DNA from: Gammaproteobacteria bacterium
GTDB taxonomy: Bacteria > Pseudomonadota > Gammaproteobacteria > UBA4575
Assembly (NCBI GenBank): GCA_033344735.1
Contig: JAWPMW010000001.1
Coordinates: 911,869-975,868, forward strand
Length of the DNA stretch: 64,000 bases
Direction of reading: 5' to 3'
In this document: positions 1 to 64,000 of the stretch, piece by piece
How the letters are laid out: the number at the start of each line of letters is the position of its first letter
Position numbering within the stretch: the stretch's first letter is position 1
Notes under the pieces: model-generated
What the model saw: the letters and a program-made list of their open reading frames with translations, nothing else
Told to the model about the DNA's origin: nothing
Databases searched by the model: none
Made by a program: the position numbers and the translations under genes

Positions 1-824
1 TGCAAAGAAATTGATTTCATTTTTAGCTTCTTAATATCAATATGATCTTGAGGGTCGTCAATTAACGCTAATTTTCCTTGTGGTGCTAGTACTTCAACTA
101 TTTGATCAAAATGCTGATCAGTATGGGTAAGGCTGATAACGTGAGTGACATGATTGATCCCCATATCATTCAATTGCTGCTTGAAAGGTTTGTGATGATT
201 AATTACATGGTTTGCACCTAATTCGCTTACCCAATCTTGGCTCTGTTGCCTTGAGGCAGTGCCAATAATTGTTGCATTTATCAGTTGCACAGCCAATTGA
301 GTTAATATCGAACCTACCCCGCCTGCAGCACCAATAATTAATATGCTTGACTTGGGTGATGCATGCCCATCAACGTGATTGTCTTTGCTTGATAGAGTGA
401 AACCAAAACGATCAAACAATATTTCCCAAGCTGTAATGGCAGTTAATGGCATCGCTGCCGCTTCGGTATTTGATAGCGAGGCTGGCTTTTTACCCACGAT
501 CCGTTCATCCACTAATTGATATTCTGCATTTGACCCAGCGCGAGTAATATCTCCGGCATACCAGACCTTGTCACCCACTTTAAATAACTCTACATCATTA
601 CCAATAGCGACAACTTCGCCCACTGCATCCCATCCAAGTATTTTATACTGGCCTGGTTCGGGTGATGCCGATGCGCGTACTTTAGTATCCACGGGATTAA
701 CAGAAACAGCCTGCACTTTGACTAATAAGTCTCGACCTTGTGCTTGAGGTGTGGGTATTTCAATATCGACTAGCGCATCTGCCTCATCGATTGATTTAGG
801 ATGTAAATAGCCAATTGCCTTCAT
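1..824 (-). CDS. Zinc-binding MDR-family alcohol dehydrogenase / quinone oxidoreductase (N-terminal ~275 aa in window; 3' end beyond window edge)
   Basis: Reverse translation from the ATG at 824 gives MKAIGYLHPKSIDEADALVDIEIPTPQ...VGEVVAIGNDV...IIGAAGGVGS, i.e. the GroES-like and Rossmann GxxGxxG motifs of MDR dehydrogenases. The frame stays open to position 1. It is absent from the ORF track because it is truncated by the window. Confidence 0.6.
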   Translation of the reverse strand, partial: MKAIGYLHPKSIDEADALVDIEIPTPQAQGRDLLVKVQAVSVNPVDTKVRASASPEPGQYKILGWDAVGEVVAIGNDVELFKVGDKVWYAGDITRAGSNAEYQLVDERIVGKKPASLSNTEAAAMPLTAITAWEILFDRFGFTLSSKDNHVDGHASPKSSILIIGAAGGVGSILTQLAVQLINATIIGTASRQQSQDWVSELGANHVINHHKPFKQQLNDMGINHVTHVISLTHTDQHFDQIVEVLAPQGKLALIDDPQDHIDIKKLKMKSISL

Positions 825-1091
825 TGTCAATCCTTATGATTGGTATAAGACTTTAATTGCTTAAAAGTCCATTCGTACAAGTATATGTAAGTATTATTCA
901 CAATCTAGGTAGTATATAAAGCCAACAAGCCAGGAAACATAATCAAATTATAATTGATAATGTGTATCAGGAAGTTTTACCCAACTGACAATGAGAAAGA
1001 ATCAGGAACAGACTAAGATTTTTTATAAAGCAAGGTGCCAATGTATTTACTTTGAAAGCGTCATGAGCAGAACAAACAGCAGCTGTTGCTT

Positions 1092-1379
1092 TCAAGGTGA
1101 ACCAAATATACATCCCTGCTCAGTCACGACTACAGGAAAATCACCCAATCCTCTCATCGTGCTCGCTACGGCATATTGTTCTAGCTGAGGTCCAATTTCA
1201 TTCGCGTCTCGGCTTTGGGTAGCAGAGTACATCACGCGAATAAAGTGCGAATCGGTTTGATTAATTAGTCGAAAGCAATAACTTTCTTTATCTTGTTCTT
1301 CTTGAATCTCGAAATCTGAGAATTCGATTTGTAAATATGACAAAACTGCGTCACGGATTTCAATACGATATTCAGACAC
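1092..1379 (-). CDS. hypothetical protein (95 aa), 12 nt downstream of the TlpA-like gene on the same strand
   Basis: ORF track only. No recognisable motifs. It could be co-transcribed with the mtoX-side cluster. Confidence 0.3.
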   Translation of the reverse strand: MSEYRIEIRDAVLSYLQIEFSDFEIQEEQDKESYCFRLINQTDSHFIRVMYSATQSRDANEIGPQLEQYAVASTMRGLGDFPVVVTEQGCIFGSP

Positions 1380-1390
1380 AATATTAAATA

Positions 1391-1978
1391 TTACCCTTTG
1401 TCTGAGTCAGCATCAGCAGTCGCTAAACGCTCATACTCTTTCATAATGCCACGTAGAAAATCAACCATTTCACCTGAATTCCAATCGCGTTCACCTGTGG
1501 CCTTATAAATCAATTTACCGGAAGGGCTAATAAGAAATGTAGTTGGCAAACCTGAGACTTCCCAATTAGACAATGACATATTTTTATCAATAACAATATC
1601 GAAATCGACTGGATTATCTTTTAAAAATTGTTTTACTGTGGCTAATGCTGGACCAACATGTACACCAACCACTTTCAATCCATTGCTAGAATTTAACTTA
1701 TTATGCAAATCATTCAGCGCAGGCATTTCTTTTATGCAGGGTGGACACCAAGTTGCCCAGAAATTGAGTAGTACAAATTTACCCTCATAATCAGATAAGC
1801 TGATATCTGATCCATGCGCGCTCATAAGAGTAAAGTTTGATGCTTTTGAGCCAGATATTTTGTCCATCAAACCATCTGCATGCGACAAAGATATCATTAC
1901 AACTATGACGAAGATAAGCGCTGTTAATAGAGCACCTGATTTAACGAAATTTCTCTTACTGCTAGAACTACACTTCAT
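1391..1978 (-). CDS. TlpA/ResA-like periplasmic thiol:disulfide oxidoreductase (thioredoxin fold, WCPPC)
   Basis: NFWATWCPPCIKEMP active site with a TlpA-like flanking pattern. The signal peptide begins at the internal Met (MKCSSSSKRNFVKSGALLTALIFVIVV), so the start is proposed at 1978 rather than the ORF-track 2056. Confidence 0.75.
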   Translation of the reverse strand: MKCSSSSKRNFVKSGALLTALIFVIVVMISLSHADGLMDKISGSKASNFTLMSAHGSDISLSDYEGKFVLLNFWATWCPPCIKEMPALNDLHNKLNSSNGLKVVGVHVGPALATVKQFLKDNPVDFDIVIDKNMSLSNWEVSGLPTTFLISPSGKLIYKATGERDWNSGEMVDFLRGIMKEYERLATADADSDKG

Positions 1979-2083
1979 AATTACCGCTTTGTATTTAATA
2001 TATACGTTAGTAGAGTCAAATATTATAATTAAGTTCGTTTCGAAACACTTGGCCAACCCTTATTAGATAGCCATTTATCTGGC

Positions 2084-2626
2084 TTATTTCTCAGATACTT
2101 TAGTTTCCTCGTAATCCACAAAGACTTTCTTTAAAAAATCCACCATTGGAGGCGAATTCCACAATCTTGAGCCTACCGCTCGATAAGCAAAATTACCTTC
2201 CGGTGTCAGCAAATAGGATGTTGGCAAGCTCGGCACACCCCAATGTCCTAACTCTAAATTGATATCCATAACTACTGGGTAGCTTACTGGAGAAAGCTCT
2301 AAATGTTCATTCACGCCAATGACATCTGGACCAGCATGCACGGCAACTACCTGCAAGATATTTTCTTCAGCGAGCTGATCTAACAAGTCCTGCATTAATG
2401 ACAATTCAGTACGACATACAGTGCATTTTGTAGTCCAAAAATTTACTAATACAAACTTACCTTGCAAGTCCTCAAGATTAAATTTACCACCCGTGGAATA
2501 AGGCAGCGAAAAGTTTTCAGCATGCATGGTACGCGGCATCGCATCTAATAATCTATCCGCATTTGCTATAGAGCATACAAAAATTAAGACAATGCTAGCA
2601 ATAAATTTTAGTTTCATATCTCTCAT
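2084..2626 (-). CDS. TlpA-like periplasmic thioredoxin, second copy (CxxC = TKCTVC)
   Basis: Signal peptide MKLKFIASIVLIFVCSIANA. Thioredoxin-fold motif NFWTTKCTVCRTE and overall similarity to the neighbouring TlpA-like protein. Confidence 0.7.
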   Translation of the reverse strand: MRDMKLKFIASIVLIFVCSIANADRLLDAMPRTMHAENFSLPYSTGGKFNLEDLQGKFVLVNFWTTKCTVCRTELSLMQDLLDQLAEENILQVVAVHAGPDVIGVNEHLELSPVSYPVVMDINLELGHWGVPSLPTSYLLTPEGNFAYRAVGSRLWNSPPMVDFLKKVFVDYEETKVSEK

Positions 2627-3976
2627 CTATTTCACTTTAAATTCTGAATCATGTGCCCAGTTAGGATCTTGTGAACGAATATCACCAATAGGTGCTGCAA
2701 ATCCATCTGCCACCAGGATTTGAATATTATCGCCCGTTAAAGCATTCATAAAGTCAACCAGCTGATCTATTTCTTGTTCAGTCAAATTCAAGGGCTGTAT
2801 CAACGGACTAAGCAGCTCATTAGGCACACCACCCTGATTGTAAAACTCGACAACCTGACGCAAATTAGTAAACGCACCATCATGCATATAAGGCGCTGTA
2901 AGCGAGATATTGCGTAAGATAGGTGTTCTAAATTTCCAACGATCAAATGGGTTTTGTGTAATTGTGTATAGACCTACATCATTCTGCTTAGGTGTTTGCC
3001 GAACAGAATCTATGACTTCATTATCAACATTCACAAAAACGCCAGGCGCCAACTGCACTCGTGTTTGCTTGGGTTTAACACCCATAGAAACATTGTAGCC
3101 ATGACCTGTATTATGCAGTAATTGATCAGTGAATAATGCGTATTCCTCATTGATCAAATGACAAGCTGAACACTTAGCTTTGCCCGTAAATAGTGCAAAA
3201 CCTGCCTTTTCATCTTTGGTCAATGCATCTTCTTGTTTACCATAATACCATTGATCAAATCTTGAGTTACCTGAATTCAACGTTCTCTGGTAACTTGCTA
3301 ATGCCTCTCCCACCGTCTCCATAGTGGGGCCTTTACCATCAAAGGCTTCTTCAAACAGTCCTTCGTATTCTTTGATGCCTTTTATCTTATTGATAACATA
3401 ACCTATAGAAGGATTTGCCATTTCATTCATAGCAAGAAGTGGTGACCATACTTGTTGCTCTAAACTATCTTCTCTCCCATCGTGGAAAAATATATCGAAG
3501 TAACCCACGTTATAAATTGTTGGGCTATTGCGCTTAACACTACGACCTTCAAAACCAATTGCTGTGGCTAACTCATTATTAGCATAACCTTGTTCAGGTA
3601 TATGGCAGATAGCACAAGAGAATGTATCGTTATGAGATAAACGACGATCAAAGAAGAGCCGACGACCTAAGCTAACCTTCTCTTCAGTCACGGGATTGCC
3701 ATCAGGCATCTTCATTTTTGGCAACCCAAGAGGTGTTTGATAAACAAATTGAAGTAAGTCTGCTTGCTTACCTTTTCGCGCTGTTACACTTAGCGAATTA
3801 GTGACATAAGTTTCTTCATCATAACCATGTTTACGATCGCCTGGTCCGAATATAGCATCTTCATTAATATCTTCATTACTAGCATTAGCAATGAGAAAGG
3901 TAGATGCACTTACATATACACAACAGCCAAATAAAACTAGAATCCAGTGGCGCAATTTTAAATAATCAAGTTTCAT
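2627..3976 (-). CDS. Di-haem cytochrome c peroxidase family protein, MauG-like
   Basis: Signal peptide. Two CxxCH haem motifs (FSCAICHIP and KCSACHLIN) in the spacing typical of the bacterial CCP/MauG family, with the conserved PYMHDG and FYNQGG C-terminal region. Confidence 0.85.
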   Translation of the reverse strand: MKLDYLKLRHWILVLFGCCVYVSASTFLIANASNEDINEDAIFGPGDRKHGYDEETYVTNSLSVTARKGKQADLLQFVYQTPLGLPKMKMPDGNPVTEEKVSLGRRLFFDRRLSHNDTFSCAICHIPEQGYANNELATAIGFEGRSVKRNSPTIYNVGYFDIFFHDGREDSLEQQVWSPLLAMNEMANPSIGYVINKIKGIKEYEGLFEEAFDGKGPTMETVGEALASYQRTLNSGNSRFDQWYYGKQEDALTKDEKAGFALFTGKAKCSACHLINEEYALFTDQLLHNTGHGYNVSMGVKPKQTRVQLAPGVFVNVDNEVIDSVRQTPKQNDVGLYTITQNPFDRWKFRTPILRNISLTAPYMHDGAFTNLRQVVEFYNQGGVPNELLSPLIQPLNLTEQEIDQLVDFMNALTGDNIQILVADGFAAPIGDIRSQDPNWAHDSEFKVK

Positions 3977-3982
3977 TTCAAG

Positions 3983-4711
3983 CTAGCTATCTTGCTCTTC
4001 CATTATTAATGTTTTCAAGTCTGCAATTATAGATTGATCATGTAAAAAGCTTGCACTGTATTGGGTTCTTTTATTACCTTGCTTATCAATTAGAAACACT
4101 CTTAAAATATGTGCAAAGCTATTTGTAGGGTTCCCTTCTTCATCGTATTCTTGATTGACATATTGCCCAAAACTTTGCGTAATTGGATCTAATTCATTAT
4201 GAGATGCTGTGGTTAAAAACTGCCATTCAGGACCACCAAAGTCTTTACTTCCTTGACCATAAAATTTCATCACTTCGGGCGTGTCATATTTTGGATCGAA
4301 ACTCAAACTCACCAACCTGAGTTGGTCCGATAATTCGGGGTCGTCTTTCAATGCCTCTTTTAATTTATAGTAGACTGCTGTTACAAGCGGGCAACCATTT
4401 AAATCAGAACATTGCGTAAACATAAAGCTAAGAAGAACAACTTTATCTCCATAAAATTCTGATAGACGTTTCTGCTCGCCTTCATCTGTTAACACATCAC
4501 CGTCGGCGGCCTTTCCAAACGGAGGTAACTCATAAGTCCCAGGCTCAGGCAATTCAAATTGCATATCACCCCACCCTGGTGCATGAAGAAGAACTTGATC
4601 TTCATGACTAGACAATACCGCAGAATGTTCTGCTTCATTATCTGTTTTATCGCATCCGTATAGCGATACAATTATTAGTGAAAAACAAACCAGATATACG
4701 TTTTTCATCAT
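3983..4711 (-). CDS. SCO1/SenC-family copper chaperone (lipoprotein)
   Basis: Lipobox LYGC. Thioredoxin-like core with FTQCSDLNGCP (Cx5CP variant of the Sco CxxxCP motif) and a SFDPKYDTPEVMKFY block resembling the Sco DPxRDTP region. Confidence 0.65.
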   Translation of the reverse strand: MMKNVYLVCFSLIIVSLYGCDKTDNEAEHSAVLSSHEDQVLLHAPGWGDMQFELPEPGTYELPPFGKAADGDVLTDEGEQKRLSEFYGDKVVLLSFMFTQCSDLNGCPLVTAVYYKLKEALKDDPELSDQLRLVSLSFDPKYDTPEVMKFYGQGSKDFGGPEWQFLTTASHNELDPITQSFGQYVNQEYDEEGNPTNSFAHILRVFLIDKQGNKRTQYSASFLHDQSIIADLKTLIMEEQDS

Positions 4712-4738
4712 TCCTTTTTAATCCTCTATATAAACAAA

Positions 4739-4765
4739 AGGCCGCCTTCTAAGGCGGCCTTTTTT
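4739..4765. terminator. Bidirectional rho-independent terminator hairpin
   Basis: aaaaGGCCGCCttctaaGGCGGCCtttttt: perfect 9-bp GC-rich stem flanked by A-run and T-run, 50 nt downstream of the mtoX stop (minus strand). Confidence 0.6.
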
Positions 4766-4816
4766 ATTTACAGCTTTTACGTTTACGTAATAAACGCTAG
4801 CCTAACCTCGGTTCAA

Positions 4817-6196
4817 TTATTTATCTACTTGAGACAACATTGTATCCGAAGAGTTCGGCTTTTGAGAGTAAAGCGAATAAGCGCCAAATCTCATTTGGTG
4901 TGCACGACCTAACTTCAATTGATAGAAGTCGATTGTGAACTGATGATCCAGTTTCTTACCATTCCAATGGAACAGTTTGAACCATTGCTCATCATCTTTA
5001 CCAGTCTTATCCCAGTTACCTAACAAGGAAGTAGTGAAGTAAGCACGCTTACCATCCCAGCTTTGAGAGATCATGTTCACTTGTGAACCAATTTGATGCT
5101 CATATGTTTGCTTAGGATTGTGTGGGTCACTGATGTCAAAGTAACGTGTCTTTCCGTCCATGAAAGTTTGAACCCAAAGACCTTGGTCATCAGCGGTGAT
5201 TGAGATATCAACAGGAAGAGGCACTTTTGAAGGATCGCCGATGTCAGCAACTTCCTCTGCTTGCCACTCACCATCTTTGTCTTCATAAACCAACCAGATT
5301 TTTGAAGTCAGAGCAGTTGTAGTAAAACAGAAGTTGTTAAGTCCAGACCATGCACAACGAATTTCTAAAGGTGCACCTGGTACATCAAATACCTTCTTAG
5401 GCTTACGAGTGTGCAAGTCCCAAAGTACCATTGTGTTACCAAAACGTTTCATAGCTTCTGGATCAGACAACATTTGACCGAAGTCCATCATGTAGTTTGA
5501 CCAACCAGTAAATGAAGAAGTTAACATCACGTTGCGTCGTGGAAGCACTCGCACATCGTATCCATAACCGTCAGCAAAATTACCAGTCTTGTTAGCACCA
5601 CGAAGATCGTCGTCAGTTGGGAACCAGTGTGCAGAAACGAAGTCGCCTTCACTAGTGTACTCGGCCATACCAGTTCGACCACCATGGTCTACATTGTTAG
5701 ACAGGGCAGATACCATAATACGTCCAGGTAATGCATAGAAAGTATGAGGGCCAACCATGCCACCAGTCTTGTCAACAAAGTCAGTGATCACTTTGTGAAG
5801 GCTAGGCTGACGTGGATTTGAATGGACATCAAAAATAAAGATCTTGTTGCTATCTAAGCCACCTGCCCATAAATAGCGACGGTCATCAGATAAACCAGAG
5901 TGATGAGCTTCGTTACGACCGCCCACTGAAACGATATGGACAACTTCACCATAATCATCAGCATCTGGGTTTACAGAAATTGTCACAAGCTTATCTTGCT
6001 CGTCACCCAATCCTTCAACACCTAACGTCCATACATATACATAATCTTCCTGGCCAACAATCTTAGCCATGTAAGGTGACATGCATGTCTCATCAGCTTG
6101 AACAGCTGCAGGCATTCCACCAACTAATGCTACTGCACTGATTAATGCTGAAGCTACTGTGCCTCTTGCCCATTTAAAAGGAAGCATTTTTTTCAT
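4817..6196 (-). CDS. mtoX: Methanethiol oxidase, selenium-binding protein 56 (SBP56) family, periplasmic
   Basis: Signal peptide. Full-length similarity to SELENBP1/MtoX (PSLHKVITDF, RYFDISDPHNPKQ, GKRAYFTTSLLGNWDKTG blocks). Flanked by SCO1 and MauG-like genes as in described mtoX loci. Confidence 0.85.
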   Translation of the reverse strand: MKKMLPFKWARGTVASALISAVALVGGMPAAVQADETCMSPYMAKIVGQEDYVYVWTLGVEGLGDEQDKLVTISVNPDADDYGEVVHIVSVGGRNEAHHSGLSDDRRYLWAGGLDSNKIFIFDVHSNPRQPSLHKVITDFVDKTGGMVGPHTFYALPGRIMVSALSNNVDHGGRTGMAEYTSEGDFVSAHWFPTDDDLRGANKTGNFADGYGYDVRVLPRRNVMLTSSFTGWSNYMMDFGQMLSDPEAMKRFGNTMVLWDLHTRKPKKVFDVPGAPLEIRCAWSGLNNFCFTTTALTSKIWLVYEDKDGEWQAEEVADIGDPSKVPLPVDISITADDQGLWVQTFMDGKTRYFDISDPHNPKQTYEHQIGSQVNMISQSWDGKRAYFTTSLLGNWDKTGKDDEQWFKLFHWNGKKLDHQFTIDFYQLKLGRAHQMRFGAYSLYSQKPNSSDTMLSQVDK

Positions 6197-6553
6197 TGTT
6201 TAAACTCCATAAATTTTACTAATTAAAGTAGATCTAATCTCGAATCAAGATACACAAATGGTAACGGCTTAGATCCACATAAACACACACCCACGGATGG
6301 GCTAACCAAAATCCAGTTCGATGTGCGACATTATGCCGCATCTAGCCCGACTATCAAGTTCTAATAAGATACTAGTTGTCATACATCAATTGAACGTAAG
6401 ATACTAAATTAGCTCGACTTATAGGTATATTCACTCAAACTGAGTGGATTTCTGAAATTAGACCCTTTTTGGTGCATTTATGACCTATATAGAGAGAAAC
6501 TGTCTAGCAGACTTATAGTCTTAAAAGTATAAATTCAACCTAAATCTTAAATT

Positions 6554-7129
6554 ATGGACATTTATAAAATTATCAAGCCATCTAGCCGCACAGCATATGC
6601 ATTTATCCTATGTGTTTTGTTGTCAGCTGGCCAGGTAAATGCAGCCAAATTGGGAGGTGAATTTGAGTTAACCTCCCACAAAGGAGAAACTTTTAGACTC
6701 AGTGATATTAAAGGGAAAGTTGGAATTATATTCTTTGGATTTACCCATTGCCCAGATGTATGTCCTAATACCCTGCTAGAAATCCAGCGTTTAATCATCA
6801 ACTTAGAAGACCAAGCAAAGCACTTAAAAGTACTCTTTATTAGCGTAGATCCTAAGAGAGATACTCCAAGTAAATTAAATAGTTATGTAACATACTTCAA
6901 CAAAAATATTATTGGTCTAACTGGCTCTCAAGAAGACATCGCTAAAGTACTTAAACAATTTAATGCTAGCGTAAAATTTAGCGGTGATACGAGCTCAGAA
7001 ACTTATAATGTAGAACACACCGCGAATATTTTTCTTATCAATAAGCAAGGCGACATTGGCAGCATCATTCTTCCTCGAACCCCCTTTAAAGTATTAGAGC
7101 AACAAGTACGCAAATTGATCTCAGAGTAA
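6554..7129 (+). CDS. SCO1/SenC-family copper chaperone
   Basis: Canonical FGFTHCPDVCP (CxxxCP) motif and SVDPKRDTP block. Signal peptide. Divergent from mtoX. Confidence 0.85.
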   Translation: MDIYKIIKPSSRTAYAFILCVLLSAGQVNAAKLGGEFELTSHKGETFRLSDIKGKVGIIFFGFTHCPDVCPNTLLEIQRLIINLEDQAKHLKVLFISVDPKRDTPSKLNSYVTYFNKNIIGLTGSQEDIAKVLKQFNASVKFSGDTSSETYNVEHTANIFLINKQGDIGSIILPRTPFKVLEQQVRKLISE

Positions 7130-7516
7130 TTAATCGTATTTTATATACGCAAAACGCTGATCATCAGGTACACCATCCAAATCAGGCTCATCCTTTGCTG
7201 GATCCCACTGGATAACTTCCTCTATCTTTTTAGCCAAGGCAAAATCTTTATTGGTAACGCCTTTGGCAGCGTGGTTCATCAATTTGACGACCACGAATGC
7301 ATAAGAAACTGTCAAATCCGGGTGATGCCAAGCAGCTTCAGCTAAGTGACCCACTGTATTCACCACCATCAGCGTCCCTTTCCAACTATTTGTCTTATAT
7401 TTACGTCGAATCCATCCATTCTCGTAGTACCAATTGGGTAACTCTTCAGCCAATCGGAGTTCAATTTGTTCATCGGTATAAGTTTCTTCAGGCTGGATAT
7501 CTCGCCACTTCGCCAT
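7130..7516 (-). CDS. Pterin-4a-carbinolamine dehydratase (PCD/DCoH)-like protein
   Basis: EAAWHHPDLTVSYAFVVVKLMNHAAKGVT resembles the PCD signature ExxxHHPxxxxxYxxVxVxLxTH...G[LV]T. Longer than canonical PCD, with an extra C-terminal region. Confidence 0.5.
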   Translation of the reverse strand: MAKWRDIQPEETYTDEQIELRLAEELPNWYYENGWIRRKYKTNSWKGTLMVVNTVGHLAEAAWHHPDLTVSYAFVVVKLMNHAAKGVTNKDFALAKKIEEVIQWDPAKDEPDLDGVPDDQRFAYIKYD

Positions 7517-7670
7517 ATTAGATCTCCATTTCTATATCGTTCGAGTTATGCTCGACTCAAAAGTCATAGCTATATTAAATCGATGATATACGCTTTCCGT
7601 CAGAAATCACGTAAAATAGCACCCTCGCATCAACTCAAATCAATTTTTACCTAGGAATCCAAGGCTCATT

Positions 7671-9347
7671 ATGGACAAAGCAGTCACGCGCAAACGGAAT
7701 AAAATGAGGGGAGAGAAACGTGGAAGAAGCGTTAATCCTCTGGCTTTACAACAAGTTCGTGAATTATTAGGTGACATGCCCATTCGGCGCGACCTATTAA
7801 TTGAATATTTACATTTAATTCAGGATAAATATTTCCATATCTCTGCCGACCATATGACGGCATTAGCAAGTGTCATGAAATTAGCGACGACAGAAGTATA
7901 CGAAGTCGCATCTTTCTATCATCACTTTGATTTAGTCAAAGAAGGTCATCATGCTCCACCAGAACTAACCATCAGAGTATGCGATTCGGTTAGTTGCGAA
8001 ATGAATGATGCAAAAGCAATTATTAACACACTTGGAGGTAAATATAACGGTGAAATTCGCGTTCAACCTGTGCCATGTGTAGGACGTTGCGAACAAGCTC
8101 CAGTTGCGGTTGTAGGGACTAATGCAATTCCGTATGCAAACATAGATAAGATTGTCGCTGCGGTAGATAAAAATGAAAAAGAAGCTGTCGCACCTGCCTG
8201 CATTAATTTTGAAGAATACAAAAAGGATGGCGGTTATCAAACCTTATCTAAATTAATTAATGGTTCACTTTCTAAAGAAGATGTCATAACTACATTAGAA
8301 GATTCAAACTTACGTGGCTTAGGTGGCGCTGGATTCCCCGCAGGTAGAAAGTGGAGAATTGTAGGCGACCAACCTGCACCAAGAATTATGGCTGTTAATA
8401 TCGATGAAGGAGAACCAGGCACCTTCAAAGATCGTTACTATCTTGAAAGAGATCCACACAGATTTTTAGAAGGCATGTTAATTGCCGCATACGTTGTTGG
8501 CACTGATGCTATTTATATTTACTTGCGAGATGAATACGCTGGTGTACGCAAAGCATTAACCAGTGAATTAGAAAAGTTAAAAGCGGGTCTACCGCACGAA
8601 CTCCCTCATATTGAATTAAGGCGTGGTGCTGGCGCATATATTTGTGGTGAAGAATCAGCAATGATTGAATCCATAGAAGGCAAACGTGGTATGCCTCGTT
8701 TACGACCTCCATTTGTTGCACAAGTTGGTGTATTTGGACGCCCTACCCTTGAACACAATATGGAAACTCTTTATTGGGTACGAGATTTAATTGAACGTGG
8801 TGCGGAATGGTTCACATCGAACGGAAGACACGATCGTAAAGGATTACGTTCATTCTCTGTCAGCGGACGTGTAAAAAATCCCGGCGTGCATTTAGCTCCA
8901 GCAGGAATCACAGTTAAAGAATTAATCGATGAGTTTTGTGGCGGAATGCTGGAAGGTCATGAATTTTATGGTTACTTTCCTGGGGGTGCTTCTGGTGGAA
9001 TTCTTCCCGCATCCATGGGCGACATTCCAATGGACTTTGATACACTCAATGAATACGGATGCTTTATTGGTTCAGCAGCAGTAATGATTTTCTCAAATCA
9101 AGACAGTGCAAAACAGTTAGCACATAACGCAATGAAATTTTTCTCGCATGAATCATGCGGTAAATGTACACCATGCCGAGTTGGCACTTCCAAAGCAGTT
9201 ATGTTGATGGATAAAGATGATTGGAACCAACCATTAATGAAAGAACTTTCTCAAACCATGAATGACGCTTCCATTTGCGGTTTAGGTCAAGCAGCATCGA
9301 ACCCAATGCAATGCGTCATCAATTATTTTCCAGAAGAATTGAAATGA
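7671..9347 (+). CDS. fdsB: NAD-dependent formate dehydrogenase beta subunit with fused N-terminal NuoE-like (gamma) [2Fe-2S] domain and NuoF-like NAD/FMN/[4Fe-4S] domain
   Basis: N-terminal Cys cluster CDSVSC...CVGRC (NuoE-like). GLGGAGFPAGRKW and ESCGKCTPCR motifs of the NuoF/FdsB family. Confidence 0.85.
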   Translation: MDKAVTRKRNKMRGEKRGRSVNPLALQQVRELLGDMPIRRDLLIEYLHLIQDKYFHISADHMTALASVMKLATTEVYEVASFYHHFDLVKEGHHAPPELTIRVCDSVSCEMNDAKAIINTLGGKYNGEIRVQPVPCVGRCEQAPVAVVGTNAIPYANIDKIVAAVDKNEKEAVAPACINFEEYKKDGGYQTLSKLINGSLSKEDVITTLEDSNLRGLGGAGFPAGRKWRIVGDQPAPRIMAVNIDEGEPGTFKDRYYLERDPHRFLEGMLIAAYVVGTDAIYIYLRDEYAGVRKALTSELEKLKAGLPHELPHIELRRGAGAYICGEESAMIESIEGKRGMPRLRPPFVAQVGVFGRPTLEHNMETLYWVRDLIERGAEWFTSNGRHDRKGLRSFSVSGRVKNPGVHLAPAGITVKELIDEFCGGMLEGHEFYGYFPGGASGGILPASMGDIPMDFDTLNEYGCFIGSAAVMIFSNQDSAKQLAHNAMKFFSHESCGKCTPCRVGTSKAVMLMDKDDWNQPLMKELSQTMNDASICGLGQAASNPMQCVINYFPEELK

Positions 9348-9379
9348 AGAACTCAAATAAGGAAATGGAGTAACCACAA

Positions 9380-12139
9380 ATGGCAGCTAACCCAAAAGAT
9401 TTAAAAGAATTAAAAACGGTTGAGTTCTCGTTAAACGGAGAAAAAATTCACGCGTTTGAAGATGAAACAATTTTACAAGCAGCACGAAGAAACGGCATAG
9501 AAATTCCACATTTATGTTATACCGATGGCATGCGCGCTGATGGCAACTGTCGTGCTTGTGTTGTTGAGATTGAAGGTGAACGTGTTTTACAACCATCGTG
9601 TGTTCGTACTCCAACTGAAGGCATGGTTGTTAGTACTGAAAATGACCGCGTTCTACATTCACAAAAAATGGTGCTTGAATTATTACAGTCAGACATCGTC
9701 GATAAAAAATATACTTTAAATAGCGAGCTTGATGAATGGTCACAAAAACTTGAAATTGGCTTGCCACGTTTTGAATCACGTCATAATCCTGAACAAGATC
9801 TATCTCACCCAGCAATTGCTGTAAATTTAGATGCTTGCATTCAATGCACACGTTGTTTACGTGCCTGCCGAGAAGAGCAGAACAATGATGTAATTGGCTA
9901 CGCTAACCGTGGTTCACATTCTGAAATTGTGTTTGATATAGCGGATCCGATGGGTGATAGCTCATGTGTCGCTTGCGGAGAATGTGTGCAGGCTTGTCCG
10001 ACGGGCGCTCTGATGCCATCAAAAGAATTAGGCCTGCAGGAACCAGACAAAAAAGTAGATTCAACCTGCCCTTACTGTGGTGTTGGCTGTTTACTTACAT
10101 TCAACATCAAAGATGAAAAAATTATTTACGTTGAAGGCCGCGATGGTCCCGCCAATAAGGGGCGGCTATGTGTCAAAGGGCGCTATGGTTTCGATTACAT
10201 CCATAATGAGCGTCGTTTAACCAAGCCTTTAATTCGCAAAGAAGGTGCAGCTAAAGTGACAGACATTGAAAATCTCTCGCAAGATGAGATTAGTGCAATG
10301 TTTAGAGAAGCCACTTGGGATGAAGCATTAGAGTTTGCTGCTAAAGGTCTTCGAGATATTCGTGATGACCTTGGTGGCAATGCACTAGCAGGCTTTGGTT
10401 CTGCTAAAGGCTCAAACGAAGAAGCCTACTTATTCCAGAAACTAATTCGCACTGGCTTCAAGACTAACAACGTTGATCACTGTACACGTTTGTGTCATGC
10501 CTCTTCTGTTGTCGCATTACTAGAAGGTTTGGGTTCAGGTGCAGTTTCCAATCAAGTTGCTGAGGTTGAAGACGCAGAAGTAATTTTAATTATTGGCTCA
10601 AACCCAACGACCAACCACCCAGTGGCTGCGACATTCATCAAGAATGCTGCGCGTGATGGTAAAAAATTAATCGTTATGGACCCTCGCCGCACTGAGATTG
10701 CACGTCACGCAGATTATGTATTGCAATTCAAACCAGACACAGATGTTGCCATGCTAAATGCCATTATGCATTCCATTGTTAAACAAGGCTTAGTGGATAA
10801 AGACTTTATTGAAAAACGTACAGAAGGTTATGCTGAACTTGAAGAACATCTAAAAGATTTCTCTCCTGAAGAAATGGAAAAAATCTGTGGCGTTCCTGCA
10901 GAAACATTACACGAGGTAGCACGAGTTTATGCATCTTCTAAAGCATCAATTATTTTCTGGGGCATGGGTGTTTCACAGCACATTCATGGCACCGATAATG
11001 CACGTTGTTTGATTGCATTATCATTAATTACCGGCCAGATTGGCAAACCCGGTTCTGGTTTACATCCCTTGCGCGGTCAAAACAATGTGCAAGGCGCATC
11101 AGATGTGGGCTTAATTCCAATGGTTTTCCCTGATTATCAACGTGTGGATAACCCAGAGGCACAGGCTAGATTTGAAAAACTTTGGGACACCCAATTAGAT
11201 CCTAACCCAGGGTTAACCGTAGTAGAGATCATGGACGAAATCACTGATGGCAAAATTTTAGGTATGTACGTTGAAGGAGAAAACCCTGCAATGTCTGACC
11301 CCAACTTAAACCACGCGCGTAAAGCCTTAGCATCACTAAAACATTTAGTCGTACAAGACATATTTATGACTGAGACCGCATTATTTGCTGATGTAGTTCT
11401 CCCAGCCTCTGCTTTCCCCGAGAAAGATGGCTCGTTTACCAATACTGATCGTCGCGTACAACTTGGACGCCAAGCAGTTAACCCACCAGGTGAGGCCAAA
11501 CAGGACTTGTGGATAATCCAAGAGATAGCCAAACGTTTAGACTGTGATTGGAACTATTCAAGTCCAAGTGACGTATTTGCAGAGATGCGTTTAGGTATGG
11601 ACTCAATTAAAGGCATGTCGTGGGAACGCTTAGAACAAGACAATTCAATCACATATCCATGTGATACCCCTGAAGATCCGGGTCAAGGCATTATATTTAT
11701 TGATGACTTCCCTACTGCAAGCGGTAAAGGCAAATTAGTGCCAGCCAAGTTTACTAATGCTGATGAATTACCTGATAGCGAATATAGTTTTGTATTAATC
11801 ACTGGCCGTCAATTAGAACATTGGCATACTGGTGCAATGACGAGACATGCATCAATGTTGGACGCAATTGAACCAGTACCAGTGGCATCAATTAACCCAA
11901 AAGATCTAGAGAAATTAGGATTAAAACCAAACGAAATGATCCGTTTAAGCTCACGTCGTGGCAGCATTGAATGTTATTCGCGTGTTGATAGTGGTTTGAG
12001 ACAAGGCCAAGTATTCATGCCATTCTGTTATCATGAAGCAGCTGCTAACCTATTAACGACAGATGCACTAGATCCGTTTGCTAAAATTCCAGAATTTAAA
12101 TTCTGTGCAATCAAATTAGGTCCGGTCGAAAAACATTAA
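9380..12139 (+). CDS. fdsA: NAD-dependent formate dehydrogenase alpha subunit (molybdopterin, NuoG-like N-terminal Fe-S domains)
   Basis: N-terminal 2Fe-2S (CYTDGMRADGNCRAC), two 4Fe-4S motifs (CIQCTRCLRAC, CVACGECVQACP) and a molybdopterin domain with HCTRLCHASS. 919 aa. Confidence 0.9.
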   Translation: MAANPKDLKELKTVEFSLNGEKIHAFEDETILQAARRNGIEIPHLCYTDGMRADGNCRACVVEIEGERVLQPSCVRTPTEGMVVSTENDRVLHSQKMVLELLQSDIVDKKYTLNSELDEWSQKLEIGLPRFESRHNPEQDLSHPAIAVNLDACIQCTRCLRACREEQNNDVIGYANRGSHSEIVFDIADPMGDSSCVACGECVQACPTGALMPSKELGLQEPDKKVDSTCPYCGVGCLLTFNIKDEKIIYVEGRDGPANKGRLCVKGRYGFDYIHNERRLTKPLIRKEGAAKVTDIENLSQDEISAMFREATWDEALEFAAKGLRDIRDDLGGNALAGFGSAKGSNEEAYLFQKLIRTGFKTNNVDHCTRLCHASSVVALLEGLGSGAVSNQVAEVEDAEVILIIGSNPTTNHPVAATFIKNAARDGKKLIVMDPRRTEIARHADYVLQFKPDTDVAMLNAIMHSIVKQGLVDKDFIEKRTEGYAELEEHLKDFSPEEMEKICGVPAETLHEVARVYASSKASIIFWGMGVSQHIHGTDNARCLIALSLITGQIGKPGSGLHPLRGQNNVQGASDVGLIPMVFPDYQRVDNPEAQARFEKLWDTQLDPNPGLTVVEIMDEITDGKILGMYVEGENPAMSDPNLNHARKALASLKHLVVQDIFMTETALFADVVLPASAFPEKDGSFTNTDRRVQLGRQAVNPPGEAKQDLWIIQEIAKRLDCDWNYSSPSDVFAEMRLGMDSIKGMSWERLEQDNSITYPCDTPEDPGQGIIFIDDFPTASGKGKLVPAKFTNADELPDSEYSFVLITGRQLEHWHTGAMTRHASMLDAIEPVPVASINPKDLEKLGLKPNEMIRLSSRRGSIECYSRVDSGLRQGQVFMPFCYHEAAANLLTTDALDPFAKIPEFKFCAIKLGPVEKH

Positions 12140-12154
12140 CCTAGATGTATCCTT

Positions 12155-12189
12155 CCAATCTCTGAGGTAGCAAATATGCCAGAGATTGG
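12155..12189. terminator. Stem-loop (10-bp perfect stem, 15-nt loop) just after the fdsA stop, possible terminator
   Basis: CCAATCTCTG-aggtagcaaatatgc-CAGAGATTGG. No clear T-tract follows, so intrinsic-terminator status is uncertain. Confidence 0.35.
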
Positions 12190-12213
12190 TAATTCTCCCA
12201 TTGAAATTACCCT

Positions 12214-12242
12214 ACCTTATATAAAGTTAAATTATATAAGGT
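12214..12242. promoter_or_regulatory. Perfect 11-bp inverted repeat (ACCTTATATAA-n7-TTATATAAGGT), candidate operator upstream of the His-rich protein gene
   Basis: Seen directly in sequence, about 160 bp upstream of the ORF at 12403. Confidence 0.3.
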
Positions 12243-12402
12243 ATTTCAATGTCAACCAATTAGCTTCTTCTTCGTTATAAGCAGTAAGAATTGTCGTTTT
12301 ATTACGATCTATTTCTTAAGCGCATTAAACTAAATAATTCACCATACGTTTAGTGCAGTCTTAAAATTTATGCCTTCGCAAAAGGCTTAAGGAGATTTAG
12401 CG

Positions 12403-12711
12403 ATGTCGATAAATTTCACCAAATCAACAACAATAGCTGGAACGGTATTATTACTTTCTTTATCTACTAGCAGTTTTGCTAGCGGCATCTATGGAAGTGT
12501 TGGATATGGACATCACCCTATCCATATAGTGGTCGGTTACAATGGACATGGTAAACATTATGGCCATAGACGCCATCACTACAAGCACTACAATCATAAA
12601 AGGCATTACAACCATCATAGACGTCATTACTATAAGCATGCTTACAATTACGGGCACAAAGCTCGTCACCATTATAATCAACCTAGAAAATATTGCAGAT
12701 CTGGATATTAA
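12403..12711 (+). CDS. Secreted His/Tyr/Gly-rich highly basic small protein (102 aa), putative metal-binding
   Basis: Signal peptide MSINFTKSTTIAGTVLLLSLSTSSFA followed by repeats of HYxH/RHHY/GHG. About 25% His. RBS aaggag 6 nt upstream. Followed by a terminator. Confidence 0.5.
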   Translation: MSINFTKSTTIAGTVLLLSLSTSSFASGIYGSVGYGHHPIHIVVGYNGHGKHYGHRRHHYKHYNHKRHYNHHRRHYYKHAYNYGHKARHHYNQPRKYCRSGY

Positions 12712-12734
12712 TAATTAAATAAAAAACTTGATAC

Positions 12735-12764
12735 AAAAAAGGCAAACTTAACGTTTGCCTTTTT
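12735..12764. terminator. Bidirectional rho-independent terminator between the His-rich gene (+) and folP (-)
   Basis: aaaaaaGGCAAACttaacGTTTGCCttttt: stem flanked by A-run and T-run. Confidence 0.7.
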
Positions 12765-12788
12765 AAATTCTAAATTCTTATGAGAGTT

Positions 12789-13616
12789 TTATTTACACAT
12801 TTTAATTGCATAACTAACATCTGCAGCCTGACGATTCTGCCAAACATCATGCACTCTAAATATTTTAACTCCTGCTTCTACACCTAATGCTGTAGTAGCA
12901 CAGGTTGCTGGCATGCGCTGCGACGGATCTTCAGTCGCACACACTTCACTCATAAATCGCTTTCGACTTGTACCTAACAATACAGAATAATCTGTTTCGC
13001 AAATTTGATTAAGCTGGTTTAACAATTCAAGATTATGTTGGGTACGCTTACCAAAACCAATTCCAGGATCCAAAATAATATTATTTTTAGATAGCCCTAA
13101 ATCTTGTATTTTTAATGCTTGCGTGACTAAGAATTCTTTAACTTCTTTTGCAGCATTAACATAACTCGGATTATCTTGCATATTATCTGGGCGACCTTGC
13201 ATATGCATAATGCAATATGGCACATTGCGTTCAGCAACTAGTTTCATAAGATTTGCATCGTCAGTACCACCTGTCACGTCATTAACAAATCCAGCCCCTG
13301 CATCTAAAGCTGCTTCTGCGACATCACTTAATGTAGTATCAATGCTAATAAGCACATCATCAGAAATTTCCTGAGATAAAGCAGAAATGACATCTAATAC
13401 ACGTCGCTTTTGTTCTACAGCATCAACACGCTCAGAACCGGGACGAGTAGACTCTCCACCAATATCAATAATATCTGCACCTTCATCCACCATCTCCAAA
13501 CCGCGTGCAACAGCATCTCGTGTACTTACATACCTTCCTCCATCTGAAAAACTATCGGGAGTGACATTTAATATGCCCATTATTAACGGACTTTGCTTAT
13601 ATAGAAGTTTACTCAT
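12789..13616 (-). CDS. folP: Dihydropteroate synthase
   Basis: GILNVTPDSFSDGG N-terminus and Pterin-binding domain motifs. 275 aa. Confidence 0.9.
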   Translation of the reverse strand: MSKLLYKQSPLIMGILNVTPDSFSDGGRYVSTRDAVARGLEMVDEGADIIDIGGESTRPGSERVDAVEQKRRVLDVISALSQEISDDVLISIDTTLSDVAEAALDAGAGFVNDVTGGTDDANLMKLVAERNVPYCIMHMQGRPDNMQDNPSYVNAAKEVKEFLVTQALKIQDLGLSKNNIILDPGIGFGKRTQHNLELLNQLNQICETDYSVLLGTSRKRFMSEVCATEDPSQRMPATCATTALGVEAGVKIFRVHDVWQNRQAADVSYAIKMCK

Positions 13617-13622
13617 GATTGA

Positions 13623-14543
13623 TTACTCAACATTTATACGCTGTATATCTATAGAACTACCGACACCAATTTTCATTAAATCATAACCCATGACAACATC
13701 ACCAGAATATTGTTGTTTAATTTCATCAATTACCTGACTCTCGGGCACACCAAATAATAAAACGTGGTTGAGAACCGTCATTTTTGGTTTAGTTTTATTT
13801 AAAGTATCAGCCATTTGCTCAGGATTTGTATGGTAGGCCACCACACTAGATAAACGCTTATTTCGTTTTAGCAATGATGGACTTGCTGCAGTAATTTCAT
13901 GAATCAGCAAATCTGCCTGCTGCGTATTTTTAATAAGATTTTCGGAGTAAGTAGTATCCCCTGAAATCACGACTGTTCGATCACCAAATTCAATTCGATA
14001 ACCATAGGCTGGTTTAACAGGTGAATGCTCGACGAGAAAAGCACTTATTTTGACATCTTCTTTTTCATAAATCGTATTAGGCGTAATTTCGACACTTTCT
14101 ATTTTTGCCTTTTCATCATCATGGCCAACATTTGCAACACGATATGAAATATCAGCTGCATACGCATTACGCAAACCCTCAACCAACTGATGGGTACCTA
14201 ACGGCCCATGAACATTTAATTTTTCCTGCCGCTGCCACACCCAGCCAGTAATCCATAAATCATCTAATCCCGAGATATGATCTGAATGTAAGTGTGTCAA
14301 AAACACCTTATCAATTTGATTAGGCGTGATGCCTGCTTGTTGAAGTCGAATCGTTGCCCCTCGACCAACATCAAATAGAAAATATTGACCGCCCGCATTA
14401 ACTAAAGTCGCTGACCCAAAACGCTCGATACTTGGTCGAGGAGTCCCTGTTCCTAGAAGGGTGACTTCCATATAGTCAGCATTTGCTGATTGCAGCAATA
14501 CGATTGATAAAAGCAATAAATTTAGTGTTTTTGTCATCGTCAT
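13623..14543 (-). CDS. Secreted MBL-fold metallo-hydrolase
   Basis: Signal peptide. THLHSDHISG metallo-beta-lactamase HxHxDH motif. Confidence 0.75.
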   Translation of the reverse strand: MTMTKTLNLLLLSIVLLQSANADYMEVTLLGTGTPRPSIERFGSATLVNAGGQYFLFDVGRGATIRLQQAGITPNQIDKVFLTHLHSDHISGLDDLWITGWVWQRQEKLNVHGPLGTHQLVEGLRNAYAADISYRVANVGHDDEKAKIESVEITPNTIYEKEDVKISAFLVEHSPVKPAYGYRIEFGDRTVVISGDTTYSENLIKNTQQADLLIHEITAASPSLLKRNKRLSSVVAYHTNPEQMADTLNKTKPKMTVLNHVLLFGVPESQVIDEIKQQYSGDVVMGYDLMKIGVGSSIDIQRINVE

Positions 14544-14614
14544 AATGAATCAGTTATTTTTCAACCTATTCAACACTCCACGAAACTTGTCATAACCATG
14601 GTAATGACAGAAAT

Positions 14615-16408
14615 TTATTTACTAACCTTCAATACCGCTAAGAATGCAGCTTGAGGCACTTCTACACTACCAATCTGCTTCATGCGTTTTTTTCCTTCTT
14701 TTTGTTTTTCTAATAATTTTTTCTTACGAGTAATATCTCCACCATAACATTTTGCAGTTACATTCTTGCGTAAAGCTTTAATGGTGGTACGTGCAATAAT
14801 TTGTGTTCCTATGGCAGCTTGCACAGCCACATCATACATTTGGCGCGGTATAAGATCTTTTAGCTTCACTGCCAATGCATTGCCATAAGTGCGCGAATGA
14901 TCAGTATGCACAATGACTGACAATGCATCGACTCGCTCACCATTAATTAATATATCCAGCTTCACTAATGGTGATGCTGAAAAATGTGAATGATGATAGT
15001 CAAACGAGGCATAACCACGACTAACAGATTTTAACCGATCAAAAAAATCTAGCACCACTTCATTCAATGGAATATCAAATGTAATGGCCACTTGGCTTCC
15101 GTGATATACAAGATTCTTTTGCACACCACGTTTTTCTATACACAATGTAATCACATTTCCCACATACTCATGTGGCACTAATATATTTGCAGTTATAACA
15201 GGCTCATGAATTGAGTCTACTTTATTTGTTGGTGGCAATTCTGCTGGATTATGAATATCTAAAATTTCGCCGTTCGTTAAATGAATCTGATAAACAACAG
15301 TAGGTGCTGTAGTGATTAAATCTAGATCATATTCACGCTCTAAACGTTCTTGAATAATTTCCATATGCAACATACCCAGGAATCCACAGCGAAAGCCAAA
15401 ACCTAATGCCTGCGAAGTTTCTGGTTCAAATGAAAATGATGCGTCATTTAATTTCAGTTTATCCAGCGCATCACGAAAATTTTCATAATCATCAGAATTA
15501 ACTGGAAAGATACCTGCGAATACATTGGGATTAACTTCTTTAAATCCTGACAAGGGTTCTTCTGCTTGTTTATCAGATGAAGTTAAAGTATCACCCACTT
15601 TTGCACTAGAAATATCTTTGATTCCACAAATCAAGAATCCTACTTGCCCGGCAGATAATTTATTACGTTCTTCTCGTTTAGGGGTAAACACACCAAGCCT
15701 GTCAACCTGATAAGCTCGCCCCGTAGACATTGAAATAATCTTTTGTTTTGGCCTAAGACAACCATCAAATACACGTACTAATGTAATAACGCCTACGTAG
15801 CTATCAAACCATGAATCAATAATCAGTGCCTTTAATGGTTTATCAGGATCACCCTGTGGTTCAGGAATGTTGTTGACTAGCGCTTCTAATACATCTTCAA
15901 CACCTTGACCGGTTTTTGCACTGACTAAAATCGGGTCAGTCGCATCAATGCCTATTACTTCTTCAATTTCTTCAGAAACGCGCACTGGTTCTGCTGCTGG
16001 TAAATCGATCTTATTCAGTATCGGTAGTACTTCTAACCCTAACTCAACTGCGGTGTAGCAGTTAGCGACACTCTGTGCTTCTACGCCTTGAGACGCATCG
16101 ACAATTAACAATGCGCCTTCGCATGCAGCTAAGGATCGTGAAACCTCATAAGAAAAATCGACATGTCCTGGCGTATCAATGAAATTCAGGTCATAGGTAT
16201 TTCCATCTTTAGCCTTATAAGGTAACGACACCGCCTGAGCTTTGATGGTTATGCCTCTTTCTTGCTCAAGATCCATTGAATCCAGTACTTGTGCACTCAT
16301 TTCACGGTCGCTTAGACCACCGCAATGCTGAATAAAGCGGTCGGCCAGGGTCGATTTGCCGTGATCAATATGAGCAATAATGGAAAAATTTCGTATGTAT
16401 TTCATCAA
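14615..16408 (-). CDS. lepA: Elongation factor 4
   Basis: [19 protein letters not shown]1 motif. Full-length LepA with C-terminal LepA-specific domain. 597 aa. Confidence 0.95.
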
Positions 16409-16433
16409 TGAGTGGGCAAAAATATTTGGTAAA

Positions 16434-16466
16434 CAATAAAAAAGCGGGCTTAGTCAGCCCGCTTCC
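16434..16466 (-). terminator. Rho-independent terminator downstream of the HtrA-family protease gene
   Basis: Minus strand reads GAAGCGGGCTgactaAGCCCGCTTTTTTATTG: 8-bp stem followed by a T-run. Confidence 0.6.
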
Positions 16467-16506
16467 AATGATACAACGCAATTATGGGGGAAATGTTTAC
16501 TAACTG

Positions 16507-17943
16507 CTACTTTTCCTCGTCAGCAGGGATCTTAAGCGCAAGGAATTGTGGACCTTGTCTGCGCTGGACCAAGATAGAAGCAAATTTACCTTTAGGTAAT
16601 TTTTCTACTATTTCCTTAAGACCCACCACCGTCTGAATTTTCTCGCCGTTAATTAGCTGTAGTACATCACCTTTACGTATACCTGCTGATTTTGCCGCAC
16701 CTTCAGCAACAGACGATATATACAATCCATGGGATAATTCAGATTCCTCTAGCTCATCTTTAGTTAATGCACGAACATCCATTCCTAGTATACCGTCAGA
16801 CACCTTCTCTACGGCCTCACCTGCCACTACTTGATCAGAGTCTGGTAATTGACCAATTATCACTTTCACGGTGCTTAACTTGCCATCACGCATTATTTTG
16901 AGTTTTACTTGCTCACCTACTCGCACTCGTCCCACCATTGGTGGCAGTGCTGCAGAATTTTGTACTTCTTGTCCATTAAAGAAAAGAATTACATCACCAA
17001 CTTTAATGTCGGCATCTTCGACTGGGCTACCATCCATAATTTTTGCAACTAATGCACCCATGGGTTTATCCATTCCAAATGACTCAGCTAACTCCCGTGT
17101 GACCTCTTGAATGTAAACACCTAGCCAACCACGCGATACATATCCATTTTCTTTAAGTTGATCAATAACATCCATCGCCACTTCAACAGGAATCGCAAAC
17201 GACAGGCCCATAAAGCCACCAGTACGACTGTATATTTGCGAGTTAATGCCAACCACTTCACCATCTAAATTGAATAATGGTCCACCTGAATTGCCAGGAT
17301 TAATTGCCACATCTGTTTGAATGAAAGGAACGTAGTTTTCATTAGGAAGGCTTCTACCTTTTGCACTAACAATACCTGACGTTACAGAATGATCAAAACC
17401 AAAAGGCGAGCCAATTGCTAAAACCCACTGGCCGACTTTTAGCTTTGTTGCAGAACCCAATTTCACCACAGGTAAATCTTTTGCATCAATTTTCAATAAC
17501 GCTATGTCACTACGTGGATCACTACCTATAAGCTCTGCTTCAAGTTGGCGTCGATCACTGAGTTTCACAATAATCTCATCAGCGCCTTTAACTACATGAT
17601 GATTAGTAACAACATAACCATCGTCAGACACAATAAAACCAGAACCTAAAGAACGAGAATTAAAGTAATCTTCATGCGGACCTTGCTGACCTCCAAAAAA
17701 CTTTTCGAGAAAATCACCCAATGGGCCATCTTGTGGAATGTCAGGAATTTCGGCATTAGGAGGTAGTCCACGACGTGCTGGCTGTTGCTTAGTAGTACTA
17801 ATATTCACCACTGCACCAGCATTATTTTCTACTAACTTAGTAAAATCTGGTAGGCCGTGCTCTGCATTAGCAATACTGCTATATGCAAATATAATTAAAA
17901 TTAAGAAATATAATAAATGTAACGTTCTATTTGTTTGCAACAA
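16507..17943 (-). CDS. Periplasmic serine endoprotease DegP/DegQ/MucD (HtrA family, two PDZ domains)
   Basis: Signal peptide. Trypsin-like domain with GNSGGPL. Two PDZ domains. Position after rseB as in the algU-mucABCD cluster. Confidence 0.85.
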   Translation of the reverse strand: MLQTNRTLHLLYFLILIIFAYSSIANAEHGLPDFTKLVENNAGAVVNISTTKQQPARRGLPPNAEIPDIPQDGPLGDFLEKFFGGQQGPHEDYFNSRSLGSGFIVSDDGYVVTNHHVVKGADEIIVKLSDRRQLEAELIGSDPRSDIALLKIDAKDLPVVKLGSATKLKVGQWVLAIGSPFGFDHSVTSGIVSAKGRSLPNENYVPFIQTDVAINPGNSGGPLFNLDGEVVGINSQIYSRTGGFMGLSFAIPVEVAMDVIDQLKENGYVSRGWLGVYIQEVTRELAESFGMDKPMGALVAKIMDGSPVEDADIKVGDVILFFNGQEVQNSAALPPMVGRVRVGEQVKLKIMRDGKLSTVKVIIGQLPDSDQVVAGEAVEKVSDGILGMDVRALTKDELEESELSHGLYISSVAEGAAKSAGIRKGDVLQLINGEKIQTVVGLKEIVEKLPKGKFASILVQRRQGPQFLALKIPADEEK

Positions 17944-18092
17944 AGCTATTCTCCTTCAAAAAAGCAGCTTTTTGTATTAGTAGTCTCACTTATGCTTGAT
18001 TCTTATATATTCCATTAGAATCATGATTCATTCCATTTTACGAATCACTTTACTACTGACAAAACCGACTAACGAAAAGTTCTCAAATAATT

Positions 18093-19112
18093 TTACTGTT
18101 CACCATGAACAATTGACGAACCGATCATTTTAACGGTCTCATTTGGCACTTCTCCTAGCACAGTAATTTGATGGTTATCAAACCCTCTAGAAAAAGCATT
18201 GATTGATCCGCGTCTACTTAACCCTTCAAACATTTTACTAAGTTTACGTGGCTTGATAATAAACACTGATACTGAAGCAACACCATCAGATACCACCATA
18301 TGGTGTACTGGCTCATCACTGGTTGTCATTAAACGCTGACTTATTTTACTCACAGAAAAACCAGGAGGTAGCTTTGATACACGCCAGCTTTTTTCATAAT
18401 TTTGTTGGATTTGCGCTTTCTCGCCCGGATGCTTTGATTTGCGCCATGTGAAGCCCTCTATATCATTTTCAGGGTGAAAATTAATATGATCCACAGACTC
18501 TAAGTACTGCACATTAGTAAACATCACTTCTTCAAGCAAATGCCCACGAGGATGAATCATTTTAGATCGAAGAAGCATTCCACTTTCAGGTTCAATACAT
18601 AATTCATAGCCATATCGAAATTGATCAATGGGCTTAATTGCAAGTACCTTGCAGTCATGCTCTGCAATTCTACTAACTGAGCCTGAAATAACCGTATAAT
18701 TTTGAGTAAGACTCTCTAACTCTCTTGGTACGATAGTTGGAATACCATGATGAGCGGAGGATGGATCTACAGTCACCAAATTACGCATAGGCCAAACACA
18801 CGTGACTGTCTCATCATCTCGCACTACTTCGCGAGGTTCACCACTTAACGAAGTTAATCGCTCTTTGACTTCCCCATCGACAACACCATGAACAATTCGC
18901 ATCGAATCTAATTGGCCATTGTGCATAAAAACAAATGTGCCTTGATAATTCACTTTATCGACGTGGTTAAGCATTTTTGTTATTAGCTCATGACCCTCCG
19001 TATTGGCATTAATTTGTACTGGTGTGGTGGTAGGAGTTTGTGCTTGCACATAAGTTGCAAACATAATAATTCCTATGGTCACTATAGATCGCATGGAATT
19101 ATTCTTTAACAT
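18093..19112 (-). CDS. rseB: Sigma-E regulatory protein RseB/MucB
   Basis: Secreted 339-aa protein immediately downstream of and overlapping the anti-sigma gene. The rpoE-rseA-rseB order is conserved. Confidence 0.65.
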   Translation of the reverse strand: MLKNNSMRSIVTIGIIMFATYVQAQTPTTTPVQINANTEGHELITKMLNHVDKVNYQGTFVFMHNGQLDSMRIVHGVVDGEVKERLTSLSGEPREVVRDDETVTCVWPMRNLVTVDPSSAHHGIPTIVPRELESLTQNYTVISGSVSRIAEHDCKVLAIKPIDQFRYGYELCIEPESGMLLRSKMIHPRGHLLEEVMFTNVQYLESVDHINFHPENDIEGFTWRKSKHPGEKAQIQQNYEKSWRVSKLPPGFSVSKISQRLMTTSDEPVHHMVVSDGVASVSVFIIKPRKLSKMFEGLSRRGSINAFSRGFDNHQITVLGEVPNETVKMIGSSIVHGEQ

Positions 19113-19749
19113 CCTTCAGCTCAATTATTTCAACGTAAGGAGAAATAATACGTTGGCTTCCATAGCCAGCATGACCTTGGATATAAGGATTCAACTCTTG
19201 ATAATATACTTTTTCTTCTACTTGAGGATTACTCTGTATAGCTTCCAGCTGTTGAACTGTAGCGGGCGCAAATTCAACTTGCTGAGAATCATTTATTGCA
19301 ATTGATTCAGCAGGCATCATCTCATCGGCAGCTTCCTGTTGACTAATAGCAACTTCTGGAATATCTACAGCAGTAGGTTGATTGAAATTTTGATAGGTGA
19401 CAATTGAAAATGCTGCAACTGATGCAGCAACTGCTAAGCCGGCAACTTGCTTAACATAACTACCGACACGTTTAATACTTGCTTTGGCTGGAGACTCTTG
19501 TTCTTGCTCATAACCTTCTTTACTGATTGCCTGCATAACTTGTTGTGAAAAATCATTATCAATTTGCGCAGGAAAGTGTTTATTCATAATAGCGCTAACT
19601 GCATTATAACGTACCCAAGTTTTTTCACCTTCAGGTTTTGCTAGCACACTGGAATTTAATCTACGTCTTTCAAATTCCGATAAATCTTCATCAATACTTG
19701 CACTGATTAATTCCAGATCTTTTTCAGATATTTCTGTTTCTATACTCAT
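19099..19749 (-). CDS. rseA: Anti-sigma-E factor RseA/MucA
   Basis: Immediately downstream of rpoE. N-terminal anti-sigma region (LISASIDEDLSEFERRRL) and a single central TM helix (VAGLAVAASVAAFSIV). Confidence 0.6.
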   Translation of the reverse strand: MSIETEISEKDLELISASIDEDLSEFERRRLNSSVLAKPEGEKTWVRYNAVSAIMNKHFPAQIDNDFSQQVMQAISKEGYEQEQESPAKASIKRVGSYVKQVAGLAVAASVAAFSIVTYQNFNQPTAVDIPEVAISQQEAADEMMPAESIAINDSQQVEFAPATVQQLEAIQSNPQVEEKVYYQELNPYIQGHAGYGSQRIISPYVEIIELKDVKE

Positions 19750-19771
19750 AATAGTGACTCTATTAAAATAA

Positions 19772-20347
19772 TTAATCCATTAATGGCTGCACAACTTTAT
19801 CGATCGCCTCACGCGCTCTAAAGATTCGCGATCGGACAGTACCAATAGGACATTCCATTGCCTCTGCTATTTCTTCGTAGCTCATTCCCTCTAACTCACG
19901 CAGTGTAATCGCCATCTTTAAATCATCGGGCAATTGACCGATCGCATCAAACACCCTGTTTTCTAACTCTTGCGATTGTAATACCCGATCTGGTGTAGCG
20001 TGATCGCGTAAAACAACAGCATCGTCAAAATACTCTGCATCATCAACATCCACTTGACGATCTGCCTGTCTGCGTGATGCTGATAACAAGTAATTCTTAG
20101 CAGAGTTCACCGCTATCCTATACAGCCATGTATAAAATGCCGCGTCTCCACGAAAATTTTTCAATCCTCGATAAGCCTTAATGAACGCTTCCTGCGCCAC
20201 ATCTTGAGCTTCCTCAGAGCGGACATAACGACTGACCAAGTTGACGACTTTAAATTGGTATTTCTTTACCAATAAGTCGAACGCGCGCGTATCTCCTTCT
20301 TTTGCTCGTGCAACCAGTTCTTTATCGTTATTATTATTCTCGCCCAT
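19772..20347 (-). CDS. rpoE: RNA polymerase sigma-E (sigma-24, ECF)
   Basis: ELVARAKEGDTRAFDLLVKKYQFKV matches the RpoE N-terminus. A region 4 HTH is present. Start proposed at the internal Met (MGENNNNDKELV) with a GGAG RBS, rather than the ORF-track 20440. Confidence 0.9.
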   Translation of the reverse strand: MGENNNNDKELVARAKEGDTRAFDLLVKKYQFKVVNLVSRYVRSEEAQDVAQEAFIKAYRGLKNFRGDAAFYTWLYRIAVNSAKNYLLSASRRQADRQVDVDDAEYFDDAVVLRDHATPDRVLQSQELENRVFDAIGQLPDDLKMAITLRELEGMSYEEIAEAMECPIGTVRSRIFRAREAIDKVVQPLMD

Positions 20348-20388
20348 CTTGGGGCTATCTCCTTGGGCGAATAGGTATCCGCTGGTGG

Positions 20389-20415
20389 TATGACTATTTT
20401 GAGTCAATGAAGTTC
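20389..20415 (-). promoter_or_regulatory. Candidate sigma-E-dependent (autoregulated) promoter of rpoE
   Basis: Minus strand reads GAACTT-n16-TCATA, matching the sigma-E consensus GGAACTT-n16-TCnnA, about 40 nt upstream of the proposed rpoE start. Confidence 0.4.
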
Positions 20416-20504
20416 GCTCAAGCTCAGGTAGAGTGAGCAATTACGGCGATATACTAACGATTGATGCTAACGGCGTCACATATTTTATGACAGAATTAGA
20501 AGAT

Positions 20505-22187
20505 ATGAGCTTAAAATCAACAAATTCGAAGCCAAAATCGCACGATTACGATGTGCTTATCCTCGGCAGCGGTGCTGCAGGATTAAGTACCGCACTACAT
20601 ATTGAACAAAATTTGCGCATTGCAGTGCTATCCAAGGCTGAATTAAGCAGTGGAAATACATCCTACGCCCAAGGCGGCATCTCTGCAGTATTGGATGATA
20701 ATGACTCATTTGAGCAACATATTGCCGATACTATCTCTGCTGGTGCTGGCCTTTGTGACCCAGATGTTGTCGCTAAAACCGTTTCCGAAGGCAGTGAAGT
20801 GATTGATTGGTTATTGTCTATTGGTGTAGATTTCACGCGCGACAATAACCCTCAAAATTCTCAGCAATTACACCTTACTCGAGAAGGTGGTCATACGCAT
20901 CGGCGAGTTGCTCATGTGGCAGATGCTACTGGCAATGCCGTGCAAAACCAGCTCATAGATGAAGTGCGCAAATGTAATCATATAGACCTGCATTCTAACT
21001 ACATAGCGGTTGATCTAATCACTACTCGAAAGTTGGGCATAAAAGACAACCGCTGTGTAGGTGCATATATTCTCAATATTCAAACTGGAGAAGTCGAAGT
21101 TTTCCGTGCCAAAAATGTAGTATTAGCTACCGGCGGCGCTAGCAAAGTGTACTTATATACTAGCAACCCTGATGGTGCCTGCGGAGATGGCCTTGCCATG
21201 GCATGGCGTGCAGGTTGTCGAACGGCAAATATGGAATTTATGCAATTCCATCCTACTTGTTTATATCACCCCAAAGCTAAATCTTATTTATTGAGTGAAG
21301 CCATTCGCGGTGAAGGTGGCAAAATTACCCTAGAAGATGGCACAGAATTTCTACATAACTTCGACCCCCGGGGTGTATTGGCACCGCGTGATATTGTGGC
21401 GCGAGCCATAGACTATATGATGAAAAAACATGGTCTAGACAATGTATTCTTAGATATTAGCCATAAATCAGCAGAATTCATTCAAAGCCACTTTCCCAAT
21501 ATTCATGCACGATGCCTTTCTTTAGGGTACGACATGACTAAACAGCCTATCCCTGTTGTGCCAGCAGCTCATTACACTTGTGGCGGCATTATTACCGACG
21601 AACATGGGCAGACTGATGTTGAACAGCTCTATGCAATTGGCGAAGTTGCATTTACAGGTCTTCATGGCGCAAACCGTATGGCAAGCAATTCCTTACTAGA
21701 ATGTTTAGCTTATGGACGTTTCGCAGGTAGGCATATAAATAAATCAACTAACATCAATACAAACCACGCAGATATCCCAGCATGGGATGCCAGCCGCGTA
21801 TCTGATTCAGATGAAGAAATTGTTGTTGCTCACAACTGGGATGAACTACGTCGCTTTATGTGGGATTACGTTGGCATAGTACGCAGCACAAAACGCATGC
21901 AGCGTGCAAAACATCGAGTGGATTTATTACTAAGCGAGATTGATGAGTACTACAGCAACTTTAAAGTCACAAGTGACTTAATCGAACTACGTAATATTGC
22001 AGTAGTTGCAGATTTAATTATTCGCAGCGCTTTAGAGCGCAGAGAAAGCCGCGGCTTACATTACACCTTAGATCATCCTGATACAGACACTTCAATGGAT
22101 AATGTAAATACAATTCTAACACCGAATTTAAATGAACCTGTAGCAGGCTGGGATACTGAAACTCAATTAGCTGGAAACGACAAATAA
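20505..22187 (+). CDS. nadB: L-aspartate oxidase
   Basis: [16 protein letters not shown] motif and full-length NadB similarity. Divergent from rpoE as in E. coli and Pseudomonas. Start taken at the Met preceding YDVLILG. Confidence 0.9.
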
Positions 22188-22724
22188 TTTTGCACGATAA
22201 TGTTTTAATTCATCTATTGAATCACGTATATCTGCTAATGCTAAATGCTCTGATTCTTTATCAAATTCATATTCTTTACCTGGATACCAACGCTTAACTA
22301 GTTCTTTTAAAGTGCTGACATCTAAGTTTCGATAATGAAAAAATTCTTCCAAGGCTGGCATTTGTCGCGCCATAAAACGTCGATCTTGACAAATACTATT
22401 ACCACACATAGGCGACGCACCTGCAGGCACGTGTTTTTCTAAGAAAGCAATGGTTTCAGCCTCAGCTTGAGCCAAATTATATTGACTATCCAGTACACGT
22501 TTAATTAGACCCGATTTACCATGTTGCTTTTGATTCCACTCATCCATCTGGTCCAAACGACTTTGTGGTAAGTGAATAGCAATCATTGGGCCTTCAGCAA
22601 TTATATTGAGTTCTTTATCTGTGACAATGGTGGCTATTTCAATGATTTCATCATTGATCGTATCCAATCCGGTCATTTCTAAATCAATCCAAATGAGATT
22701 ATTATCGTCTGTAGAATTTTCCAT
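22167..22724 (-). CDS. orn: Oligoribonuclease
   Basis: [13 protein letters not shown] DEDDh exonuclease motif. 185 aa. Confidence 0.9.
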
Positions 22725-22839
22725 CTATAGGCCCACTATGCTATGACTAGCTGTATAATTGAGAAAAATCAGAGTGTACACCAACTCTCTTCATTTTATA
22801 AAAATTCAACTGTTAAAAATATCGAGAAATATTTATCTT

Positions 22840-23127
22840 ATGAAATTATTACCCGTCCTACTATTACAACTCTTAATACTTATCTCACTGACCGCGCACG
22901 CACAGGATGGTCAGGCATTACACCAGTCAGAGTGCATTGAATGCCACAGTCGCATGACAGGCGGAGATGGACACGTAATTTATTCTCGTGATGATCGTAT
23001 AGTAAAAAATATATCTGAGCTCTCAACACGTGTTACACATTGCTCAAATGGAGCCAATACTGGCTGGAATGCAAACCAAATTGATGCTGTAACAAAATAT
23101 CTAAACGAGCGGTACTATAACTATTAA
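22840..23127 (+). CDS. Small secreted mono-haem cytochrome c
   Basis: Signal peptide MKLLPVLLLQLLILISLTAHA and a single CIECH haem-binding motif. Start chosen at the internal Met. Confidence 0.5.
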   Translation: MKLLPVLLLQLLILISLTAHAQDGQALHQSECIECHSRMTGGDGHVIYSRDDRIVKNISELSTRVTHCSNGANTGWNANQIDAVTKYLNERYYNY

Positions 23128-23140
23128 TAGCACTTTATTT

Positions 23141-24022
23141 ATGTATTTAGCACATGTCATCGCACGACAAGGAAATACATTTATTGTCGAAGATAAACAT
23201 GGAAAACAGCATATCTGTCACGCAAGGAGCAAATCGGTTGATGCCGTTTGTGGAGACAAGGTTGAATGCGAACACAAAGATCAATCAAAAGACGTTATTA
23301 AAAAAATATGCTCACGTAAAAATCAAATAACACGTATAGACAACTTCAAACGAGAAAAAACCATTGCTGCAAACATCGATCATATTATTATCGTTGTCGC
23401 TGCTACACCAATATTTTCAACATCGCTGATTGACAAATATTTAGCCTGCGCACAACTCAATAATTGCAAAGCGACACTTACAATCAATAAAGCAGAAATA
23501 CTCAATGATAATAATGTTAATATTTCTGAATTAGAGAATCTTTATAAAGAAATAGTAGATAATTTTATAATCACTAGTGCAAAACTAGGTTACGGCATTC
23601 AAACATTACGCCAAGCACTTTCCAATGAAACAAGCATTTTAGTTGGTCAATCAGGCGTTGGGAAATCATCATTAATTAACCGCCTACTTAGTAATAATAA
23701 TATTAAAATTGGCGAGCTCTCAGAAAATATACAACAAGGCAAACACACCACCACTAATGCTTTTGCACATAACATTAATGATAATGGCAAACTAATAGAC
23801 TCACCTGGCGTACGCATGTTCATGCCAATCTTCAAAAACTTAAAAGAAGTGATGCTAGGTTATAGCGAATTTCTTCCTCACATAGGAAAATGTAAATTCA
23901 CAGACTGCCAACATATAAAAGAACCTAATTGCGCAATCAAAGCGGCCGTAGAAAAAAATACTATTCACAGAGATCGCTACAATAGCTATTTAGAAAATAT
24001 ACAGGAAGTTAAAAATACATAA
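23141..24022 (+). CDS. rsgA: Small ribosomal subunit biogenesis GTPase RsgA (YjeQ)
   Basis: VGQSGVGKSSLINRL G1 motif, circularly permuted GTPase, C-terminal zinc finger CKFTDCQHIKEPNCA. Adjacent to orn as in E. coli. Confidence 0.85.
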   Translation: MYLAHVIARQGNTFIVEDKHGKQHICHARSKSVDAVCGDKVECEHKDQSKDVIKKICSRKNQITRIDNFKREKTIAANIDHIIIVVAATPIFSTSLIDKYLACAQLNNCKATLTINKAEILNDNNVNISELENLYKEIVDNFIITSAKLGYGIQTLRQALSNETSILVGQSGVGKSSLINRLLSNNNIKIGELSENIQQGKHTTTNAFAHNINDNGKLIDSPGVRMFMPIFKNLKEVMLGYSEFLPHIGKCKFTDCQHIKEPNCAIKAAVEKNTIHRDRYNSYLENIQEVKNT

Positions 24023-24153
24023 TATTTATCTGCAAATATCTTATACCAGGAAAACTCTACTCTTAACTACACTATCCCAGTTTGGATTATTTGCTATGAG
24101 ATTTGTGCATCACCATAAAGGCGACGCACAAATAAAGAACAACTAAATACTAT

Positions 24154-27100
24154 TTAAAATGCTTGAATTAGATTAAGTCTAACACCACTAATTTGAGTAT
24201 TATCTTCACGAAGGAAGAATGTTACTACGTGTTGCCCTGGTGTAAGATTAAGTGTTACCGCACCACTCTCTCCTCGGTTTGTAACAAGTGTAGGCACAAA
24301 TGAACTATAGTGTTGTCCTGTATCCCATAAGTATGGTGTTGATGGACCACCATCAACTTGGACAAAGAATGAATCTGAGCCAAAGCTATTTGCAAAAATA
24401 TCTGCTTCTATTTGATAGAGTCCTGCAGTTGTAACATTAAATGTAAACTGCGCTGATCCAGTACTTGGCGTGAAACTATAGTAATCACCAAATGATTCTG
24501 GCACGTGTATGTACTGGCCATTTGCAGCTAACACAAAGGCACCTGATAAACTTGCAGAACTAGCAGGCAAATCTAGTACTTCAGGACCACCACCAGTATC
24601 AGCCTCAACTGTAATAGACACCGCTGCGCTGGTTGTCGTGGCTGCTTCATTATCTGTCACTACTGCTGTCAAGCTATACGCACCTTCAGTCGCACCATTC
24701 CAAGTAAAGCTGTATGGTGCAGTGATGTCACTACTTAACAATGTTGTTCCAGCATAAAAATCTACACTGGTAACACTACCGTCACTATCTGAAGCAGATG
24801 CTGTAATGTTTATTGTATCACCGACAGTAAATGTTGCATTCGCGGCAGGTGCTGTAATCACTACTGTAGGATCAACATTAGCTGGCACCGTAACCGTGAT
24901 ATCAATTGCCACACTTGTAGTGGTCGCGGCTTCATTATCAGTCGCAACTGCTGTCAAGCTGTGAGCACCTTCAGTCGCACCATTCCAAGTGAAACTATAT
25001 GGCGCAGTAGTGTCTGTACTTAACAATGTTGCTCCGTCATAAAAATCCACACTTGTTACAGTACCATCACTATCCGATGCAGATGCTGTGATGTTTATTG
25101 CATCGCCTAGAGTAAATGTCGCGTTTGCGGCAGGTGCTGTAATCGCTACTGTAGGATCAACATTAGCTGCCGGAGTATTTACATTGATATTTATAGCTGC
25201 ACTTGTAGTGGTCGCGGCTTCATTATCTGTCGCAATTGCTGTCAAGCTGTGAGCACCTTCAGTCGCACCATTCCAAGTGAAGCTATATGGTGCAGTGGTA
25301 TCTGTACTTAATAGTATTGCTCCATCATAAAAATCTACACTGGTAATACTACCGTCACTATCTGAAGCAGATGCTGTAATGTTTATTGCATCACCCACAG
25401 TGAATGTTGCATTCGCAGCAGGTGCTGTAATCGCTACTGTAGGATCAACATTAGGTGGCGGTGTTACCGTGATATTAACATCACCACTTACAGAAACATC
25501 ACCATCATCATCAGTTGCAACCGCAGTGACTATATGTGCACCCTCTGCAGCACCATTCCAGGTAAAGCTATATGGCGCAGTGGTATCTGTGCTTAACAAT
25601 ATTGCTCCATCATAAAACTCTACACTTGTTACAGTGCCGTCACTATCTGAGGCATCAGCAATTAAGGTAATAGCGTTACCAAAAACAAATGATGCATTGT
25701 CGGATGGTGCCGTTAAATTTACAGTTGGTTCAATATTTGGAATTGGCTGATTGACGCTGATATTAACTATCGCACTTGTCGTTGCCGCCCCTTCATTGTC
25801 AGTTGCAACTGCAGTCAAGCTATGAGCACCTAATGATGCTCCATTCCAAATGAAGCTGTAAGGCGCATTAACATCGGTACTTAACAACGTGGCACCATCA
25901 TAAAACTCAACACTTATAATTGAACCACCTGGATCTGTTGCATCAGCAGTTAATGAAATAGCGTCACCGACAGTATAGGTAGCATTTGCTATAGGCGCAG
26001 TAAGGCCTACTGTTGGCGCAACATTTTGAGATGGTTGATCTAGGATTAGTTTTACGTTACTTAACTGAGTACCAGATTCTCGATGGTAAAAAGTTACGAC
26101 ATGCTCACCTGCTGATAAATTAACAGTCACTGGATCAGTTTCACCACGATTAATGATCAGTAGAGGTGTGAAAGTATTCTGTATTTCCGTATCCCATAAA
26201 TAAGGTGTATTTGGCACACCATCAACACGAATATAAAATGAATCCGACGTATCATCATTAGCTAGTACCGTTGCCTCAATCTGATATGTCCCCGCAGTCA
26301 CAACATTAAATGTAAACTCTGCATAACCTGCACTTATTCCAAAGTCATAGGCAGGTTCGATATTTTGTGGAACCTCGATAAACTGATTATCAGGAGAAAG
26401 TGCAAATGCTCCAAATATAACTGCATCTTGAGCTGCCTGCTCTAAAACCTCTAAACCTGTATCGCCGAATGGTGTTTCATCAGCATTATCACCAATACCA
26501 TCACCATCGGTATCTTGTGTTTCCGTTGGATCATTCGGGAATACATCACTGTTATCACCAACACCGTCACCATCGGTATCTTGTGTTTCTGTTGGATCAT
26601 TCGGGAATGCATCTTCTGTATCTAGAACGCCATCACCGTCACTATCTATAAAGCTAGCTTGTTCTAGGTAAGCAGACAATTGATCAAGTTCTGTAGAACT
26701 TAAGGTTACAGTATTATGCGCACTAATCGCTTCAGCAACAGTTTGTGCCGAGCCGTCATGTAAATAAGGTGCAGTCTTAAAGATACCAAGCAATGTTGGA
26801 GTATCAAAGCCATCAAGAGTTGACCCTAAACGTTGGCCACTAGCGGTATCAATTGTGCCAATATCATGCAATAGAGCTTGCTCAGAATCTGTCAACAAAA
26901 TCCCAGTATGGCAACTTGTACAACCACTATTATTAAATACAATTTCACCCGCGATTGCTTCAGCTGTCATATCAACCGCAGCAACGGCATATGGATTGGC
27001 AGGTATTTCAGTCAATGAATTCACGTAAGCGGCTAATGCATCAAGATCAGCACTAAGACCTGCCTTTGGAATACCCAGCGTGTCGCTAGTTGCAGTAAAA

Positions 27101-30100
27101 TCAGCTTCACTCATCAAACCAGTGCCCGCCGATAGATCGCGAATTTGTCCTTCAAAGTCTTGCACTTCATCAAAGTTACTTGACCAGTGAAGTCTGCCAT
27201 GACCTGCGCCATGACCTTGTAATGAAATGGTGTTACGTAGACCTTCACCAAATGCACTGATGTCCCAAACTCGACCATCACTATCACCTTCGTTATGACA
27301 TGACGCACAACTCATGTAATTATCAAGTGCTAAACGATCATCAGCTGCATCATAAAATAGTTGCTTGCCTAGGAAGACATCAGATGTTAATTGCTCACCA
27401 CCTACAACATTCACCGGACTAAGCAAATTCAATGCAGGCAGATCCGTTTCAATCATTTCAGTCAAGTCAAAGCGTGAAATACTTCTATCCATAAAGTTAT
27501 GCACATACGCAATACTACTATCAGTAGATAACGCAACGCCTTGAGGTGCACGGCCTGTTGGTAAACGCATTACTTCAAAATTATTAACAATATCAAACAC
27601 ACCAAGTTCACGACTGGTCTCTAAAGCAACGAGCAAGTAACGACTGTTGCCTGTTATTGCAGCACCAGTAGCAACACTAGCATTATCAAAATCAATACTA
27701 ATGTTTACACTGTCTTCAGTTTCAGTAGTTAGATCAATACGTGATGTATTCGCTCTAACAGTTGTATCGAATGTCATGCCTGGCTTGCCGCGCAATAGAC
27801 CTGAATCAACATTATCTTTCTTAGAAGGAATAAACCCGTTCTGATTATCAAAAGAAATAACAGGCGCATTCAGATAGTTTGGCATGCCTGGTCCCTGACT
27901 CTCAGAGATGAAACGATTATCGTAACTAAGTGCGATAGTATTGGTTAAACTCATTGATGGTGGATCGATAACAAATACTTCAGCAGCACCATTTTGCGTA
28001 TCTACAACCAATGTACTCTCACCAGGAATTGGTGGCGTTATAAAATTAGTAACTAACAAACGACTATCATCATATGTCATCGCAATATGACGCGGTGTGC
28101 CTGTCAATTGAGTACTCGCAATGACAGCGTGAGTCACAGCATTACGCGCTTCTACATGCGCCGTTGCTTCCAATACTAAGTAGTAGTTCGAACCAAGACT
28201 GTCGAAAACAATTCCGTGAGGTTGCGTGCCAAACGGCAAGCTAATTGTTTGCTCAACAACGAGTGTTTGAGTATTGATAACACTGATTGTTGCATCTTTT
28301 TTATTGGTTACATATACAAGATTTGCATTAGGTGCTTTAGCCAACGACCAAGGATTAAGACCAACAGGAATTTCTTGAATTAGATTTCCAGCTTCACTTG
28401 TTACAGACACCGAATTATTATCTGGGTTAACATTCCAGATACGGTCAGCACCAGTACTAGTTTCAACAATTAGTGTTGTCGAATTGCGGGGGGCTGTTGG
28501 TAAGTTAGCAAGATTTGAACCACCCGTAGGTGTTGAATCAATATTATCTCCATAACCATCACCATCGGAATCTGCTGTTTCAGTAGGATCATTCGGGAAT
28601 GCATCTGCATTATCACCCACACCATCACCGTCTGTGTCGGCTGATTCAGCTGGATCATTCGGGAACGCATCTGCATTATCACCGACGCCATCACCATCAG
28701 TATCAACTGTTTCAGTTGGATCATTAGGGAACGCATCTTCCGTATCAATGACACCATCTCCATCGCTGTCAACTGGGCCATTTGCCTGTACTAAAATCAG
28801 CTTTAACTCACTTAATTGCGTGCCTGATTCTCGATGGTATAGCGTGACTACGTGATTGCCTGCTGAAAGATCTACCGCAACTGGGTCTGTCTCACCGCGA
28901 TTAATTATTAGCAATGGTGTGAAAGTGTTTTGTATTTCTGTATCCCATAAATACGGTGTGCCCGGCGCACCATCGACACGTACATAAAATGAATCTGATG
29001 TATCATCAGTTGCTTGAACTGTCGCTTCTATTTGATAAATACCAGGAGTTGTTACATTGAATGTAAATTCAGCAGATCCTGCACTTTCACTAAAATCATA
29101 AGCGGGCACAACAGATTGCGGCACCTGAATGAATTGATTGTCTGGAGATAACTCAAAAGCACCAGACAGAACAGCTGCATTGGCTAACAACGCAAGCTCA
29201 GTATTGCCTCCACCATTATTACCGCTACCTTCTTCCACAACTATAGAGACTGGGACACTAGTGGCAATGGCACCGTCATTATCAGTTGCATCTGCAGTTA
29301 AAATATGAGCACCCTCAGTGGCACCATTCCAAATAAAACTATATGGAGCAGTGGTGTCAGTACCTAGCAATACTGCACCATCATAAAAGTCTACACTTGT
29401 AATATTACCATCACTGTCAGCTGCATCCGCAGTTATCGTTATAGCATCATCTTCTGTAAAGATTGCATTAGCTGCCGGTGCAGTTATGCTAACAGTTGGT
29501 AATATATACGGTGTTGGGTCAGAGTTGTCTCCGATACCATCACCATCTGTATCTTTTGTTTCGGTAGGATCATTAGGAAATGCGTCACTATTATCGCCGA
29601 CACCATCGCCATCTGAGTCTGTAGTTTCAGTAGGATCATTAGGAAAAGCATCTTCGCTATCTGGCACACCATCACCATCACTGTCACCTGGACTTTGAGG
29701 ATCTCTTAAAATTTGAATAGTCCTTCCAATCGATGGCGTATCATCACCGTTCATAGCAAATAACCAGTAATTACCTGCAATTAAAACGTTTGGATTAGAA
29801 AACATTGTCAAAGTAAATGTACCGTCACCATTATCGATAGAAGACACAGGGACAACACGCTGATCAGTATTCAAATGGTGAGTCGTTGCTGATAAACGAA
29901 CCATTGAAAAACTTTGTGTATCAGCACTTGCGCTTACAGTTATCTCATCACCAGCTCCAGCTTGTGATGGAGCGTTTGTGATTACCGGACGCGTTGCGAG
30001 TGAACCATCATTGTTGTACAAATAGGGAGGAGAATAAATCTGTGCATCAAGATGATTTGCATCACAATTACCACACGCTCCACCGCCGGCAGAAAATACG

Positions 30101-31614
30101 CGCGCATCTTTCATCAATATAGCAGTTGAGTGATATGTTCTAGGAATTGTTATCGAATCAACAATTCTCCAGCTATCTGTTTCTGGAGTATATATTTCTG
30201 ATTCAAAGACAGCGCCGAAGTCAGTAAAATTAAATGCGCTTGTATTTCCACCAACTACAATCACTTCACCATTTGGCAAGGTCACTGAGTTACTGTATGC
30301 ACGTGGAAAAGTCATCGGCGCACCTTGTGTAATAACAGGTGTAGGACCATTCAGGTCAACAAGATGCACATTAGTGTTAAGGACTGGTGGGGTCTCGCGT
30401 GTGTCTGAACCACCAATTAAAAGAACTTTACCTACATCATAAGTAACTACATTTCCCCACATTCTTGCGCGATTACCTGTAGGTTGTCCCAAATCTTGGT
30501 TTGCAGTGTCATCTATGGGATCAAAAGAATGCAAGGTCGGTGTCGGTCCACCATGAAATACTCTGCCATTAGGTTGAACTGCTAAAAGAGCATACCACTC
30601 CATATTTCCGCCGCCGCCTTGGATATTATTATGCTCTTGCAATAAAGTTTGCATACTAACGTTTGGCGTCCTGATCCAAGAGTTTAAATCCGGGTCATAT
30701 TTTTCAGAGCGATTGCCCGCACCTCTTGCAAACGTTGAAAATATTTGATTATTTGGCAGCGTTATATTTGTTCCATACCATCTTTCATCAAACATGTCCG
30801 GTAATGGCCCCCACGTTAAAGTATTTGGATCAAAACTACTTGTACGTGCATCTTGAGGATTTCCACCTGACGCAACTATGACGCCATTTTCTAAAGTAGA
30901 TACACCAGTACAGAACATATCGTGAAAATTATTGTCAGTCGTTTGAAAAGTATTATTTGATGGATCAAAAACAGCTGAATGTGTATAAAAATTTCCCGCA
31001 GGAAAACTATCCGGCTCACTAGCCGACCACGTCAATATACGTCCATCAGTTAATGTAGCAGCGTAAATAGCAATATGAGGCCAATCAATTACTGGTCCCC
31101 ATTGGCCCATTTCTTTCAGTGTGGAGAGATCACCATTTAGTGCACCATCGGCTGGAATCGCCTCAAATCCTCCACCAGCAACTCTATATTGGACGTCTAA
31201 AAATCCATTTGTACCTTTAGAAAAATATTCAACACGTAATTGATATACACCAGGGTTTAAAAACAATTGCCCACCTACCGTAATCGGTGCATGCAAGCCA
31301 TCATTATCAACAATAAGATTGTTATCAATTAAAAGTGCCGAACCATCATCAGAAGTAGTTTGAAATTCATAAGTTCCAGCTGTAGTGACTGATATTTGAT
31401 TTGTAAAAACTAAACCGAAGGTATCAGTTTGGGACGTCACGTTTAGAGAAATAGTATCGTTGGTACCTGTTGCTATAGGACTTAAAGCAGTAAAATCTGG
31501 CAATTCATCATAATCTCCATCGTACACACTGTAGTCGAACTGTGAATATGCTGTTGAGCAAAATACGATTAACAACAGTGTAAAAGCTGAAGTTAGTCTA
31601 ACTAATTGTGACAT
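24154..31614 (-). CDS. Giant secreted multidomain protein (2486 aa): PA14, galactose-oxidase-like copper radical oxidase, TSP3 Ca-binding repeats, Ig-like domain, CBM-like module, YVTN beta-propeller, di-haem cytochrome c peroxidase domain, TSP3 repeats, CBM-like module, 5 tandem Ig-like repeats, C-terminal CBM-like module
   Basis: Signal peptide. Copper radical oxidase active-site residues conserved (HDMFC235TG, ERWY280, RTY494H495S, TTHH580). DxDGDGxxDxxDAFPNDP thrombospondin-type-3 repeats in three blocks (about 29515-29690, 28500-28790 and 26470-26650). YVTN propeller (LVYVTNKKDATISV). Di-haem CCP domain with CASCH (27296-27310) and CTSCH (26907-26921). Tandem 95-96-aa Ig-like repeats (APYSFTWNGATEGAHSLTA). 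Confidence 0.85.
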   Translation of the reverse strand: MSQLVRLTSAFTLLLIVFCSTAYSQFDYSVYDGDYDELPDFTALSPIATGTNDTISLNVTSQTDTFGLVFTNQISVTTAGTYEFQTTSDDGSALLIDNNLIVDNDGLHAPITVGGQLFLNPGVYQLRVEYFSKGTNGFLDVQYRVAGGGFEAIPADGALNGDLSTLKEMGQWGPVIDWPHIAIYAATLTDGRILTWSASEPDSFPAGNFYTHSAVFDPSNNTFQTTDNNFHDMFCTGVSTLENGVIVASGGNPQDARTSSFDPNTLTWGPLPDMFDERWYGTNITLPNNQIFSTFARGAGNRSEKYDPDLNSWIRTPNVSMQTLLQEHNNIQGGGGNMEWYALLAVQPNGRVFHGGPTPTLHSFDPIDDTANQDLGQPTGNRARMWGNVVTYDVGKVLLIGGSDTRETPPVLNTNVHLVDLNGPTPVITQGAPMTFPRAYSNSVTLPNGEVIVVGGNTSAFNFTDFGAVFESEIYTPETDSWRIVDSITIPRTYHSTAILMKDARVFSAGGGACGNCDANHLDAQIYSPPYLYNNDGSLATRPVITNAPSQAGAGDEITVSASADTQSFSMVRLSATTHHLNTDQRVVPVSSIDNGDGTFTLTMFSNPNVLIAGNYWLFAMNGDDTPSIGRTIQILRDPQSPGDSDGDGVPDSEDAFPNDPTETTDSDGDGVGDNSDAFPNDPTETKDTDGDGIGDNSDPTPYILPTVSITAPAANAIFTEDDAITITADAADSDGNITSVDFYDGAVLLGTDTTAPYSFIWNGATEGAHILTADATDNDGAIATSVPVSIVVEEGSGNNGGGNTELALLANAAVLSGAFELSPDNQFIQVPQSVVPAYDFSESAGSAEFTFNVTTPGIYQIEATVQATDDTSDSFYVRVDGAPGTPYLWDTEIQNTFTPLLIINRGETDPVAVDLSAGNHVVTLYHRESGTQLSELKLILVQANGPVDSDGDGVIDTEDAFPNDPTETVDTDGDGVGDNADAFPNDPAESADTDGDGVGDNADAFPNDPTETADSDGDGYGDNIDSTPTGGSNLANLPTAPRNSTTLIVETSTGADRIWNVNPDNNSVSVTSEAGNLIQEIPVGLNPWSLAKAPNANLVYVTNKKDATISVINTQTLVVEQTISLPFGTQPHGIVFDSLGSNYYLVLEATAHVEARNAVTHAVIASTQLTGTPRHIAMTYDDSRLLVTNFITPPIPGESTLVVDTQNGAAEVFVIDPPSMSLTNTIALSYDNRFISESQGPGMPNYLNAPVISFDNQNGFIPSKKDNVDSGLLRGKPGMTFDTTVRANTSRIDLTTETEDSVNISIDFDNASVATGAAITGNSRYLLVALETSRELGVFDIVNNFEVMRLPTGRAPQGVALSTDSSIAYVHNFMDRSISRFDLTEMIETDLPALNLLSPVNVVGGEQLTSDVFLGKQLFYDAADDRLALDNYMSCASCHNEGDSDGRVWDISAFGEGLRNTISLQGHGAGHGRLHWSSNFDEVQDFEGQIRDLSAGTGLMSEADFTATSDTLGIPKAGLSADLDALAAYVNSLTEIPANPYAVAAVDMTAEAIAGEIVFNNSGCTSCHTGILLTDSEQALLHDIGTIDTASGQRLGSTLDGFDTPTLLGIFKTAPYLHDGSAQTVAEAISAHNTVTLSSTELDQLSAYLEQASFIDSDGDGVLDTEDAFPNDPTETQDTDGDGVGDNSDVFPNDPTETQDTDGDGIGDNADETPFGDTGLEVLEQAAQDAVIFGAFALSPDNQFIEVPQNIEPAYDFGISAGYAEFTFNVVTAGTYQIEATVLANDDTSDSFYIRVDGVPNTPYLWDTEIQNTFTPLLIINRGETDPVTVNLSAGEHVVTFYHRESGTQLSNVKLILDQPSQNVAPTVGLTAPIANATYTVGDAISLTADATDPGGSIISVEFYDGATLLSTDVNAPYSFIWNGASLGAHSLTAVATDNEGAATTSAIVNISVNQPIPNIEPTVNLTAPSDNASFVFGNAITLIADASDSDGTVTSVEFYDGAILLSTDTTAPYSFTWNGAAEGAHIVTAVATDDDGDVSVSGDVNITVTPPPNVDPTVAITAPAANATFTVGDAINITASASDSDGSITSVDFYDGAILLSTDTTAPYSFTWNGATEGAHSLTAIATDNEAATTTSAAININVNTPAANVDPTVAITAPAANATFTLGDAINITASASDSDGTVTSVDFYDGATLLSTDTTAPYSFTWNGATEGAHSLTAVATDNEAATTTSVAIDITVTVPANVDPTVVITAPAANATFTVGDTINITASASDSDGSVTSVDFYAGTTLLSSDITAPYSFTWNGATEGAYSLTAVVTDNEAATTTSAAVSITVEADTGGGPEVLDLPASSASLSGAFVLAANGQYIHVPESFGDYYSFTPSTGSAQFTFNVTTAGLYQIEADIFANSFGSDSFFVQVDGGPSTPYLWDTGQHYSSFVPTLVTNRGESGAVTLNLTPGQHVVTFFLREDNTQISGVRLNLIQAF
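24600..26050 (-). repeat. Five tandem in-frame 285-288-bp repeats encoding Ig-like domains inside the giant gene
   Basis: Near-identical DNA units start at 24670, 24955 and 25243 (caagct[ag]t[ga][ca]gcaccttcagtcgcaccattccaagt), with further copies upstream. A separate pair of about 400-bp CBM-encoding duplications lies at roughly 26055-26460 and 28800-29200. Confidence 0.7.
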
Positions 31615-31885
31615 AGTAAGTTTCTCAAAATTATTAGTATTTAAGCGGTAAATAAATTTTATTACCCTGATCTTATATAATGAGTACTACTAATTCATTA
31701 CTACTATTACGTATTTGTGATCATCTTCTCCCTTTTATCTGGAGTAATGTCTTTTTTGTCTAATCCGACAGTTTTACTTGTATAAATTAGGATAAAGCAG
31801 AAAAGATAAATATTTTTGAGAGAATATTATGAGAAAAGATAAATTCTTTCTCTCACAATAAGTTAAGGTCTGAATTGTTCCGCAG

Positions 31886-33118
31886 TTATTTAACTGACAA
31901 CATATTTAAAAAAGCGACTAAATGATCAAGCTGCTCTGATTGTAAATTCAGTGGCTTTAATTCATGAGCGCCATTATCAGTAGGTGGATGATTATAAAAT
32001 TCCACAACCTCCTTTAATGTGTTAAATCGACCATCATGAAAATAAGGTCCAGTTAACTCAACGTTGCGCAGTGATGGAGTTTTGTAGGCTCCATGAAGTG
32101 GAATATGATTAGTGCGATTTAGAAATCTCAGCGCCGTGCAACTATCAGGTTTAGCATCACTATAAGCACCCAAGCAATTAAATTCATCCATCAACACTGC
32201 TTGAAGTCCAAAGACGCGACCAAAATCAAGCTTGCCTCCTTCAAATCTTCCACTACCAACATTATGAAATCCACCATTAGTCAATAACGCTCCATTATGG
32301 CACTGCATACATTGTGTTTTCTCAGGATCAATAAACAATTTAATCCCTTCTATCTCATCTTTAGTGGGTTCAATGACTTGATTATTTTTATCGAATAACT
32401 GATCAACATAGTTATCAAATCGACTAGGCTTAGGTGCTAACGTTCTTTCATAGGCTTCAATCACCTTACCTAGATTAGAGTACACTCTATTTATCTTTTT
32501 CTGCGTTAAAATAGGTAAACGATACCAGTTATCCTGTGTTTTCATATCACCAAATGGTCCAGCGTGTTTAGGCAAATCACTACTTAGAAAATTTTTCGGA
32601 AATTCACCAAAAATTGACTCGTACATGTCGCGATAGTTCTCATCTTGAGTGACAATACGTACCACAGCAAGGCGACTGCTGCCCATCTCGTCCTTTGCCT
32701 CAAATGGTATAAGCGCTTGTGCCCAAAGTGAATCTCGACGACCATCCCAATAAAACCATCGCAACCATCCACTACCAACAATCGTGGGAGTATTTCTTCC
32801 TGCAGTGTTTTTACTGTTTATATGAGGCAGACCATCTGTGAAATATTTATCTGGTTGATGACAAGTAGCACAAGATGTATCACCATTGCCACTTAAACGT
32901 TCATCAAAAAAAAGTTTCTCTCCAAATGATTTGGCTTGAGGAAGATCAGCAAAACGATTAGATGCGCTATCAGGCAAAGAAGGCAACGCAGAAAGTGATA
33001 GCGACTGCAATATAGATAACTCATATTTAGTCCACTGCCTGTCGCCTGCAAAACAGAATACTGGCAGGCAAAAAGTTATAAGCAAAGTTAACGCGTTAAA
33101 ACGAGAGTTCAATATCAA
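31886..33118 (-). CDS. Di-haem cytochrome c peroxidase family protein (CcpA/MauG-like)
   Basis: Signal peptide. CATCH and CMQCH haem motifs. GPYFHDGRFNTLKEVVEFYN C-terminal block. Overlaps the upstream small gene by 23 nt. Confidence 0.85.
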   Translation of the reverse strand: MILNSRFNALTLLITFCLPVFCFAGDRQWTKYELSILQSLSLSALPSLPDSASNRFADLPQAKSFGEKLFFDERLSGNGDTSCATCHQPDKYFTDGLPHINSKNTAGRNTPTIVGSGWLRWFYWDGRRDSLWAQALIPFEAKDEMGSSRLAVVRIVTQDENYRDMYESIFGEFPKNFLSSDLPKHAGPFGDMKTQDNWYRLPILTQKKINRVYSNLGKVIEAYERTLAPKPSRFDNYVDQLFDKNNQVIEPTKDEIEGIKLFIDPEKTQCMQCHNGALLTNGGFHNVGSGRFEGGKLDFGRVFGLQAVLMDEFNCLGAYSDAKPDSCTALRFLNRTNHIPLHGAYKTPSLRNVELTGPYFHDGRFNTLKEVVEFYNHPPTDNGAHELKPLNLQSEQLDHLVAFLNMLSVK

Positions 33119-33515
33119 AACGTGCTCGATCTTTATAAGATGAATTTTGGATATAAAAATTCAATGTCCATTCTCCAGACATATTAAACAACATACCTTC
33201 AATCAAATAGCTTCCATCACCGAAATATTCAGTGACAATTGGTTGCGAAGGCAACCCATGTCCATGTCCCAACATTCCGCCTTCCACAGTAATATTTACA
33301 TCATCAATCGCATAACCAGAAAGATCTTTAACAACTATTATCCAATTATGGTACTGACCAATCTGATATTGCTCAGCTTGCGGTTGAATTAACACTTTTA
33401 GAGATCCGCTTTGAGAAAAAACTTCCCAGGAAGCTTTATCTGCATGCAGTACAAAACTGATGAGAATAATTAAAACTCCAAAAATACTAGAATTAAAAGC
33501 ACGAAATTTATTCAT
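33096..33515 (-). CDS. Small periplasmic beta-sandwich-like protein (139 aa) with HGHG motif, partner of the di-haem peroxidase
   Basis: Signal peptide. Mature region of about 110 aa containing MLGHGHGLPSQP (possible metal site). Translationally coupled to the downstream CCP gene. Confidence 0.45.
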   Translation of the reverse strand: MNKFRAFNSSIFGVLIILISFVLHADKASWEVFSQSGSLKVLIQPQAEQYQIGQYHNWIIVVKDLSGYAIDDVNITVEGGMLGHGHGLPSQPIVTEYFGDGSYLIEGMLFNMSGEWTLNFYIQNSSYKDRARFDIELSF

Positions 33516-33562
33516 AAACTAAAGCATATAGGTTGCACCACAACTCGACATCATTGGCATTT

Positions 33563-33583
33563 TCTATTCGTGATCATTATCAC
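33563..33583. promoter_or_regulatory. Fur-box-like sequence upstream of the small-protein/CCP/giant-protein gene string
   Basis: tctattcgTGATCATTATCac. TGATCATTATC matches the Fur-box half TAATCATTATC at 10 of 11 positions. 13 of 19 positions match the full 19-mer. Confidence 0.3.
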
Positions 33584-33737
33584 TATTTTATATGAATCAA
33601 TATATTATTTGTCTAAAATCACTCACCACTCAGAGGGATTAATCGAGGAAAGTCATAGCATTCTCACAAAGACTAGACCTGTACTTAAAAACACACAATA
33701 ATCGCCTATTATTATATTTATTTAGAGGGATTTCTTC

Positions 33738-34049
33738 ATGTCTAAATTCGACAATGTTTCCATTGTTAAAGAAGCAAATGTTTACTTTGACGGGCAAGTC
33801 ACTAGCCGTTCAGTGATTTTTCAAGATGGCTCTCTCAAAACTCTCGGTATAATGTTACCTGGCGAGTATGAGTTCAGTACCGATGACAAAGAGCTAATGG
33901 AAATCACCATAGGCTCTCTAAAAGTACTCCTGCCGGGCAGTGATTGGAAAAATATCAACGCTGGAGATAGCTTTGAAGTTCCAGCAAATTCAAAGTTCCA
34001 ATTAAAAGTCTCAAAAACGACAGATTATTGCTGTAGCTTTATTAAATAA
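33738..34049 (+). CDS. ppnP: Pyrimidine/purine nucleoside phosphorylase PpnP (YaiE, UPF0345)
   Basis: About 100 aa. [13 protein letters not shown]...[15 protein letters not shown] matches the cupin-like YaiE family. Confidence 0.75.
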
Positions 34050-34201
34050 TGGATTGGGTCAGCGCACTTCTAATTGGTTTATTAGCCTCCACCTTATTGG
34101 CTTACTTTTTTGGTATATTTCACTACCCCTATGGTGTTCTCATTCTACTCGCGTTATTAGTATCTAGAATTTTATTAATTAAAAGCAAAGGAAAGTAACA
34201 A
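34049..34201 (+). CDS. Small hydrophobic membrane peptide (50 aa)
   Basis: The ATG overlaps the ppnP stop (taATGg). It encodes [49 protein letters not shown] and ends 1 nt before the TraR-like start. It is below the ORF-track length cutoff. Confidence 0.3.
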
Positions 34202-34467
34202 TGGCAGGAGGATGGTCACGAGATGGCGCAATTCAAGATCAAATTGATGCAAGCATTGAAGACGCAGTTAAGCAAGCGCGCAGTCAATTACCAAAAGGCT
34301 CAGGACTAGACTATTGCGAAGAATGTGAAACTGAGATTCCACAAGCACGTCGAGATGCTATGCCTGGAGTTCGCCTATGCATAAAATGTCAGGAGCAACT
34401 TGATGCGACTCAAAAAAATTTTGTCGGATTTAATCGACGTGGCAGCAAAGATAGCCAACTAAGATAA
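34201..34467 (+). CDS. DksA/TraR-family C4-type zinc-finger protein (short, YbiI-like)
   Basis: CEECETEIPQARRDAMPGVRLCIKCQ: a CxxC-n17-CxxC zinc finger typical of the TraR/DksA family. Confidence 0.75.
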   Translation: MAGGWSRDGAIQDQIDASIEDAVKQARSQLPKGSGLDYCEECETEIPQARRDAMPGVRLCIKCQEQLDATQKNFVGFNRRGSKDSQLR

Positions 34468-34531
34468 TTATAAATATGAATCAAATAGCCTTTTGGGAGT
34501 TTTTCATTTGTACAACTCTTATATAAAAACT

Positions 34532-35134
34532 TCAATCATATTCAGTTCTTGTTTCAAAAGCTTGAGATAATGTATTGAGGTCTAAGTATTCTAGCTCACC
34601 TCCTATAGGCACACCTTGCGCTAATCTAGTGGTTTTTAAGCCATTTTTCTTCACCATTTCTGCAATGACGTGTGCAGTCACCTCACCCTCCATGGTTGAA
34701 CTAGTAGCTAAGATGATTTCTTCAAGGTTACCCGACTTCAGGCGATCTTCTAATATATCCAAACCTAATTTTTCAGGGCCAATTCCATCTAAAGGTGATA
34801 ATTTCCCCATTAATACAAAATAAACACCGTTGTAGATTGTACCATTTTCGATTGCCATTAAGTCTGTAGGAGTCTCCACAATACACATTTGAGAAGATTT
34901 GCGATTTGGACTATTGCAGATTTCACATACTTTTTCTTCTGTGTAGTTTCGGCATTGGCTACAATGCTTAATACTCTCCACTGCCTTACAAATAACCTGA
35001 CCAAGCTTGATCGATTTATCTTGCTCAATTTTTAATAGGTGTAGCGCCATGCGTTGCGCTGACTTTTGACCAACACCTGGTAACAATTTCAGAGAATCTA
35101 TTAGCTCTGTGAGCAATGGGGAATGTTCCGCCAT
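34532..35134 (-). CDS. recR: Recombination protein RecR
   Basis: C4 zinc finger (CSQCRNYTEEKVCEIC) and Toprim domain. 200 aa. Confidence 0.95.
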   Translation of the reverse strand: MAEHSPLLTELIDSLKLLPGVGQKSAQRMALHLLKIEQDKSIKLGQVICKAVESIKHCSQCRNYTEEKVCEICNSPNRKSSQMCIVETPTDLMAIENGTIYNGVYFVLMGKLSPLDGIGPEKLGLDILEDRLKSGNLEEIILATSSTMEGEVTAHVIAEMVKKNGLKTTRLAQGVPIGGELEYLDLNTLSQAFETRTEYD

Positions 35135-35146
35135 TCGCAGTCCTTT

Positions 35147-35470
35147 TTAGAAAGGTAGCTTCATGCCTGGTGGCAACGACATGCCAGAAGTGAGACCTGC
35201 ATATTTTTCTTTGGTAGTTTCCTCTAGCTTATGAACTGCATCATTCATTGCTGCAGCAATTAAGTCTTCTAACATATCTTTATCATCACCAATTAAACTA
35301 TCGTCAATCGCAATACGTTTGACTTCGTGACTACCCATCATGGTGATCTTAACCATACCGCCACCTGATTGACCCTCCACTTCAATGAGCTTGATTTCTT
35401 CCTGCGCTTTTTGCATGTCTTCTTGCATTTTTTGCGCCTGCTTCATCAAATTACCTAACCCACCTTTCAT
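35147..35470 (-). CDS. ybaB: Nucleoid-associated protein YbaB/EbfC
   Basis: 107 aa with [17 protein letters not shown]. Conserved dnaX-ybaB-recR arrangement. Confidence 0.9.
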
Positions 35471-37161
35471 TATTTACCCTCTTGTTTTGGTTGTAGTGAT
35501 CCTGGCACTATTTCAGCCTGCATATCTCTCTTTAATGCCTTAATAAATTCATCTTGCTCTAAACCAACTTCCGCTTTACTTAAGCGCTCTGCTTCACGGT
35601 CCCTAGTATGCTGTGCTGGACTGTCAATGCTATCCGCTATCACTTCAATTAACACTTTCGTATTTTCACCAAATGTCTCTTTTAGTTTTTGCGTTAACTT
35701 CGACACTGTGGCTCCGGCCATTAAGCTTTCATGCTCACTTGCTAATAATAACTTCATGTCATTGCCTTGATAACTTTGTAGTGCGCAATGAGTGGCAAGG
35801 GCTCTTACCACACCAGCAAATTCGGCTTTTTCAATAATCTCCAACCAATCAGCTGGATCAGCTGTTACAGGACGCACTGCAGGCTGCGCAACTTTGACTG
35901 AGCCTTGTTCAGACGCAGATTGTATATCAATTGATTTCGGTGTTTCGACTTGTTGTCTAGATGATGGCGGTGCTGCTTTAGACGACGGATTATTTTCTGG
36001 AATAGCTCCAACCATCGCTGTAGCTTTACCTGACGGCACTGTAGATATTCTCTTAGCATGTGGTACTTTACTTTCACCGCCCGGCCTAAACATAATCATA
36101 CGCAAGACTGCCATTTCAAAACCAGCACGCGGGGAATGTGCTAAATATAGATCTTTACGGCTATTCAATACAATTTGATAAAACAATTGAATATCTTCAG
36201 CCGTAAGTTTTCCGCTGACCATTTTTATAGTATCACCAAACAAGGCAATCTGTTCTTTATGTTCTGGGACAGCTTGCGAAATTGCAGATGCATGAAAAAT
36301 CATGATCATCTGATCAAGTAATTTAGTAAAATCCACATTCAAGGTCGTTAATGAATGAATTAACTCAATTGATTTAGCTGGATCAAAATCACAAATAGCA
36401 TCAATTAATGCATTAACCTGTTCACTCGGTACTGTGCCAAGCATTTGACTCACAGTTTGCTCAGAAACATCTGCACCTGAATAAGCGATTGCTTGATCAA
36501 GCAAACTCAAAGCATCACGCATACTGCCATCTGCTGATTCGGCCAATTGAATAAGTGCCGGTGTTTCATATTTAATCTCTTCTAACGCTAATACCTTAGC
36601 TAACTGTTCAGCAATTTTTTCGGTGGAGATATGGCGCAATGTAAATTGCAAACAACGAGACAATACCGTCACTGGAAGCTTTTGTGGATCTGTCGTCGCC
36701 AATAAAAACTTCACATGTTCAGGCGGCTCCTCTAAAGTCTTTAGCAATGCATTGAAACTATGCCCTGATAACATGTGCACTTCATCAATCAGGTATATTT
36801 TAAATCGACCTCTGGTAGGAGCGTATTGAACATTCTCCAATAATTCACGCGTATCTTCTACGCGCGTTCTGGATGCTGCATCAACTTCTATTAAATCAAC
36901 GAAACGCCCTTCAGTAATCGACTGACAAGCATCACAGTTTCCACATGGTTCGCTAGTAATTCCTTGCTCACAAGTAAGTGCTTTAGCCAGCACTCTTGCT
37001 ACGGTAGTTTTACCCACCCCACGAGTACCGGAAAATAAATAAGCATGGTGAAGTCGATTCGCCTTAAGCGCATTCACCAGTGCCGTGACCACATGGTCTT
37101 GGCCAACAATATCGGCAAACGTCTGCGGACGCCATTTTCGCGCTAGTACTTGATGAGACAT
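35470..37161 (-). CDS. dnaX: DNA polymerase III subunit tau/gamma
   Basis: AAA+ motifs GTRGVGKTT and LIDEVHML, zinc module CGNCDAC. 563 aa. Confidence 0.95.
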
Positions 37162-37177
37162 TGATTAAATTTTGTTT

Positions 37178-37295
37178 TGGCGGCAACCTGTGCCAGTAGG
37201 AACTCAGCACCCGAATCAACTGTTACCGTTGCTCCCTTCCGGGCCTGGCGGGGTTCACAATTTATCGCTGCAAAGGAACCGACACAGATCACCAG
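37178..37295 (-). ncRNA. ffs: Signal recognition particle 4.5S RNA (ffs)
   Basis: The minus strand contains CCGCCAGGCCCGGAAGGGAGCAACGG, matching the conserved SRP RNA domain IV (E. coli GGUCCGGAAGGAAGCAGCC). A terminal helix forms between CCUGUGCCAG (37187-37196) and CCGACACAG (37279-37287). It lies immediately upstream of dnaX, as in many gammaproteobacteria. Exact ends are uncertain. Confidence 0.6.
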
Positions 37296-37609
37296 TACAC
37301 TTTACGTCATAGTAACATTTCAGCATCAAAAAGCCGTGTTTTAGCAAGCCCTATAAATTTGCTGAGACGTTTATATTATTAAGGTGTGGGCAACATACTT
37401 GGATTAAAAGTGAAGTCAAGATACAAATACTTTGTCATAATTATATCTTTACAAATCAATACTATATAAACAATTATTAAATTTTAATTTTCAAATACGA
37501 GATAAGTTAAAATTTTATGACAAGCAGAATTGTATGCAATTTGCTCAATAAAACGTGAATTACATGTATCTGAGAATGTAATGTACTCACAAATTTCTTG
37601 GTGATCTCA

Positions 37610-38692
37610 CTATGAGGTTTGCAAATTGACCAACCAAGCGATAATAAATATTTGCGGAACAGTAATTAAAGGTAAAAATAAGGCTATCTTCCAGGAGCGT
37701 GTCGATTCTTTAAGCACCATTACTTCCGTATAGTCTGTGGAAACACCAGCCATTAAAAACGCAAAACTATTACCAGGAGATTTAGCACGTGTTAGTAAAT
37801 CAGCAGCGATTGGTGCTGAACCTTCAGAACATACTTCTATTACCGTGGCTGCTATAAGGGTAAAAATTAGACCAACCATGGTCGGACCGAAATATTGCTG
37901 AAACAAAGATACGTCAACAAAGGCACGAATTAGACTGGCCAGTAACACTCCGAATAAAATCCATCTCACTACCATGCGTGATTCTAAAATCCCGCTTTTG
38001 AGCATATCCAAACATGTATTTGTGTTAAATGTTGCTAAGGACAACTGCATTTTGGCTTCATACCAGAAATTAAATTCGCTAGGTAATTCTATGGTATGAG
38101 AGTTAGCGGGCAATACACCTTTTTTTTCCAAAGAATCAAATAACCAACCAGAAAACAAGGCAATAAGCATTGAGGCAAAAATAAAAAATAATGTCCACTT
38201 CAAACCAATCAAAGCAAATAAAATTATTGTTAATGAAAATGAATTCCATGGGCTTGCAATTAAAAATGCCATCACTTGCCCAACACTCGCACCTCTTTCA
38301 TATAATTTAGCACCTACCATCAAGATACCATGACTACATAAATCTAATAAGACGCCACCTATAGTTGCACGCATTATTCCACCAAAGCCTGTTCCGGTAC
38401 CTAAAACACAAATAACAAATTCACGTGGCACTTTTGATAATAACGCCAGCATTACTATACCTAGCAATATTCCCCACCATACGATATTCAATAAAGAATA
38501 TACGGATTGCGCCATTACTTCTAACCATTGCACTTGCTCTATAACAACTAAAAACTGCCAATGCAAAACATATAATATAGTGCAGAATAATATCGAACCC
38601 CATAGCAAATAATCCACTGAACTACCGGGCTCATGACAGCTACTTTCCTGTTTAGGTGAATTACAACAACTTGACATCAAATTCCAATGCAA
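37610..38692 (-). CDS. Polytopic membrane permease with Cys-rich N-terminus (UPF0718/DUF318-like)
   Basis: 360 aa with about 8-10 predicted TM helices. N-terminal SSCCNSPKQESSCHEPGSS suggests a metal/thiol-binding tail. Confidence 0.45.
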   Translation of the reverse strand: MHWNLMSSCCNSPKQESSCHEPGSSVDYLLWGSILFCTILYVLHWQFLVVIEQVQWLEVMAQSVYSLLNIVWWGILLGIVMLALLSKVPREFVICVLGTGTGFGGIMRATIGGVLLDLCSHGILMVGAKLYERGASVGQVMAFLIASPWNSFSLTIILFALIGLKWTLFFIFASMLIALFSGWLFDSLEKKGVLPANSHTIELPSEFNFWYEAKMQLSLATFNTNTCLDMLKSGILESRMVVRWILFGVLLASLIRAFVDVSLFQQYFGPTMVGLIFTLIAATVIEVCSEGSAPIAADLLTRAKSPGNSFAFLMAGVSTDYTEVMVLKESTRSWKIALFLPLITVPQIFIIAWLVNLQTS

Positions 38693-38880
38693 TAGGGTTA
38701 ATTAACTTATGCTAAATAAAAAAGTTTAATCATTAAACATGTAATCTCTATATTACACTGATTCACTGGGCAATTCTCACAGCAATATAACCCGATTGTT
38801 TAAGCAAAAATTAATCACAGAATTGCGGGGATGTGCTTTTGATATTGTATTAAAATTTAATAGCACTAATTTATAATCTA

Positions 38881-39705
38881 TTACTCAGAAACTGCAAATG
38901 TTTCCAGCCGAACCAAATGCATTAACTCTTTAAAATCATCAACAATAACATCAGGTCTATGTGGATGCGTGACTGTACCTGGAAAAATTTTATCCAGCCA
39001 TTCTTTGCTCCAATCTGCCCCATTGTAGTAAATTGCTGTTACGCCAGCTTCTTTTGCCGCAATAATATCGGTAGTACTATCACCCACATACCAGCAAGAC
39101 AAACTTGCTTCTTCATCTAATTCATGGAGTGCTTTTAAAATTTGGTCAGGAGCCGGCTTCCTCTTCGGCACATCATCTCCACAAACAATAACATCAAAGA
39201 AATGCTCCCAACCAGTTTCGTTAACCACCGAAACCTCATGCATCATAAATTCGCGATTTCGATTAGTTAGCGCCCCTACGGCCAAGTTCAATTCACGTAG
39301 ATCTGTTAACATTTTTTCAACACCTTCCTCAAAAGGGTGTACATCACCAAAATAATCACGATAAGCATCATCAAATGCTTCATGGACCAATTTCTTTGCC
39401 TCTTCATCATCGCCAAACAGCACTTGAAAAATATCAGTACGTGAGACTTTACGAGCAACCTTTAACTTTGGGTGTAGTTTTTTATTATCGCGCACATACT
39501 TAACTAATTTAGCATCTTCCAGTGTTTTGCTATCCTCAGTTTTCACCATCCTATCCACTACACCCAGCTCATTTAGCTTAGGCAAAACATCATCAATAGC
39601 GTGATACATAGCATCATGCGTATCAACCAATGTGGCGTGCCAATCAAACAATATAATTTTTGGTGCCGCGTAAGGTATATCTACTATGCTCACTATATAA
39701 TCCAC
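38881..39705 (-). CDS. HAD-superfamily hydrolase
   Basis: IILFDWHATLVDT (DxHxT/D motif I), GDS..D motif IV (YVGDSTTDIIAAKEAG). Confidence 0.65.
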   Translation of the reverse strand: MDYIVSIVDIPYAAPKIILFDWHATLVDTHDAMYHAIDDVLPKLNELGVVDRMVKTEDSKTLEDAKLVKYVRDNKKLHPKLKVARKVSRTDIFQVLFGDDEEAKKLVHEAFDDAYRDYFGDVHPFEEGVEKMLTDLRELNLAVGALTNRNREFMMHEVSVVNETGWEHFFDVIVCGDDVPKRKPAPDQILKALHELDEEASLSCWYVGDSTTDIIAAKEAGVTAIYYNGADWSKEWLDKIFPGTVTHPHRPDVIVDDFKELMHLVRLETFAVSE

Positions 39706-39928
39706 CCATAATTTAATATTAGAATTTCAAACAAGTTCATTTAACAATTAAAATATCAGCATTGGTACGCATAAATTGTAAAAAAATGTTACTCAATTTA
39801 CTGATGTGATTTAACTCACTTATCAATACCAACATTCTATTACAATTGCTTCTCTTGAAATTCAAAACAATAATAAATGGACTATCTAATCACAATTAAT
39901 ACAGATAAGCCCACAAAGAGACTCTACA

Positions 39929-40165
39929 ATGATTGATGATCCAAATGACACGCTAACTACTATCGAAGCAAAAGTACTTTGCTTGAGATACGGAATTAAG
40001 AATATTGATGCTAGTAATAGCGTGAAAAAGCTAAGTACGCATCAAGTAGAAGAACGGAACCCAAGTCGCAGCATAACTGTTATAGCAAAAGCACTTGGCT
40101 CAGATAAAGATACCGTAAAGTATACAGAGCAAAATGCTCTCAGAAAACTGAACATTAGCAAATAA
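39929..40165 (+). CDS. Stand-alone sigma-70 region-4-like small protein (78 aa)
   Basis: LTTIEAKVLCLRYGI......ITVIAKALGSDKDTVKYTEQNALRKL parallels RpoD region 4.2 (LTAREAKVLRMRFGI...[26 protein letters not shown]). Confidence 0.4.
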   Translation: MIDDPNDTLTTIEAKVLCLRYGIKNIDASNSVKKLSTHQVEERNPSRSITVIAKALGSDKDTVKYTEQNALRKLNISK

Positions 40166-40353
40166 TCATGATTTTCGAATTGGGCTAACCATATAATTTT
40201 TGGTCAATTAAATTCTAAATAGCATGCCATACAGCCCTATACTAGCGCGGATTATCCGTTTATTCGGAAATTTACCCCAATAAAGCACAGGAATTGGATA
40301 TAGTTTGCCTACAATTTTCAAACTAAACCCAACTACATTTCTATCTAGCTACA

Positions 40354-40677
40354 ATGTCTAGCCAAAAAAATAAAAAAGAACATTTCGCTGTGATTGGTAT
40401 TCCATGGTATTCGGAAAGGTCCTGGAATAAAATGAAGGATATATCGGAGGATCAAGATAATTTCCACGCGTCTTATCAAATATGGTTGGCTCACGCAGAC
40501 AAAAGTGTTGTTATTTTAACCAATCGTGGCAAGCTATTTGAACGCTTGAAAATTGATCCAACGAGTTATTCCTGGTGGTGCAAAAATCAATCTATTCCTC
40601 GCGACAAAGAATCGCGCCGATTGTACATAAAATATTTATTAGAAAATAAAATCAGTCAACAAGAAGCTATTGATTAA
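40354..40677 (+). CDS. hypothetical protein (107 aa)
   Basis: ORF track only, no motifs recognised. Confidence 0.3.
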   Translation: MSSQKNKKEHFAVIGIPWYSERSWNKMKDISEDQDNFHASYQIWLAHADKSVVILTNRGKLFERLKIDPTSYSWWCKNQSIPRDKESRRLYIKYLLENKISQQEAID

Positions 40678-40739
40678 TCATTTAATAAAATGCTGTTATT
40701 TTTATTATCTTTATAAGCAACGAAAATACTTAAAGGAAT

Positions 40740-41447
40740 TCATTCATTTAAAGTCTTTAGCACAGTAATTATCTCTTCTGGAGTTGCTCTATTTTTATAA
40801 TCCGCATCTAAGAATGCATATTCAACCACACCATTTTTAGCAATCACATATGTAACAGCTAACGGCAGCCTATTTTCATTATCACCATTATGAGCATTCA
40901 ATTTAGATGACAAATCGTAATGGTCTACTACATAATTAGGCACGGTATAAGCAAGCTTATACCTATCTGCAACTTTATTTTTGGTATCACTAAGCACCTG
41001 AAATTCAAGCATATGTCGCTCTTTGGTAGACATTGTTTTGTCCGGTAGCTCTGGCGAGATAGCAATAACCTGTCCACCAGCCTGATGAATTTCATTTAAT
41101 TTCTTTTGTATGTGTTGAAGTTGTAAATTACAGTAAGGACACCAACCACCACGGTACCAAACGAGAACCACAGGACCTTTCTCTAATTGATCATATAAAC
41201 TGACATATTTTCCTATAGCATTAACGAGATTGAACTCAGGCGCATAATCACCAACATTTATTGCTTTATCTAGAATTCCTGAATATCTTACTTCATCAAC
41301 CCCATTATTGAAGTCACTCTGCACATCCTCTGGCGCTGTTTCAATGAAATCTTTTACAAATCTATCAAGATCTTCAGACAGACTAGTCGTTGCATAAGCA
41401 ATATTAGAAACACATATAGCTATTAATACCAAAATCAGTTTAGTCAT
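40740..41447 (-). CDS. Secreted redoxin / AhpC-TSA-family thiol peroxidase-like protein
   Basis: Signal peptide. VWYRGGWCPYCNLQL (thioredoxin-fold CxxC, peroxiredoxin/redoxin family). Confidence 0.7.
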   Translation of the reverse strand: MTKLILVLIAICVSNIAYATTSLSEDLDRFVKDFIETAPEDVQSDFNNGVDEVRYSGILDKAINVGDYAPEFNLVNAIGKYVSLYDQLEKGPVVLVWYRGGWCPYCNLQLQHIQKKLNEIHQAGGQVIAISPELPDKTMSTKERHMLEFQVLSDTKNKVADRYKLAYTVPNYVVDHYDLSSKLNAHNGDNENRLPLAVTYVIAKNGVVEYAFLDADYKNRATPEEIITVLKTLNE

Positions 41448-41639
41448 GGATTTTCCACCCGCATAGAAAGCAAGTTAATGAATTTTATGCTGACAAGATA
41501 ACATTGGCACCTTAAAACTTGCAACTTGATAGGTGCAGAATGGTGTTATTCATTTCAATAATTTTTGTAAGCTATTATTCAGAAGAGATATTCCTACTTA
41601 ACAATCAAGAAACACTAAGAGATTCTTTAGGTATAAGCT

Positions 41640-43046
41640 TTAATCTTGATAATTTTGCGAGGCAGATTTTTTAGTACGATACAAACCCCATCTATTTCGT
41701 CGCATCCAAAGCGCTTTTCTGCCTATACCTAATAGTGATGCAAGTTGCTGTTCGCTGTATTCGTGCTGATAGTCTTTAACAATTTTTTTGGTAAACTCTT
41801 CAATAGACATAGGCGCAATTTCGCTTTCGTCCGATAATGTTGAATTTAAATTAGACGCATGATGACTCCTTATATGCTTGAAGTCTTTTATTTTCAATTC
41901 ATCATCTGTGGCTAATATGATAGCCCTTTCAATTGAATTTTCTAGCTCTCTAATATTACCAGGCCATTCATATTCCATTAAATATTCAATCAACTCATTG
42001 TTTGCACTATTAACTTTTCTGCCTAATTTCTTATTGTGCATTTCAATAAAATGATCTACTAATAATACTAAATCATTTGCTCTTTTTCTTAATGGAGGAA
42101 CTAATATCTGTACAACATTAAGTCGATAATAAAGATCTTCACGCATTTTGCCCTTACTAACTTCGTAATGCAGGTCTCTATTGCCCGCTGCAATGATTCT
42201 TATATCAACATTGTAATCTTTATTACTTCCAACAGGTCTAACAATTCTTTCTTCTATTACTCTAAGCAGTTTAACTTGAAGCGAAAGATCCAACTCAGCT
42301 ATTTCATCCAGAAATAAAGTGCCGCCATTAGCTTGTCGTATTAAACCTTCTGTTTCATTCGTTGCTCCGGTATAAGCACCTTTTGCATGACCAAAAAATT
42401 CTGACTCCATCAGCTCCTTTGGAATAGCGCCGCAATTGACTGCAACAAATCTGCCTTCTCTTCTTGGGCTTGCTCTATGAATAGCTTGCGCAACAAGCTC
42501 CTTTCCGGTTCCACTTTCACCTTGTATTAATACAGTTGCTTCACAGGGGCCAACACGAGTAATCAATGACTTCAATTCAATCATCGATTGGCTTTCACCA
42601 ATTATTTCTCTTTTCTGACGCAATGCTACATCTAGGTCACGTTTGAGATTTTTATTTTCTTTTTTAATACTTCTTTCATTGATTACACGTACAACAGCAT
42701 GTAACAAATATGAATCTGTAAACGGACGCAAAATATAGTCTGCTGCACCTAGACGCAACGCTTGAGCTGCACACTTTATAGAAGTATAGCTTGTATATAT
42801 TATAATAGGACATTCCAACTTTTCAGATCTAACTTTTCTAAGTAGATCCAAGCCAGATTGGCCATTCATATTAAGGTCGCTGAGTACCAAGTCGAAATGT
42901 TCAGATAACAGCATATCAACCGCGTTATCTACTTTTCTAACGTGTTTTACATCAAACTGTTCTTCCATGAGAGGTTCTAAGACTGTTTCAGCAAATTCTA
43001 TATCGCTATCAACGACTAAAATTTTATGTACATGCGTAAAACCCAT
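41640..43046 (-). CDS. Sigma-54-dependent response regulator (NtrC family: REC + AAA+ sigma-54 activator + Fis-type HTH)
   Basis: REC domain with acceptor Asp (LVLSDLNM). GESGTGKE Walker A, GAFTGA-like loop (GAYTGA), ESEFFGH, and a C-terminal HTH (LASLLGIGRKALWMRRNRWGL). Confidence 0.85.
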   Translation of the reverse strand: MGFTHVHKILVVDSDIEFAETVLEPLMEEQFDVKHVRKVDNAVDMLLSEHFDLVLSDLNMNGQSGLDLLRKVRSEKLECPIIIYTSYTSIKCAAQALRLGAADYILRPFTDSYLLHAVVRVINERSIKKENKNLKRDLDVALRQKREIIGESQSMIELKSLITRVGPCEATVLIQGESGTGKELVAQAIHRASPRREGRFVAVNCGAIPKELMESEFFGHAKGAYTGATNETEGLIRQANGGTLFLDEIAELDLSLQVKLLRVIEERIVRPVGSNKDYNVDIRIIAAGNRDLHYEVSKGKMREDLYYRLNVVQILVPPLRKRANDLVLLVDHFIEMHNKKLGRKVNSANNELIEYLMEYEWPGNIRELENSIERAIILATDDELKIKDFKHIRSHHASNLNSTLSDESEIAPMSIEEFTKKIVKDYQHEYSEQQLASLLGIGRKALWMRRNRWGLYRTKKSASQNYQD

Positions 43047-43251
43047 AATGATTTACCTTGATTCTTTAATTTTTTTCTTGTCTTGTACTTTAGCTATTAA
43101 TGTCATAAAAGTGGGGAGTAATGATTCATTACAATATTTTAAGAAATTTATATAAATCAAATCTACTACTTGAAATTAACACCCATCATATTTTCAACAA
43201 CATGATCTAATTGATTTATAAAATATCAGTCTTAAAATCCATAATATATAA

Positions 43252-43515
43252 TTATGGATTCAAATCTAATACTTCCTCAATTTCTTCAAAAGGTAGAGAA
43301 GCCTCCTCATTTACTGACTTTACAGTAGCAGCATCACCCGCCTCGAATAAGCACGTACACTTTTCGCTACTTGGGTAAAAATTACTTCTAATATATTTAA
43401 CAGATGTTCCTTTTTCAGAAAATTCATTGCTTTTTTCTATTGCTGCTTTTTGAGCAGCGCCAAGATCTTCCATTGATATACCCGCTAAGTTTCTTTGTAC
43501 GGCAAATATAGGCAT
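43252..43515 (-). CDS. DUF4242-like small protein (87 aa)
   Basis: MPIF..Q......S.EDL..A...........G.......F.....K..CLFEA......K.......PFEEIEEV matches the DUF4242 pattern. Confidence 0.45.
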   Translation of the reverse strand: MPIFAVQRNLAGISMEDLGAAQKAAIEKSNEFSEKGTSVKYIRSNFYPSSEKCTCLFEAGDAATVKSVNEEASLPFEEIEEVLDLNP

Positions 43516-43603
43516 TTCTCACCTCCAATTATTTTTACGTAACAATGTGCCAGATAGAATACTCACTTATCTGGCACATTAAACTACTACAGTATAATTT
43601 TGC

Positions 43604-45055
43604 TTAGTGGGCATGAAAATGTTTTGCGCCTGCCCATGGCGAATCAGTTGTACCATCTTCGATAGATTCTTTACCTTTATATGAACCTCGAACTTTAGTT
43701 GCAGGATGATCACTACCTGTATATGGACTTGACGGATCAACCAGTTTCTCTCTAAATGTGCCTGGCGCATATTCTGTTTGTGCGCGTCCTCGCTTCACAA
43801 GTTCAGGCCTTACATAATCAATAAAGTCGGTGACAGATCCTGGAGTGATAGCATACGCAAGGTTAAACCCATCAACACCGCCGTAATCTACCCATCGCTC
43901 TAACTCATTAGCGACTTTTTCAGGCCCACCAACAAGTACTGGACCAAGACCACCAATGCAACGCTCTTTAATCACATCACGCACGGACACATTTTTTCCA
44001 CCATCTTCAGTTAATGATTCAAGTGTTGTACGCAGAGCATCATTATCTAATGCCTTGAGTGGCTCATCAGGTTCTAATTTAGAGAAATCTATACCAGTCC
44101 AACCACCGTATAGTGCCAACATGCCTTCAGGATTTACATATTGTAAATAATCTTCGTATTTCTGTTGTGCTTGCTCATCGGTTGAGCCCGTCACAACTGT
44201 TAAAAGTGTAAAGATTTTAATTGAACCAGGATTGCGCCCTGCTTCCTTTTCATATTTTCTTATATCATCCGTAACTGTTTTCGAATGCTCAGGGCTAGTT
44301 GTCAAAATGAACATTGCTTCACAATGCTTGGCTGCAAACTGACGGCCACGACTAGATGCACCAGCCTGAAAGATAACCGGGGTACGTTGTGGTGAAGGCT
44401 CGCATAAATGGAACCCTGGAACTTTAAAGTATTTACCTTCATGTTTAATAGGATGAACTTTTGTAGGATCAGTAAATATTCCACTTTCTTTATCACGTTT
44501 AACAGCGTCTTCTTCCCATGAGCCTTCCCATAACTTATACATCACTTCCATATATTCATCTGCATAGTCGTAACGTTCATCATGTGCCATCTGTTGATCC
44601 ATACCAATATTAAGCGCGGCACTATTCAAATATGAAGACACCACGTTCCATGCAACACGGCCTTTGGTAAGATGATCTAGGGTTGATAATCGGCTTGCAA
44701 GAAGATAAGGAGGCTCAAATGTCACTGCAGCGGTTACGCCGAATCCGACATTCTTTGTGGCAGCTGCCATTGCTGCAATTGCGCAAAATGGATCATTAAC
44801 TGGAATTTGTGCTGCGTCTTTAAGCGATGCCGCTGCAGTACCACGGTATACATCATACATACCTTTAACATCAGCAATGAACAAAGTATCGAAAACTCCA
44901 CGTTCAAGCTCAATAGCCATGTTCGTCCAATACTCTATATCATTATATCTTGAAGCCTGGCTATTTGGATGAGTCCACATCCCTGATGATTGATGGCTCA
45001 CACATGTCATATCAAAAGCATTTAAAATAATGCGCTTTTTTGCACCCTTACTCAT
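43604..45055 (-). CDS. Luciferase-like (LLM) FMNH2-dependent monooxygenase, NtaA/SnaA/DszA/DmoA subfamily (483 aa)
   Basis: ILNAFDMTCVSHQSSGMWTHP N-terminal signature of the NtaA/DszA family. TIM-barrel LLM length of about 450-480 aa. Start reassigned to the second Met (MSKGAKKR, AGGAG RBS) because a sigma-54 promoter overlaps the first. Confidence 0.8.
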   Translation of the reverse strand: MSKGAKKRIILNAFDMTCVSHQSSGMWTHPNSQASRYNDIEYWTNMAIELERGVFDTLFIADVKGMYDVYRGTAAASLKDAAQIPVNDPFCAIAAMAAATKNVGFGVTAAVTFEPPYLLASRLSTLDHLTKGRVAWNVVSSYLNSAALNIGMDQQMAHDERYDYADEYMEVMYKLWEGSWEEDAVKRDKESGIFTDPTKVHPIKHEGKYFKVPGFHLCEPSPQRTPVIFQAGASSRGRQFAAKHCEAMFILTTSPEHSKTVTDDIRKYEKEAGRNPGSIKIFTLLTVVTGSTDEQAQQKYEDYLQYVNPEGMLALYGGWTGIDFSKLEPDEPLKALDNDALRTTLESLTEDGGKNVSVRDVIKERCIGGLGPVLVGGPEKVANELERWVDYGGVDGFNLAYAITPGSVTDFIDYVRPELVKRGRAQTEYAPGTFREKLVDPSSPYTGSDHPATKVRGSYKGKESIEDGTTDSPWAGAKHFHAH

Positions 45056-45099
45056 AATTCTCCTACCCTTCTTTGAATTGATGTTATCCAAAGTAGTAC

Positions 45100-45114
45100 T
45101 GCAAATGACATGCC
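45100..45114 (-). promoter_or_regulatory. Sigma-54 (-24/-12) promoter for the LLM monooxygenase operon
   Basis: Minus strand reads aGGCATGtcatTTGCAg, matching the TGGCAC-n5-TTGCA consensus with correct GG-n10-GC spacing. An NtrC-type activator gene lies in the same gene string. Confidence 0.5.
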
Positions 45115-45456
45115 TAGAACATAACTAGTTAAAATATATGGAATATATTATATAGGTACCTCCCTATATGATTCGAAATGACACAAATTATCTTAAATTT
45201 ATTTCACATTGTTTCTATTTGACTCATCATAAAATATTCTGCAGTGCATTTTCATTATTATTATACTTAATGAAACCAATTATGATTACCTAATATAAAT
45301 TCAAGTAACAGGTAAAGTAAGTAAAGAGAACATCTGGAAACACTTAAAACCGCTTTTTAAATTGATAACATATAAACTTATGATAAGTATTGATCATTCA
45401 TTATCTCTATTAAAAGACTCTTACTTACCCTCTATTAGAATCCTGGAGTTGGAATA

Positions 45457-45822
45457 ATGTCAGAGGCTGTAGCCATACTTGGAGCAAGCAATCAACATTA
45501 TAGGCATGCATATAAAGCTCAATTATCATTGATCTCAAATGGACACACTGCCGTTCCAATTAATCCAAAATACGACATCATTGATGGGATTCAGTGTCAC
45601 CCTGATCTAGCATCATGCTCACACAAGATTGATACAATCACAGTGTATGTGCGTCCATTTATCTTATCGAACTTGGTCGCAGACATCATAGAGTCCTCTC
45701 CTGGCCGAGTTATTTTGAACCCAGGGACTGAGGATTCGAATATCATAAAACAATTGCAAAAGGCTGATATTCTAGTTGAAGTGGCCTGTACGCTTGTACT
45801 CCTTCGCACTTCAGAATTTTAA
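45457..45822 (+). CDS. CoA-binding domain protein (YccU-like)
   Basis: VAILGASNQHYRHAYKA...GHTAVPINP matches the CoA-binding (PF13380) N-terminal Rossmann-like motif. Confidence 0.6.
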   Translation: MSEAVAILGASNQHYRHAYKAQLSLISNGHTAVPINPKYDIIDGIQCHPDLASCSHKIDTITVYVRPFILSNLVADIIESSPGRVILNPGTEDSNIIKQLQKADILVEVACTLVLLRTSEF

Positions 45823-46000
45823 TTTTATATAATTTTTCTCAATATCCTAAAAATACTTTGCAAAGAAATATTTAATATATTCCGGCACTGCACTCAAGCA
45901 AAAAATGATTGGATGTGCACACATTAAGATAAATAATTAACATACACTAATTATCTCAAAGCCAAGATTAAGCATGCATCTTCTTTTAAATTGCAGAGCT

Positions 46001-47758
46001 TTAATTTCGCCTTTTTCTTTTCTTAGGATTATCTGAGTTCACCAAGAAAACATTCTCTTGAATCTCTCTACCAATACGTGTGTTACGACGAATCACTTGC
46101 GCAAGAGATGTCTGCTCAATTGAACGTACTTGACGAGGTGACATGCTGTTTTCATACCAGAAGCGGTCACCATCACGCAGCCTTTCAAATTGGTCCTTTA
46201 AAATAGCAAAGAAAACTTCTCCCACTAATGCCCCGGCTACTTTATCTTCTGCGAGGCCACCTACCCAAAGATCAACTTCGTTAACGGTCGTATAAGCTTC
46301 AGCCAACTTTGCTTGTATGTCAGTATTCGATGAAATATCTGCGAAGTTCACAACAGGTGCCAGACCTAATGCGACGCGAGTATCATTATAACTAGCTAAA
46401 CCATGATCACGCCCACGTTGTATATTGAGTGAAGCTAAATCAAACCCTCCATTACCAGGTAGACCAAATAAAAAATTACGAACATCATCAATGATAAGCA
46501 CATCAAGGTCTTGGCAAGCCTGTTTTGCCAGCCCCCTTAATATAGGGTCAATACCACCTTCATTGATAATACTACCGGGAGAGAAGAAAGCATCTCGCAA
46601 GGAGAGATTTCCAAAAGCAATTTCATTACCACTTCGATCCAATCGCAGTATTTGTGGTGAAAGTAAACTATGTCCCAAGCGATATGCAGCAGTAGAAAAT
46701 TCATTACGAATGCTTGCATCAAGATCGGGGTTATAACCACTGTATTCACTTAATGCATTTGGTCCAAGTAGCACGGGTATAAATTCTTTATAAGTAATGA
46801 CCTGCATAAGCGCAGCTACTTTATTACGTGCACGTTGATAAATTTCATCACCGCTTAAATTGGATTGACGTCTAGCAATTCTTGTTGCCAGTCGATTATG
46901 CTCGCGAACAAATAAAGTATGCATAGCTGTGAGTCCAACTTGCTCATTAGCACGCACATCACCTGCCAAGAATAATGTCTCACTTGGACCACCAGCATTA
47001 CTTAAACCCGCAGTATTAAATGGTAGTAGGTTGCCCTCACTGGTTTTTAATTTTCCGGTACCATCTAAAGTACGCAATTCAGCGGCACGCTCATCATCAG
47101 AACCATATACATTAGATGCATCAATCCAGCCGGTGATTTCGTTAACTTGTTGGCGTGGATTATCAGCATTGAGTCCTGTCAGTTCATCATAGTTTGATCG
47201 GTTGAATGGCAGCACCACATCACCCGCATCATTAGGATCAAAAAGCTCATCTCCAGAAGGGATAGCAATGTTAGCAGGTTCTGGTATCGGCACGCCTTCG
47301 GTTAAATCAATATCGTGATCTAGAAATTGGCCCCACTGCCAAAGAAAGTCACTGGCAACATTTGGGGTTTGTGTTGAGATGGCTTGCGCCAATACACTAT
47401 TACTAACGACACGTGGATTGGGTCGTGTTGCTCCTGCTAATGCTGATATGTCATCACTATATGCATTTGGTGCAATGCGAGCCAACTGTGTGTGAGGCGT
47501 ATTCATGTCTGGGACTGCAATATTATTATTCGTTCCATTAATCGAGCGAATAAATACTTCGATGTTATTATTTTTATTGCGTCGATTATGGTCACGTTCG
47601 ATTCGTCGAACAGGAGAAGCATTTCGATCTTGTACGGTTTTATCCGCTTCTTTTAATAATTCGCCACCAGAAAGCCTTTGCCGTTGCTCTCCAATAACAA
47701 CTGTTGATACAAAAAAAGCACCTAATATAATAAAAATAATTATACTTTTTCTTGTCAT
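46001..47758 (-). CDS. Secreted animal-type haem peroxidase (peroxidase-cyclooxygenase superfamily)
   Basis: Signal peptide. LWQWGQFLDHDIDLT distal-His motif, GDVRANEQVGLTAMHTLFVREHNRLA proximal-His region, NIQRGRDHGLASYN, DLWVGGLAEDKV, RDGDRFWYEN. Confidence 0.85.
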   Translation of the reverse strand: MTRKSIIIFIILGAFFVSTVVIGEQRQRLSGGELLKEADKTVQDRNASPVRRIERDHNRRNKNNNIEVFIRSINGTNNNIAVPDMNTPHTQLARIAPNAYSDDISALAGATRPNPRVVSNSVLAQAISTQTPNVASDFLWQWGQFLDHDIDLTEGVPIPEPANIAIPSGDELFDPNDAGDVVLPFNRSNYDELTGLNADNPRQQVNEITGWIDASNVYGSDDERAAELRTLDGTGKLKTSEGNLLPFNTAGLSNAGGPSETLFLAGDVRANEQVGLTAMHTLFVREHNRLATRIARRQSNLSGDEIYQRARNKVAALMQVITYKEFIPVLLGPNALSEYSGYNPDLDASIRNEFSTAAYRLGHSLLSPQILRLDRSGNEIAFGNLSLRDAFFSPGSIINEGGIDPILRGLAKQACQDLDVLIIDDVRNFLFGLPGNGGFDLASLNIQRGRDHGLASYNDTRVALGLAPVVNFADISSNTDIQAKLAEAYTTVNEVDLWVGGLAEDKVAGALVGEVFFAILKDQFERLRDGDRFWYENSMSPRQVRSIEQTSLAQVIRRNTRIGREIQENVFLVNSDNPKKRKRRN

Positions 47759-47796
47759 GCCGCCGCCTTATTTTCTTGATTAAGTTGTTTTACTCA

Positions 47797-47841
47797 TAAT
47801 TCACACTTTGTAATATGTGTTAATTCACACTTTTTAATATG
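47797..47841. promoter_or_regulatory. Two 21-bp direct repeats (TAATTCACACTTT[G/T]TAATATG, 24-bp period) in the haem peroxidase promoter region
   Basis: Seen directly in sequence. 20 of 21 positions identical. 39-83 bp upstream of the peroxidase start codon. Confidence 0.4.
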
Positions 47842-48232
47842 CATTATTTTTAAATGATGTTGAATCAAGGCCAACGGTAGTCTGAGACTGACAAACGGTA
47901 GAGAAAGCTCGCTAATCAATTGAATTAATTTGAATTTATCTTTTGTGAACGACTTAACGTGCATTCTAAGCCCTAGAGTTGTTACTGGTAGGAAGCAGGC
48001 TTAATCCAATAACGCATAGCATGTTTTCAAGTAATGTCCACTTTCGACCCAAAACGACATTCAAGATTATAGTAAACCTTGATCTCGTTTTGCATTTTTG
48101 TCTATATTTCTTATATTTAAACACTGTTTTGGTTACCAATAACTTGTGTAATTATATAAGTAATTGCGAATGATATTAACTTGACTCTGCAGATTTATAT
48201 AACAGCTGTTAGCAGCATAACGGATCAAATCG

Positions 48233-49231
48233 ATGAACTATAATAATATTCCGAAACAGTCTTTAGGTTTTTTCCCAACACCGATTGTCGAACTTTCCAA
48301 GTTAAGCAAAATGTTTGGCGGCCCTAAATTATTTATGAAACGAGATGATAATACGGGTCTTGCATTGGGTGGTAACAAAACCAGAAAGCTAGAGTTTATT
48401 CTTGGAGATGCGTTGGCGTGTGGTGCAGATACTATAATTACTGCCGGAGCAACACAATCAAACCATTGTCGGCAAACTGCTGCCGCAGCTGCAAGTCTGC
48501 AACTTGAATGCCATCTTGTTTTAGGTGGAGAAAAACCTGAAATTATTAACGGCAATTTATTGCTTGATCAAATATTTGGCTGCCATATTCATTGGGCTGG
48601 AATTAATCGCAAGGGAGAAGACATTCCTCAAATTGTTAAACAACTACAACAAGCAGGAAAGAAGCCTTATGTTGTGCCATATGGTGGCTCGAATGAACTA
48701 GGAGCTTTAGCATGTGTAGATGCATTGAAAGAAATTATAGCGCAAAGTCATAACATGAATGAGTCGTTCACACATATCGTTTTTGCCTCAAGCTCAGGTG
48801 GAACACAAGCTGGACTAATGCTTGGCAAGAAGATACTTAATTCATCATATCAAATCATTGGCATAAATATTGATAAAGGAGAAACAGATATGGTTTCTTT
48901 TGATCAATTCATATTGTCTCTTGCAAACAGTACTGCAAATTTCATTGATTTTAATCAAGAATTCTTAGAAGAAGATTTAAATTTAAATTCTGACTATGTT
49001 GGCGAAGGTTACGGCGTGCTTGGTCACTTGGAGAACGAAGCAATTTCGTTGACAGCACAAACAGAAGGAATATTGTTAGATCCTGTTTATACAGGAAGGG
49101 CTATGGGTGGCTTAATTGATATGATCCGAACCGGAAAATTTGACAAGAGAGATAACATTTTATTTTGGCATACCGGAGGCACACCTGCTCTATTTGCTTA
49201 TTCAAATAGATTGAATTCCATGGAATTTTAG
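48233..49231 (+). CDS. PLP-dependent 1-aminocyclopropane-1-carboxylate deaminase / D-cysteine desulfhydrase family protein
   Basis: GGNKTRKLEF PLP-lysine motif and fold-type II PLP enzyme length (332 aa). Confidence 0.8.
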   Translation: MNYNNIPKQSLGFFPTPIVELSKLSKMFGGPKLFMKRDDNTGLALGGNKTRKLEFILGDALACGADTIITAGATQSNHCRQTAAAAASLQLECHLVLGGEKPEIINGNLLLDQIFGCHIHWAGINRKGEDIPQIVKQLQQAGKKPYVVPYGGSNELGALACVDALKEIIAQSHNMNESFTHIVFASSSGGTQAGLMLGKKILNSSYQIIGINIDKGETDMVSFDQFILSLANSTANFIDFNQEFLEEDLNLNSDYVGEGYGVLGHLENEAISLTAQTEGILLDPVYTGRAMGGLIDMIRTGKFDKRDNILFWHTGGTPALFAYSNRLNSMEF

Positions 49232-49294
49232 CATAGCACTGCAGCAGACGAATTTAAATAATTAAATCTTAAAAATAATTTATGAGGAATTTTA

Positions 49295-49705
49295 GTGGAT
49301 AAAATAGAAAGTTATAAAGCTAGTTGCAGTTGTGGAATAATTGAAGTCTCTATGCAAGGAAACCCAAAAGTAAAAGGATTTTGTCATTGCGAAGATTGTC
49401 GAGAACTATTAAATGTACCTTATCATTCTGTAAACGCATGGGATAATAATAATGTTACGGTCTTAAAAGGCAGTGTTTATATTAGAGAATATCAGCACTC
49501 TAAACTTAAAATGAAGAAGTTCTATTGTAGTGAATGTGGAGACACTATTTACAACTCTAATGCTATGGATTGGAAAGTATTTTCACAGTTGTTGATTAGC
49601 AAGTCTTATAGTGGAAATCTACCTAAAGAGCTTCATCCAGAATCCCATTTTTTTTATGACAGCCGTATTATTGATATTAATGATGATTTGCCGAAACATA
49701 GTTAG
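49295..49705 (+). CDS. GFA-family protein (glutathione-dependent formaldehyde-activating enzyme / CENP-V-like)
   Basis: Cys ligand pattern CSCG...CHCEDC...CSECG, characteristic of the Gfa zinc sites. 136 aa. Confidence 0.75.
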   Translation: MDKIESYKASCSCGIIEVSMQGNPKVKGFCHCEDCRELLNVPYHSVNAWDNNNVTVLKGSVYIREYQHSKLKMKKFYCSECGDTIYNSNAMDWKVFSQLLISKSYSGNLPKELHPESHFFYDSRIIDINDDLPKHS

Positions 49706-49822
49706 AAGAGAACCAATCTGAATGAAGGTGTTATTTAGCTCTATACAGCAGGAACCGGCCTCAAGCAGAAATTCGCAACTGGATAATAAAGAAGACAACT
49801 TAGTGATAGAATAACTTTCTTC

Positions 49823-50653
49823 TTGTTTTTATCATTAAAATCAAATAAGAGGTACGCCATTTTGGAAGATCAATCAGTTGACGCTTATAAACCTGCAAAA
49901 ATTGCTGAACTAGTAGAAAATATTGGTGTGACTAAAGCTGTCATGCCTACTGTACCAACGATTATGTTGGGCTTAATGGCAGGTGCTTTCATAGCATTTG
50001 GTGCTATGTTTTACACACTAGTCATGACCAATAACGATATGGGACTAGGTCCCGCTAGATTGCTAGGTGGTCTAGCATTTTCATTGGGTTTGATACTGGT
50101 GCTGGTGGGTGGAGCAGAGCTTTTCACAGGTAATAATTTTATTGTGATGGCATGGGCCGAGAAAAAAGTAACAACGCTTCAGCTGTTAAGAAACTGGTCT
50201 ATCGTCTATATCGCAAATTTTGTAGGAGCTGTTGGAACGGCATTATTAATTTTTTGGTCTGGTGTACTTACTATTGGTGAGAACGCTTTCGCCGAGAATG
50301 CATTAAACATTGCAGTCTACAAAACTAACCTAGACCCCTTACAAGCATTTATTAGAGGTATTTTATGTAATGCACTGGTATGTCTATCAGTTTGGATATG
50401 CTTTGCAGCACGTGATGTAGCAAGCAAAATTTTAGCAATTATTTTTCCTGTCTCAGCTTTTGTTGCATTAGGCTTTGAGCATTGTATTGCAAATATGTAC
50501 TTTATCCCGCTTGGCATGATTCTAAGCGATGGACAAATAGGAATTACTGATTTTATGACAAACATAATTCCTGTAACCGCTGGAAATATAGTTGGAGGGA
50601 GTATATTTGTAGCATTTGTGTATTGGATTGTTTATGTAAGGGATTATAAGTAA
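49823..50653 (+). CDS. Formate/nitrite transporter (FNT) family channel
   Basis: Six TM helices. GGAELFTGNN and L..GNIVGG FNT signature loops. The exact start is uncertain (possible TTG start near 49860). Confidence 0.8.
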   Translation: MFLSLKSNKRYAILEDQSVDAYKPAKIAELVENIGVTKAVMPTVPTIMLGLMAGAFIAFGAMFYTLVMTNNDMGLGPARLLGGLAFSLGLILVLVGGAELFTGNNFIVMAWAEKKVTTLQLLRNWSIVYIANFVGAVGTALLIFWSGVLTIGENAFAENALNIAVYKTNLDPLQAFIRGILCNALVCLSVWICFAARDVASKILAIIFPVSAFVALGFEHCIANMYFIPLGMILSDGQIGITDFMTNIIPVTAGNIVGGSIFVAFVYWIVYVRDYK

Positions 50654-50851
50654 GGAGACATCTACCAAATTTACTTTAAATGCTCAAATCCACTTGCACT
50701 TAACGAAATTTGATCTTCATGAATCTTGCAGAAATAGCTATTTTTATTGAAGAATTTACAATGTCTCTTAGCAGGTACAAGATTAATTCGCAGTATTAGG
50801 CTTATGAGGCGAGCCCTGCTCTACTCTCGTTTACCAGTTAAACAGTCAATA

Positions 50852-51412
50852 CTAAATGTTTAATTCTTGAAGATGCTCAATTAGTGACTTGATATTATTT
50901 CGAGCCGAACCCTCATTAGCCAATCTTAATCTCTCTACCCCTAAGAAAGCAGCATTCCACTTTGCTGTAAAGGGCGTTGTGATTTTTTTATAAAATACTT
51001 CTTTTTTGGTTTCATTTTCCACTAAGGAATATGAAATTATTGTAGTGACTGTCATACTTGCACCAAGTATAGGCTGCTTAACTTCTATTAATACTGCTGA
51101 GAGTGAATAATCACTATTTACTGAAGATCTATTTAGAAATTGCGCATCTGCCAACGAATTAATCATCGCCTGCTTATAATCTTCGTTACTAATTTCTGAT
51201 GTCCATAGTGGATTGGTACTTTTACCTCCGGAGACTGTATCCACTATTAAATTATTTTTTAAATTATCACTTCCTTTGTACTGCCCCCAATCTTCTGAGG
51301 GAATAGTCATATTCTCCATTTTTGCAGGAGAGGCACAGCCGCTTATTAGCAAAATAATTGCAAGAGCTAAAAAGTAAATTATATGTTGATTTTTCATATA
51401 TGATTTATACAC
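50852..51412 (-). CDS. hypothetical lipoprotein (186 aa)
   Basis: Signal peptide plus lipobox LISGC. Confidence 0.4.
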   Translation of the reverse strand: MYKSYMKNQHIIYFLALAIILLISGCASPAKMENMTIPSEDWGQYKGSDNLKNNLIVDTVSGGKSTNPLWTSEISNEDYKQAMINSLADAQFLNRSSVNSDYSLSAVLIEVKQPILGASMTVTTIISYSLVENETKKEVFYKKITTPFTAKWNAAFLGVERLRLANEGSARNNIKSLIEHLQELNI

Positions 51413-51443
51413 CTGTTTGATTTTTGTAGTATATCTATTTTAT

Positions 51444-51902
51444 CTAAGGATTATTTGGCTGTGCAGATTTAGCTTTCTTTCTAGCTTCTTCCTCTTCTAT
51501 AGCAATTTCGCGTTTAATTTCATCTACCGGATCTTCTGGCACAATAGATACATCACACTTATTTACAATAGTTACTCTTTGAAGCGCATCCCATTCGCCA
51601 CGAAGCTGTGAGAATTCTTCTGCTTCAGGCCCATCACCCCCTTCTAGAGCCAATAAAGCAGGCCAAAACAAGAGACCACCGATCCATGATTGCGCTACAT
51701 CATCATCGCGTTCTTGTTTAAGACTTCGATATAAATCTTTCGTACGACGGTGATTTCGCTCAAATTCATTTCCAATCATTTCACAATTATAGTCACTGAA
51801 CTTATCAGAAGAGACTTGTTTTTTTTGAAGCTCATCCGGATTAGATGCACATCCAACAAATAAACATACAGAAAATGCTATTAAATTATTATTCAAAGAC
51901 AT
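51444..51902 (-). CDS. hypothetical lipoprotein (152 aa), acidic C-terminus
   Basis: Signal peptide plus lipobox LFVGC. Confidence 0.4.
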   Translation of the reverse strand: MSLNNNLIAFSVCLFVGCASNPDELQKKQVSSDKFSDYNCEMIGNEFERNHRRTKDLYRSLKQERDDDVAQSWIGGLLFWPALLALEGGDGPEAEEFSQLRGEWDALQRVTIVNKCDVSIVPEDPVDEIKREIAIEEEEARKKAKSAQPNNP

Positions 51903-52153
51903 AATTAATTATTTTAATATTTTATTGAAATACATAATCCCTTAAATTGATATAAATAACAATAGTAAAAATTATTAATTATTTTTTGAATGACATATGT
52001 TTAAATTTCAAGGTAATGATAAGTTAACCGAATTTGACTGACGATTTTTAAATGAATATCACCACGAAGTGAAAAGATCTCTGGCTTTGATAAACTTTGG
52101 CTATGAAATATACTTTATTGCCTAAACATAATGGCTAAAAAGGAATTGTAAAA

Positions 52154-53533
52154 ATGACACATTATGATGCCATCATCATTGGCGCAGGTCAGGCTGGCCC
52201 TTCATTGGCTGCCTCTCTCACATCCAATGGGCAAAAAGTAGCAATAGCAGAGCGGCATTTATTTGGTGGTACCTGCGTAAACACTGGGTGTATACCAACT
52301 AAAACTTTAGTGGCCAGCGCCAAAGTAGCAAACATGGCTCGTCGTGCCAAAGAATACGGAATTATGTTGGATAGTGACATTACCGTAGACATGAAATTAG
52401 TCAAAGCACGAAAAGATGACATTGTGGCCAAATCGAATCAGGGTGTAACAGGCTGGTTGAAAGGCATGAATAATCTGGATGTATATGAAGGCCATGCTAC
52501 TTTTGAAAGTGCAAATTCTGTATTAGTGAATGGAAAAACAATTAGCGCAGATAAATTGTTTATTAATGTTGGTGCTCGCGCGCGAGTTCCAGATATGCCA
52601 GGTATAGGTGATATAGAGTATTTTACTAACACCACCATAATGGATGTTGATACCTTGCCAGAGCATCTGATAATTGTGGGTGGTAGTTATATTGGACTAG
52701 AGTTTGCACAAATTTATAAACGTTTTGGCAGCAAAGTGACAGTCATTGAAATGTCTGACCGTGTAATTGCCAGAGAAGACGATGATGTCTCTACGAGTGT
52801 TCAGGAAATTCTTGAACACGAAGGTATTCAAATTGAATGCAATGCTGAATGCATCAGTTTTGAAAAGCAAGGCGACAAAGTAGTAGCTAGCTTGTCATGT
52901 TCAGATGAAACTAGAAAGATTGTTGGTAGCCATGTGTTGTTGGCAGTAGGCAGAGTGCCAAATACAGATGATCTTGGTTTGGAGAAAGCAGGCTTGGAAA
53001 CGGATGTTCGAGGTTTGATTCCGGTTAATGATCAGCTTCAAACTAGTGTTTCAGGAATCTGGGCATTAGGAGAATGCAACGGTAAAGGTGCATTTACTCA
53101 TACGACATATAATGATTATGAAATTGTTGCTGATCAGTTACTGGGTTCAAAAACACGCTTAGTCAGTGATCGTATTCCTTGTTATGGCTTATACATTGAC
53201 CCTCCTTTAGGTCGCGTAGGAATGACAGAGCAACAAGTCAAAAATAGTGGAAAAAATGCATTAGTTGGGAAAATGATGATGGCAAATGTAGGACGTGCAA
53301 AAGAAAAAGGTGAAACTCAAGGATTCATGAAAGTGATGGTAGATGCTGACAGCAAGGAAATACTAGGTGCAAATATACTTGGTGTAGGTGGTGATGAAAT
53401 TATACATCTTTTTCTAGATACAATGTACGCTGGGCAAAGTTATGAAGTCATCAAGAATGCAGTACACATTCACCCTACGGTTGCTGAGTTGGTTCCTACT
53501 ATGTTGCAAAACCTAACACCTTTAAAACAATAA
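52154..53533 (+). CDS. Class I FAD-dependent pyridine nucleotide-disulfide oxidoreductase (glutathione reductase / mercuric reductase-like core, no NmerA)
   Basis: GGTCVNTGCIPTK redox-active disulfide motif. GAGQAGP FAD motif. C-terminal dimerisation domain with HIHPTVAE. Confidence 0.8.
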   Translation: MTHYDAIIIGAGQAGPSLAASLTSNGQKVAIAERHLFGGTCVNTGCIPTKTLVASAKVANMARRAKEYGIMLDSDITVDMKLVKARKDDIVAKSNQGVTGWLKGMNNLDVYEGHATFESANSVLVNGKTISADKLFINVGARARVPDMPGIGDIEYFTNTTIMDVDTLPEHLIIVGGSYIGLEFAQIYKRFGSKVTVIEMSDRVIAREDDDVSTSVQEILEHEGIQIECNAECISFEKQGDKVVASLSCSDETRKIVGSHVLLAVGRVPNTDDLGLEKAGLETDVRGLIPVNDQLQTSVSGIWALGECNGKGAFTHTTYNDYEIVADQLLGSKTRLVSDRIPCYGLYIDPPLGRVGMTEQQVKNSGKNALVGKMMMANVGRAKEKGETQGFMKVMVDADSKEILGANILGVGGDEIIHLFLDTMYAGQSYEVIKNAVHIHPTVAELVPTMLQNLTPLKQ

Positions 53534-53583
53534 ATAGAGTATTGAACAGATATCTAGTCAGTTCATTTTTAAAATTGACTGAT

Positions 53584-54141
53584 TTAACTCGGGTATAGCC
53601 ATTTAAAAAATAGCCTTGTCAACCAAGGCATTATCAGCCAAACCATAATAGGTACTGATAATATTATCGACAATAAAATTTGAATTAAGTAAGACCAGTC
53701 TGAAACAAAAGGAGATAAAATATAATCTAATAACAAGACTAGTGGGTACAAACCGAGAACCAGCAATATGGCTGTTTTATATTTTGGTGGCGCTTGGCTT
53801 ATACTGCGATCGGGTAAAGTAAACCACTTCTCCATACCAGTTAACGTTGTAACTTCTTGTGAATCTAACGTGATGGTATCAAGCTTATTAATCCATTCTG
53901 CACGTAATTCAGAATTTAACCAGTTTTCTAAATTTTCCGTGGAATCAAACTGCACGACAGATATATATTCTAAATTATTTCCACTAGGCCTGATAATTGT
54001 TGTTCCTTGATTACCTTTAAAAGAGTTTGAAACATTAGTTATATCTTTGAGCCATTGTTCATAATCATTTTCATAGCCAGCTTTTACTCTTCTTGAGAAA
54101 ATTGTTGTTACAGGACAAGGAAATTGCTTAGTCATTAGCAA
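53584..54141 (-). CDS. hypothetical protein with two C-terminal TM helices
   Basis: ORF track only. Soluble N-terminal part plus a hydrophobic C-terminal tail. Confidence 0.3.
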   Translation of the reverse strand: MLMTKQFPCPVTTIFSRRVKAGYENDYEQWLKDITNVSNSFKGNQGTTIIRPSGNNLEYISVVQFDSTENLENWLNSELRAEWINKLDTITLDSQEVTTLTGMEKWFTLPDRSISQAPPKYKTAILLVLGLYPLVLLLDYILSPFVSDWSYLIQILLSIILSVPIMVWLIMPWLTRLFFKWLYPS

Positions 54142-54226
54142 TTCTCAGCATAATAGAATTCCAACATGGTAATACAAAACTCTCGATTTCAATGGATAAG
54201 TTAATTTTATTATTACAAGGACGCAT

Positions 54227-54676
54227 CTAGAATTCTCGGAATATTCGACCTACATTTTTAATTTTTTCATTAAAACCATTCTCTCTTAATGCATACCAAA
54301 ATAGTGTAGTATTGATACTTAGCACCGGAATTTCGATAATAGGTTCAAGTTTCTCTGCCACATCTATCATACTCATATTCGTACCACATTGAACTATTGC
54401 ATCAAGATCATCAGCTGCGAGCAATTCTGTAATTGCTTTTTCTTTAGCCTAGTTGGGAATATGAGCTATATGCAATGCATTAGCGCATGAAAATCCCACA
54501 GATGAAACAACTTTAAAACCCATATCCACAAACATGCGAGCAGCATTTTGATTTCCATTCTTGTCAAATGGAGTAATTAAGCCAATGCGCTTTGCGTTAT
54601 ATAACTTTAATGCGACTGGTATTGCTTCATGCCAAGTGGCCCATGAAAGACCAGAATAGCTTTCTATATCAAGCAT
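54227..54676 (-). pseudogene. Asp/Glu/hydantoin racemase superfamily (maleate isomerase / arylmalonate decarboxylase-like) gene remnant: 5'-truncated by IS insertion and carrying an in-frame TAG
   Basis: Two same-frame ORFs (54449-54676 and 54227-54424) separated by one in-frame TAG at 54449-54451 (minus strand). VQCGTNMS motif typical of the family. No N-terminal about 100 aa. The IS left inverted repeat begins at 54701. Confidence 0.6.
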
Positions 54677-54700
54677 TGGTGCATTAATCTCTGTGATGCC

Positions 54701-55901
54701 TTGTGCATGGCGAATTAGTATTTTTGCATAATATCACTTGAATTCGCAGTCTTGTTATTGATTGGAATCTAACTATGATAAGTCTGCATGAAGGATGTAC
54801 TCTTACTTGCCATTCATTTTGTAACGCTACTTATCCGCCTGCTTCAACCCAGTGGAATAAAGGCAGTTGCGGCTGAAAACTTGACGCTAAAGAAACAACT
54901 GTTAGTCATTCAACGATCGAGATCGAAAGCACCCAACCTCACTACTATGGATCGACTGATCTTTGGGTGGTTGGCAATGTTGCTTTCTCCCAAACGAATC
55001 TCTCGATCTTGCATCATTTTAAAACCTTCGACCCTTCTCTCGTTTCACAAGGCACTCGTGAAACGAAAATACTTACAACTTTTTTCTTCTACTGGCAAAG
55101 GAAAACCTGGCCCTAAAGGTCCCAACAGTGATTTGATTAAAGCCATTATCGAAATTAAACAACGCAATCCCAGGTTTGGCTGCCCACGTATTGCACTCAT
55201 TATTACAAATACATTTGGTATCGAAATTAACAAAGATGTTGTGCGAAGGATATTGATGAAACATTATCATCCAAGCCCTAATGACAAAGGCGGCCCTTCT
55301 TGGTTATCTTTTATTGCTAACATGAAAGACAGCTTGTGGAGTATTGATCTATTCTGTTGTGAATCCACTACACTGAAAACGCATTGGGTACTCGTCGTCA
55401 TGGATATCTGGAGTCGACGGATGATTGGATGTTCAGTCAATAAAGGACCTGTCGATGGCCCAACTCTTTGCAGGATGTTCAATCAGATCATATCTAATAA
55501 AAGTGCACCTCATTATATAAGTACGGACAACGACCCTCTTTTTCAATTTCATCGATGGAAAGCCAACCTTAGAATTCTGGAAATTGAAGAAGTGAAATCC
55601 ATTCCCTTTACGCCAATTTCACACCCTTATGTCGAACGAGTGATTGGCACTATAAGGCGCGAGTGTCTGGACCAGACATTATTTTGGAATGAAGTTGATC
55701 TGCAGAATAAACTGGATGACTTCATCGACTACTATAACAATCATCGCGTGCATGCTTCGCTTAATGGCAATGTGCCCGCCAATTTTGGCGAAGAAAGATT
55801 GCAATCAGTTGCGAATCTAAAAAAGTTTAACTGGAAAACACTTTGTCGCGGACTGGTTCAACTCCCAATCCCAGCTTAAATTACCAATTCGCCATGCACA
55901 A
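54701..55901 (+). mobile_element. IS481-like insertion sequence (about 1.2 kb) with 20-bp imperfect terminal inverted repeats
   Basis: Left inverted repeat TTGTGCATGGCGAATTAGTA (54701-54720). Right inverted repeat reverse complement TTGTGCATGGCGAATTGGTAA (55881-55901), matching at 19 of 20 positions. TGT termini. A single DDE transposase ORF. No obvious target-site duplication. Confidence 0.7.
54788..55879 (+). CDS. DDE transposase (rve integrase-core domain)
   Basis: D (VVMDIWSRR)...D (YISTDNDPLF)...E (HPYVERVIGTIRRE) catalytic triad spacing. C-terminal YNNHRVHASL. Confidence 0.85.
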   Translation: MKDVLLLAIHFVTLLIRLLQPSGIKAVAAENLTLKKQLLVIQRSRSKAPNLTTMDRLIFGWLAMLLSPKRISRSCIILKPSTLLSFHKALVKRKYLQLFSSTGKGKPGPKGPNSDLIKAIIEIKQRNPRFGCPRIALIITNTFGIEINKDVVRRILMKHYHPSPNDKGGPSWLSFIANMKDSLWSIDLFCCESTTLKTHWVLVVMDIWSRRMIGCSVNKGPVDGPTLCRMFNQIISNKSAPHYISTDNDPLFQFHRWKANLRILEIEEVKSIPFTPISHPYVERVIGTIRRECLDQTLFWNEVDLQNKLDDFIDYYNNHRVHASLNGNVPANFGEERLQSVANLKKFNWKTLCRGLVQLPIPA

Positions 55902-55942
55902 CTTATTTAATCAATGATATCTCATGACATTCTGGTCATATT

Positions 55943-56527
55943 TCAATCATCATCAAAACTTTTTCTCATCGCAAGAATATGTTCTTGATATCTTTCAGAG
56001 TTGCCGAAGTCAGAGAATTTTAAGTAACGTCTATGTGGATCAAGTACTTTACGTGCATGCTTAATAGGACACCAATATTGTTCGGTTCTAGCCACTATTT
56101 CACGCATGTAGGATATTAATCCATTTATATACCCACAATACATACAATGCATTCTCTCTATCGCATTTAAATATTTCAAATGATGCCGATCAACTACAAT
56201 ATATTCTGATCTTTTAACTAAAGGAATTTTATATAAAGAAAAACATATAAGTTGATATATAGAAATAAATATATCAATCAATAAAAATGGAATAATCATA
56301 GAGTATATAAATGGAGCAGTAATTACGTTTCTAAGTTCACTATTTAGAAACCACTGTATAAGCCCTGTCTTTAATTGACGATGCGCATCTTCAATGAGCT
56401 TATCAAATTTGACTTTTGTACCTTCAATTTTATAAAAAAATTCACCTTCGTATGATTTAATTACTTCTTCTAACTCGTCTTCACGCTCTTTAATTTCTTT
56501 CAATAATTCAGTTATTCTAGAATTCAT
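55943..56527 (-). CDS. hypothetical membrane protein (194 aa) with CMYCGY motif, upstream partner of cls
   Basis: ORF track only. Central TM helices. Coiled-coil N-terminus. Confidence 0.35.
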   Translation of the reverse strand: MNSRITELLKEIKEREDELEEVIKSYEGEFFYKIEGTKVKFDKLIEDAHRQLKTGLIQWFLNSELRNVITAPFIYSMIIPFLLIDIFISIYQLICFSLYKIPLVKRSEYIVVDRHHLKYLNAIERMHCMYCGYINGLISYMREIVARTEQYWCPIKHARKVLDPHRRYLKFSDFGNSERYQEHILAMRKSFDDD

Positions 56528-56571
56528 GTATTACTACCTTTTCATATAAACTAGTGAAATATATTTTTACA

Positions 56572-57975
56572 TTATAAATATGGTGAAAAAAGCCAAGCAA
56601 TTCCATCTCTTATTTTTATCATTAATGGTCTACGTTCCAGCTCATCTAACGCAACTCGACGACTAACTTTAATAATGCTATTCAAATTTTGAGTTAGCTT
56701 AAATGCCACAGGAGCATCATAAATCTCAACAGCCACTTCATAATTAAGCCTTAAACTTCTTGGGTCTATATTTGCGGATCCAATCAAACTATAAAATTCA
56801 TCAACGACAAATATTTTAGAATGATCAAATGGTGGTGGCTGATAGTATATTGTCACACCCGAGGTAATAAGTTGAGACAACATGTGTCGACTTGCCCAAT
56901 TGACAAAATTAAGATTATTTTTTAGAGGCAATACCACAGATACATCTACATTTCGCAAAGCTGCTACTTGCAGCGCATGCAGTAGTTCTTTACTAGGCAA
57001 AAAGTATGGAGTCATTATACAAATGCTCTTCGTAGCTGCATTGATAGCACTAAATATCACGAGCGATAAATGCCCTAGATTTTCTCCAGGACCATCACTA
57101 ATAACTCGACACCAAGTCAGATTATTAGATGTAAAAAAAGGTTTATTTTGATTTTTATCAATACCACCATTAGCAAAATCCCAATCAGATTCGAATAATG
57201 CTTTTAATTGATAAGTTAATTCTCCTTTAATTTTAAAATGAATATCTTTCATGGGTGATACTTCAAGCATATATTCATTACATATATTCATACCACCAAC
57301 AAAACACACTTCATCATCTACTACCAATATTTTTCTGTGGTTTCTTAAATTAACATTCATATTAAATGGAAAAAGCTTGGGCGGTAAAAACCTATCCACC
57401 TTAACGCCCTGCTTAGATAATATACGTCGCGCTTTAATCCTCGAGTAATGTTCGCCTATCCCATCAATTAATACATATACGTCAATACCACGGTCATTCG
57501 CTTCAATCAACGCCTGTACAAATTTCGCGCCAATTTCATCCACTTTAAAAATATAAGTTGATAAGTAAATATATTTTTTAGCGGCTCTTATTGATTCAAG
57601 CATTGCAGGATAGGTTTGTCCTCCAGAAAATAATACTTCTATCGTATTACCTGCAACCAATGGCAATTTGGTTAATTGATAAGAAATATGCTGGATATTG
57701 ATTAAAGAATCAGGAATTTCTGATTGAAGATTTTGTGTGTAGGAATCAAATTTAAGTGGCGGATAATCAAGTTTTTTTGCCCTCTCATGAACACGATTAA
57801 TACCAAATAAAAAGTATAATATTGGACCAAATAACGGAAGCAACAAAGAAATAGTAATCCAGCCAAACGCAGCTCGTGAGTCTGTCTTATGTAAAAGTGC
57901 ATGAATCGCAGAGTAAACTGCAAGAAGGAATAATAGTAGGCTTACCAAATAATAATATGGCATACAAGTTAACAT
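56572..57975 (-). CDS. cls: Cardiolipin synthase (phospholipase D superfamily, two HKD motifs)
   Basis: N-terminal two TM helices. HRKILVVDD and HSKIFVVDE HxKx4D motifs. 467 aa. Confidence 0.85.
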   Translation of the reverse strand: MLTCMPYYYLVSLLLFLLAVYSAIHALLHKTDSRAAFGWITISLLLPLFGPILYFLFGINRVHERAKKLDYPPLKFDSYTQNLQSEIPDSLINIQHISYQLTKLPLVAGNTIEVLFSGGQTYPAMLESIRAAKKYIYLSTYIFKVDEIGAKFVQALIEANDRGIDVYVLIDGIGEHYSRIKARRILSKQGVKVDRFLPPKLFPFNMNVNLRNHRKILVVDDEVCFVGGMNICNEYMLEVSPMKDIHFKIKGELTYQLKALFESDWDFANGGIDKNQNKPFFTSNNLTWCRVISDGPGENLGHLSLVIFSAINAATKSICIMTPYFLPSKELLHALQVAALRNVDVSVVLPLKNNLNFVNWASRHMLSQLITSGVTIYYQPPPFDHSKIFVVDEFYSLIGSANIDPRSLRLNYEVAVEIYDAPVAFKLTQNLNSIIKVSRRVALDELERRPLMIKIRDGIAWLFSPYL

Positions 57976-58143
57976 CCTTTAAACACTTGACTTGTAAGCC
58001 GTCAAGATAAAATATAAATTGATAATCCCACTGTTTTCAGAGTAGTCTGATCGACAAGATTATTATTGATGCAAATCAATCATCATTCGTCTTATTTCAC
58101 TATATTACTACATATTATGTGCTAATTAATATTAGGAGCTGCT

Positions 58144-58527
58144 ATGGACTTATTAAGACATGGTTTATCAGTAGGAATAGAACGGTCAGATAATAACTAT
58201 TATTTATATATCAAGGCCATTGGAAAACTGACTCACGAGGATTATGGGATTATTGTACCAATGATTGAAGGTGCACTTGAAGGTATAAAAGATCCTAATA
58301 TTATCGCATTAATAGATGGATCTGAATTCGAAGGCTGGGAGATAAGAGCTGCATGGGACGATTTCAAACTGAGTTTAAAGCATGGTAGCGAATTTAAAAA
58401 AGTCGCAGTAATTGGCAATAAGAAATGGTTACAAGTTGGCTCTAAAATAGGTTCATGGTTGATATCGGGAAGAGTTAGACAGTTTGAAGACAATAATACG
58501 GCTTTACAATGGTTACTCGACAAATAG
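58144..58527 (+). CDS. STAS / SpoIIAA-like domain protein (127 aa)
   Basis: KVAVIGNKKWLQVGSKIGSWL resembles the SpoIIAA-like (PF11964) family. Confidence 0.45.
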   Translation: MDLLRHGLSVGIERSDNNYYLYIKAIGKLTHEDYGIIVPMIEGALEGIKDPNIIALIDGSEFEGWEIRAAWDDFKLSLKHGSEFKKVAVIGNKKWLQVGSKIGSWLISGRVRQFEDNNTALQWLLDK

Positions 58528-58559
58528 AAAATTAAGATATTTATAACAGAAAGGGTATT

Positions 58560-59288
58560 ATGCAATTTCGAGTAATGTCTTACAACATACATAAATGTAT
58601 AGGTAGCATTGATCGCAAATATAGACCTGAAAGAATAGTAGAGACAATTCGCCACTATCAACCGGACATCGTCTTGCTTCAAGAAGTCGACAAAGGCGTG
58701 CCGCGCTCAAGACATGATAACCAAGTTAAATTATTAGCAAATAATTTAGACTTTAAGTATTCGCTGTTTCAAGCTAACGTTAAATTAAAATATGGCTGTT
58801 ATGGTAATGCTATTCTTAGCCATTACCCTTTAAGCTATCATTCTAATATTGATCTCACTGTCCCACCTAAGAAAAAGAGACGCAGTTTAGCCACACAAAT
58901 TAAAATAAAATCTGGCGGTCATGTAAGATCAGTTAAATTTATTAATGTTCATCTTGGTTTAGCTGCCTATGAACGGAAAATTCAAGTCACACGAATTGTA
59001 AACGACAATTATACAACGAGTAATCCACATAAATTACCCATTATTTTAGGTGGTGATTTCAACGATCTGTGGCAAAATCTATGCAGAAAAGTATTGTATG
59101 CAAATGATTTCACACCAGTTTTAGGCAAGACTAAAACCTTCCCTTCAATATTACCCTCTCGAGCACTAGATAGAATATTTTATCGAGGAGATCTAGAAGT
59201 AATTAACTCTTTTGCTGGACACATAAAATTAGCTCGCGCCGCATCAGACCACTTGCCAATTATTACTGATTTTTACCTGCCTATTTAA
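58560..59288 (+). CDS. Endonuclease/exonuclease/phosphatase (EEP) family protein, YbhP-like
   Basis: MSYNIHKCIG...IVLLQEVD N-terminal EEP motifs and C-terminal SDHLPI. Confidence 0.8.
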   Translation: MQFRVMSYNIHKCIGSIDRKYRPERIVETIRHYQPDIVLLQEVDKGVPRSRHDNQVKLLANNLDFKYSLFQANVKLKYGCYGNAILSHYPLSYHSNIDLTVPPKKKRRSLATQIKIKSGGHVRSVKFINVHLGLAAYERKIQVTRIVNDNYTTSNPHKLPIILGGDFNDLWQNLCRKVLYANDFTPVLGKTKTFPSILPSRALDRIFYRGDLEVINSFAGHIKLARAASDHLPIITDFYLPI

Positions 59289-59303
59289 TTTATAGTTTAA
59301 TGG

Positions 59304-59525
59304 CTAATCCCACTCATGAATCAATGAGCAATCAATAACAGCACTATCATCCATCCAATCTACAAGACAATATTTCCCAATATATTTACGATTAACTGAT
59401 TTACTATCCTTTTTGTCTTTAACAATATTTCTGTTGTCTGCAAATACTCTTTCGCTTAATGTATGAGTTGACAATAAAGGCTTGGTATAGACAATTACAT
59501 TCTCAGACATACTAGCATCTCTCAA
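59304..59525 (-). CDS. hypothetical protein (73 aa)
   Basis: ORF track only. Confidence 0.2.
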   Translation of the reverse strand: MRDASMSENVIVYTKPLLSTHTLSERVFADNRNIVKDKKDSKSVNRKYIGKYCLVDWMDDSAVIDCSLIHEWD

Positions 59526-59598
59526 TCACTTAATTAGTTATACATATAACAACTAGCCTATTAAAGATTATTGATTTAGCTCAATTAAATCAGCAAAT

Positions 59599-59910
59599 TT
59601 ATTCATGTGACTCTACATACAACTTAAGATGAAATCTTAATCTATCAATTTCTTCAATTAAATCTAAAGCTAACGCGACTCCTTCGATATTGATGCCTAA
59701 GTCATTCCCAAGTCTAATTGCAGCTTGGACACTCTTTAAATGAGTCGCGGAAAATTTCCAGTTTTCATAATTTTCGCCGTTCGGCTCTATTACACCTTCA
59801 TCCACTAACTTTATTATCAAATCTTCTTCACTGTTACTGACCAAACATAATTCGCTTAATGTAAATTCAACCTGTTCATCTAACAATTCACCAACATGGA
59901 GTTTTTTCAT
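59599..59910 (-). CDS. cbpM: Chaperone modulatory protein CbpM (MerR-like)
   Basis: About 100 aa. Located immediately downstream of cbpA. LSELCLVSNSEEDLIIKLVDEGVIEP matches CbpM. Confidence 0.7.
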   Translation of the reverse strand: MKKLHVGELLDEQVEFTLSELCLVSNSEEDLIIKLVDEGVIEPNGENYENWKFSATHLKSVQAAIRLGNDLGINIEGVALALDLIEEIDRLRFHLKLYVESHE

Positions 59911-59916
59911 CAGTTT

Positions 59917-60864
59917 TTACACTCCTAACGCTTTACGTGGATTAAACTGAAATGTCTGTTCCATCTGTCGATAGAGTGATTTTTCAGCGTCAGACTTTGC
60001 ATTAGGAACTGAAACCTCCAGGACAGCAATAATATCTCCAGATGGTTTTCCAGGGATGCCCTGACCTTTTAATCGAAGTTTACTTCCACCAGACGACCCA
60101 GGCGGAATTTTTAATTCCACCTTACTAACTGGTGTAGGTAAAGTGATAGTTGCTCCTAATGCAGCTTCCCATGGGCTCACAGGCAACTTAATGTATATAT
60201 CTCTATCTTCAACACTAAACATAGGATGAGAACTAAATTCAACCTCCAAATAAAGATCTCCTGCAGGACCACCACCAATACCTTTCGCACCCTGTGCTGC
60301 CAATCTGATTTTCTGTCTTTGTTTTACTCCCTTAGGTATCTTTACATTTAATGTTCTTTGCTTATTAACAAGCTTTCCATGCTCATCTATTTCTGGTGTT
60401 TTCAATACTAAATCTCTTATAATGCCATTATATGAGTCTGAGATATCAATCAATATTTTTGCATGGTGATCTTCACCTCGAGAGTGGCTATTAGAAAAGT
60501 GTTGATAGCCGGCTTTAGAGCGTGCAGCATGACCAAATAATGATTCAAAAAAATCGCTTGAATGCATATCACTATAATTAGTGTATCTATCACTAAACTC
60601 GAAACCAGCATCCCAGTTAGGTGGTGGTTTAAAATCTTGACCAGATTGCCAATTAGAGCCTAATTGATCATAAGCAGCTCTTTTCTCTGGATCTTTCAAA
60701 ACCTCATAAGCCTCACCTAATTCTTTAAATTTAGCTTCAGCATCTTTTTCTTTACTGACATCGGGGTGATATTTACGGGCAAGTTTACGATAGGCACGCT
60801 TAATGTCATCTTGAGTTGCGCCTCGTTCAACACCAATGACTTTGTAATAATCTTTATAATCCAT
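59917..60864 (-). CDS. cbpA: Curved DNA-binding protein CbpA (DnaJ homolog)
   Basis: J domain with [14 protein letters not shown] (HPD motif). No Cys-rich zinc domain. 315 aa. Confidence 0.85.
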
Positions 60865-61573
60865 ACACCCTCAACGTAATTTAGAGTTCATATTGACGTT
60901 GGGTAAAAACATAGTTATTGATACAAATCAATAATAAGCATTAAATTAATTAATCAATATAAAAATTGCTCTGAATCAATATATGATTAACCGTTAAATT
61001 GATAATTTGTGATAGTGATTAATAAATAGGATAGGTCTAATGGACAAACAACTACACACACTGATTCAATCTTATCAGACCACTTTTCCCAGAAAATTCG
61101 AAATAAACATCCGAATCAACTATGGAAGATTTCTTGGTGACTGTATCATGGTTACTTAATAATGATCCAAGTCAACCCAACAAGAGATCTAGAAACGTAG
61201 TTATAGAAATACCAAAGGACACTATTAATGACTATTCGAGTAAAAAAGATAACCAAAAAGACAATGATGATAAAAAATTATGCAAATAGGTTATAGAATT
61301 CTTGCATTTATTAAACCCAAATCATGATTCATTAGGTGATACTTGCGCACCCGAAGTGAAATTAATTGCATGCGGATCGGTACTGAATAGTTGATATAAG
61401 AAAAAAATTTATTAAATGGCCGCCGAATATAGATCAGAGGTAACATGTCAGATAAAAAAACCTGTATATATACACTAGTAGCTATAATATTACTTACAGC
61501 AACTATCTCATGGGTGCTCATTGAGATAGGATTATTAAGTATTACTTTCGGTTAGATCTTATAAATAATATAC

Positions 61574-62455
61574 TTATGGTTCTTCAGGCTCAATGTGTAT
61601 CACCACATCTTCCATACCATAAAGTTCTGCCAATTTATGTTCTATTTGATCTGCTATAGCATGTGATTCATTTGTCGATAAATGACGACCTACAATCACG
61701 ATTATGTCTGCAAAGATACCATGTTCAATGACTCTCGAACGCATTCGCCTTACTTTTACAACACCGTGTAGCTGTTCAATATAGCTAATGACCTGTTCGT
61801 GATCTAAAGATGTGCTATCAACTAATATTGGGATGCACTTACTGAATAATGTATAAGCGAGGTATAACACAAATATAGAAATTCCTAGTGAAAGTAAAAA
61901 ATCAAACATTGGATAGCCACGAGCAGCTAATTGCCAACCTCCAATCACGGCAACTGTTGTCAATATATCGCTAAGCGTGTGTCTTGCATCTGCTTTTAAT
62001 ATTTCCGAATCAAGACGCACAGCCCAATAATGCTCCCAACTAGATATGCCAATATTAATTACTAGTACTCCGCACATCAAAATAAAACCCCATTGACTAA
62101 GCAGTATTGGATTTCCAATTCGCTCAAAAGCTCGAAAAACAATCTCTATGGCAACAACACTTAAAAGCGTTGCCAATATAAATACAGCCAAGGTTTCAAA
62201 TTTTCGATGACCATATGGGTGATTCAGATCCGGGCCATAAGAAGAAATCTTAATTAATGTAAATGCGAGAATATTGTTAAATAAATCTGACAATGAATGT
62301 AATGCGTCGCTTAAAATGGCACTAGATCCAGTATATATTCCAACCCAGGCTTTTATAGTTAAAATAATGAGGTTTGCAAACCCTTCTATAATTAAAATTG
62401 AACGAACTTTTCTATTCTTTTCAACGATGGATTTATGTTGAAGCAACTTGGTCAT
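61574..62455 (-). CDS. Cation diffusion facilitator (CDF) family metal efflux transporter
   Basis: Six TM helices, HSLSD and H..D motifs in TM2/TM5, cytoplasmic C-terminal domain. 293 aa. Confidence 0.85.
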   Translation of the reverse strand: MTKLLQHKSIVEKNRKVRSILIIEGFANLIILTIKAWVGIYTGSSAILSDALHSLSDLFNNILAFTLIKISSYGPDLNHPYGHRKFETLAVFILATLLSVVAIEIVFRAFERIGNPILLSQWGFILMCGVLVINIGISSWEHYWAVRLDSEILKADARHTLSDILTTVAVIGGWQLAARGYPMFDFLLSLGISIFVLYLAYTLFSKCIPILVDSTSLDHEQVISYIEQLHGVVKVRRMRSRVIEHGIFADIIVIVGRHLSTNESHAIADQIEHKLAELYGMEDVVIHIEPEEP

Positions 62456-62588
62456 AATTAACTCGAATCTATGCTCTACATTGCAATTAAAATAATAGTG
62501 TTGTATTCAAAACTAATCGCTATACATTAAGAATTTTGGAAAATTTAATATTGCCAATTAAATTATTTGGAAATGAGAAGCATTTTTC

Positions 62589-63929
62589 TTAAAGAATGAA
62601 TGATATTCCGAACGCTAGAATATTTGCATGTACATCATATTCACCGACAAGGTTACCTCTTGAAACATTTGGTTCTGAAGAGGTTGATAATACCAATGTA
62701 GGATCATCTAAATTTAGATGCGAATATGCACCATGGACTTTTATATGATTATTTATGGCATAAGTCCCTCCTAATGAAAACCAATATCGATCTGCATCAG
62801 GAACACGTGGTGATCTGAATTCATTTGATGACGCACCTTCTTCATAAGCAATACCTCCACGTAATTGTAGACGATCATTGGGACGATATTCTATTCCAAA
62901 AGAAGCAAACCAGGTGTCATCCCATTTCAAATTCGTAATATTATTACTTTGACTTGGATTCTCAAATTGTATAACAAGCTGATCCACTCTCGACCAACGT
63001 GTAAAATCAAATTCAGACATAATGGACCATGACTTATTTATATCATGACGAATTCCAAAAGTGATAAATTCTGGCGTTTCAATTCGGCTAAATGAGTCTG
63101 TATTTATGAAAGCATCGGTTGCACCACTGAGTGTAGCTCCAATCCCTTGCGGGTCTAATCTAAAATCTGCCTTCCCCTTCAATTGATAAGAAATTTTAGA
63201 ACGATACGCTATACCCAGCTTAGTGGTTGGTGAAGTCTCAAATAAAAAACCTGCTGTCCAACCAAATCCCCAATCATCACCTTTTATACTTACGAATCCA
63301 TCTTGGTTAGTGCTTGCTGGAATAGCTCCCGGGACTGAATTTAAGAAGCCCAAAGTGCCAAAATCAATAGCGTTATCAATTTCAACTTCTAGATACTGAG
63401 CTTGAATGCCAATTGAATATGAAAATTTATTATTAACTTTAAATGCAAGTAATGGATTAATATTGATTGAACGTAATTCAGATTGGATCGCGTAATAACG
63501 TCCCACCCAATTATGATCATAATTCGTTTTCAGTCCCCAAGGCGCACTGACGTTAATCCCGAATTTTAAATTATCAGCCCAGCTATAAACTGCAGAAATT
63601 GCAGGTACCCTCGATGTTTCATGTTTAAATGTCCCAGAACCTTCAATTAAGCTACCAGAAATTGTTGAGGAATTTCCATTATTATAATCGCCTGAGAAAT
63701 GAATAACAGAAGCACTACTAGAAAGTGTATTTCTATCATATAGCGTCATTGATGCACCATTGAAAAAAATAGCATTGGCGTCATGGCTACCTGCAGCAAT
63801 GCCAGCGAATGAATTTCCCTGTCCCAGTGCAGACTGCTCACGAATCTGAAAACCTGACGCATCACCATCCTGATGATGAATCAGAAATAATAACGCGAAA
63901 ATACATAATTTTTTAGATCGAAGAATCAT
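62589..63929 (-). CDS. Outer-membrane long-chain fatty acid / hydrophobic compound transporter (FadL/TodX/OmpP1 family)
   Basis: Signal peptide from the internal Met (MILRSKKLCIFALLF). GFQIREQSALGQGNSFAG N-terminal hatch motif. C-terminal beta-strand ending in F. Confidence 0.75.
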   Translation of the reverse strand: MILRSKKLCIFALLFLIHHQDGDASGFQIREQSALGQGNSFAGIAAGSHDANAIFFNGASMTLYDRNTLSSSASVIHFSGDYNNGNSSTISGSLIEGSGTFKHETSRVPAISAVYSWADNLKFGINVSAPWGLKTNYDHNWVGRYYAIQSELRSININPLLAFKVNNKFSYSIGIQAQYLEVEIDNAIDFGTLGFLNSVPGAIPASTNQDGFVSIKGDDWGFGWTAGFLFETSPTTKLGIAYRSKISYQLKGKADFRLDPQGIGATLSGATDAFINTDSFSRIETPEFITFGIRHDINKSWSIMSEFDFTRWSRVDQLVIQFENPSQSNNITNLKWDDTWFASFGIEYRPNDRLQLRGGIAYEEGASSNEFRSPRVPDADRYWFSLGGTYAINNHIKVHGAYSHLNLDDPTLVLSTSSEPNVSRGNLVGEYDVHANILAFGISFIL

Positions 63930-64000
63930 TTGATATATCAATAACTGTAATTTCAAGCCATTTAAAATTATACATTCAAATCGAGTTGTTTATCAGGAGA

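Follow-up and report, generated by a model that had tools for sequence, protein, structure and literature searches.

The locus described here is, on the evidence of its sequence, a genuine methanethiol oxidase (mtoX) cluster of the kind already published, because its SBP56-family product scores 759.8 bits for the NCBIfam 'methanethiol oxidase' equivalog (NF052453), above the cut-off of 650, and shares 67% identity with the mutationally validated enzyme of Ruegeria pomeroyi. The original prediction had proposed such a locus from seven open reading frames in the window, that is, the whole stretch of 64,000 nucleotides that was analysed, and Pfam and NCBIfam searches recovered all seven in the same places and families, including a match of SBP56 (PF05694, 3e-49; Pfam search) to mtoX itself (4817..6196, minus strand; 459 amino acids). 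The window holds a fuller variant of the known mtoX system, with probable copper-delivery and maturation helpers and a small conserved protein, Orf95. The account that we favour, and think probably correct, is of a periplasmic copper-dependent methanethiol oxidase encoded alongside a dedicated assembly kit; the maturation roles of the helper genes are our inference.

MtoX, in which copper is present (PMC5739008), begins here with a signal-peptide-like sequence that ends AVQA/DETC. His98, His99, His151, His433 and Cys38 are invariant among 83 sequences, R. pomeroyi included, and the same four histidines are aligned in the archaeal SBP56 structure 2ECE; Cys281 and Cys290 are clade-specific. The mtoX-SCO1-mauG core was published for Hyphomicrobium sp. 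VS and R. pomeroyi DSS-3 (Eyice et al. 2017; PMC5739008), with SCO1 and mauG proposed as MtoX maturation factors, and sco1/mauG is induced together with mtoX on DMS in M. thiooxydans (PMC6548844). Upstream, a 357-bp spacer separates mtoX from a divergently transcribed canonical sco gene. The only strongly conserved block of this otherwise unalignable spacer (CTTGAT...AGATGCGGCATAATGTCGCA, kept in 11 of 11 aligned loci) contains the candidate mtoX promoter found by a promoter scan (6330..6357, minus strand; -35 TTGATA, 16 nt, -10 CATAAT; 10 of 12 matches), whose -10 element is overlapped by an imperfect inverted repeat, TGCGGC-ATAAT-GTCGCA.

The gene arrangement is far beyond chance, since the nine-gene order recurs in full in independent metagenome contigs and since, among the 61 of 80 related loci whose downstream sequence extends to 4.5 kb or more, mtoX is followed by the core of ScoL, a Sco-like protein, and a di-haem enzyme in 55; mtoX stands alone in six loci. 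At least one TlpA-like gene is present in about 30 of the 61, two are present in 10, and orf95 in 12. That the extra genes are truly linked to mtoX, as originally proposed, is borne out by TlpA-like genes in about half of the loci, by Sco at two positions and by orf95 after TlpA. The same-strand string expected to follow mtoX does exist as five tightly packed genes (gaps of 6, 0, 27-105 and 11 bp), but a strong hairpin intervenes between it and mtoX: a terminator scan placed a terminator-like, GC-rich structure with a 12-bp stem and a T-rich tail at 4736..4763 (minus strand). The 105-nt intergenic RNA 3' of mtoX has a minimum free energy of -33.1 kcal/mol, against -21.0 +/- 2.7 for shuffles (z = -4.4). 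Equivalent GGCCGCC...GGCGGCC hairpins, varied in sequence, occupy the same position in many related loci, and an Rfam search of the region gave sub-threshold matches only. The hairpin probably either terminates part of the transcription or stabilises the transcript; alternatively, it could terminate fully, in which case the helper genes would be transcribed on their own.

The first gene beyond the hairpin (3983..4711, minus strand; PF02630, 8e-15) encodes ScoL, a protein of 242 amino acids with a lipobox-like N-terminus (LYGC). Its motif is not CX3CP but a non-canonical C101-x5-C107-P with His201, and both C-x-[DE]-x-[NEG]-G-C-P-L and H-x-L-R-x-[FY]-L-I-D do not vary among 72 sequences; Trp163 is also invariant. 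SPOA0270, the R. pomeroyi counterpart, carries the same C-x5-CP motif and His, and we regard this loop as a putative copper site. The divergent gene across the spacer (6554..7129, plus strand; PF02630, 1e-45) encodes a canonical Sco1/SenC protein of 191 amino acids, Sco191, with a signal-peptide-like N-terminus, CPDVCP and His155; CX3CP and the His are kept in 30 sequences. The pair had been described as a duplicated Sco, but the two proteins, about 26% identical and distinguished by C-x5-CP and CX3CP, are instead different subtypes. The canonical gene adjoins mtoX in 20 of the 55 loci for which both flanks were available, lying upstream and divergent in 14 and downstream of a fused sco-mauG gene in 6.

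The di-haem gene (2627..3976, minus strand; PF03150, CCP_MauG, 4e-49) begins 6 bp past the end of ScoL and encodes a MauG/MbnH-type protein of 449 amino acids with two CxxCH motifs (C121 and C269). Tyr379 lies at the position of the MauG haem ligand Tyr294, is kept in 68 of 68 orthologues, and is aligned with Tyr in MauG and in 6E1C, the top PDB match (146.7 bits), versus Met in the canonical peroxidase; R. pomeroyi SPOA0271, 51% identical, has the same Tyr. The label MauG-like is sound at the level of the CCP_MauG family. We reject MauG proper, given a score of 208.5 bits for TIGR03791 against the equivalog cut-off of 444 and the absence of mauA/mauB, as also of mbnP, among the neighbouring genes. 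The protein appears somewhat nearer to MbnH (TIGR04039, 231.6 bits) than to MauG, by a small margin and with both scores below their cut-offs. ScoL and the di-haem protein are encoded by one fused gene in 22 of 70 loci, and PF02630 and PF03150 are also found fused in database proteins. Fusion to a Sco-like domain is not known as a trait of MauG or MbnH. Elsewhere, the window also holds a second pair, comprising an H2O2-making Cu oxidase-like protein and a di-haem protein.

Two TlpA-like thioredoxin-fold proteins follow, with the motifs CTVC and WCPPC. TlpA-A (2084..2626, minus strand; 180 amino acids) has a cleavable-looking signal peptide (ANA/D) and an atypical active site, K-C-T-V-C, whose CxxC is kept in 15 sequences; its matches to NCBIfam ResA/TlpA/DsbE and to Pfam AhpC-TSA/Redoxin are all below cut-off, and it is a clade-restricted paralogue found only in loci L001-L013, L021 and L028. 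TlpA-B (1391..1978, minus strand; PF00578, 1e-25; ResA-like, 1e-34) carries W-C-P-P-C and is of the widespread type, with WCxPC in 35 sequences and a gene 3' of the di-haem gene in about 30 of the 61 loci. Its reading frame can be opened at TTG 2056, giving 221 amino acids, but the likely start is ATG 1978, giving 195, because orthologues are called at 197 amino acids and conservation is absent from the first 26 residues of the longer form. Among the scanned window reading frames of at least 150 amino acids we saw no DsbD/CcdA-type electron donor for these proteins.

In our model, pre-MtoX and five signal-bearing helper proteins would be exported, with the hairpin stopping most transcripts past mtoX and so keeping the enzyme in excess over its helpers. 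ScoL (C-x5-CP...H) and the canonical Sco (CX3CP...H), both of Cys2His type, would manage the copper destined for the His-rich site of MtoX. The two TlpA-type CxxC reductases would keep the cysteines of the Sco proteins in reduced form, just as TlpA reduces ScoI and CoxB ahead of metallation in CuA assembly (PMC6669012), and may likewise reduce invariant Cys38 and clade-specific Cys281 and Cys290 of MtoX. The oxidant of MauG-type enzymes is H2O2, and a kynurenine in a copper-binding protein is formed by MbnH (PMC11892367, PMC11951088). The Tyr-ligated di-haem enzyme, which probably works in complex with ScoL since the two are often fused, would take the H2O2 released as an MtoX by-product to oxidise an aromatic residue, thereby creating or completing the MtoX active site or a copper site in ScoL. 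TlpA, a second Sco and Orf95 are all missing from the working, validated operon of R. pomeroyi, so that at least one organism can do without these extras.

The same genes could also be read as a damage-control module, in which the di-haem protein is a peroxidase that removes H2O2 while the thioredoxin-fold and Sco proteins repair or guard periplasmic thiols or buffer copper. The periplasmic reaction of MtoX yields H2O2 and H2S, DMS induces catalase and peroxiredoxin in M. thiooxydans (PMC6548844), the thioredoxin-fold proteins have AhpC-TSA and Redoxin Pfam matches, the N-terminal half of the di-haem protein scores 115-130 bits against canonical peroxidases, and the second oxidase/di-haem pair fits the same idea. 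However, given that the second haem has the MauG-type Tyr in 68/68 orthologues rather than the Met of detoxifying peroxidases, that MauG-type enzymes are poor peroxidases (PMC11892367), that TlpA-A and TlpA-B carry the (W)CxxC of TlpA/ResA reductases, their nearest matches, and no peroxiredoxin motif, and that detoxification hardly explains the ScoL/di-haem fusion, we consider this reading unlikely.

Alternatively, ScoL rather than MtoX may be the di-haem substrate, with a residue such as invariant Trp163 oxidised to form a special copper site from which ScoL would then deliver copper to MtoX. MbnH, the nearest family, acts on a copper-binding partner (PMC11951088), the di-haem gene always adjoins or is fused to ScoL, and ScoL combines that Trp with an unusual metal loop. 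Yet the lead of MbnH over MauG is small, MbnP is unrelated to ScoL, MtoX has 11 invariant Trp residues of its own and spectroscopy has been read as a Trp-derived MtoX cofactor (PMC5739008), while the fusion fits equally a two-function maturase acting on MtoX; this proposal therefore strikes us as quite improbable. That the canonical Sco and the TlpAs are housekeeping CuA-assembly factors merely near mtoX, leaving only ScoL and the di-haem enzyme linked to it, is very improbable in our view, for although Sco191 has the textbook CX3CP and His, TlpA-Sco-CoxB is the sole experimentally established role for the pair (PMC6669012) and the R. pomeroyi operon functions without either, Sco191 adjoins mtoX in two arrangements across lineages, TlpA genes come 0-100 bp after the di-haem gene in about 30 loci, and no cox genes were found in the window or retrieved flanks.

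The assembly-kit account can be set against known systems. In Hyphomicrobium sp. VS and R. pomeroyi DSS-3, as here, mtoX is followed by the Sco-like and then the di-haem gene (PMC5739008). In R. pomeroyi these genes are preceded by one for an IclR regulator and followed by one for a glutathione-dependent formaldehyde dehydrogenase, whereas the window adds two TlpA paralogues, the canonical Sco, orf95, a PCD-like gene and formate dehydrogenase genes. Published loci had been said to hold only mtoX, SCO1 and mauG, but a TlpA-like gene was already drawn 3' of sco1/mauG in both Methylophaga thiooxydans clusters, which read mtoX - sco1/mauG fusion - tlpA - pdo - sqrB - sulP (Kröber & Schäfer 2019; PMC6548844). 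There too, a periplasmic TlpA-like gene directly follows the sco/mauG function and the helpers are predicted to be periplasmic; in contrast to that fused gene, single TlpA-like gene and ensuing sulfide-oxidation genes, the window has Sco and di-haem genes separated by 6 bp, two TlpA paralogues and then orf95, and lacks pdo, sqr and sulP. The Bradyrhizobium diazoefficiens TlpA-ScoI-(PcuC)-CoxB pathway similarly joins a CxxC reductase and a Cys2His Sco for a copper enzyme (PMC6669012). Here, the target would be not CoxB but an SBP56 oxidase whose copper site is of His type, PcuC is missing, one Sco is C-x5-CP not CX3CP, one TlpA has KCTVC not a W/CVPC-type context, and the genes are clustered with their client. 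With MauG/pre-methylamine dehydrogenase and MbnH/MbnP, in the latter of which the client is a copper-binding protein, the window shares two c-type haems, of which the second has a Tyr ligand, and a gene pairing that involves a periplasmic client (PMC11951088, PMC11892367); it differs in its partner genes and its scores below both curated cut-offs. The new details are the ScoL C-x5-CP motif, the Tyr and MbnH affinity of the di-haem protein, the ScoL/di-haem fusions, the recurrent hairpin and the Orf95 family.

On the other flank, a gene for a cytoplasmic PCD/DCoH-like protein of the pterin-4a-carbinolamine dehydratase family (7130..7516, minus strand; 128 amino acids; PF01329, 2e-25; NF002017, 82.4 against 80) is a linked neighbour whose membership in the cluster is uncertain: in 18 of 55 loci it is the immediate upstream neighbour of mtoX, on the same strand and at 75-96% identity, even where formate dehydrogenase genes and Sco are lacking. 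Beyond it are genes resembling those of an NAD-linked formate dehydrogenase, one for an FdsB-like NuoE/NuoF fusion of 558 amino acids (7671-9347, plus strand; Pfam and NCBIfam matches) and one for an FdsA-like molybdopterin subunit (9380-12139, plus strand; neighbour Pfam architecture); in many loci, homologues of FdsB and FdsA border the mtoX cluster on its upstream or its downstream side. Relatives carry H4MPT formaldehyde-oxidation genes, and together these enzymes may dispose of the formaldehyde formed.

Finally, orf95 (1092..1379, minus strand) starts 11 bp past TlpA-B and encodes 95 amino acids for which Pfam and NCBIfam searches found no family. It had been included in the periplasmic scheme, which is unlikely because it has no export signal; apparently it is a cytoplasmic protein of a narrow family, perhaps an accessory translationally coupled to TlpA. 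Most mtoX operons lack it, and hence it is not needed there. We found 75 close homologues, nearly all of about 95 amino acids, and only 52 representatives among 1.84 billion proteins; the C-terminus, FP(V/I)VVT..GCIFGSP, is invariant. A distant homologue in L084 is located away from mtoX. In mtoX operons, orf95 lies directly 3' of a TlpA gene (L001-L028, 14 loci; L081, L083, L085 and L089/L090), and it keeps this place even where the flanks are unrelated.

The methanethiol oxidase gene mtoX (4817-6196, minus strand) heads a same-strand row that comprises the genes for a 242-aa Sco-like protein, ScoL (3983-4711), a 449-aa di-haem enzyme (2627-3976), two thioredoxin-fold proteins, TlpA180 (2084-2626) and TlpA-B (1391-2056, with a TTG start), and a 95-aa protein, orf95 (1092-1379). 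A canonical Sco gene, encoding the 191-aa Sco191 (6554-7129, plus strand), diverges from mtoX. Every gene named in the original prediction was recovered in the ORF list where it had been placed, and the families were backed by Pfam and NCBIfam. The gaps are 6 bp between the ScoL and di-haem genes, 0 bp between the di-haem and TlpA180 genes and 11 bp between the TlpA-B gene and orf95; the TTG of TlpA-B at 2056 is readable, and an ATG at 1978 (195 aa) matches the 197-aa orthologues in other assemblies. Judged by eye, hydrophobic N-terminal signals are carried by MtoX, ScoL (with a lipobox-like LYGC), the di-haem protein, both TlpAs and Sco191. The reading with most support is that of an mtoX operon that brings along functions for copper delivery (two Sco types), thiol reduction (two TlpAs) and oxidative maturation (the MauG/MbnH-type enzyme). 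From the gene identities, motifs, conserved linkage, fusions, hairpin and promoter block observed here, we infer every biochemical step of that maturation: ScoL and Sco191 would deliver copper to MtoX, TlpA180 and TlpA-B would reduce Sco or client cysteines, and the di-haem enzyme, by analogy with MauG and MbnH, would carry out oxidative maturation.

The identity of MtoX itself is secure. It scored 759.8 bits against the NCBIfam equivalog model for methanethiol oxidase (NF052453, cut-off 650, model positions 2-407 of 408), and the SBP56 assignment predicted for 4817-6196 did not fail its HMM check, PF05694 returning a score of 168.5 against a cut-off of 34. The R. pomeroyi mtoX gene (SPOA0269), whose product is 67% identical to the window MtoX across residues 29-438, likewise precedes an SCO gene and a di-haem peroxidase-family gene, and knockout of MtoX in R. 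pomeroyi abolishes methanethiol oxidation (PMC5739008). His98, His99, His151 and His433 of the window protein are invariant in 83 sequences, including that of R. pomeroyi, and match His in 2ECE; by motif pattern rather than direct alignment, they correspond to His89, His90, His140 and His412, the copper ligands proposed for Hyphomicrobium MtoX (PMC5739008). The N-terminus, MKKMLPFKWARGTVASALISAVALVGGMPAAVQA followed by DETC, resembles a Sec signal, the mature start ADETC is invariant, and so, in the 83-sequence set, is Cys38, close to the mature N-terminus. Separately, Cys281 and Cys290 are conserved in 81-82 of the 83 sequences (the gammaproteobacterial MtoX group), are Phe and Ala in R. pomeroyi, and may possibly form a clade-specific disulfide; we speculate that Cys38 and the Cys281/Cys290 pair could be extra TlpA clients. 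A 459-aa ORF of MtoX length (52154-53533) that we suspected of being a second mtoX encodes an unrelated flavoprotein disulfide oxidoreductase instead.

Both Sco proteins pass PF02630 (gathering score 22.8), Sco191 with 155.4 and ScoL with 55.4. In the canonical Sco copper site, a distal His joins the CX3CP motif (PMC6669012). Sco191 carries the motif as CPDVCP, with His155 (VEHTAN/VDHTSN) as the distal His of the Cys2His site. ScoL lacks CX3CP: its motif, C101-SDLNG-C107-P, is of the form C-x5-CP, with two residues inserted compared with B. subtilis Sco, and its distal His is His201. The pattern C-x-[DE]-x-[NEG]-G-C-P-L and His201 are invariant in all 72 ScoL sequences, and R. pomeroyi SPOA0270 shows the pattern too. 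Because the C-x5-CP motif and His201 are invariant, SPOA0270 included, the 'SCO1' of mtoX operons is, judged by sequence, a distinct Sco subtype. The original prediction spoke of a duplicated Sco; this cannot be upheld, since the two window proteins differ in motif and are only about 26% identical, and are therefore not recent duplicates.

The di-haem protein had been described as a MauG-like di-haem peroxidase, and this stands in part. It has two CxxCH motifs, C121AICH and C269SACH, both invariant, and its Tyr379 (VVEFYNQGG) aligns with MauG Tyr294, the second-haem ligand (ILFYNK, chain residues 293-296). That position is also Tyr in 6E1C and is Met in canonical peroxidase; all 68 orthologues keep Tyr379, as does R. 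pomeroyi SPOA0271 (51% identical). The protein missed the MauG equivalog cut-off (TIGR03791, 208.5 bits against 443.85), and its best NCBIfam model is that of the MbnH family, again under the cut-off (TIGR04039, 231.6 bits against 362.85). Its closest solved structure is 6E1C, which we take to be MbnH (146.7 bits, full-length alignment), MauG follows at about 94 bits, and canonical peroxidases match chiefly the first half of the protein. There are no mauA or mauB (MADH) genes near the di-haem gene, and all neighbours in 1-12139 belong to other families. An adjacent MbnP-type partner is absent as well; next to the di-haem gene are Sco-like and TlpA-like genes, and the orf95 product is a 95-aa protein without an export signal. 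For MauG-type enzymes the oxidant is H2O2, and their peroxidase activity is poor (PMC11892367); MbnH turns a Trp of the copper-binding MbnP into kynurenine (PMC11951088). By analogy, this biochemistry favours oxidative maturation over H2O2 detoxification as the role of the di-haem enzyme, and it opens an alternative to the tryptophan tryptophylquinone (TTQ) type of cofactor. It is possible that ScoL, rather than MtoX, is the substrate of the di-haem enzyme.

The two thioredoxin-fold proteins can be told apart by their active sites. TlpA-B has WCPPC, with WCxPC conserved in 35 sequences, and is the widespread type; TlpA180 has KCTVC, lacking the Trp, with CxxC conserved in 15 sequences, and is confined to the closest clade and one further locus, L028. 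The top matches of both are ResA/TlpA/DsbE-type reductases, all below cut-off, and peroxiredoxin matches are far weaker. TlpA-B scored 119.6 against ResA NF002854 (cut-off 170) and 86.1 against TlpA NF047696 (cut-off 230), the corresponding values for TlpA180 being 74.2 and 38.3; neither protein reached the curated cut-off of these two models or of DsbE TIGR00385. Both are members of the superfamily outside its named orthologue groups. A one-to-one pairing of TlpA180 with Sco191 is unsupported because their phyletic patterns overlap but not strictly.

A genome scan in which each species was represented once gave 80 mtoX loci, with MtoX 69-95% identical to that of the window, onto which all window proteins were mapped by tblastn. 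Helper genes were counted in the 61 loci that extend 4.5 kb or more 3' of mtoX, and Sco genes in the 55 loci with both flanks. The ScoL and di-haem genes directly follow mtoX as a pair in 55 of the 61 loci; the mtoX genes of the other six may be additional copies. One or more TlpA-like genes follow the pair in about 30 of the 61, both paralogues are present in 10 and orf95 in 12. Judged by reading frame and by stop codons between tblastn matches, the pair is fused into a single reading frame in 22 of the 70 loci that bear it. The nine-gene order formate dehydrogenase (FDH), PCD (for a pterin-4a-carbinolamine dehydratase-family protein), Sco, mtoX, ScoL, di-haem, TlpA, TlpA, orf95 recurs on independent contigs. 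Some genomes hold extra mtoX copies without nearby helper genes (loci L016, L018, L020, L022, L027 and L043); L027 lies on the same MAG contig as a full cluster, L013, and in L021 (8349-11347) two tandem mtoX genes precede one helper set.

These data bear on two other explanations of the helper genes. The helper genes could be a damage-control module, an explanation weakened by the Tyr ligand of the di-haem protein, by the CxxC type of the thioredoxin-fold proteins and by the Sco-di-haem fusions. That they are nearby housekeeping CuA factors, their adjacency to mtoX being incidental, is likewise weakened, in this case by positional variation: canonical Sco adjoins mtoX in 20 of 55 loci, upstream and divergent in 14 and 3' of a fused sco-mauG gene in six (Thiodiazotropha, Cocleimonas and others), and since the linkage is kept while the position changes, we believe that the gene arrangements argue for a linkage that reflects function, not inherited gene order.

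Going further than a dedicated mtoX maturation operon, one could propose that ScoL and the di-haem enzyme form a previously unrecognised two-part metallo-maturase that uses H2O2 to build a protein-derived cofactor into a copper site, enlarged in this clade by one dedicated reductase per Sco type and by orf95 as a new cytoplasmic factor; we consider this proposal, taken whole, unlikely. Its parts would be the C-x5-CP Sco-like protein and the MbnH-like, Tyr-ligated di-haem enzyme, often as one polypeptide, which accompany almost every bacterial mtoX. The oxidant would be MtoX's own product, H2O2, and the candidate cofactors would be kynurenine or a Cys38-Trp cross-link, instead of the TTQ proposed in 2017.

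orf95 is a genuine gene: close homologues number 75, almost all of them about 95 aa long, and its family counts 52 representatives among 1.84 billion proteins. It has no Pfam or NCBIfam match, its distant family members are likewise without Pfam domains, and its AlphaFold model is of moderate confidence (pLDDT 70.9) with uninformative structural matches. Its C-terminus, FP(V/I)VVT..GCIFGSP, is invariant even among orthologues that are 34-46% identical. In every mtoX operon that carries orf95, the gene lies immediately 3' of a TlpA gene; one remote homologue has unrelated flanks, where rplS is followed by mtoX-sco-mauG-tlpA-orf95 with a 4-bp gap. Judged by eye, neither orf95 nor the PCD-like protein has a hydrophobic N-terminal signal. 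We therefore regard orf95 as an accessory that is restricted to a clade and probably cytoplasmic. The sole homologue found away from mtoX, a distant one in L084 (368-823), lies by a GltD-like flavoprotein and a molybdopterin oxidoreductase, and a PCuAC-type (PF04314) copper chaperone is encoded 6 kb from it.

The 105-bp spacer between mtoX and the ScoL gene contains, according to a terminator scan, a 12-bp GC-rich hairpin with a T-rich tail. Its RNA fold has an energy of -33.1 kcal/mol, against -21.0 +/- 2.7 for shuffles (z = -4.4), and a hairpin of the same type but altered sequence lies at the same spot in many of the loci examined. An Rfam search of the spacer gave sub-threshold matches only, all centred on the terminator hairpin. 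The hairpin may act as a partial terminator or stabiliser, which would put MtoX well in excess of the helper proteins. On the other side of mtoX, a promoter-like TTGATA-16-CATAAT (6357-6330, minus strand) coincides with the sole conserved block of the 357-bp divergent mtoX/Sco spacer, a block that all 11 aligned loci keep. Across the conserved -10 of this candidate mtoX promoter (6330-6357, minus strand) lies an imperfect inverted repeat, TGCGGC-ATAAT-GTCGCA, which could be an operator for some regulator. Whereas an IclR gene adjoins the R. pomeroyi mtoX locus, there is no regulator gene adjoining mtoX in the window.

Methanethiol oxidation is a central step of marine DMSP/DMS sulfur cycling, and this activity is shared by SELENBP1, the human homologue of MtoX. 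The route by which copper reaches MtoX, and the presence or absence of a tryptophan-derived cofactor in it, have been standing questions since 2017. Eyice et al. defined the mtoX-SCO1-mauG cluster and proposed that SCO1 inserts the copper and that MauG makes a TTQ-type cofactor (PMC5739008). Kröber and Schäfer described two clusters in M. thiooxydans that contain mtoX, a sco1/mauG fusion, a TlpA-like gene, pdo, sqrB and sulP, with predicted periplasmic products and induction on DMS (PMC6548844); for the TlpA-like genes on DMS, locus tags but no expression values were found. The original prediction took the published loci to consist of mtoX, SCO1 and mauG, which is correct for the core (PMC5739008) but overlooks the TlpA-like gene already reported in M. 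thiooxydans, because of which the TlpA extension is not new in principle (PMC6548844). The second TlpA paralogue, the separate canonical Sco, orf95 and the motif details of ScoL and the di-haem enzyme are undescribed in either paper (PMC5739008, PMC6548844). The window locus is the fullest mtoX parts list so far, kept across a clade of uncultured marine gammaproteobacteria, and leaves the overall picture unchanged: it is the published system with a richer gene set, which merits annotation and helps the choice of constructs but will not surprise a specialist. As experimental handles it offers the C-x5-CP Sco subtype, which the validated R. pomeroyi operon shares, a di-haem enzyme that belongs with the oxidising MauG/MbnH enzymes and not with the detoxifying peroxidases, the frequent Sco-di-haem fusions, two distinguishable TlpA paralogues and orf95.

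NAD-linked FDH genes flank the mtoX cluster in the window, and H4MPT formaldehyde-oxidation genes (fhc, ftr, mch, fae and mtdB-like) flank it in relatives, both of which are consistent with oxidation of the formaldehyde released by MtoX. In L081 (8375-16291), L083 (8504-16288) and L089 (7590-11689) the end of orf95 is followed by a convergent SCO4226-like gene of 90 aa and, beyond it, by fhc-like GXGXG/FTR/Amidohydro_3, MCH, Fae and Mpt_N genes; in the window that slot is taken by an ORF for a Zn-dependent alcohol dehydrogenase-like protein, which is cut off by the start of the window. The PCD/DCoH-like protein (7130-7516, minus strand), of the pterin-4a-carbinolamine dehydratase family, passes NF002017. 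In 18 of 55 loci (L001-L023 and L066, 75-96% conserved) its gene immediately precedes mtoX, in the same orientation, and it stays by mtoX even without FDH genes and Sco (L015, L017, L019 and L066). It may be tied functionally to mtoX or to a molybdenum-dependent FDH.

Elsewhere in the window, a 2486-aa ORF (24154-31614, minus strand) combines a PA14 domain, a glyoxal/galactose-oxidase-like copper-radical-oxidase module, a CCP_MauG and RoxA-like di-haem module and at least six Big_7 Ig domains. It is directly preceded by a stand-alone MauG-type di-haem gene of 410 aa with the Tyr ligand in EVVEFYNHP (31886-33118, minus strand); together they would form a second pairing in the window of an H2O2-making, Cu oxidase-like protein with a MauG-type enzyme. 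An NtaA/DmoA-family FMN-dependent monooxygenase (43604-45091, minus strand; TIGR03860, 519.6 bits against a cut-off of 279.7), 37 kb from mtoX, is a candidate DMS monooxygenase that could supply methanethiol. Its neighbours in 40740-50653 encode a sigma-54 activator, an AhpC-like protein, an animal-haem-peroxidase family protein, a CuyA-like PLP enzyme (below cut-off) and a FocA-like channel of formate/hydrosulfide type, and this region may be an organosulfur island. Finally, an integrase-core (rve) ORF at 54788-55879 (plus strand) suggests an insertion sequence or transposase.

Follow-up and report, generated by a model that had tools for sequence, protein, structure and literature searches.

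Our analysis revealed that a 64,000-nucleotide stretch of a gammaproteobacterial genome (hereafter the window) encodes a small protein which, judging from its sequence and those of its homologues, belongs to a conserved but unnamed family of exported proteins rich in His and Tyr. The family is new here, as is the putative ECF-sigma-type promoter that is conserved ahead of its genes. The gene is real and under purifying selection. A role of its product as a metal-ion buffer or sink in the cell envelope is possible, and we propose it tentatively.

The gene and its product

The open reading frame (ORF) extends from an ATG at position 12403 to position 12711 on the plus strand and encodes 102 residues. 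It is flanked by fdsA (9380-12139, plus strand) and folP (12789-13616, minus strand). A preliminary description of this DNA had reported a secreted, basic, His/Tyr-rich protein of this length between the formate dehydrogenase (FDH) genes and folP, with its own ribosome-binding site and terminator. The ORFs of the window, the composition and signal-peptide features of the protein, and the AAGGAG and hairpin listed below confirm these points. The features of the locus are as follows.

12155-12251, plus strand: two strong hairpins 3' of the fdsA stop codon (12155-12189 and 12199-12251), from folding
12251-12276, plus strand: putative ECF-sigma-type promoter, with -35 element GTCAACC (12251-12257), 15-nt spacer and -10 element CGTT (12273-12276)
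12277-12402, plus strand: 5' leader, about 125 nt long if transcription starts from the ECF-type promoter
12285-12318, plus strand: conserved leader hairpin TAAGAA..TTCTTA, accompanied by a second weak leader hairpin
12372-12386, plus strand: small hairpin GCCTTCGCAAAAGGC beside the Shine-Dalgarno sequence
12389-12394, plus strand: Shine-Dalgarno sequence AAGGAG, 8 nt before the ATG; GAGG or AGGAG in all orthologues
12403-12480, plus strand: Sec-type signal peptide, residues 1-26 (MSINFTKSTTIAGTVLLLSLSTSSFA), predicted cleavage after SFA
12481-12567, plus strand: N-terminal block of the mature protein (SGIYGSVGYGHHPIHIVVGYNGHGKHYGH), the family signature, conserved in 29 sequences
12568-12660, plus strand: predicted disordered, fast-evolving tail rich in His, Tyr, Arg and Lys, with degenerate [K/R]-H-(H)-Y units
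12661-12711, plus strand: C-terminal block RHHYNQPRKYCRSGY with the single Cys, then the stop codon; kept in all full-length orthologues
12736-12764, bidirectional: intrinsic terminator hairpin with A-run and U-run flanks, common to the convergent folP

Comparison of orthologues indicated that synonymous sites are saturated (dS), with dN of 0.07-0.29 and omega, where computable, of 0.06-0.18. Because dN is low while dS is saturated, the gene is genuine. Only 2 of the 281 ORFs of at least 40 residues in the window have a higher His+Tyr fraction. Both are out-of-frame and located inside a repetitive 2486-residue gene. A 73-residue ORF on the minus strand (12460-12681) overlaps the His/Tyr gene, and overlapping ORFs are present in other frames as well.

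The signal peptide carries one Lys in its n-region, and the hydropathy profile shows its hydrophobic core. Ser-Phe-Ala occupies positions -3 to -1 and is followed by SG. These features agree with cleavage by signal peptidase I after Ala26, which would give a mature part of 76 residues. The assignment is based on the -3/-1 rule, the sole AlphaFold helix and an architecture shared by all homologues; each family member begins with a comparable signal peptide ending in xHA, xFA or xQA. Counted on the 75 residues after Ser27, the mature part contains 18 His (24%), 14 Tyr (18-19%), 13% Gly, 11% Arg and 8% Lys. It contains one Cys and neither Asp nor Glu. It carries a net charge of about +14 at pH 8, which rises to about +30 at pH 5.5.

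The mature protein is predicted to be intrinsically disordered. AlphaFold, run with 7 and with 29 sequences, produced low-confidence models with mean pLDDT values of 49.6 and 52.8, and the only helix in either model is the signal peptide (residues 3-25 in one, 3-24 in the other). The N-terminal block has the consensus (V/I)(Y/F)G(N/S/K)(V/I/L)GYxxxPxx(I/V)x(I/V)G(Y/H). In the 29 sequences G31, G34 and P39 are invariant, and Y35 and G45 nearly so. Its dN is lower than that of the middle region. The tail has pLDDT values below 55, indels among orthologues and dN up to 0.53. Most family members have a single Cys, located near the C-terminus or after the N-terminal block. We considered the N-terminal block as an outer-membrane beta-hairpin and rejected this, as Pfam and the structure models gave no support.

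A rare family in marine metagenomes

A search for homologues, suggested in the preliminary description, found about 29 clusters among 5.8 billion proteins. All have the same architecture: a signal peptide, a conserved block and a basic His/Tyr-rich tail. The family profile recovered the window protein with E = 6.5e-38. A 1656-residue match (P0012) was discarded, as its score was summed over 16 unrelated repeats. Family members were found only in uncultured, mostly marine metagenome-assembled genomes (MAGs) and metagenomes, including Tara and TMED assemblies. Look-ups of LepA and of the clusters led to Gammaproteobacteria/Pseudomonadota MAGs and gave no lifestyle evidence for an acid-exposed intracellular niche.

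Neither the window protein nor the 29 family members have a significant match in Pfam or NCBIfam (best NCBIfam E = 1.3), and a PDB profile search with the family gave no match. The earlier statement that no standard annotated family resembles the protein thus holds for these collections. His-rich loops of RcnA and ZIP transporters gave sub-threshold matches only. In the literature we found no described His/Tyr-rich periplasmic protein of the present type.

Some genomes contain a tandem paralogue. In this paralogue B, YG(H/N)R(N/S)RYYGKRYY repeats predominate and His makes up only 7-14%; its homology is nevertheless clear (E = 1e-16). In some relatives the gene is lost or frameshifted.

The motif grammar of the family is non-random. 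The repeats described earlier as HYxHxRHHY-like are present at the peptide level, as a degenerate [K/R]-H-(H)-Y motif; TRF found no tandem repeat at the DNA level. Family-wide, in counts that are inflated by relatedness of the sequences and by internal duplications, [K/R]HHY occurs 54 times against 5.6 expected, HxH 58 times against 120 expected, HH pairs 125 times against 122 expected, and HY 139 times against 23 for YH. Therefore HH is not enriched beyond composition. The mature window protein has four HH pairs and no HxH.

A conserved putative promoter and a probable separate transcription unit

The motif GTCAACC-N15/16-CGTT is found at 24 loci (about 17 distinct sequences) in both subfamilies, despite their different neighbourhoods. 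In aligned orthologous upstream regions GTCAACC and CGTT are invariant. The sole locus with upstream sequence that does not contain the motif is L024. In 325 kb, 24 of the 34 matches to TCAAC-N16-18-CGTT precede family genes (shuffles, 7.1 +/- 2.1), and the motif is not found upstream of other window genes. ECF promoters have an AAC / CGT architecture (PMC5758882). In the family motif the -35 element contains AAC, and the -10 element, about 16 nt away, is of the CG(T) type. Both are conserved among orthologues, which points to a promoter of this type.

RpoE is not the likely regulator. The sigma-E motif GAACTT-N16/17-TCNNA precedes rpoE on the minus strand (20415-20389), and a reading of the sequence places it ahead of degP as well (about 18079-18051, also minus strand). 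The His/Tyr gene is not preceded by it. RpoE control was rejected because the family motif differs from these sigma-E promoters. No ECF gene besides rpoE is present in the window. The family promoter resembles GTAACC-N16-CGAA, the site of the Caulobacter ECF sigma factor sigma-F. Sigma-F responds to heavy metals (PMC3511200) and controls bufferins, which are periplasmic copper chelators (PMC11626156). This likeness does not assign a sigma factor, since many ECF groups have AAC and CG(T) elements.

The region between fdsA and the promoter is strongly structured, with a folding energy of -34 kcal/mol (z = -5.45) for positions 12140-12260. Equivalent hairpins follow fdsA at L002, L005 and L007. 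They likely mark the end of the FDH transcript and separate the His/Tyr gene from it. In the leader, 18 base pairs are predicted, 8 of them with compensatory changes, and the consensus energy is weak (-7.8 kcal/mol). The hairpin beside the Shine-Dalgarno sequence folds no better than shuffles (z = -0.14). A search of the gene flanks against Rfam gave nothing at threshold, and sub-threshold small RNA matches over the terminator only. The terminator has a 12-bp stem with a folding energy of -14.7 kcal/mol (z = -6.03); none of 200 shuffles reached this stability. A simple terminator scan missed this hairpin, which was detected by folding against shuffles.

A possible metal sink in the envelope

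We propose that the Sec pathway exports the protein to the cell envelope, where the signal peptide would be removed, as suggested by its sequence. The mature protein of about 76 residues would be a disordered polycation that combines a hydrophobic/aromatic block, the [K/R]-H-(H)-Y tail and a near-terminal Cys. Its gene would form a transcription unit separate from the FDH genes. A dedicated ECF-type sigma factor other than RpoE appears to drive the promoter, and an extracytoplasmic stress signal would switch expression on, as an ECF-type promoter implies. The protein may then serve as a high-capacity, low-specificity periplasmic sink for transition-metal ions. Copper is the first candidate ligand, through adjacent His pairs and possibly Tyr or Cys, and Zn and Ni are possible. 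Such a sink could shield the envelope, or it could store metal that exported metalloenzymes need. For the sigma factor, the inducing signal and the ligand, we can only infer.

The preliminary description called the composition typical of metal buffering. The composition itself and the base rate for secreted His-rich proteins agree with this; the avoidance of HxH, the absence of carboxylates and the charge of about +14 do not. A metal role is favoured by the 24% His of the mature protein, by its four HH pairs and by the enrichment of [K/R]HHY in the family. Two further points are circumstantial. The first is the similarity of the promoter to the sigma-F site, an analogy with Caulobacter. The second is that, at the single locus L016, the family member P0034 immediately precedes a cluster of bufferin (copper-metallophore) genes, made up of two BufA2 genes, BufB and an HvfC-like gene. 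We looked for the family promoter at these bufferin genes and did not find it, so a shared promoter was rejected. Against a metal role, HxH is depleted and HH is not above composition. The absence of Asp and Glu and the positive charge also disfavour cation binding. The predicted mature N-terminus (SGI...) has no ATCUN motif.

SmbP, which has a Sec signal peptide, is a periplasmic protein of about 10 kDa that binds Ni(II), Cu(II), Zn(II) and Fe(III) (PMC7137794). It is a precedent for a small Sec-exported periplasmic metal binder, the kind of role proposed earlier for the window protein, and no sequence relationship with it was detected through PDB, Pfam or NCBIfam. SmbP folds as a helical repeat protein and contains acidic residues. 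The present protein differs in being predicted disordered, without acidic residues, Tyr-rich and HxH-avoiding. A composition without acidic residues and a charge of +14 is also unlike that of Hpn, UreE tails or ZnuA His tracts. It is nearer to histatins, Asr or adhesive proteins than to SmbP, Hpn or UreE tails.

Bufferins (BufA1/DUF2282 and the BufA2/BUF_6/12Cys copper metallophores) are likewise small Sec-exported envelope proteins. They are Cys-rich (4, 6 or 12) and predicted to be folded, and their thiooxazoles form only with the help of a neighbouring MNIO and a DUF2063 partner. The present protein has one Cys and does not match the BufA models, which the BufA2 proteins at L016 match with E = 5e-38. 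MNIO (DUF692) and DUF2063 genes are found neither in the window nor at orthologous loci, and are adjacent only at L016.

Polycation, condensate and antimicrobial alternatives

The main alternative, which we consider rather unlikely, is that charge and aromatic residues, not metal chelation, carry the function. The protein would bind polyanions (LPS, phospholipid head groups, peptidoglycan, exopolysaccharide, eDNA or polyphosphate) as an envelope protectant or adhesive. Its charge would climb steeply on His protonation, much as in Asr (a disordered periplasmic chaperone), the His-rich region of histidine-rich glycoprotein or coacervate-forming adhesives rich in Tyr, Arg and Lys. The hydrophobic block would anchor it or drive self-association. 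The charge at both pH values, the absence of acidic residues, the predicted disorder and the Tyr- and Arg/Lys-rich tail agree with this, as do the low His content of the homologous paralogue B and the avoidance of the chelating HxH spacing. An envelope-stress role would also suit the ECF-type promoter. However, acid stress is no obvious selective force in a marine lineage (Tara and TMED assemblies), and the strong preference for HY over YH is not needed for pure charge or cation-pi binding. The searches linked the protein neither to Asr nor to another known envelope protein by homology, and a Sec signal by itself is insufficient to cross the outer membrane for external action.

Among the likened proteins, Asr, the acid-shock periplasmic protein of E. 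coli, is also small, Sec-exported, basic and disordered. It is Lys/Ala/Gln-rich with few Tyr, is acid-induced and has its own Pfam family. No Pfam match was found even at E <= 10, and no NCBIfam match. Unlike Asr, the present gene is apparently ECF-type regulated, in a marine organism. The mussel adhesives mfp-3 and mfp-5 are small, secreted, basic, disordered and rich in Tyr and Gly. Paralogue B is closest to them, in a likeness of composition only; unlike them, the family has no adjacent tyrosinase or other DOPA-forming enzyme and no route over the outer membrane. The GHHPH repeats of histidine-rich glycoprotein have a parallel in GHHPIH in the N-terminal block.

It is also conceivable, if improbable, that these are unrecognised ECF-controlled, Sec-exported, disordered His/Tyr/Arg proteins that condense on a metal or pH trigger in the periplasm or at the surface. 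They would be bacterial counterparts of histatins and mussel-foot-type proteins, with [K/R]HHY as the functional unit and the N-terminal block as an anchor.

We give little credence to a histatin-like cationic antimicrobial or competition peptide, possibly metal-potentiated, that would leave the cell, or be cleaved at its numerous basic sites, and act on competitors or a host. The protein shares with histatins a cationic, disordered, His/Tyr/Lys/Arg-rich composition with His pairs beside basic residues and Tyr, including KRHH-type motifs, and local matches were seen. Histatins bind Cu and Zn. In histatin-5 each bis-His motif binds one Cu(I), and copper buffering has been proposed as a physiological role; cleavage by proteases exposes further N-termini that bind Cu(II), among them RHH- and KHH- (bioRxiv 10.1101/2022.01.07.472205). 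The gene is also accessory, lost or frameshifted in close relatives, as competition factors commonly are, and it has tandem paralogues with fast-evolving tails. But the match to histatin 3 is not significant (best BLASTP E = 0.36), and these human salivary peptides are unrelated by descent. The present protein is three times longer, starts with SGIYG without an N-terminal ATCUN, and has conserved non-repetitive terminal blocks that suggest a defined cellular interaction. With a Sec signal alone it would stay periplasmic. The neighbourhoods do not consistently contain an immunity gene, a dedicated exporter or a processing protease. A MatE gene adjoins the long subfamily, and this is synteny inside one clade.

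Genomic neighbourhood

The gene is directly downstream of fdsB-fdsA in the window and at L002/L006, L005, L007/L019 and L031. At L001, L008 and L017, genes for a carbamoyltransferase, an SxtJ-like protein or a GDSL-type protein are located between FDH and the His/Tyr gene. L030 keeps FDH and folP without the gene. The distant subfamily has another neighbourhood and is never found beside FDH; its 433-residue neighbour is a coiled-coil protein of the cytoplasm to which nothing in the window is related, and so gives no information. The intervening genes and the placement of the distant subfamily elsewhere argue that the gene has no FDH function. The adjacency thus appears from gene order to be incidental and without functional meaning, and we rejected a functional FDH link because of the variable synteny.

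The same variation largely refutes, as very unlikely indeed, capture or storage of molybdate or tungstate oxyanions for the adjacent Mo/W-dependent formate dehydrogenase. The position directly downstream of fdsB-fdsA at several loci agrees with it, and an Arg/Lys/His/Tyr-rich protein without acidic residues would suit anion binding. The strong hairpins and the separate promoter between fdsA and the gene speak against it, as do the intervening genes, L030 and the distant subfamily.

Against a metal role, the loci do not share a neighbouring gene for a metal transporter, a chaperone or a metal-sensing regulator. In its favour, exported copper-related proteins are encoded elsewhere in the window: four SCO1/SenC-like proteins, a protein like SBP56 methanethiol oxidase and one with a galactose/glyoxal-oxidase-like domain.

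That the ORF is a non-functional product of chance in AT-rich intergenic DNA, or the shadow of an opposite-strand feature, has next to no chance of being right: low-complexity composition, the absence of an annotated family and the overlapping ORFs would allow it, but this reading is already refuted by the conservation pattern, with low dN against saturated dS in the His/Tyr gene frame, a signal peptide and terminal blocks kept at 57-81% identity between loci and kept in the distant subfamily too, and a conserved Shine-Dalgarno sequence, promoter and terminator all oriented for the plus strand.

Implications

Small exported disordered proteins are nearly invisible to annotation pipelines, and the group of uncultured marine Gammaproteobacteria that carries this family is widely sampled in marine assemblies. 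If the protein buffers copper or another trace metal, it would be a new genetically encoded, unmodified metal-handling protein of the envelope, beside SmbP, CusF and the bufferins, and a possible marker of metal stress in ocean metatranscriptomes. If instead its charge and sticky aromatic residues carry the function, it would be a polycation of the histatin, Asr or adhesive kind, rarely seen in bacteria. Should the proteins condense on a metal or pH trigger, they and a sigma/anti-sigma pair would make up a small and hitherto undescribed stress regulon of abundant uncultured marine Gammaproteobacteria. On either a metal or a polycation reading, the promoter motif offers a handle on the responsible sigma factor and its regulon.

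The gene and its product

The ORF lies at 12403-12711 on the forward strand, where the preliminary description had placed it, and has 102 codons beginning with ATG. Its N-terminus, MSINFTKSTTIAGTVLLLSLSTSSFA followed by SG, has the tripartite layout of a Sec signal peptide, also proposed earlier, with Ser-Phe-Ala at positions -3 to -1. The mature part, cut after Ala26, would have 76 residues. The -3/-1 rule, the sole helix in the predicted models and the conserved architecture argue for export. The His/Tyr-rich, basic composition holds: the 75 residues after Ser27 are 24% His, 19% Tyr, 13% Gly, 11% Arg and 8% Lys, with one Cys and no Asp or Glu. The mature protein has a computed charge near +14 at pH 8, which rises to about +30 at pH 5.5. 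AlphaFold models based on 7 or 29 sequences reach a pLDDT near 50 and have the signal peptide as their only secondary structure, suggesting that the mature protein is most likely intrinsically disordered. The gene does have its own ribosome binding site (AAGGAG, 8 nt upstream of the ATG) and its own terminator, a 12-bp hairpin at 12736-12764 (dG -14.7 kcal/mol, z = -6.0). An A-run and a U-run border this hairpin, which serves both this gene and the convergent folP.

The homologue search suggested earlier did find relatives. An indexed word search of 5.8 billion proteins returned the window protein and seven relatives with 66-81% identity. Against 1.84 billion representatives, exhaustive profile searching yielded only 13 matches, one of them spurious, and a profile search of a larger collection gave 29 clusters, none of which is named or has a Pfam domain. 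In codon alignments of five orthologues, synonymous change is saturated, dN is 0.07-0.29, and omega, where computable, is 0.06-0.18. The middle region evolves faster than the N-terminal block. The ORF is a real gene under selection; that it is not a gene is hardly conceivable. Overlapping ORFs in the other frames are by-products of composition.

Architecture of the family

All family members consist of a signal peptide, a conserved block and a basic tail. The block reads (V/I)(Y/F)G(N/S/K)(V/I/L)GYxxxPxx(I/V)x(I/V)G(Y/H), with G31, G34 and P39 invariant. Most members have exactly one Cys at one of two alternative positions, either near the C-terminus (YCRSGY, RRSCRY, NYCRR) or directly after the N-terminal block (GPSCGHG). 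There are two subfamilies. Proteins of the window clade are about 100 aa long, lack acidic residues and end in RHHYNQPRKYCRSGY. Those of the long subfamily have 140-170 aa and an Arg/Asp-rich tail at the end.

The tails contain 22% His, 21% Arg and 16% Tyr, together with much Gly and Lys. Their residue order is far from random when compared with shuffles. Across the family, [K/R]HHY occurs 54 times (5.6 expected) and HY 139 times (85 expected), YH is reduced to 23 (85 expected) and HxH to 58 (120 expected; none in the window protein), and HH pairs are not enriched (125 observed, 122 expected). The motif z-scores are inflated by relatedness and internal duplications, and the bias has the same direction across subfamilies of merely 30-40% identity. 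The tail unit is basic-His-(His)-Tyr, whereas classical chelating tracts follow an HxH or poly-His pattern. No tandem repeat is found at the DNA level in the window gene.

Several genomes contain a second, tandem family gene, paralogue B. Its signal peptide is of the same type, and its repeats read YG(H/N)R(N/S)RYYGKRYY. With E = 1e-16 it is a homologue of the window protein, yet just 7-14% of its residues are His. It is not present in the window or at two orthologous loci (L007, L008). The following copies, of 104-114 aa and with a YGYVPLALAAGY block, are directly 3' of the family gene, and none has an ECF-type motif of its own.

Paralogue B genes
L001 7308-7637
L002 8537-8851
L005 8543-8869
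L020 402-746

A conserved upstream motif

In aligned orthologous upstream regions, GTCAACCAA...CGTT is invariant and the surrounding DNA is poorly conserved. Family genes of the distant subfamily are also preceded by GTCAACC-N15/16-CGTT(G/A)T, 57-66 nt from the ATG; the distance is 142-156 nt in the window clade. The 325 kb compared contain 34 matches to TCAAC-N16-18-CGTT, of which 24 directly precede family genes; the other 10 are in line with the shuffle expectation (7.1 +/- 2.1). Among loci with upstream sequence, only L024 lacks the motif. A TCAACC-N16-CGTT match also occurs inside the fdsB coding sequence (window 8063-8088; L002 and L006 3686-3711), most likely a coincidence kept by coding constraint and no promoter.

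ECF-sigma promoters usually have AAC at -35 and a group-specific -10 element, often CGT (PMC5758882). The family motif is a conserved putative promoter of this ECF type, distinct from the sigma-E type. The window contains two canonical sigma-E promoters:

20389-20415, minus strand, GAACTT-N16-TCATA, before rpoE
about 18051-18079, minus strand, GAACTT-N17-TCAGT, before degP

These RpoE promoters are unlike the family motif, which implies that a different ECF sigma factor would drive the family gene. The rpoE promoter lies inside the mechanically listed 222-aa rpoE ORF. The true start is therefore probably further downstream, and the product probably has about 191 aa, the length found in L029 and L031.

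The closest published site retrieved is that of Caulobacter sigma-F, GTAACC-N16-CGAA, which the putative family promoter resembles in its -35 element and spacing. Sigma-F responds to chromium and cadmium stress (PMC3511200) and controls operons of the periplasmic copper-chelating bufferins (PMC11626156; PMC3511200). The likeness is suggestive only, because many ECF groups have the same elements.

If this promoter is used, the 5' leader in the window clade is about 125 nt long. Its two hairpins (12285-12318 and 12323-12365) have compensatory changes in 8 of 18 pairs among eight orthologues, with weak consensus energy, and no Rfam match was found for the leader. It could be a regulatory leader.

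Genomic context, gain and loss

The gene does lie between the NAD-linked formate dehydrogenase (FDH) genes and folP; the order is fdsB-fdsA, His/Tyr gene, folP, MBL-fold gene, lepA, degP and rseB-rseA-rpoE. Two strong hairpins are found 3' of fdsA. The folP side is kept in all orthologous loci and the FDH side is variable; carbamoyltransferase, SxtJ-like or GDSL-type genes separate FDH from the family gene in L001, L008 and L017. The syntenic site is empty in two relatives, and the gene is kept in a third whose LepA is 92% identical.

Empty folP-proximal sites, with neither family gene nor promoter motif
L029 8596-8946, LepA 90% identical
L030 8577-9033, LepA 86% identical

The family gene has thus been gained and lost within the clade. 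At L008 8001-8262, on a complete 2.16-Mb metagenome-assembled chromosome (OX638335), a 1-nt frameshift interrupts the orthologue after ...GHKR, and its middle region is shortened; reading on in the +1 frame gives HYKHHNHKRH...YNQPRRYCKSEY. Either this copy is a pseudogene, or the assembly has an error in a homopolymer. The two empty sites and the frameshift indicate an accessory gene. The LepA relatives are all marine metagenome-assembled genomes, including Tara and TMED assemblies, and some family-bearing contigs may be sediment-derived.

Long-subfamily genes (L009, L010, L012, L015, L021-L023, L025-L027) lie beside a divergent gene for a 433-aa cytoplasmic coiled-coil protein, with a MatE transporter gene 3' in most. 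No neighbor is common to both subfamilies. Near L009, L010 and L012 are a Chalcone_3/DUF3833/SnoaL/SDR/amine-oxidase cluster and an OmpR-type two-component system. At L024 6402-6917, directly 3' of the family member, a small ORF encodes another exported protein; its 171 aa include much His, Tyr, Asp and Arg, and it lacks the N-terminal family block.

In L016 3449-7253, one B-type protein, P0034, is encoded directly 5' of genes for two BufA2-type bufferin precursors with 12 Cys each, followed by genes for a BufB MNIO maturase and an HvfC-like protein. A duplicated remnant of the P0034 3' end, together with its terminator, at about 4720-4900 indicates tandem duplication of the P0034 tail and bufA2.

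The window itself contains these genes:

1391-2056, 2084-2626, 3983-4711 and 6554-7129, four SCO1/SenC- or redoxin-like genes
2627-3976, MauG-like di-haem peroxidase
4817-6196, minus strand, SBP56 (methanethiol-oxidase-like)
24154-31614, minus strand, 2486-aa exported protein
31886-33118, minus strand, MauG-like peroxidase adjoining the 2486-aa gene

The group at 1391-7129 resembles a gene cluster for the maturation of methanethiol oxidase, a copper enzyme. In the 2486-aa protein, PA14 and several Big_7 Ig domains accompany a glyoxal/galactose-oxidase-like domain bearing Kelch motifs and a cytochrome c region of MauG/RoxA-like type. Two very His/Tyr-rich ORFs on the plus strand (26469-26651 and 28599-28727) were rejected as out-of-frame artefacts of its repeats.

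Possible functions

As described earlier, the protein is outside standard annotated families. All homology tests against known systems were negative, and membership in SmbP, histatins, Asr or bufferins was rejected. Bufferins are defined by several Cys and by neighboring MNIO and DUF2063 genes; the window protein has neither. It may work like one of these by analogy.

The best single reading, held tentatively, is a periplasmic metal sink that would take up metal ions, copper foremost. Secreted His-rich proteins of bacteria that have been characterised are mostly metal-related. SmbP is a precedent, and bis-His sites in histatin-5 bind Cu(I). The resemblance of the putative promoter to the sigma-F site, the family member adjoining a bufferin cluster and several exported copper-related genes within 12 kb in the window also point to a sink. 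The depletion of HxH spacing, the lack of carboxylates with a large positive charge, the absence of an ATCUN motif and the lack of any conserved metal-handling neighbor argue against it.

The main rival, a lesser possibility, is a polycation that binds polyanions and acts as an envelope protectant or glue, as Asr does; the low-His, Tyr/Arg-rich paralogue B favors it. A histatin-like antimicrobial role is improbable, and capture of Mo/W oxyanions for FDH very improbable. The remaining probability is assigned to functions outside those listed.

Exported, disordered His-rich proteins are already known as a general kind; neither this sequence family nor its promoter seems to have been described before. 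There is a slim chance that they represent a new class of ECF-controlled envelope proteins forming condensates or adhesives. We infer that an extracytoplasmic signal triggers production of the protein and that its site of action is the envelope.

Follow-up and report, generated by a model that had tools for sequence, protein, structure and literature searches.

A bacterial megaprotein, predicted to be secreted, that joins a copper radical oxidase to a beta-propeller and a di-haem domain

A single gene in the window (the whole 64,000-nucleotide stretch of DNA analysed here) encodes a megaprotein of 2,486 residues, predicted to be secreted, in which a galactose-oxidase-type copper radical oxidase (CRO) is covalently joined to a YVTN-type beta-propeller and a divergent di-haem domain of the bacterial cytochrome c peroxidase (bCCP)/MauG superfamily. 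The modules run in the order signal peptide, PA14, CRO, TSP3 repeats, Ig-like and CBM6/35-like modules, beta-propeller and di-haem domain (Table 1). New here are the wide spread of the fusion, its non-canonical haem domain, its copper-handling neighbours and the variable linker between the two catalytic modules. The preliminary description called the architecture undescribed as far as its author knew, and a full-text literature search indeed found no paper describing this combination of CRO and di-haem modules, but rare it is not, with relatives listed under generic names in at least hundreds of species genomes. To our knowledge no characterised CRO carries a haem module, and the natural haem partners of CROs known to us are all separate proteins, from a few fungi and from Streptomyces. 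CROs are valued biocatalysts which drift into inactive forms and are damaged by their own peroxide, and horseradish peroxidase and catalase are added to them in practice as a remedy. By analogy with these systems we tentatively favour, with a confidence a little short of evenly balanced, a glycan-targeted CRO whose tethered haem module would use the CRO's own H2O2 to keep the CRO active. A covalent CRO/haem fusion in hundreds of bacterial species would then show a single-polypeptide answer to CRO inactivation, and would supply ready-made self-activating oxidases.

Table 1. Features of the megaprotein gene and of the two adjoining genes; positions are those of the window and residues those of the megaprotein.
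Feature	Residues	Position	Strand	Basis
Whole gene: secreted CRO / beta-propeller / di-haem megaprotein		24154..31614	-	Intact ORF
Sec-type signal peptide (predicted), MSQLVRLTSAFTLLLIVFCSTAYS then Q	1-24	31543..31614	-	Read from sequence
PA14	about 26-150	31165..31539	-	Pfam PF07691, E 1.1e-14, best stretch 59-142
CRO catalytic unit, kelch propeller + E-set	157-637	29704..31146	-	PDB matches 9g8h, 1gof
TSP3-type Ca-binding block 1	641-700	29515..29694	-	Pfam TSP_3, D-x-D-G-D-G motifs, self-similarity, 66-bp DNA repeats
Big_7 Ig-like domain 1	704-793	29236..29505	-	Pfam PF17957, self-similarity
CBM6/35-like beta-sandwich module 1 (predicted fold)	805-945	28780..29202	-	AF2 model, Foldseek
TSP3-type Ca-binding block 2	947-1030	28525..28776	-	Self-similarity to block 1
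YVTN-type beta-propeller	about 1040-1400	27415..28497	-	NCBIfam YVTN repeat, PDB, AF2/Foldseek
Di-haem bCCP/MauG-superfamily domain	about 1401-1655	26650..27414	-	Pfam CCP_MauG, RoxA-like_Cyt-c; PDB profile matches
TSP3-type Ca-binding block 3	1657-1712	26479..26646	-	Self-similarity
CBM6/35-like module 2 (predicted fold)	1727-1860	26035..26436	-	E 2e-70 to module 1
Five tandem Big_7 Ig-like domains	1866-2336	24607..26019	-	Pfam Big_7, self-similarity
CBM6/35-like module 3, C-terminal (predicted fold)	2348-2485	24160..24573	-	E 4e-44 to module 1
MauG/MbnH-type di-haem enzyme, upstream, 410 aa		31886..33118	-	Pfam CCP_MauG 4e-41
YtkA-like small secreted protein, 139 aa		33096..33515	-	Pfam YtkA 4.8e-7; overlaps start of MbnH-like gene

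The 7.46-kb reading frame runs uninterrupted from an ATG start with an even base composition along its length. Its product is 100% identical to a public entry titled only 'Ig-like domain-containing protein' (a Gammaproteobacteria MAG, 2.4 Mb contig), and an independent assembly from another sample holds an 88%-identical full-length orthologue of 2,529 residues, in the same gene order on a syntenic contig. Chimeric assembly of the frame, or its decay into a functionless pseudogene, is scarcely credible: the intact frame and uniform composition, the syntenic orthologue, a module order common to 278 proteins and catalytic residues invariant across relatives all stand against it, although frameshifts do break two relatives (in L041 and L014, copies that seem to stand alone turn out to be fusions with a frameshift) and internal DNA repeats could distort repeat copy number. 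The chimera reading of the fusion itself is refuted by the independent syntenic assembly and the 278 proteins with both modules, and the gene is, as first described, a single real one. The repeats comprise 66-bp units in the TSP3 region and a 285-bp tandem of 3.5 copies at 82% identity in the Big_7 region, and because of the latter the Big_7 copy number is the least certain portion of the assembly. The eight cysteines of the megaprotein are one in the signal peptide, Cys235, Cys514 and Cys517, and the four that bind haem.

Searched against the PDB by sequence, residues 157-637 match galactose oxidase (GO), 9g8h at 6e-95 and 1gof at 9e-78, in a full-length alignment to GO (residues 158-637) which spans the seven-bladed kelch propeller and the E-set (DUF1929). 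Tyr280 (of the RWY motif), Tyr494 and His495 (RTYH) and His579 (TTHH, His579/580) align with GO Tyr272, Tyr495, His496 and His581, and Cys235 (HDMFC) with the thioether-forming Cys228, from which the crosslink is predicted. These are exactly the active-site positions first proposed, and they hold in alignment to the solved structures. Among relatives of the CRO the Cys is kept in 176 of 178, and Tyr280, Tyr494, His495 and His579 each in 178 of 178. Judged by sequence the unit is a galactose-oxidase-type CRO (AA5), a class whose members show Cu and radical signatures and oxidise alcohols or aldehydes, with O2 reduced to H2O2. A galactose oxidase in the strict, galactose-specific AA5_2 sense was considered and rejected, as GO Arg330, which binds galactose, aligns to a Gly in a QGGGGN loop of the megaprotein, and the position of GO Trp290 lies within a re-modelled loop, TFARGAGN, whose alignment differs between two templates, with the Trp not clearly conserved; for these reasons the substrate of the megaprotein need not be galactose. 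The AA5_2 enzymes (Fusarium GO, 1gof; galactose oxidase 9g8h) are matched end to end in their kelch and E-set domains, copper ligands and thioether Cys, and Cys514/Cys517 lie under the CGxC motif of GO, but the N-terminal sugar-binding domain there is of the F5/8-type-C kind where the megaprotein has PA14, and the megaprotein has about 1,850 further residues, the haem module included. Streptomyces GlxA matches less well (1e-40 with NCBIfam, which is below cut-off, and in the C-terminal part only).

The scaffold around the two modules was proposed to be Ca-binding and carbohydrate-binding, and this is supported by TSP3 repeats, PA14 and the predicted CBM6/35-like fold. In the predicted signal peptide a basic N-terminus leads into a hydrophobic core, with A-Y-S as the cleavage motif; inspection of it found no lipobox and no twin-arginine motif. 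Pfam annotation returned PA14, Glyoxal_oxid_N (3e-10), Kelch, GO-like_E_set (3e-19), six copies of Big_7 (1e-109), RoxA-like_Cyt-c and a partial CCP_MauG match (2e-07, profile positions 4-74 of 149), with TSP_3 just under threshold (block 1 in isolation, E 2.6e-5, 24.2 bits against a cut-off of 25). For CBM-like module 1 a sequence search gave no PDB match and Pfam only a marginal CBM_6 match (E 0.05). Its AF2 model (pLDDT 96.6) finds in Foldseek an agarase CBM6 with neoagarohexaose (2cdo/2cdp, E 5e-7) and CBM35 as top PDB matches, and the best 50 are mostly CBM6 and CBM35 at TM 0.6-0.7, so that the CBM-like modules are predicted to be CBM6/35-like beta-sandwiches. By self-similarity there are three of them in total, one before and two after the di-haem domain, and not three more after it as first counted; the count of five Ig-like repeats after that domain stands, with one extra Big_7 copy before it making six.

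The beta-propeller is recognised by the NCBIfam YVTN repeat (5e-09), by the PDB entry 1l0q in a sequence search (2e-19) and by an AF2 model with pLDDT >90 throughout, for which Foldseek returns 1l0q, the hydrazine synthase beta subunit (5c2v_B, second-best, TM 0.77 on target) and the beta subunit of QHNDH (1jju_B). Its conservation equals that of the haem domain, and many of its polar residues are invariant; across 74 relatives, in the numbering of the 1030-1655 segment, P59, G214, N217, Y218, K236, D238, G243, R246, R258, A327 and P328 are invariant. In the AF2 model of this region, for which an AlphaFold check had been suggested, the haem part is of low confidence (pLDDT 45-75). The landmarks there are CASCH (1436-1440), CTSCH (1565-1569), Asn1461 of the RN motif, Trp1477 and His1633, and two CxxCH motifs about 130 residues apart occur in 119 of the 120 top hits, the remaining one (P0102) having a single motif. 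A profile of the family matches in the PDB the hydrazine synthase gamma subunit (4e-20), Shewanella CcpA (1e-19) and NeCCP (4e-16), and more weakly MbnH (4e-12) and MauG (1e-8). Arg1460-Asn1461 and the invariant Trp1477 of an HW motif, (near-)invariant in the family, align with 'PRNAPS' and 'TW' of MbnH, and an inter-haem Trp and a Ca-binding site are features of the bCCP/MauG superfamily (PMC11892367); as far as alignment can tell, both are present in the di-haem domain, which is best classed as a divergent member of that superfamily.

Divergence is seen in both halves of the domain. The N-terminal haem domain resembles bCCPs only around its CxxCH, and in our reading of the family consensus there appears to be no conserved His where a distal His blocks the peroxidatic haem of activatable bCCPs. 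In the C-terminal half the Met ligand of CcpA (NTMAD) and NeCCP (ETMGR) has its counterpart in the invariant His1633 at equal spacing, 14 residues past the His of PYxHDG, although the assignment of His1633 as a ligand is a prediction and one profile alignment puts a 10-residue gap in that stretch. Canonical bCCPs have a His-Met ligated electron-transfer haem and MauG-type enzymes a His-Tyr ligated six-coordinate haem (PMC11892367). A canonical bCCP is rejected since His-Met is here replaced by predicted His-His, and a MauG-type identity since His1633 rather than Tyr stands at the six-coordinate ligand position. What had been described as a complete di-haem CCP therefore keeps its superfamily and both haem motifs, but not its completeness as a canonical CCP. 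The bCCPs (NeCCP 1iqc, Shewanella CcpA 3o5c, Pseudomonas 1eb7; profile E 1e-19 to 9e-13) share the CxxCH pair, PYxHDGS, the RN motif and the inter-haem Trp, but have Met where the megaprotein has an invariant His, lack its high N-terminal divergence, and occur as free periplasmic proteins served by a cytochrome donor, whereas this domain is embedded after a propeller in a giant modular protein. Hydrazine synthase beta/gamma (Kuenenia, 5c2v) is laid out to the same plan, with a di-haem CCP-like unit coming after a propeller. Identity with it was rejected: the NCBIfam matches to both subunits are weak, scoring 43 and 26 bits where the cut-offs stand at 625 and 560, and the neighbouring genes examined include no alpha subunit and no anammox genes. 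We read the resemblance as shared module ancestry and not shared function. The haem module would be a non-anammox relative of the beta-gamma unit, and would add a third, His/His ligation class to the bCCP superfamily beside His-Met scavengers and His-Tyr MauG-type oxidants.

Coupling of the two modules is obligate and ordered. Both occur in 278 proteins, and in 277 the order is that of the megaprotein, which answers the question of whether databases hold the same domain order. The genomes of at least 586 species carry the signature of the haem module, and the fusion spans at least eight phyla, with carriers including Woeseiaceae, Steroidobacteraceae, Cellvibrionales, Verrucomicrobia, Myxococcota and Chloroflexota. 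Among 137 further cluster representatives a CRO is present in 109, and most of the remaining ones look N-terminally truncated. The linker between the CRO and haem modules varies from 45 to 1,517 residues, and because of this variation the substrate channelling through a fixed structure that had been suggested is unlikely; the tether is flexible, which implies proximity coupling rather than a tunnel. Relatives exchange F5/8-C, NPCBM, ricin and GLEYA modules and end in PEP-CTERM, T9SS or dockerin tails, and the carrier taxa together with the putative glycan-binding modules suggest a role in polysaccharide turnover.

Copper handling recurs beside these genes. The product of the upstream 31886..33118 gene is of the MauG/MbnH/BthA type: it matches the NCBIfam MbnH family (1e-36) and MauG (6e-36), both under cut-off, and the Tyr of its 'EFY' occupies the haem-ligand site that alignment pairs with the Met of NeCCP and with 'IYSE' of MbnH, where the haem domain of the megaprotein has His. 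Of the 46 assessable loci, 20 have a homologue of it beside the megaprotein gene, as does L081, and it is likely an accessory of the megaprotein system. The YtkA-like protein, with a GGMxGHGHGLPxQP motif conserved here and in L050, is a candidate copper-binding partner. MbnH makes a kynurenine copper ligand in MbnP (PMC11951088, PMC11892367); the partner in the window is YtkA-like and not MbnP. Same-strand adjacent copper-handling genes were found in 28 of the 46 assessable loci, as YtkA-like plus MauG-like genes (sometimes fused) in 10, an MbnP-MbnH fusion, the neighbour in Verrucomicrobia, in 10, and Sco in eight; none of the three types occurs in the other 18. Such neighbours are present also at the locus in the window and at its syntenic relative. 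The neighbouring genes examined held no methanobactin genes. If these neighbours do supply copper, they would give copper-handling pairs that are still little understood a defined client cuproenzyme. The adjacent YtkA-like/MauG-type operon was absent from the preliminary description. A small c-type cytochrome gene also lies nearby, at 22759-23127, with housekeeping genes around it (rsgA, RNase T); the syntenic relative has at the matching position a small gene without a Pfam match.

For the preferred activator reading the following course may be drawn. The megaprotein would be exported by Sec and its two c-type haems attached in the periplasm, with copper loading of the CRO probably aided by the adjacent YtkA-like protein and MauG/MbnH-type enzyme, or in other lineages by the MbnP-MbnH fusion or Sco in that position. 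PA14, CBM6/35-like and Ig-like modules and the Ca-binding TSP3 repeats would then anchor the enzyme to a polysaccharide or cell-surface glycan; such targeting is suggested by the CBM6/35-like fold, PA14, and the sugar-binding module swaps and surface or secretion tails of the relatives. There the CRO would form an aldehyde from a primary alcohol, which most likely belongs to a sugar, while reducing O2 to H2O2. The propeller/di-haem module may react with this H2O2 at its N-terminal haem, the CxxCH pair, the profile matches to CcpA, NeCCP, MbnH and MauG, the Ca-site Asn, the inter-haem Trp and the apparent lack of a conserved distal His placing it in an H2O2-reactive family, and its oxidising equivalents would bring off-cycle Cu(II)-tyrosine CRO back, by re-oxidation, to its active state with a Cu(II)-tyrosyl radical while CRO-inactivating peroxide is removed locally. 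Precedents come from two systems. Fungal AlcOx requires a genomically paired peroxidase for one-electron activation, which by direct protein contact turns inactive Cu(II) into the active radical form (PMC9770985, PMC12951238). In Colletotrichum and Magnaporthe a secreted CRO is likewise genetically locked to a haem peroxidase, but as two proteins from head-to-head genes with a class II b-type haem peroxidase, in contrast to the covalent, bacterial combination of c-type di-haem and propeller. Streptomyces GlxA, which acts on a glycan, depends on Sco and on the haem peroxidase DtpA (a DyP), which uses GlxA-made peroxide (PMC4736821); these too are separate proteins, with a peroxidase of another superfamily, though Sco is shared as a neighbour in the eight loci noted above.

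Against the activator model, the haem domain departs from canonical peroxidases in its predicted His ligand and its N-terminal half, its best solved relative, hydrazine synthase gamma, is not a peroxidase, and 18 of the 46 loci have no copper-handling neighbour of the three types. The ever-present propeller with its invariant polar residues, moreover, has no role in the model, which suggests a substrate site of its own. CRO activation is satisfied by occasional single electrons while H2O2 arises at every turnover, so that activation alone would leave most of the peroxide unused. A further possibility, which we hold to be quite improbable, is a built-in maturase: in the manner of MauG, but in cis, the di-haem domain would put in place or mend a cofactor derived from its own polypeptide, be it the Cys-Tyr crosslink of the CRO or some modification in the propeller. 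It shares a superfamily with MauG and MbnH, enzymes that carry out long-range oxidation of residues in partner proteins (PMC11951088, PMC11892367), the profile matches to both fit, and maturation of GlxA depends on a haem peroxidase (PMC4736821); yet the Cys-Tyr crosslinks of galactose oxidase and GlxA are listed as forming autocatalytically (PMC11951088), ligation in MauG-type enzymes is His-Tyr (PMC11892367) where this domain has His, and with a MauG-type enzyme bearing the Tyr encoded next door such a role is more likely already filled. An electron relay is improbable too. Here the haems would pass electrons between the reduced CRO or another donor and an external partner, in a dehydrogenase mode resembling cellobiose dehydrogenase or quinohaemoproteins, with peroxide beside the point. 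In its favour, electron-transfer cytochromes typically have a His/His haem such as the one predicted here, the propeller is similar to the quinohaemoprotein amine dehydrogenase beta subunit, and there is the nearby small cytochrome gene, but that gene lies in housekeeping surroundings and is not a conserved neighbour across the loci compared, the CRO retains all residues of an O2-using radical-copper site, and the bCCP hallmarks of the N-terminal haem (Ca-site Asn, inter-haem Trp) point to peroxide chemistry. Moreover a bis-His haem would usually be too low in potential to take electrons from the CRO couple, and we know of no CRO that is reoxidised by haem.

Weightier, though on balance unlikely, is an oxidase-peroxygenase cascade, in which the propeller/di-haem module is a second enzyme that spends the CRO's H2O2 on a propeller-bound second substrate. 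The most economical version takes the CRO's aldehyde on to the carboxylate (RCH2OH + O2 -> RCOOH + H2O, with no peroxide release), as in converting neutral glycans to uronates. A strict 1:1 fusion in one order matches the 1:1 stoichiometry of aldehyde and H2O2, and the invariant polar cluster of the propeller (N217, Y218, K236, D238, R246, R258 and others) is typical of a binding or active site, even if the propeller could be merely a structural or docking surface. The closest solved relatives, hydrazine synthase beta and gamma, are a propeller and a di-haem subunit engaged jointly in small-molecule chemistry, the RoxA-like Pfam match brings non-peroxidase fold members into the family, and non-canonical haem ligation separates the domain from plain scavenging peroxidases. 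However, comparison of neighbourhoods found no conserved polysaccharide lyase or uronate-utilisation genes near megaprotein loci, across a long and variable linker an aldehyde bound to a polymer would be passed on less directly, and we know of no bCCP-family aldehyde oxidase or peroxygenase of this kind. The full two-step extracellular machine, in which a bCCP-fold enzyme of a new class, with a His/His haem and a substrate-binding propeller related to hydrazine synthase beta-gamma, would spend exactly the CRO's H2O2 on a second oxidation, seems distinctly unlikely to us; that oxidation could be of the aldehyde to a uronate or an attack on another bond of the same polymer. Were it true, bacteria would remodel or depolymerise glycans by oxidation without peroxide release; the di-haem CCP fold would gain a new catalytic activity, and the carbon cycle of seas and soils a new route by which polysaccharides are oxidised.

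An assembly chimera is excluded as the source of the fusion between a copper radical oxidase (CRO) and a di-haem domain, since a public MAG protein, named merely 'Ig-like domain-containing protein', is identical to the megaprotein, a syntenic orthologue exists independently, and 278 proteins carry both modules. The orthologue (2,529 residues, 88% identity) lies in L081, a contig from a different sample, where the gene order is that of the window: dnaX, ybaB, recR ... ppnP, YtkA-like, CCP_MauG, megaprotein, rsgA, RNase T, nadB-like, rpoE, rseA, rseB. The megaprotein ORF runs without interruption and has the base composition of the remaining window. It contains a tandem DNA repeat encoding Big_7 domains (a 285-bp unit, 3.5 copies, 82% identity) and 66-bp units corresponding to TSP3 repeats in three places, and short-read assembly could have distorted only repeat copy number within it.

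The family behind the megaprotein is large. Of the 120 best database matches, 119 have a pair of CxxCH motifs spaced by about 130 residues (the exception, the homologue P0102, has one), and a strict H[DN]MFC motif stands upstream of the haem motifs in 110 of the same 120. Scanning a single genome per species turned up the haem-module signature in at least 586 genomes, those listed including Gammaproteobacteria, Burkholderiales, Myxococcota, Verrucomicrobiota, Chloroflexota, Acidobacteriota, Spirochaetales, Bacteroidota/Rhodothermota and Deinococcota. Searched with a profile, 1.84 billion cluster representatives yielded 4,662 matches at E <= 1e-30, of which the best 150 cover the whole module with E below 1e-243. 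The CRO is present in 109 of 137 new representatives; most of the others start mid-domain and are probably truncated.

The preliminary description had suggested that the same domain order be sought in databases, and in 277 of the 278 sequences with both modules the CRO does come first. The reverse order is seen only in P0245, a homologue of 2,552 aa with di-haem motifs near residues 759 and 891 and, near 1994, the YH motif of its CRO. The spacer between the CRO and the haem module ranges across the 278 from 45 to 1,517 residues (median 307). On these counts together, CRO and haem module are almost obligately paired, yet the geometry is not fixed. Stand-alone propeller/di-haem genes were rejected as proof of independent modules at the loci L041 and L014 (a MAG), both being the fused gene with frameshifts. 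At L041:2669-10795, in the complete genome of the cultured strain Marinobacter salarius R9SW1 (CP007152.1), three consecutive ORFs cover megaprotein residues 64-421, 418-656 and 983-1651 in order, a split that means frameshifts, and hence either a pseudogene or sequencing errors; intact YtkA-like and MauG-like genes follow the broken homologue. Only the locus L011 and a small number of representatives, P0235 among them, look truly CRO-less. L011:172-6243, from a Rhodothermaceae MAG, encodes a 2,024-aa protein that contains a close relative of the propeller/di-haem module and no CRO, with FG-GAP repeats and PKD at its N-terminus and a T9SS sorting domain at its C-terminus, and its domain content shows that this module can join other partners.

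CRO and haem-peroxidase partnerships are already known, as separate proteins. No account of a CRO joined covalently to a c-type di-haem domain plus propeller was found in a full-text literature search with few subscription papers in its scope, and so the earlier statement that the architecture is undescribed holds for the literature searched, absence there being no proof. What is new is an architecture unreported in that literature with a large family behind it, whose members stand in public databases under generic names. For CRO and bacterial di-haem cytochrome c peroxidase (bCCP) specialists it offers a natural system that is directly testable, cultured carriers included. Among the cultured carriers, those with shorter orthologues are Steroidobacter agaridevorans SA29-B (L053, an open frame of 1,478 aa), Thalassotalea euphylliae (P0081), Leucothrix pacifica (P0112), Haloferula sargassicola NBRC 104335 (L063) and Burkholderia sp. 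Bp9143 (L072).

The module order of the megaprotein was obtained from domain searches and self-comparison and is tabulated here with the other features of the locus. All residue numbers of the preliminary description proved exact, while its count of three further CBM-like modules after the haem domain is corrected to two.

Modules of the megaprotein and features of the window around its gene
Feature	Megaprotein residues	Window position	Strand	Product length
Megaprotein ORF		24154-31614	-	2,486 residues
Signal peptide	1-24
PA14	~26-150
CRO, kelch propeller + E-set domain	157-637
Second-shell aromatics, first pair	279-280	about 30775-30780
Second-shell aromatics, second pair	340-341	about 30592-30597
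TSP3-type Ca-binding repeats	641-700
Big_7 Ig-like domain	704-793
Beta-sandwich module, first	805-945
TSP3 repeats	947-1030
YVTN beta-propeller	~1040-1400
Di-haem domain	~1401-1655
TSP3 repeats	1657-1712
Beta-sandwich module, second	1727-1860
Big_7 domains, five	1866-2336
Beta-sandwich module, third	2348-2485
285-bp tandem DNA repeat		24644-25654
66-bp DNA repeat units		26486-26637, 28555-28775, 29531-29679
MauG/MbnH-type di-haem enzyme		31886-33118	-	410 residues
YtkA-like secreted protein		33096-33515	-	139 residues
Counterpart of L081:2402-3435		34049-34532
c-type cytochrome-like ORF		22759-23127	+	122 aa
Housekeeping block		18093-22187
rseB-like		18093-19112
rseA-like		19099-19749
ECF sigma factor		19772-20440
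nadB-like FAD-binding gene, divergent		20433-22187

The CRO half matches solved galactose oxidases over its whole length (9g8h, 6e-95; 1gof, 9e-78). Cys235, Tyr280, Tyr494, His495 and His579 align with Cys228, Tyr272, Tyr495, His496 and His581 of Fusarium galactose oxidase (GO, 1gof), and among 178 homologous CRO domains of the fused family 176 have the cysteine, while none lacks any of the four ligands. The megaprotein has eight cysteines in total, namely one in the signal peptide, Cys235, four that bind haem, and Cys514 and Cys517, which in the alignment match the two cysteines of the GO 'CGxC' motif. The galactose-specificity pocket of GO is not conserved in the alignment, where Arg330 lies opposite a loop of glycines and the loop holding Trp290 is re-modelled; galactose specificity is thus unsupported, and the CRO half is therefore named AA5_2-like and no galactose substrate is claimed. 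As judged by alignment, the domain has every family feature that sequence can test and lacks those of the galactose-specific enzyme. Trp279, immediately before the crosslinked Tyr (RWY), is found in 175 of the 178 domains and Trp340, followed by an aromatic, in 159; both are absent from Fusarium GO, and these conserved second-shell aromatics could stand in for its stacking Trp290.

Recognition of the haem half by Pfam is limited to a partial CCP_MauG match and a RoxA-like C-terminal motif. A family profile built from 38 relatives and searched against the PDB matched hydrazine synthase gamma best (4e-20), with Shewanella CcpA (1e-19), Nitrosomonas CCP (4e-16), MbnH (4e-12) and MauG (about 1e-8) behind it. 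The hallmarks of the bCCP/MauG superfamily, two CxxCH motifs, a Ca-site Asn and an inter-haem Trp (PMC11892367), were all found by alignment, the Asn as part of an RN motif, the Trp as Trp1477. Ligation of the six-coordinate haem is His-Met in canonical peroxidases and His-Tyr in MauG-type enzymes (PMC11892367), whereas here the class-defining position is occupied by His1633, which is invariant in the family and lies 14 residues past the His of PYxHDG, the spacing at which CcpA and NeCCP have their Met and the MbnH-like protein encoded next door has its Tyr. His/His ligation is graded as a prediction because one profile-profile alignment (hhalign, family profile against that neighbour) aligned the C-terminal haem domain alone and gapped the ligand stretch. 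The Met-to-His change rules out the canonical CCP identity first given to this domain, which on its sequence is a bCCP/MauG superfamily member predicted to have the ligand of neither described class.

A structure of the propeller/di-haem region predicted from a 27-sequence alignment is confident for the propeller (pLDDT above 90) and low for the haem part (pLDDT 45-75), as expected because the cofactors are missing from the model. In fold the propeller comes closest to an archaeal YVTN propeller, to hydrazine synthase beta (TM 0.77) and to the quinohaemoprotein amine dehydrogenase beta subunit. Many of its polar residues are invariant among relatives; they include N217, Y218, K236, D238, R246 and R258 in segment numbering, which are megaprotein residues 1246, 1247, 1265, 1267, 1275 and 1287. 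The module thus resembles the hydrazine synthase beta-gamma unit in plan, although all megaprotein scores fall far under that family's cut-offs.

For the repeated beta-sandwich module sequence searches gave marginal matches only, and the predicted fold is confident (pLDDT 96.6) and has CBM6 and CBM35 as its best structural matches, the top one being an agarase CBM6 with bound neoagarohexaose. In relatives, modules of the F5/8-type-C, NPCBM, ricin, GLEYA and PKD kinds are swapped in or added, and the C-terminal tail of some is of PEP-CTERM, T9SS or dockerin type. These features suggest a glycan-bound location on the surface or outside the cell.

Upstream of the megaprotein gene by 271 nt and on the same strand lie two genes overlapping by 23 nt, one for a YtkA-like protein carrying a GGMLGHGHGLPSQP motif and the other, directly adjacent, for a MauG/MbnH-type enzyme that has Tyr where the six-coordinate haem takes its ligand. 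Scans for promoters and terminators near the megaprotein gene gave no signal above shuffled expectation. The pair recurs beside megaprotein homologues, fused into one ORF in some. It seems to be an uncharacterised counterpart of MbnP/MbnH, a pair for copper-protein maturation in which MbnP owes its kynurenine copper ligand to MbnH (PMC11951088). Clustering of neighbour ORFs around 80 loci, resolved by Pfam and targeted searches, gave two recurrent families and no conserved neighbours beyond MauG-like/YtkA/MbnP and Sco, the other clusters being antisense ORF artefacts or sporadic genes. At the 46 loci flanked by 2 kb or more on each side, the adjacent genes are YtkA-like plus MauG-like (sometimes fused) at 10, an MbnP-MbnH fusion (Verrucomicrobia) at 10, SCO1/SenC at 8, and none of these at 18. 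The fusion is a single polypeptide at the verrucomicrobial locus L077:4212-6026 (Pfam MbnP 2e-24, CCP_MauG 3e-56) and also stands directly upstream of the CRO/di-haem gene in L023, L026, L042, L061, L063, L068, L076, L078 and L080; these fusions are far from a methanobactin context. In Streptomyces the CRO GlxA receives copper from Sco (PMC4736821), and genomic context suggests that the neighbours serve to supply the CRO with copper or to mature it.

In the main model the CRO, supplied with copper via the products of adjacent genes, would act on bound glycan to yield aldehyde and H2O2, and the tethered di-haem module would react with this H2O2, its oxidising equivalents turning off-cycle Cu(II)-Tyr CRO back into the active radical form while the peroxide level near the CRO drops. 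Precedents are GlxA/DtpA/Sco (PMC4736821) and the fungal AlcOx/peroxidase tandem, where a peroxidase activates the CRO through contact (PMC9770985, PMC12951238). For CorPerox, activation has been shown by the disappearance of the Cu(II) EPR signal. The model has three weak points, in that activation alone cannot use up one H2O2 per turnover, the conserved propeller is left without a job, and the haem domain is no canonical peroxidase. Because of these, substantial weight goes to a cascade, itself rather unlikely, in which the propeller/di-haem unit, as a second enzyme, would spend the H2O2 on a further oxidation such as aldehyde to acid, which would balance the stoichiometry exactly. An electron relay and an in-cis maturase role for the haem half are less likely.

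Elsewhere in the window, the housekeeping block beside the locus has no evident functional link to the megaprotein, its sigma factor being rpoE-like by the RseA/RseB-type neighbours in L081. The cytochrome-like ORF (Cytochrome_CBB3, E 1.4e-4, under the cut-off) is flanked by RNase T and rsgA and converges on the megaprotein gene; it is no conserved neighbour at other loci, and its place in L081 is taken by a 95-aa gene with no Pfam match. Between recR and ppnP, L081:2402-3435 holds a 254-aa ceramidase-family gene and an 88-aa DksA/TraR-type zinc-finger gene, and the window counterpart, about 480 nt, is too short for the ceramidase gene, a difference that is a small indel between closely related genomes.
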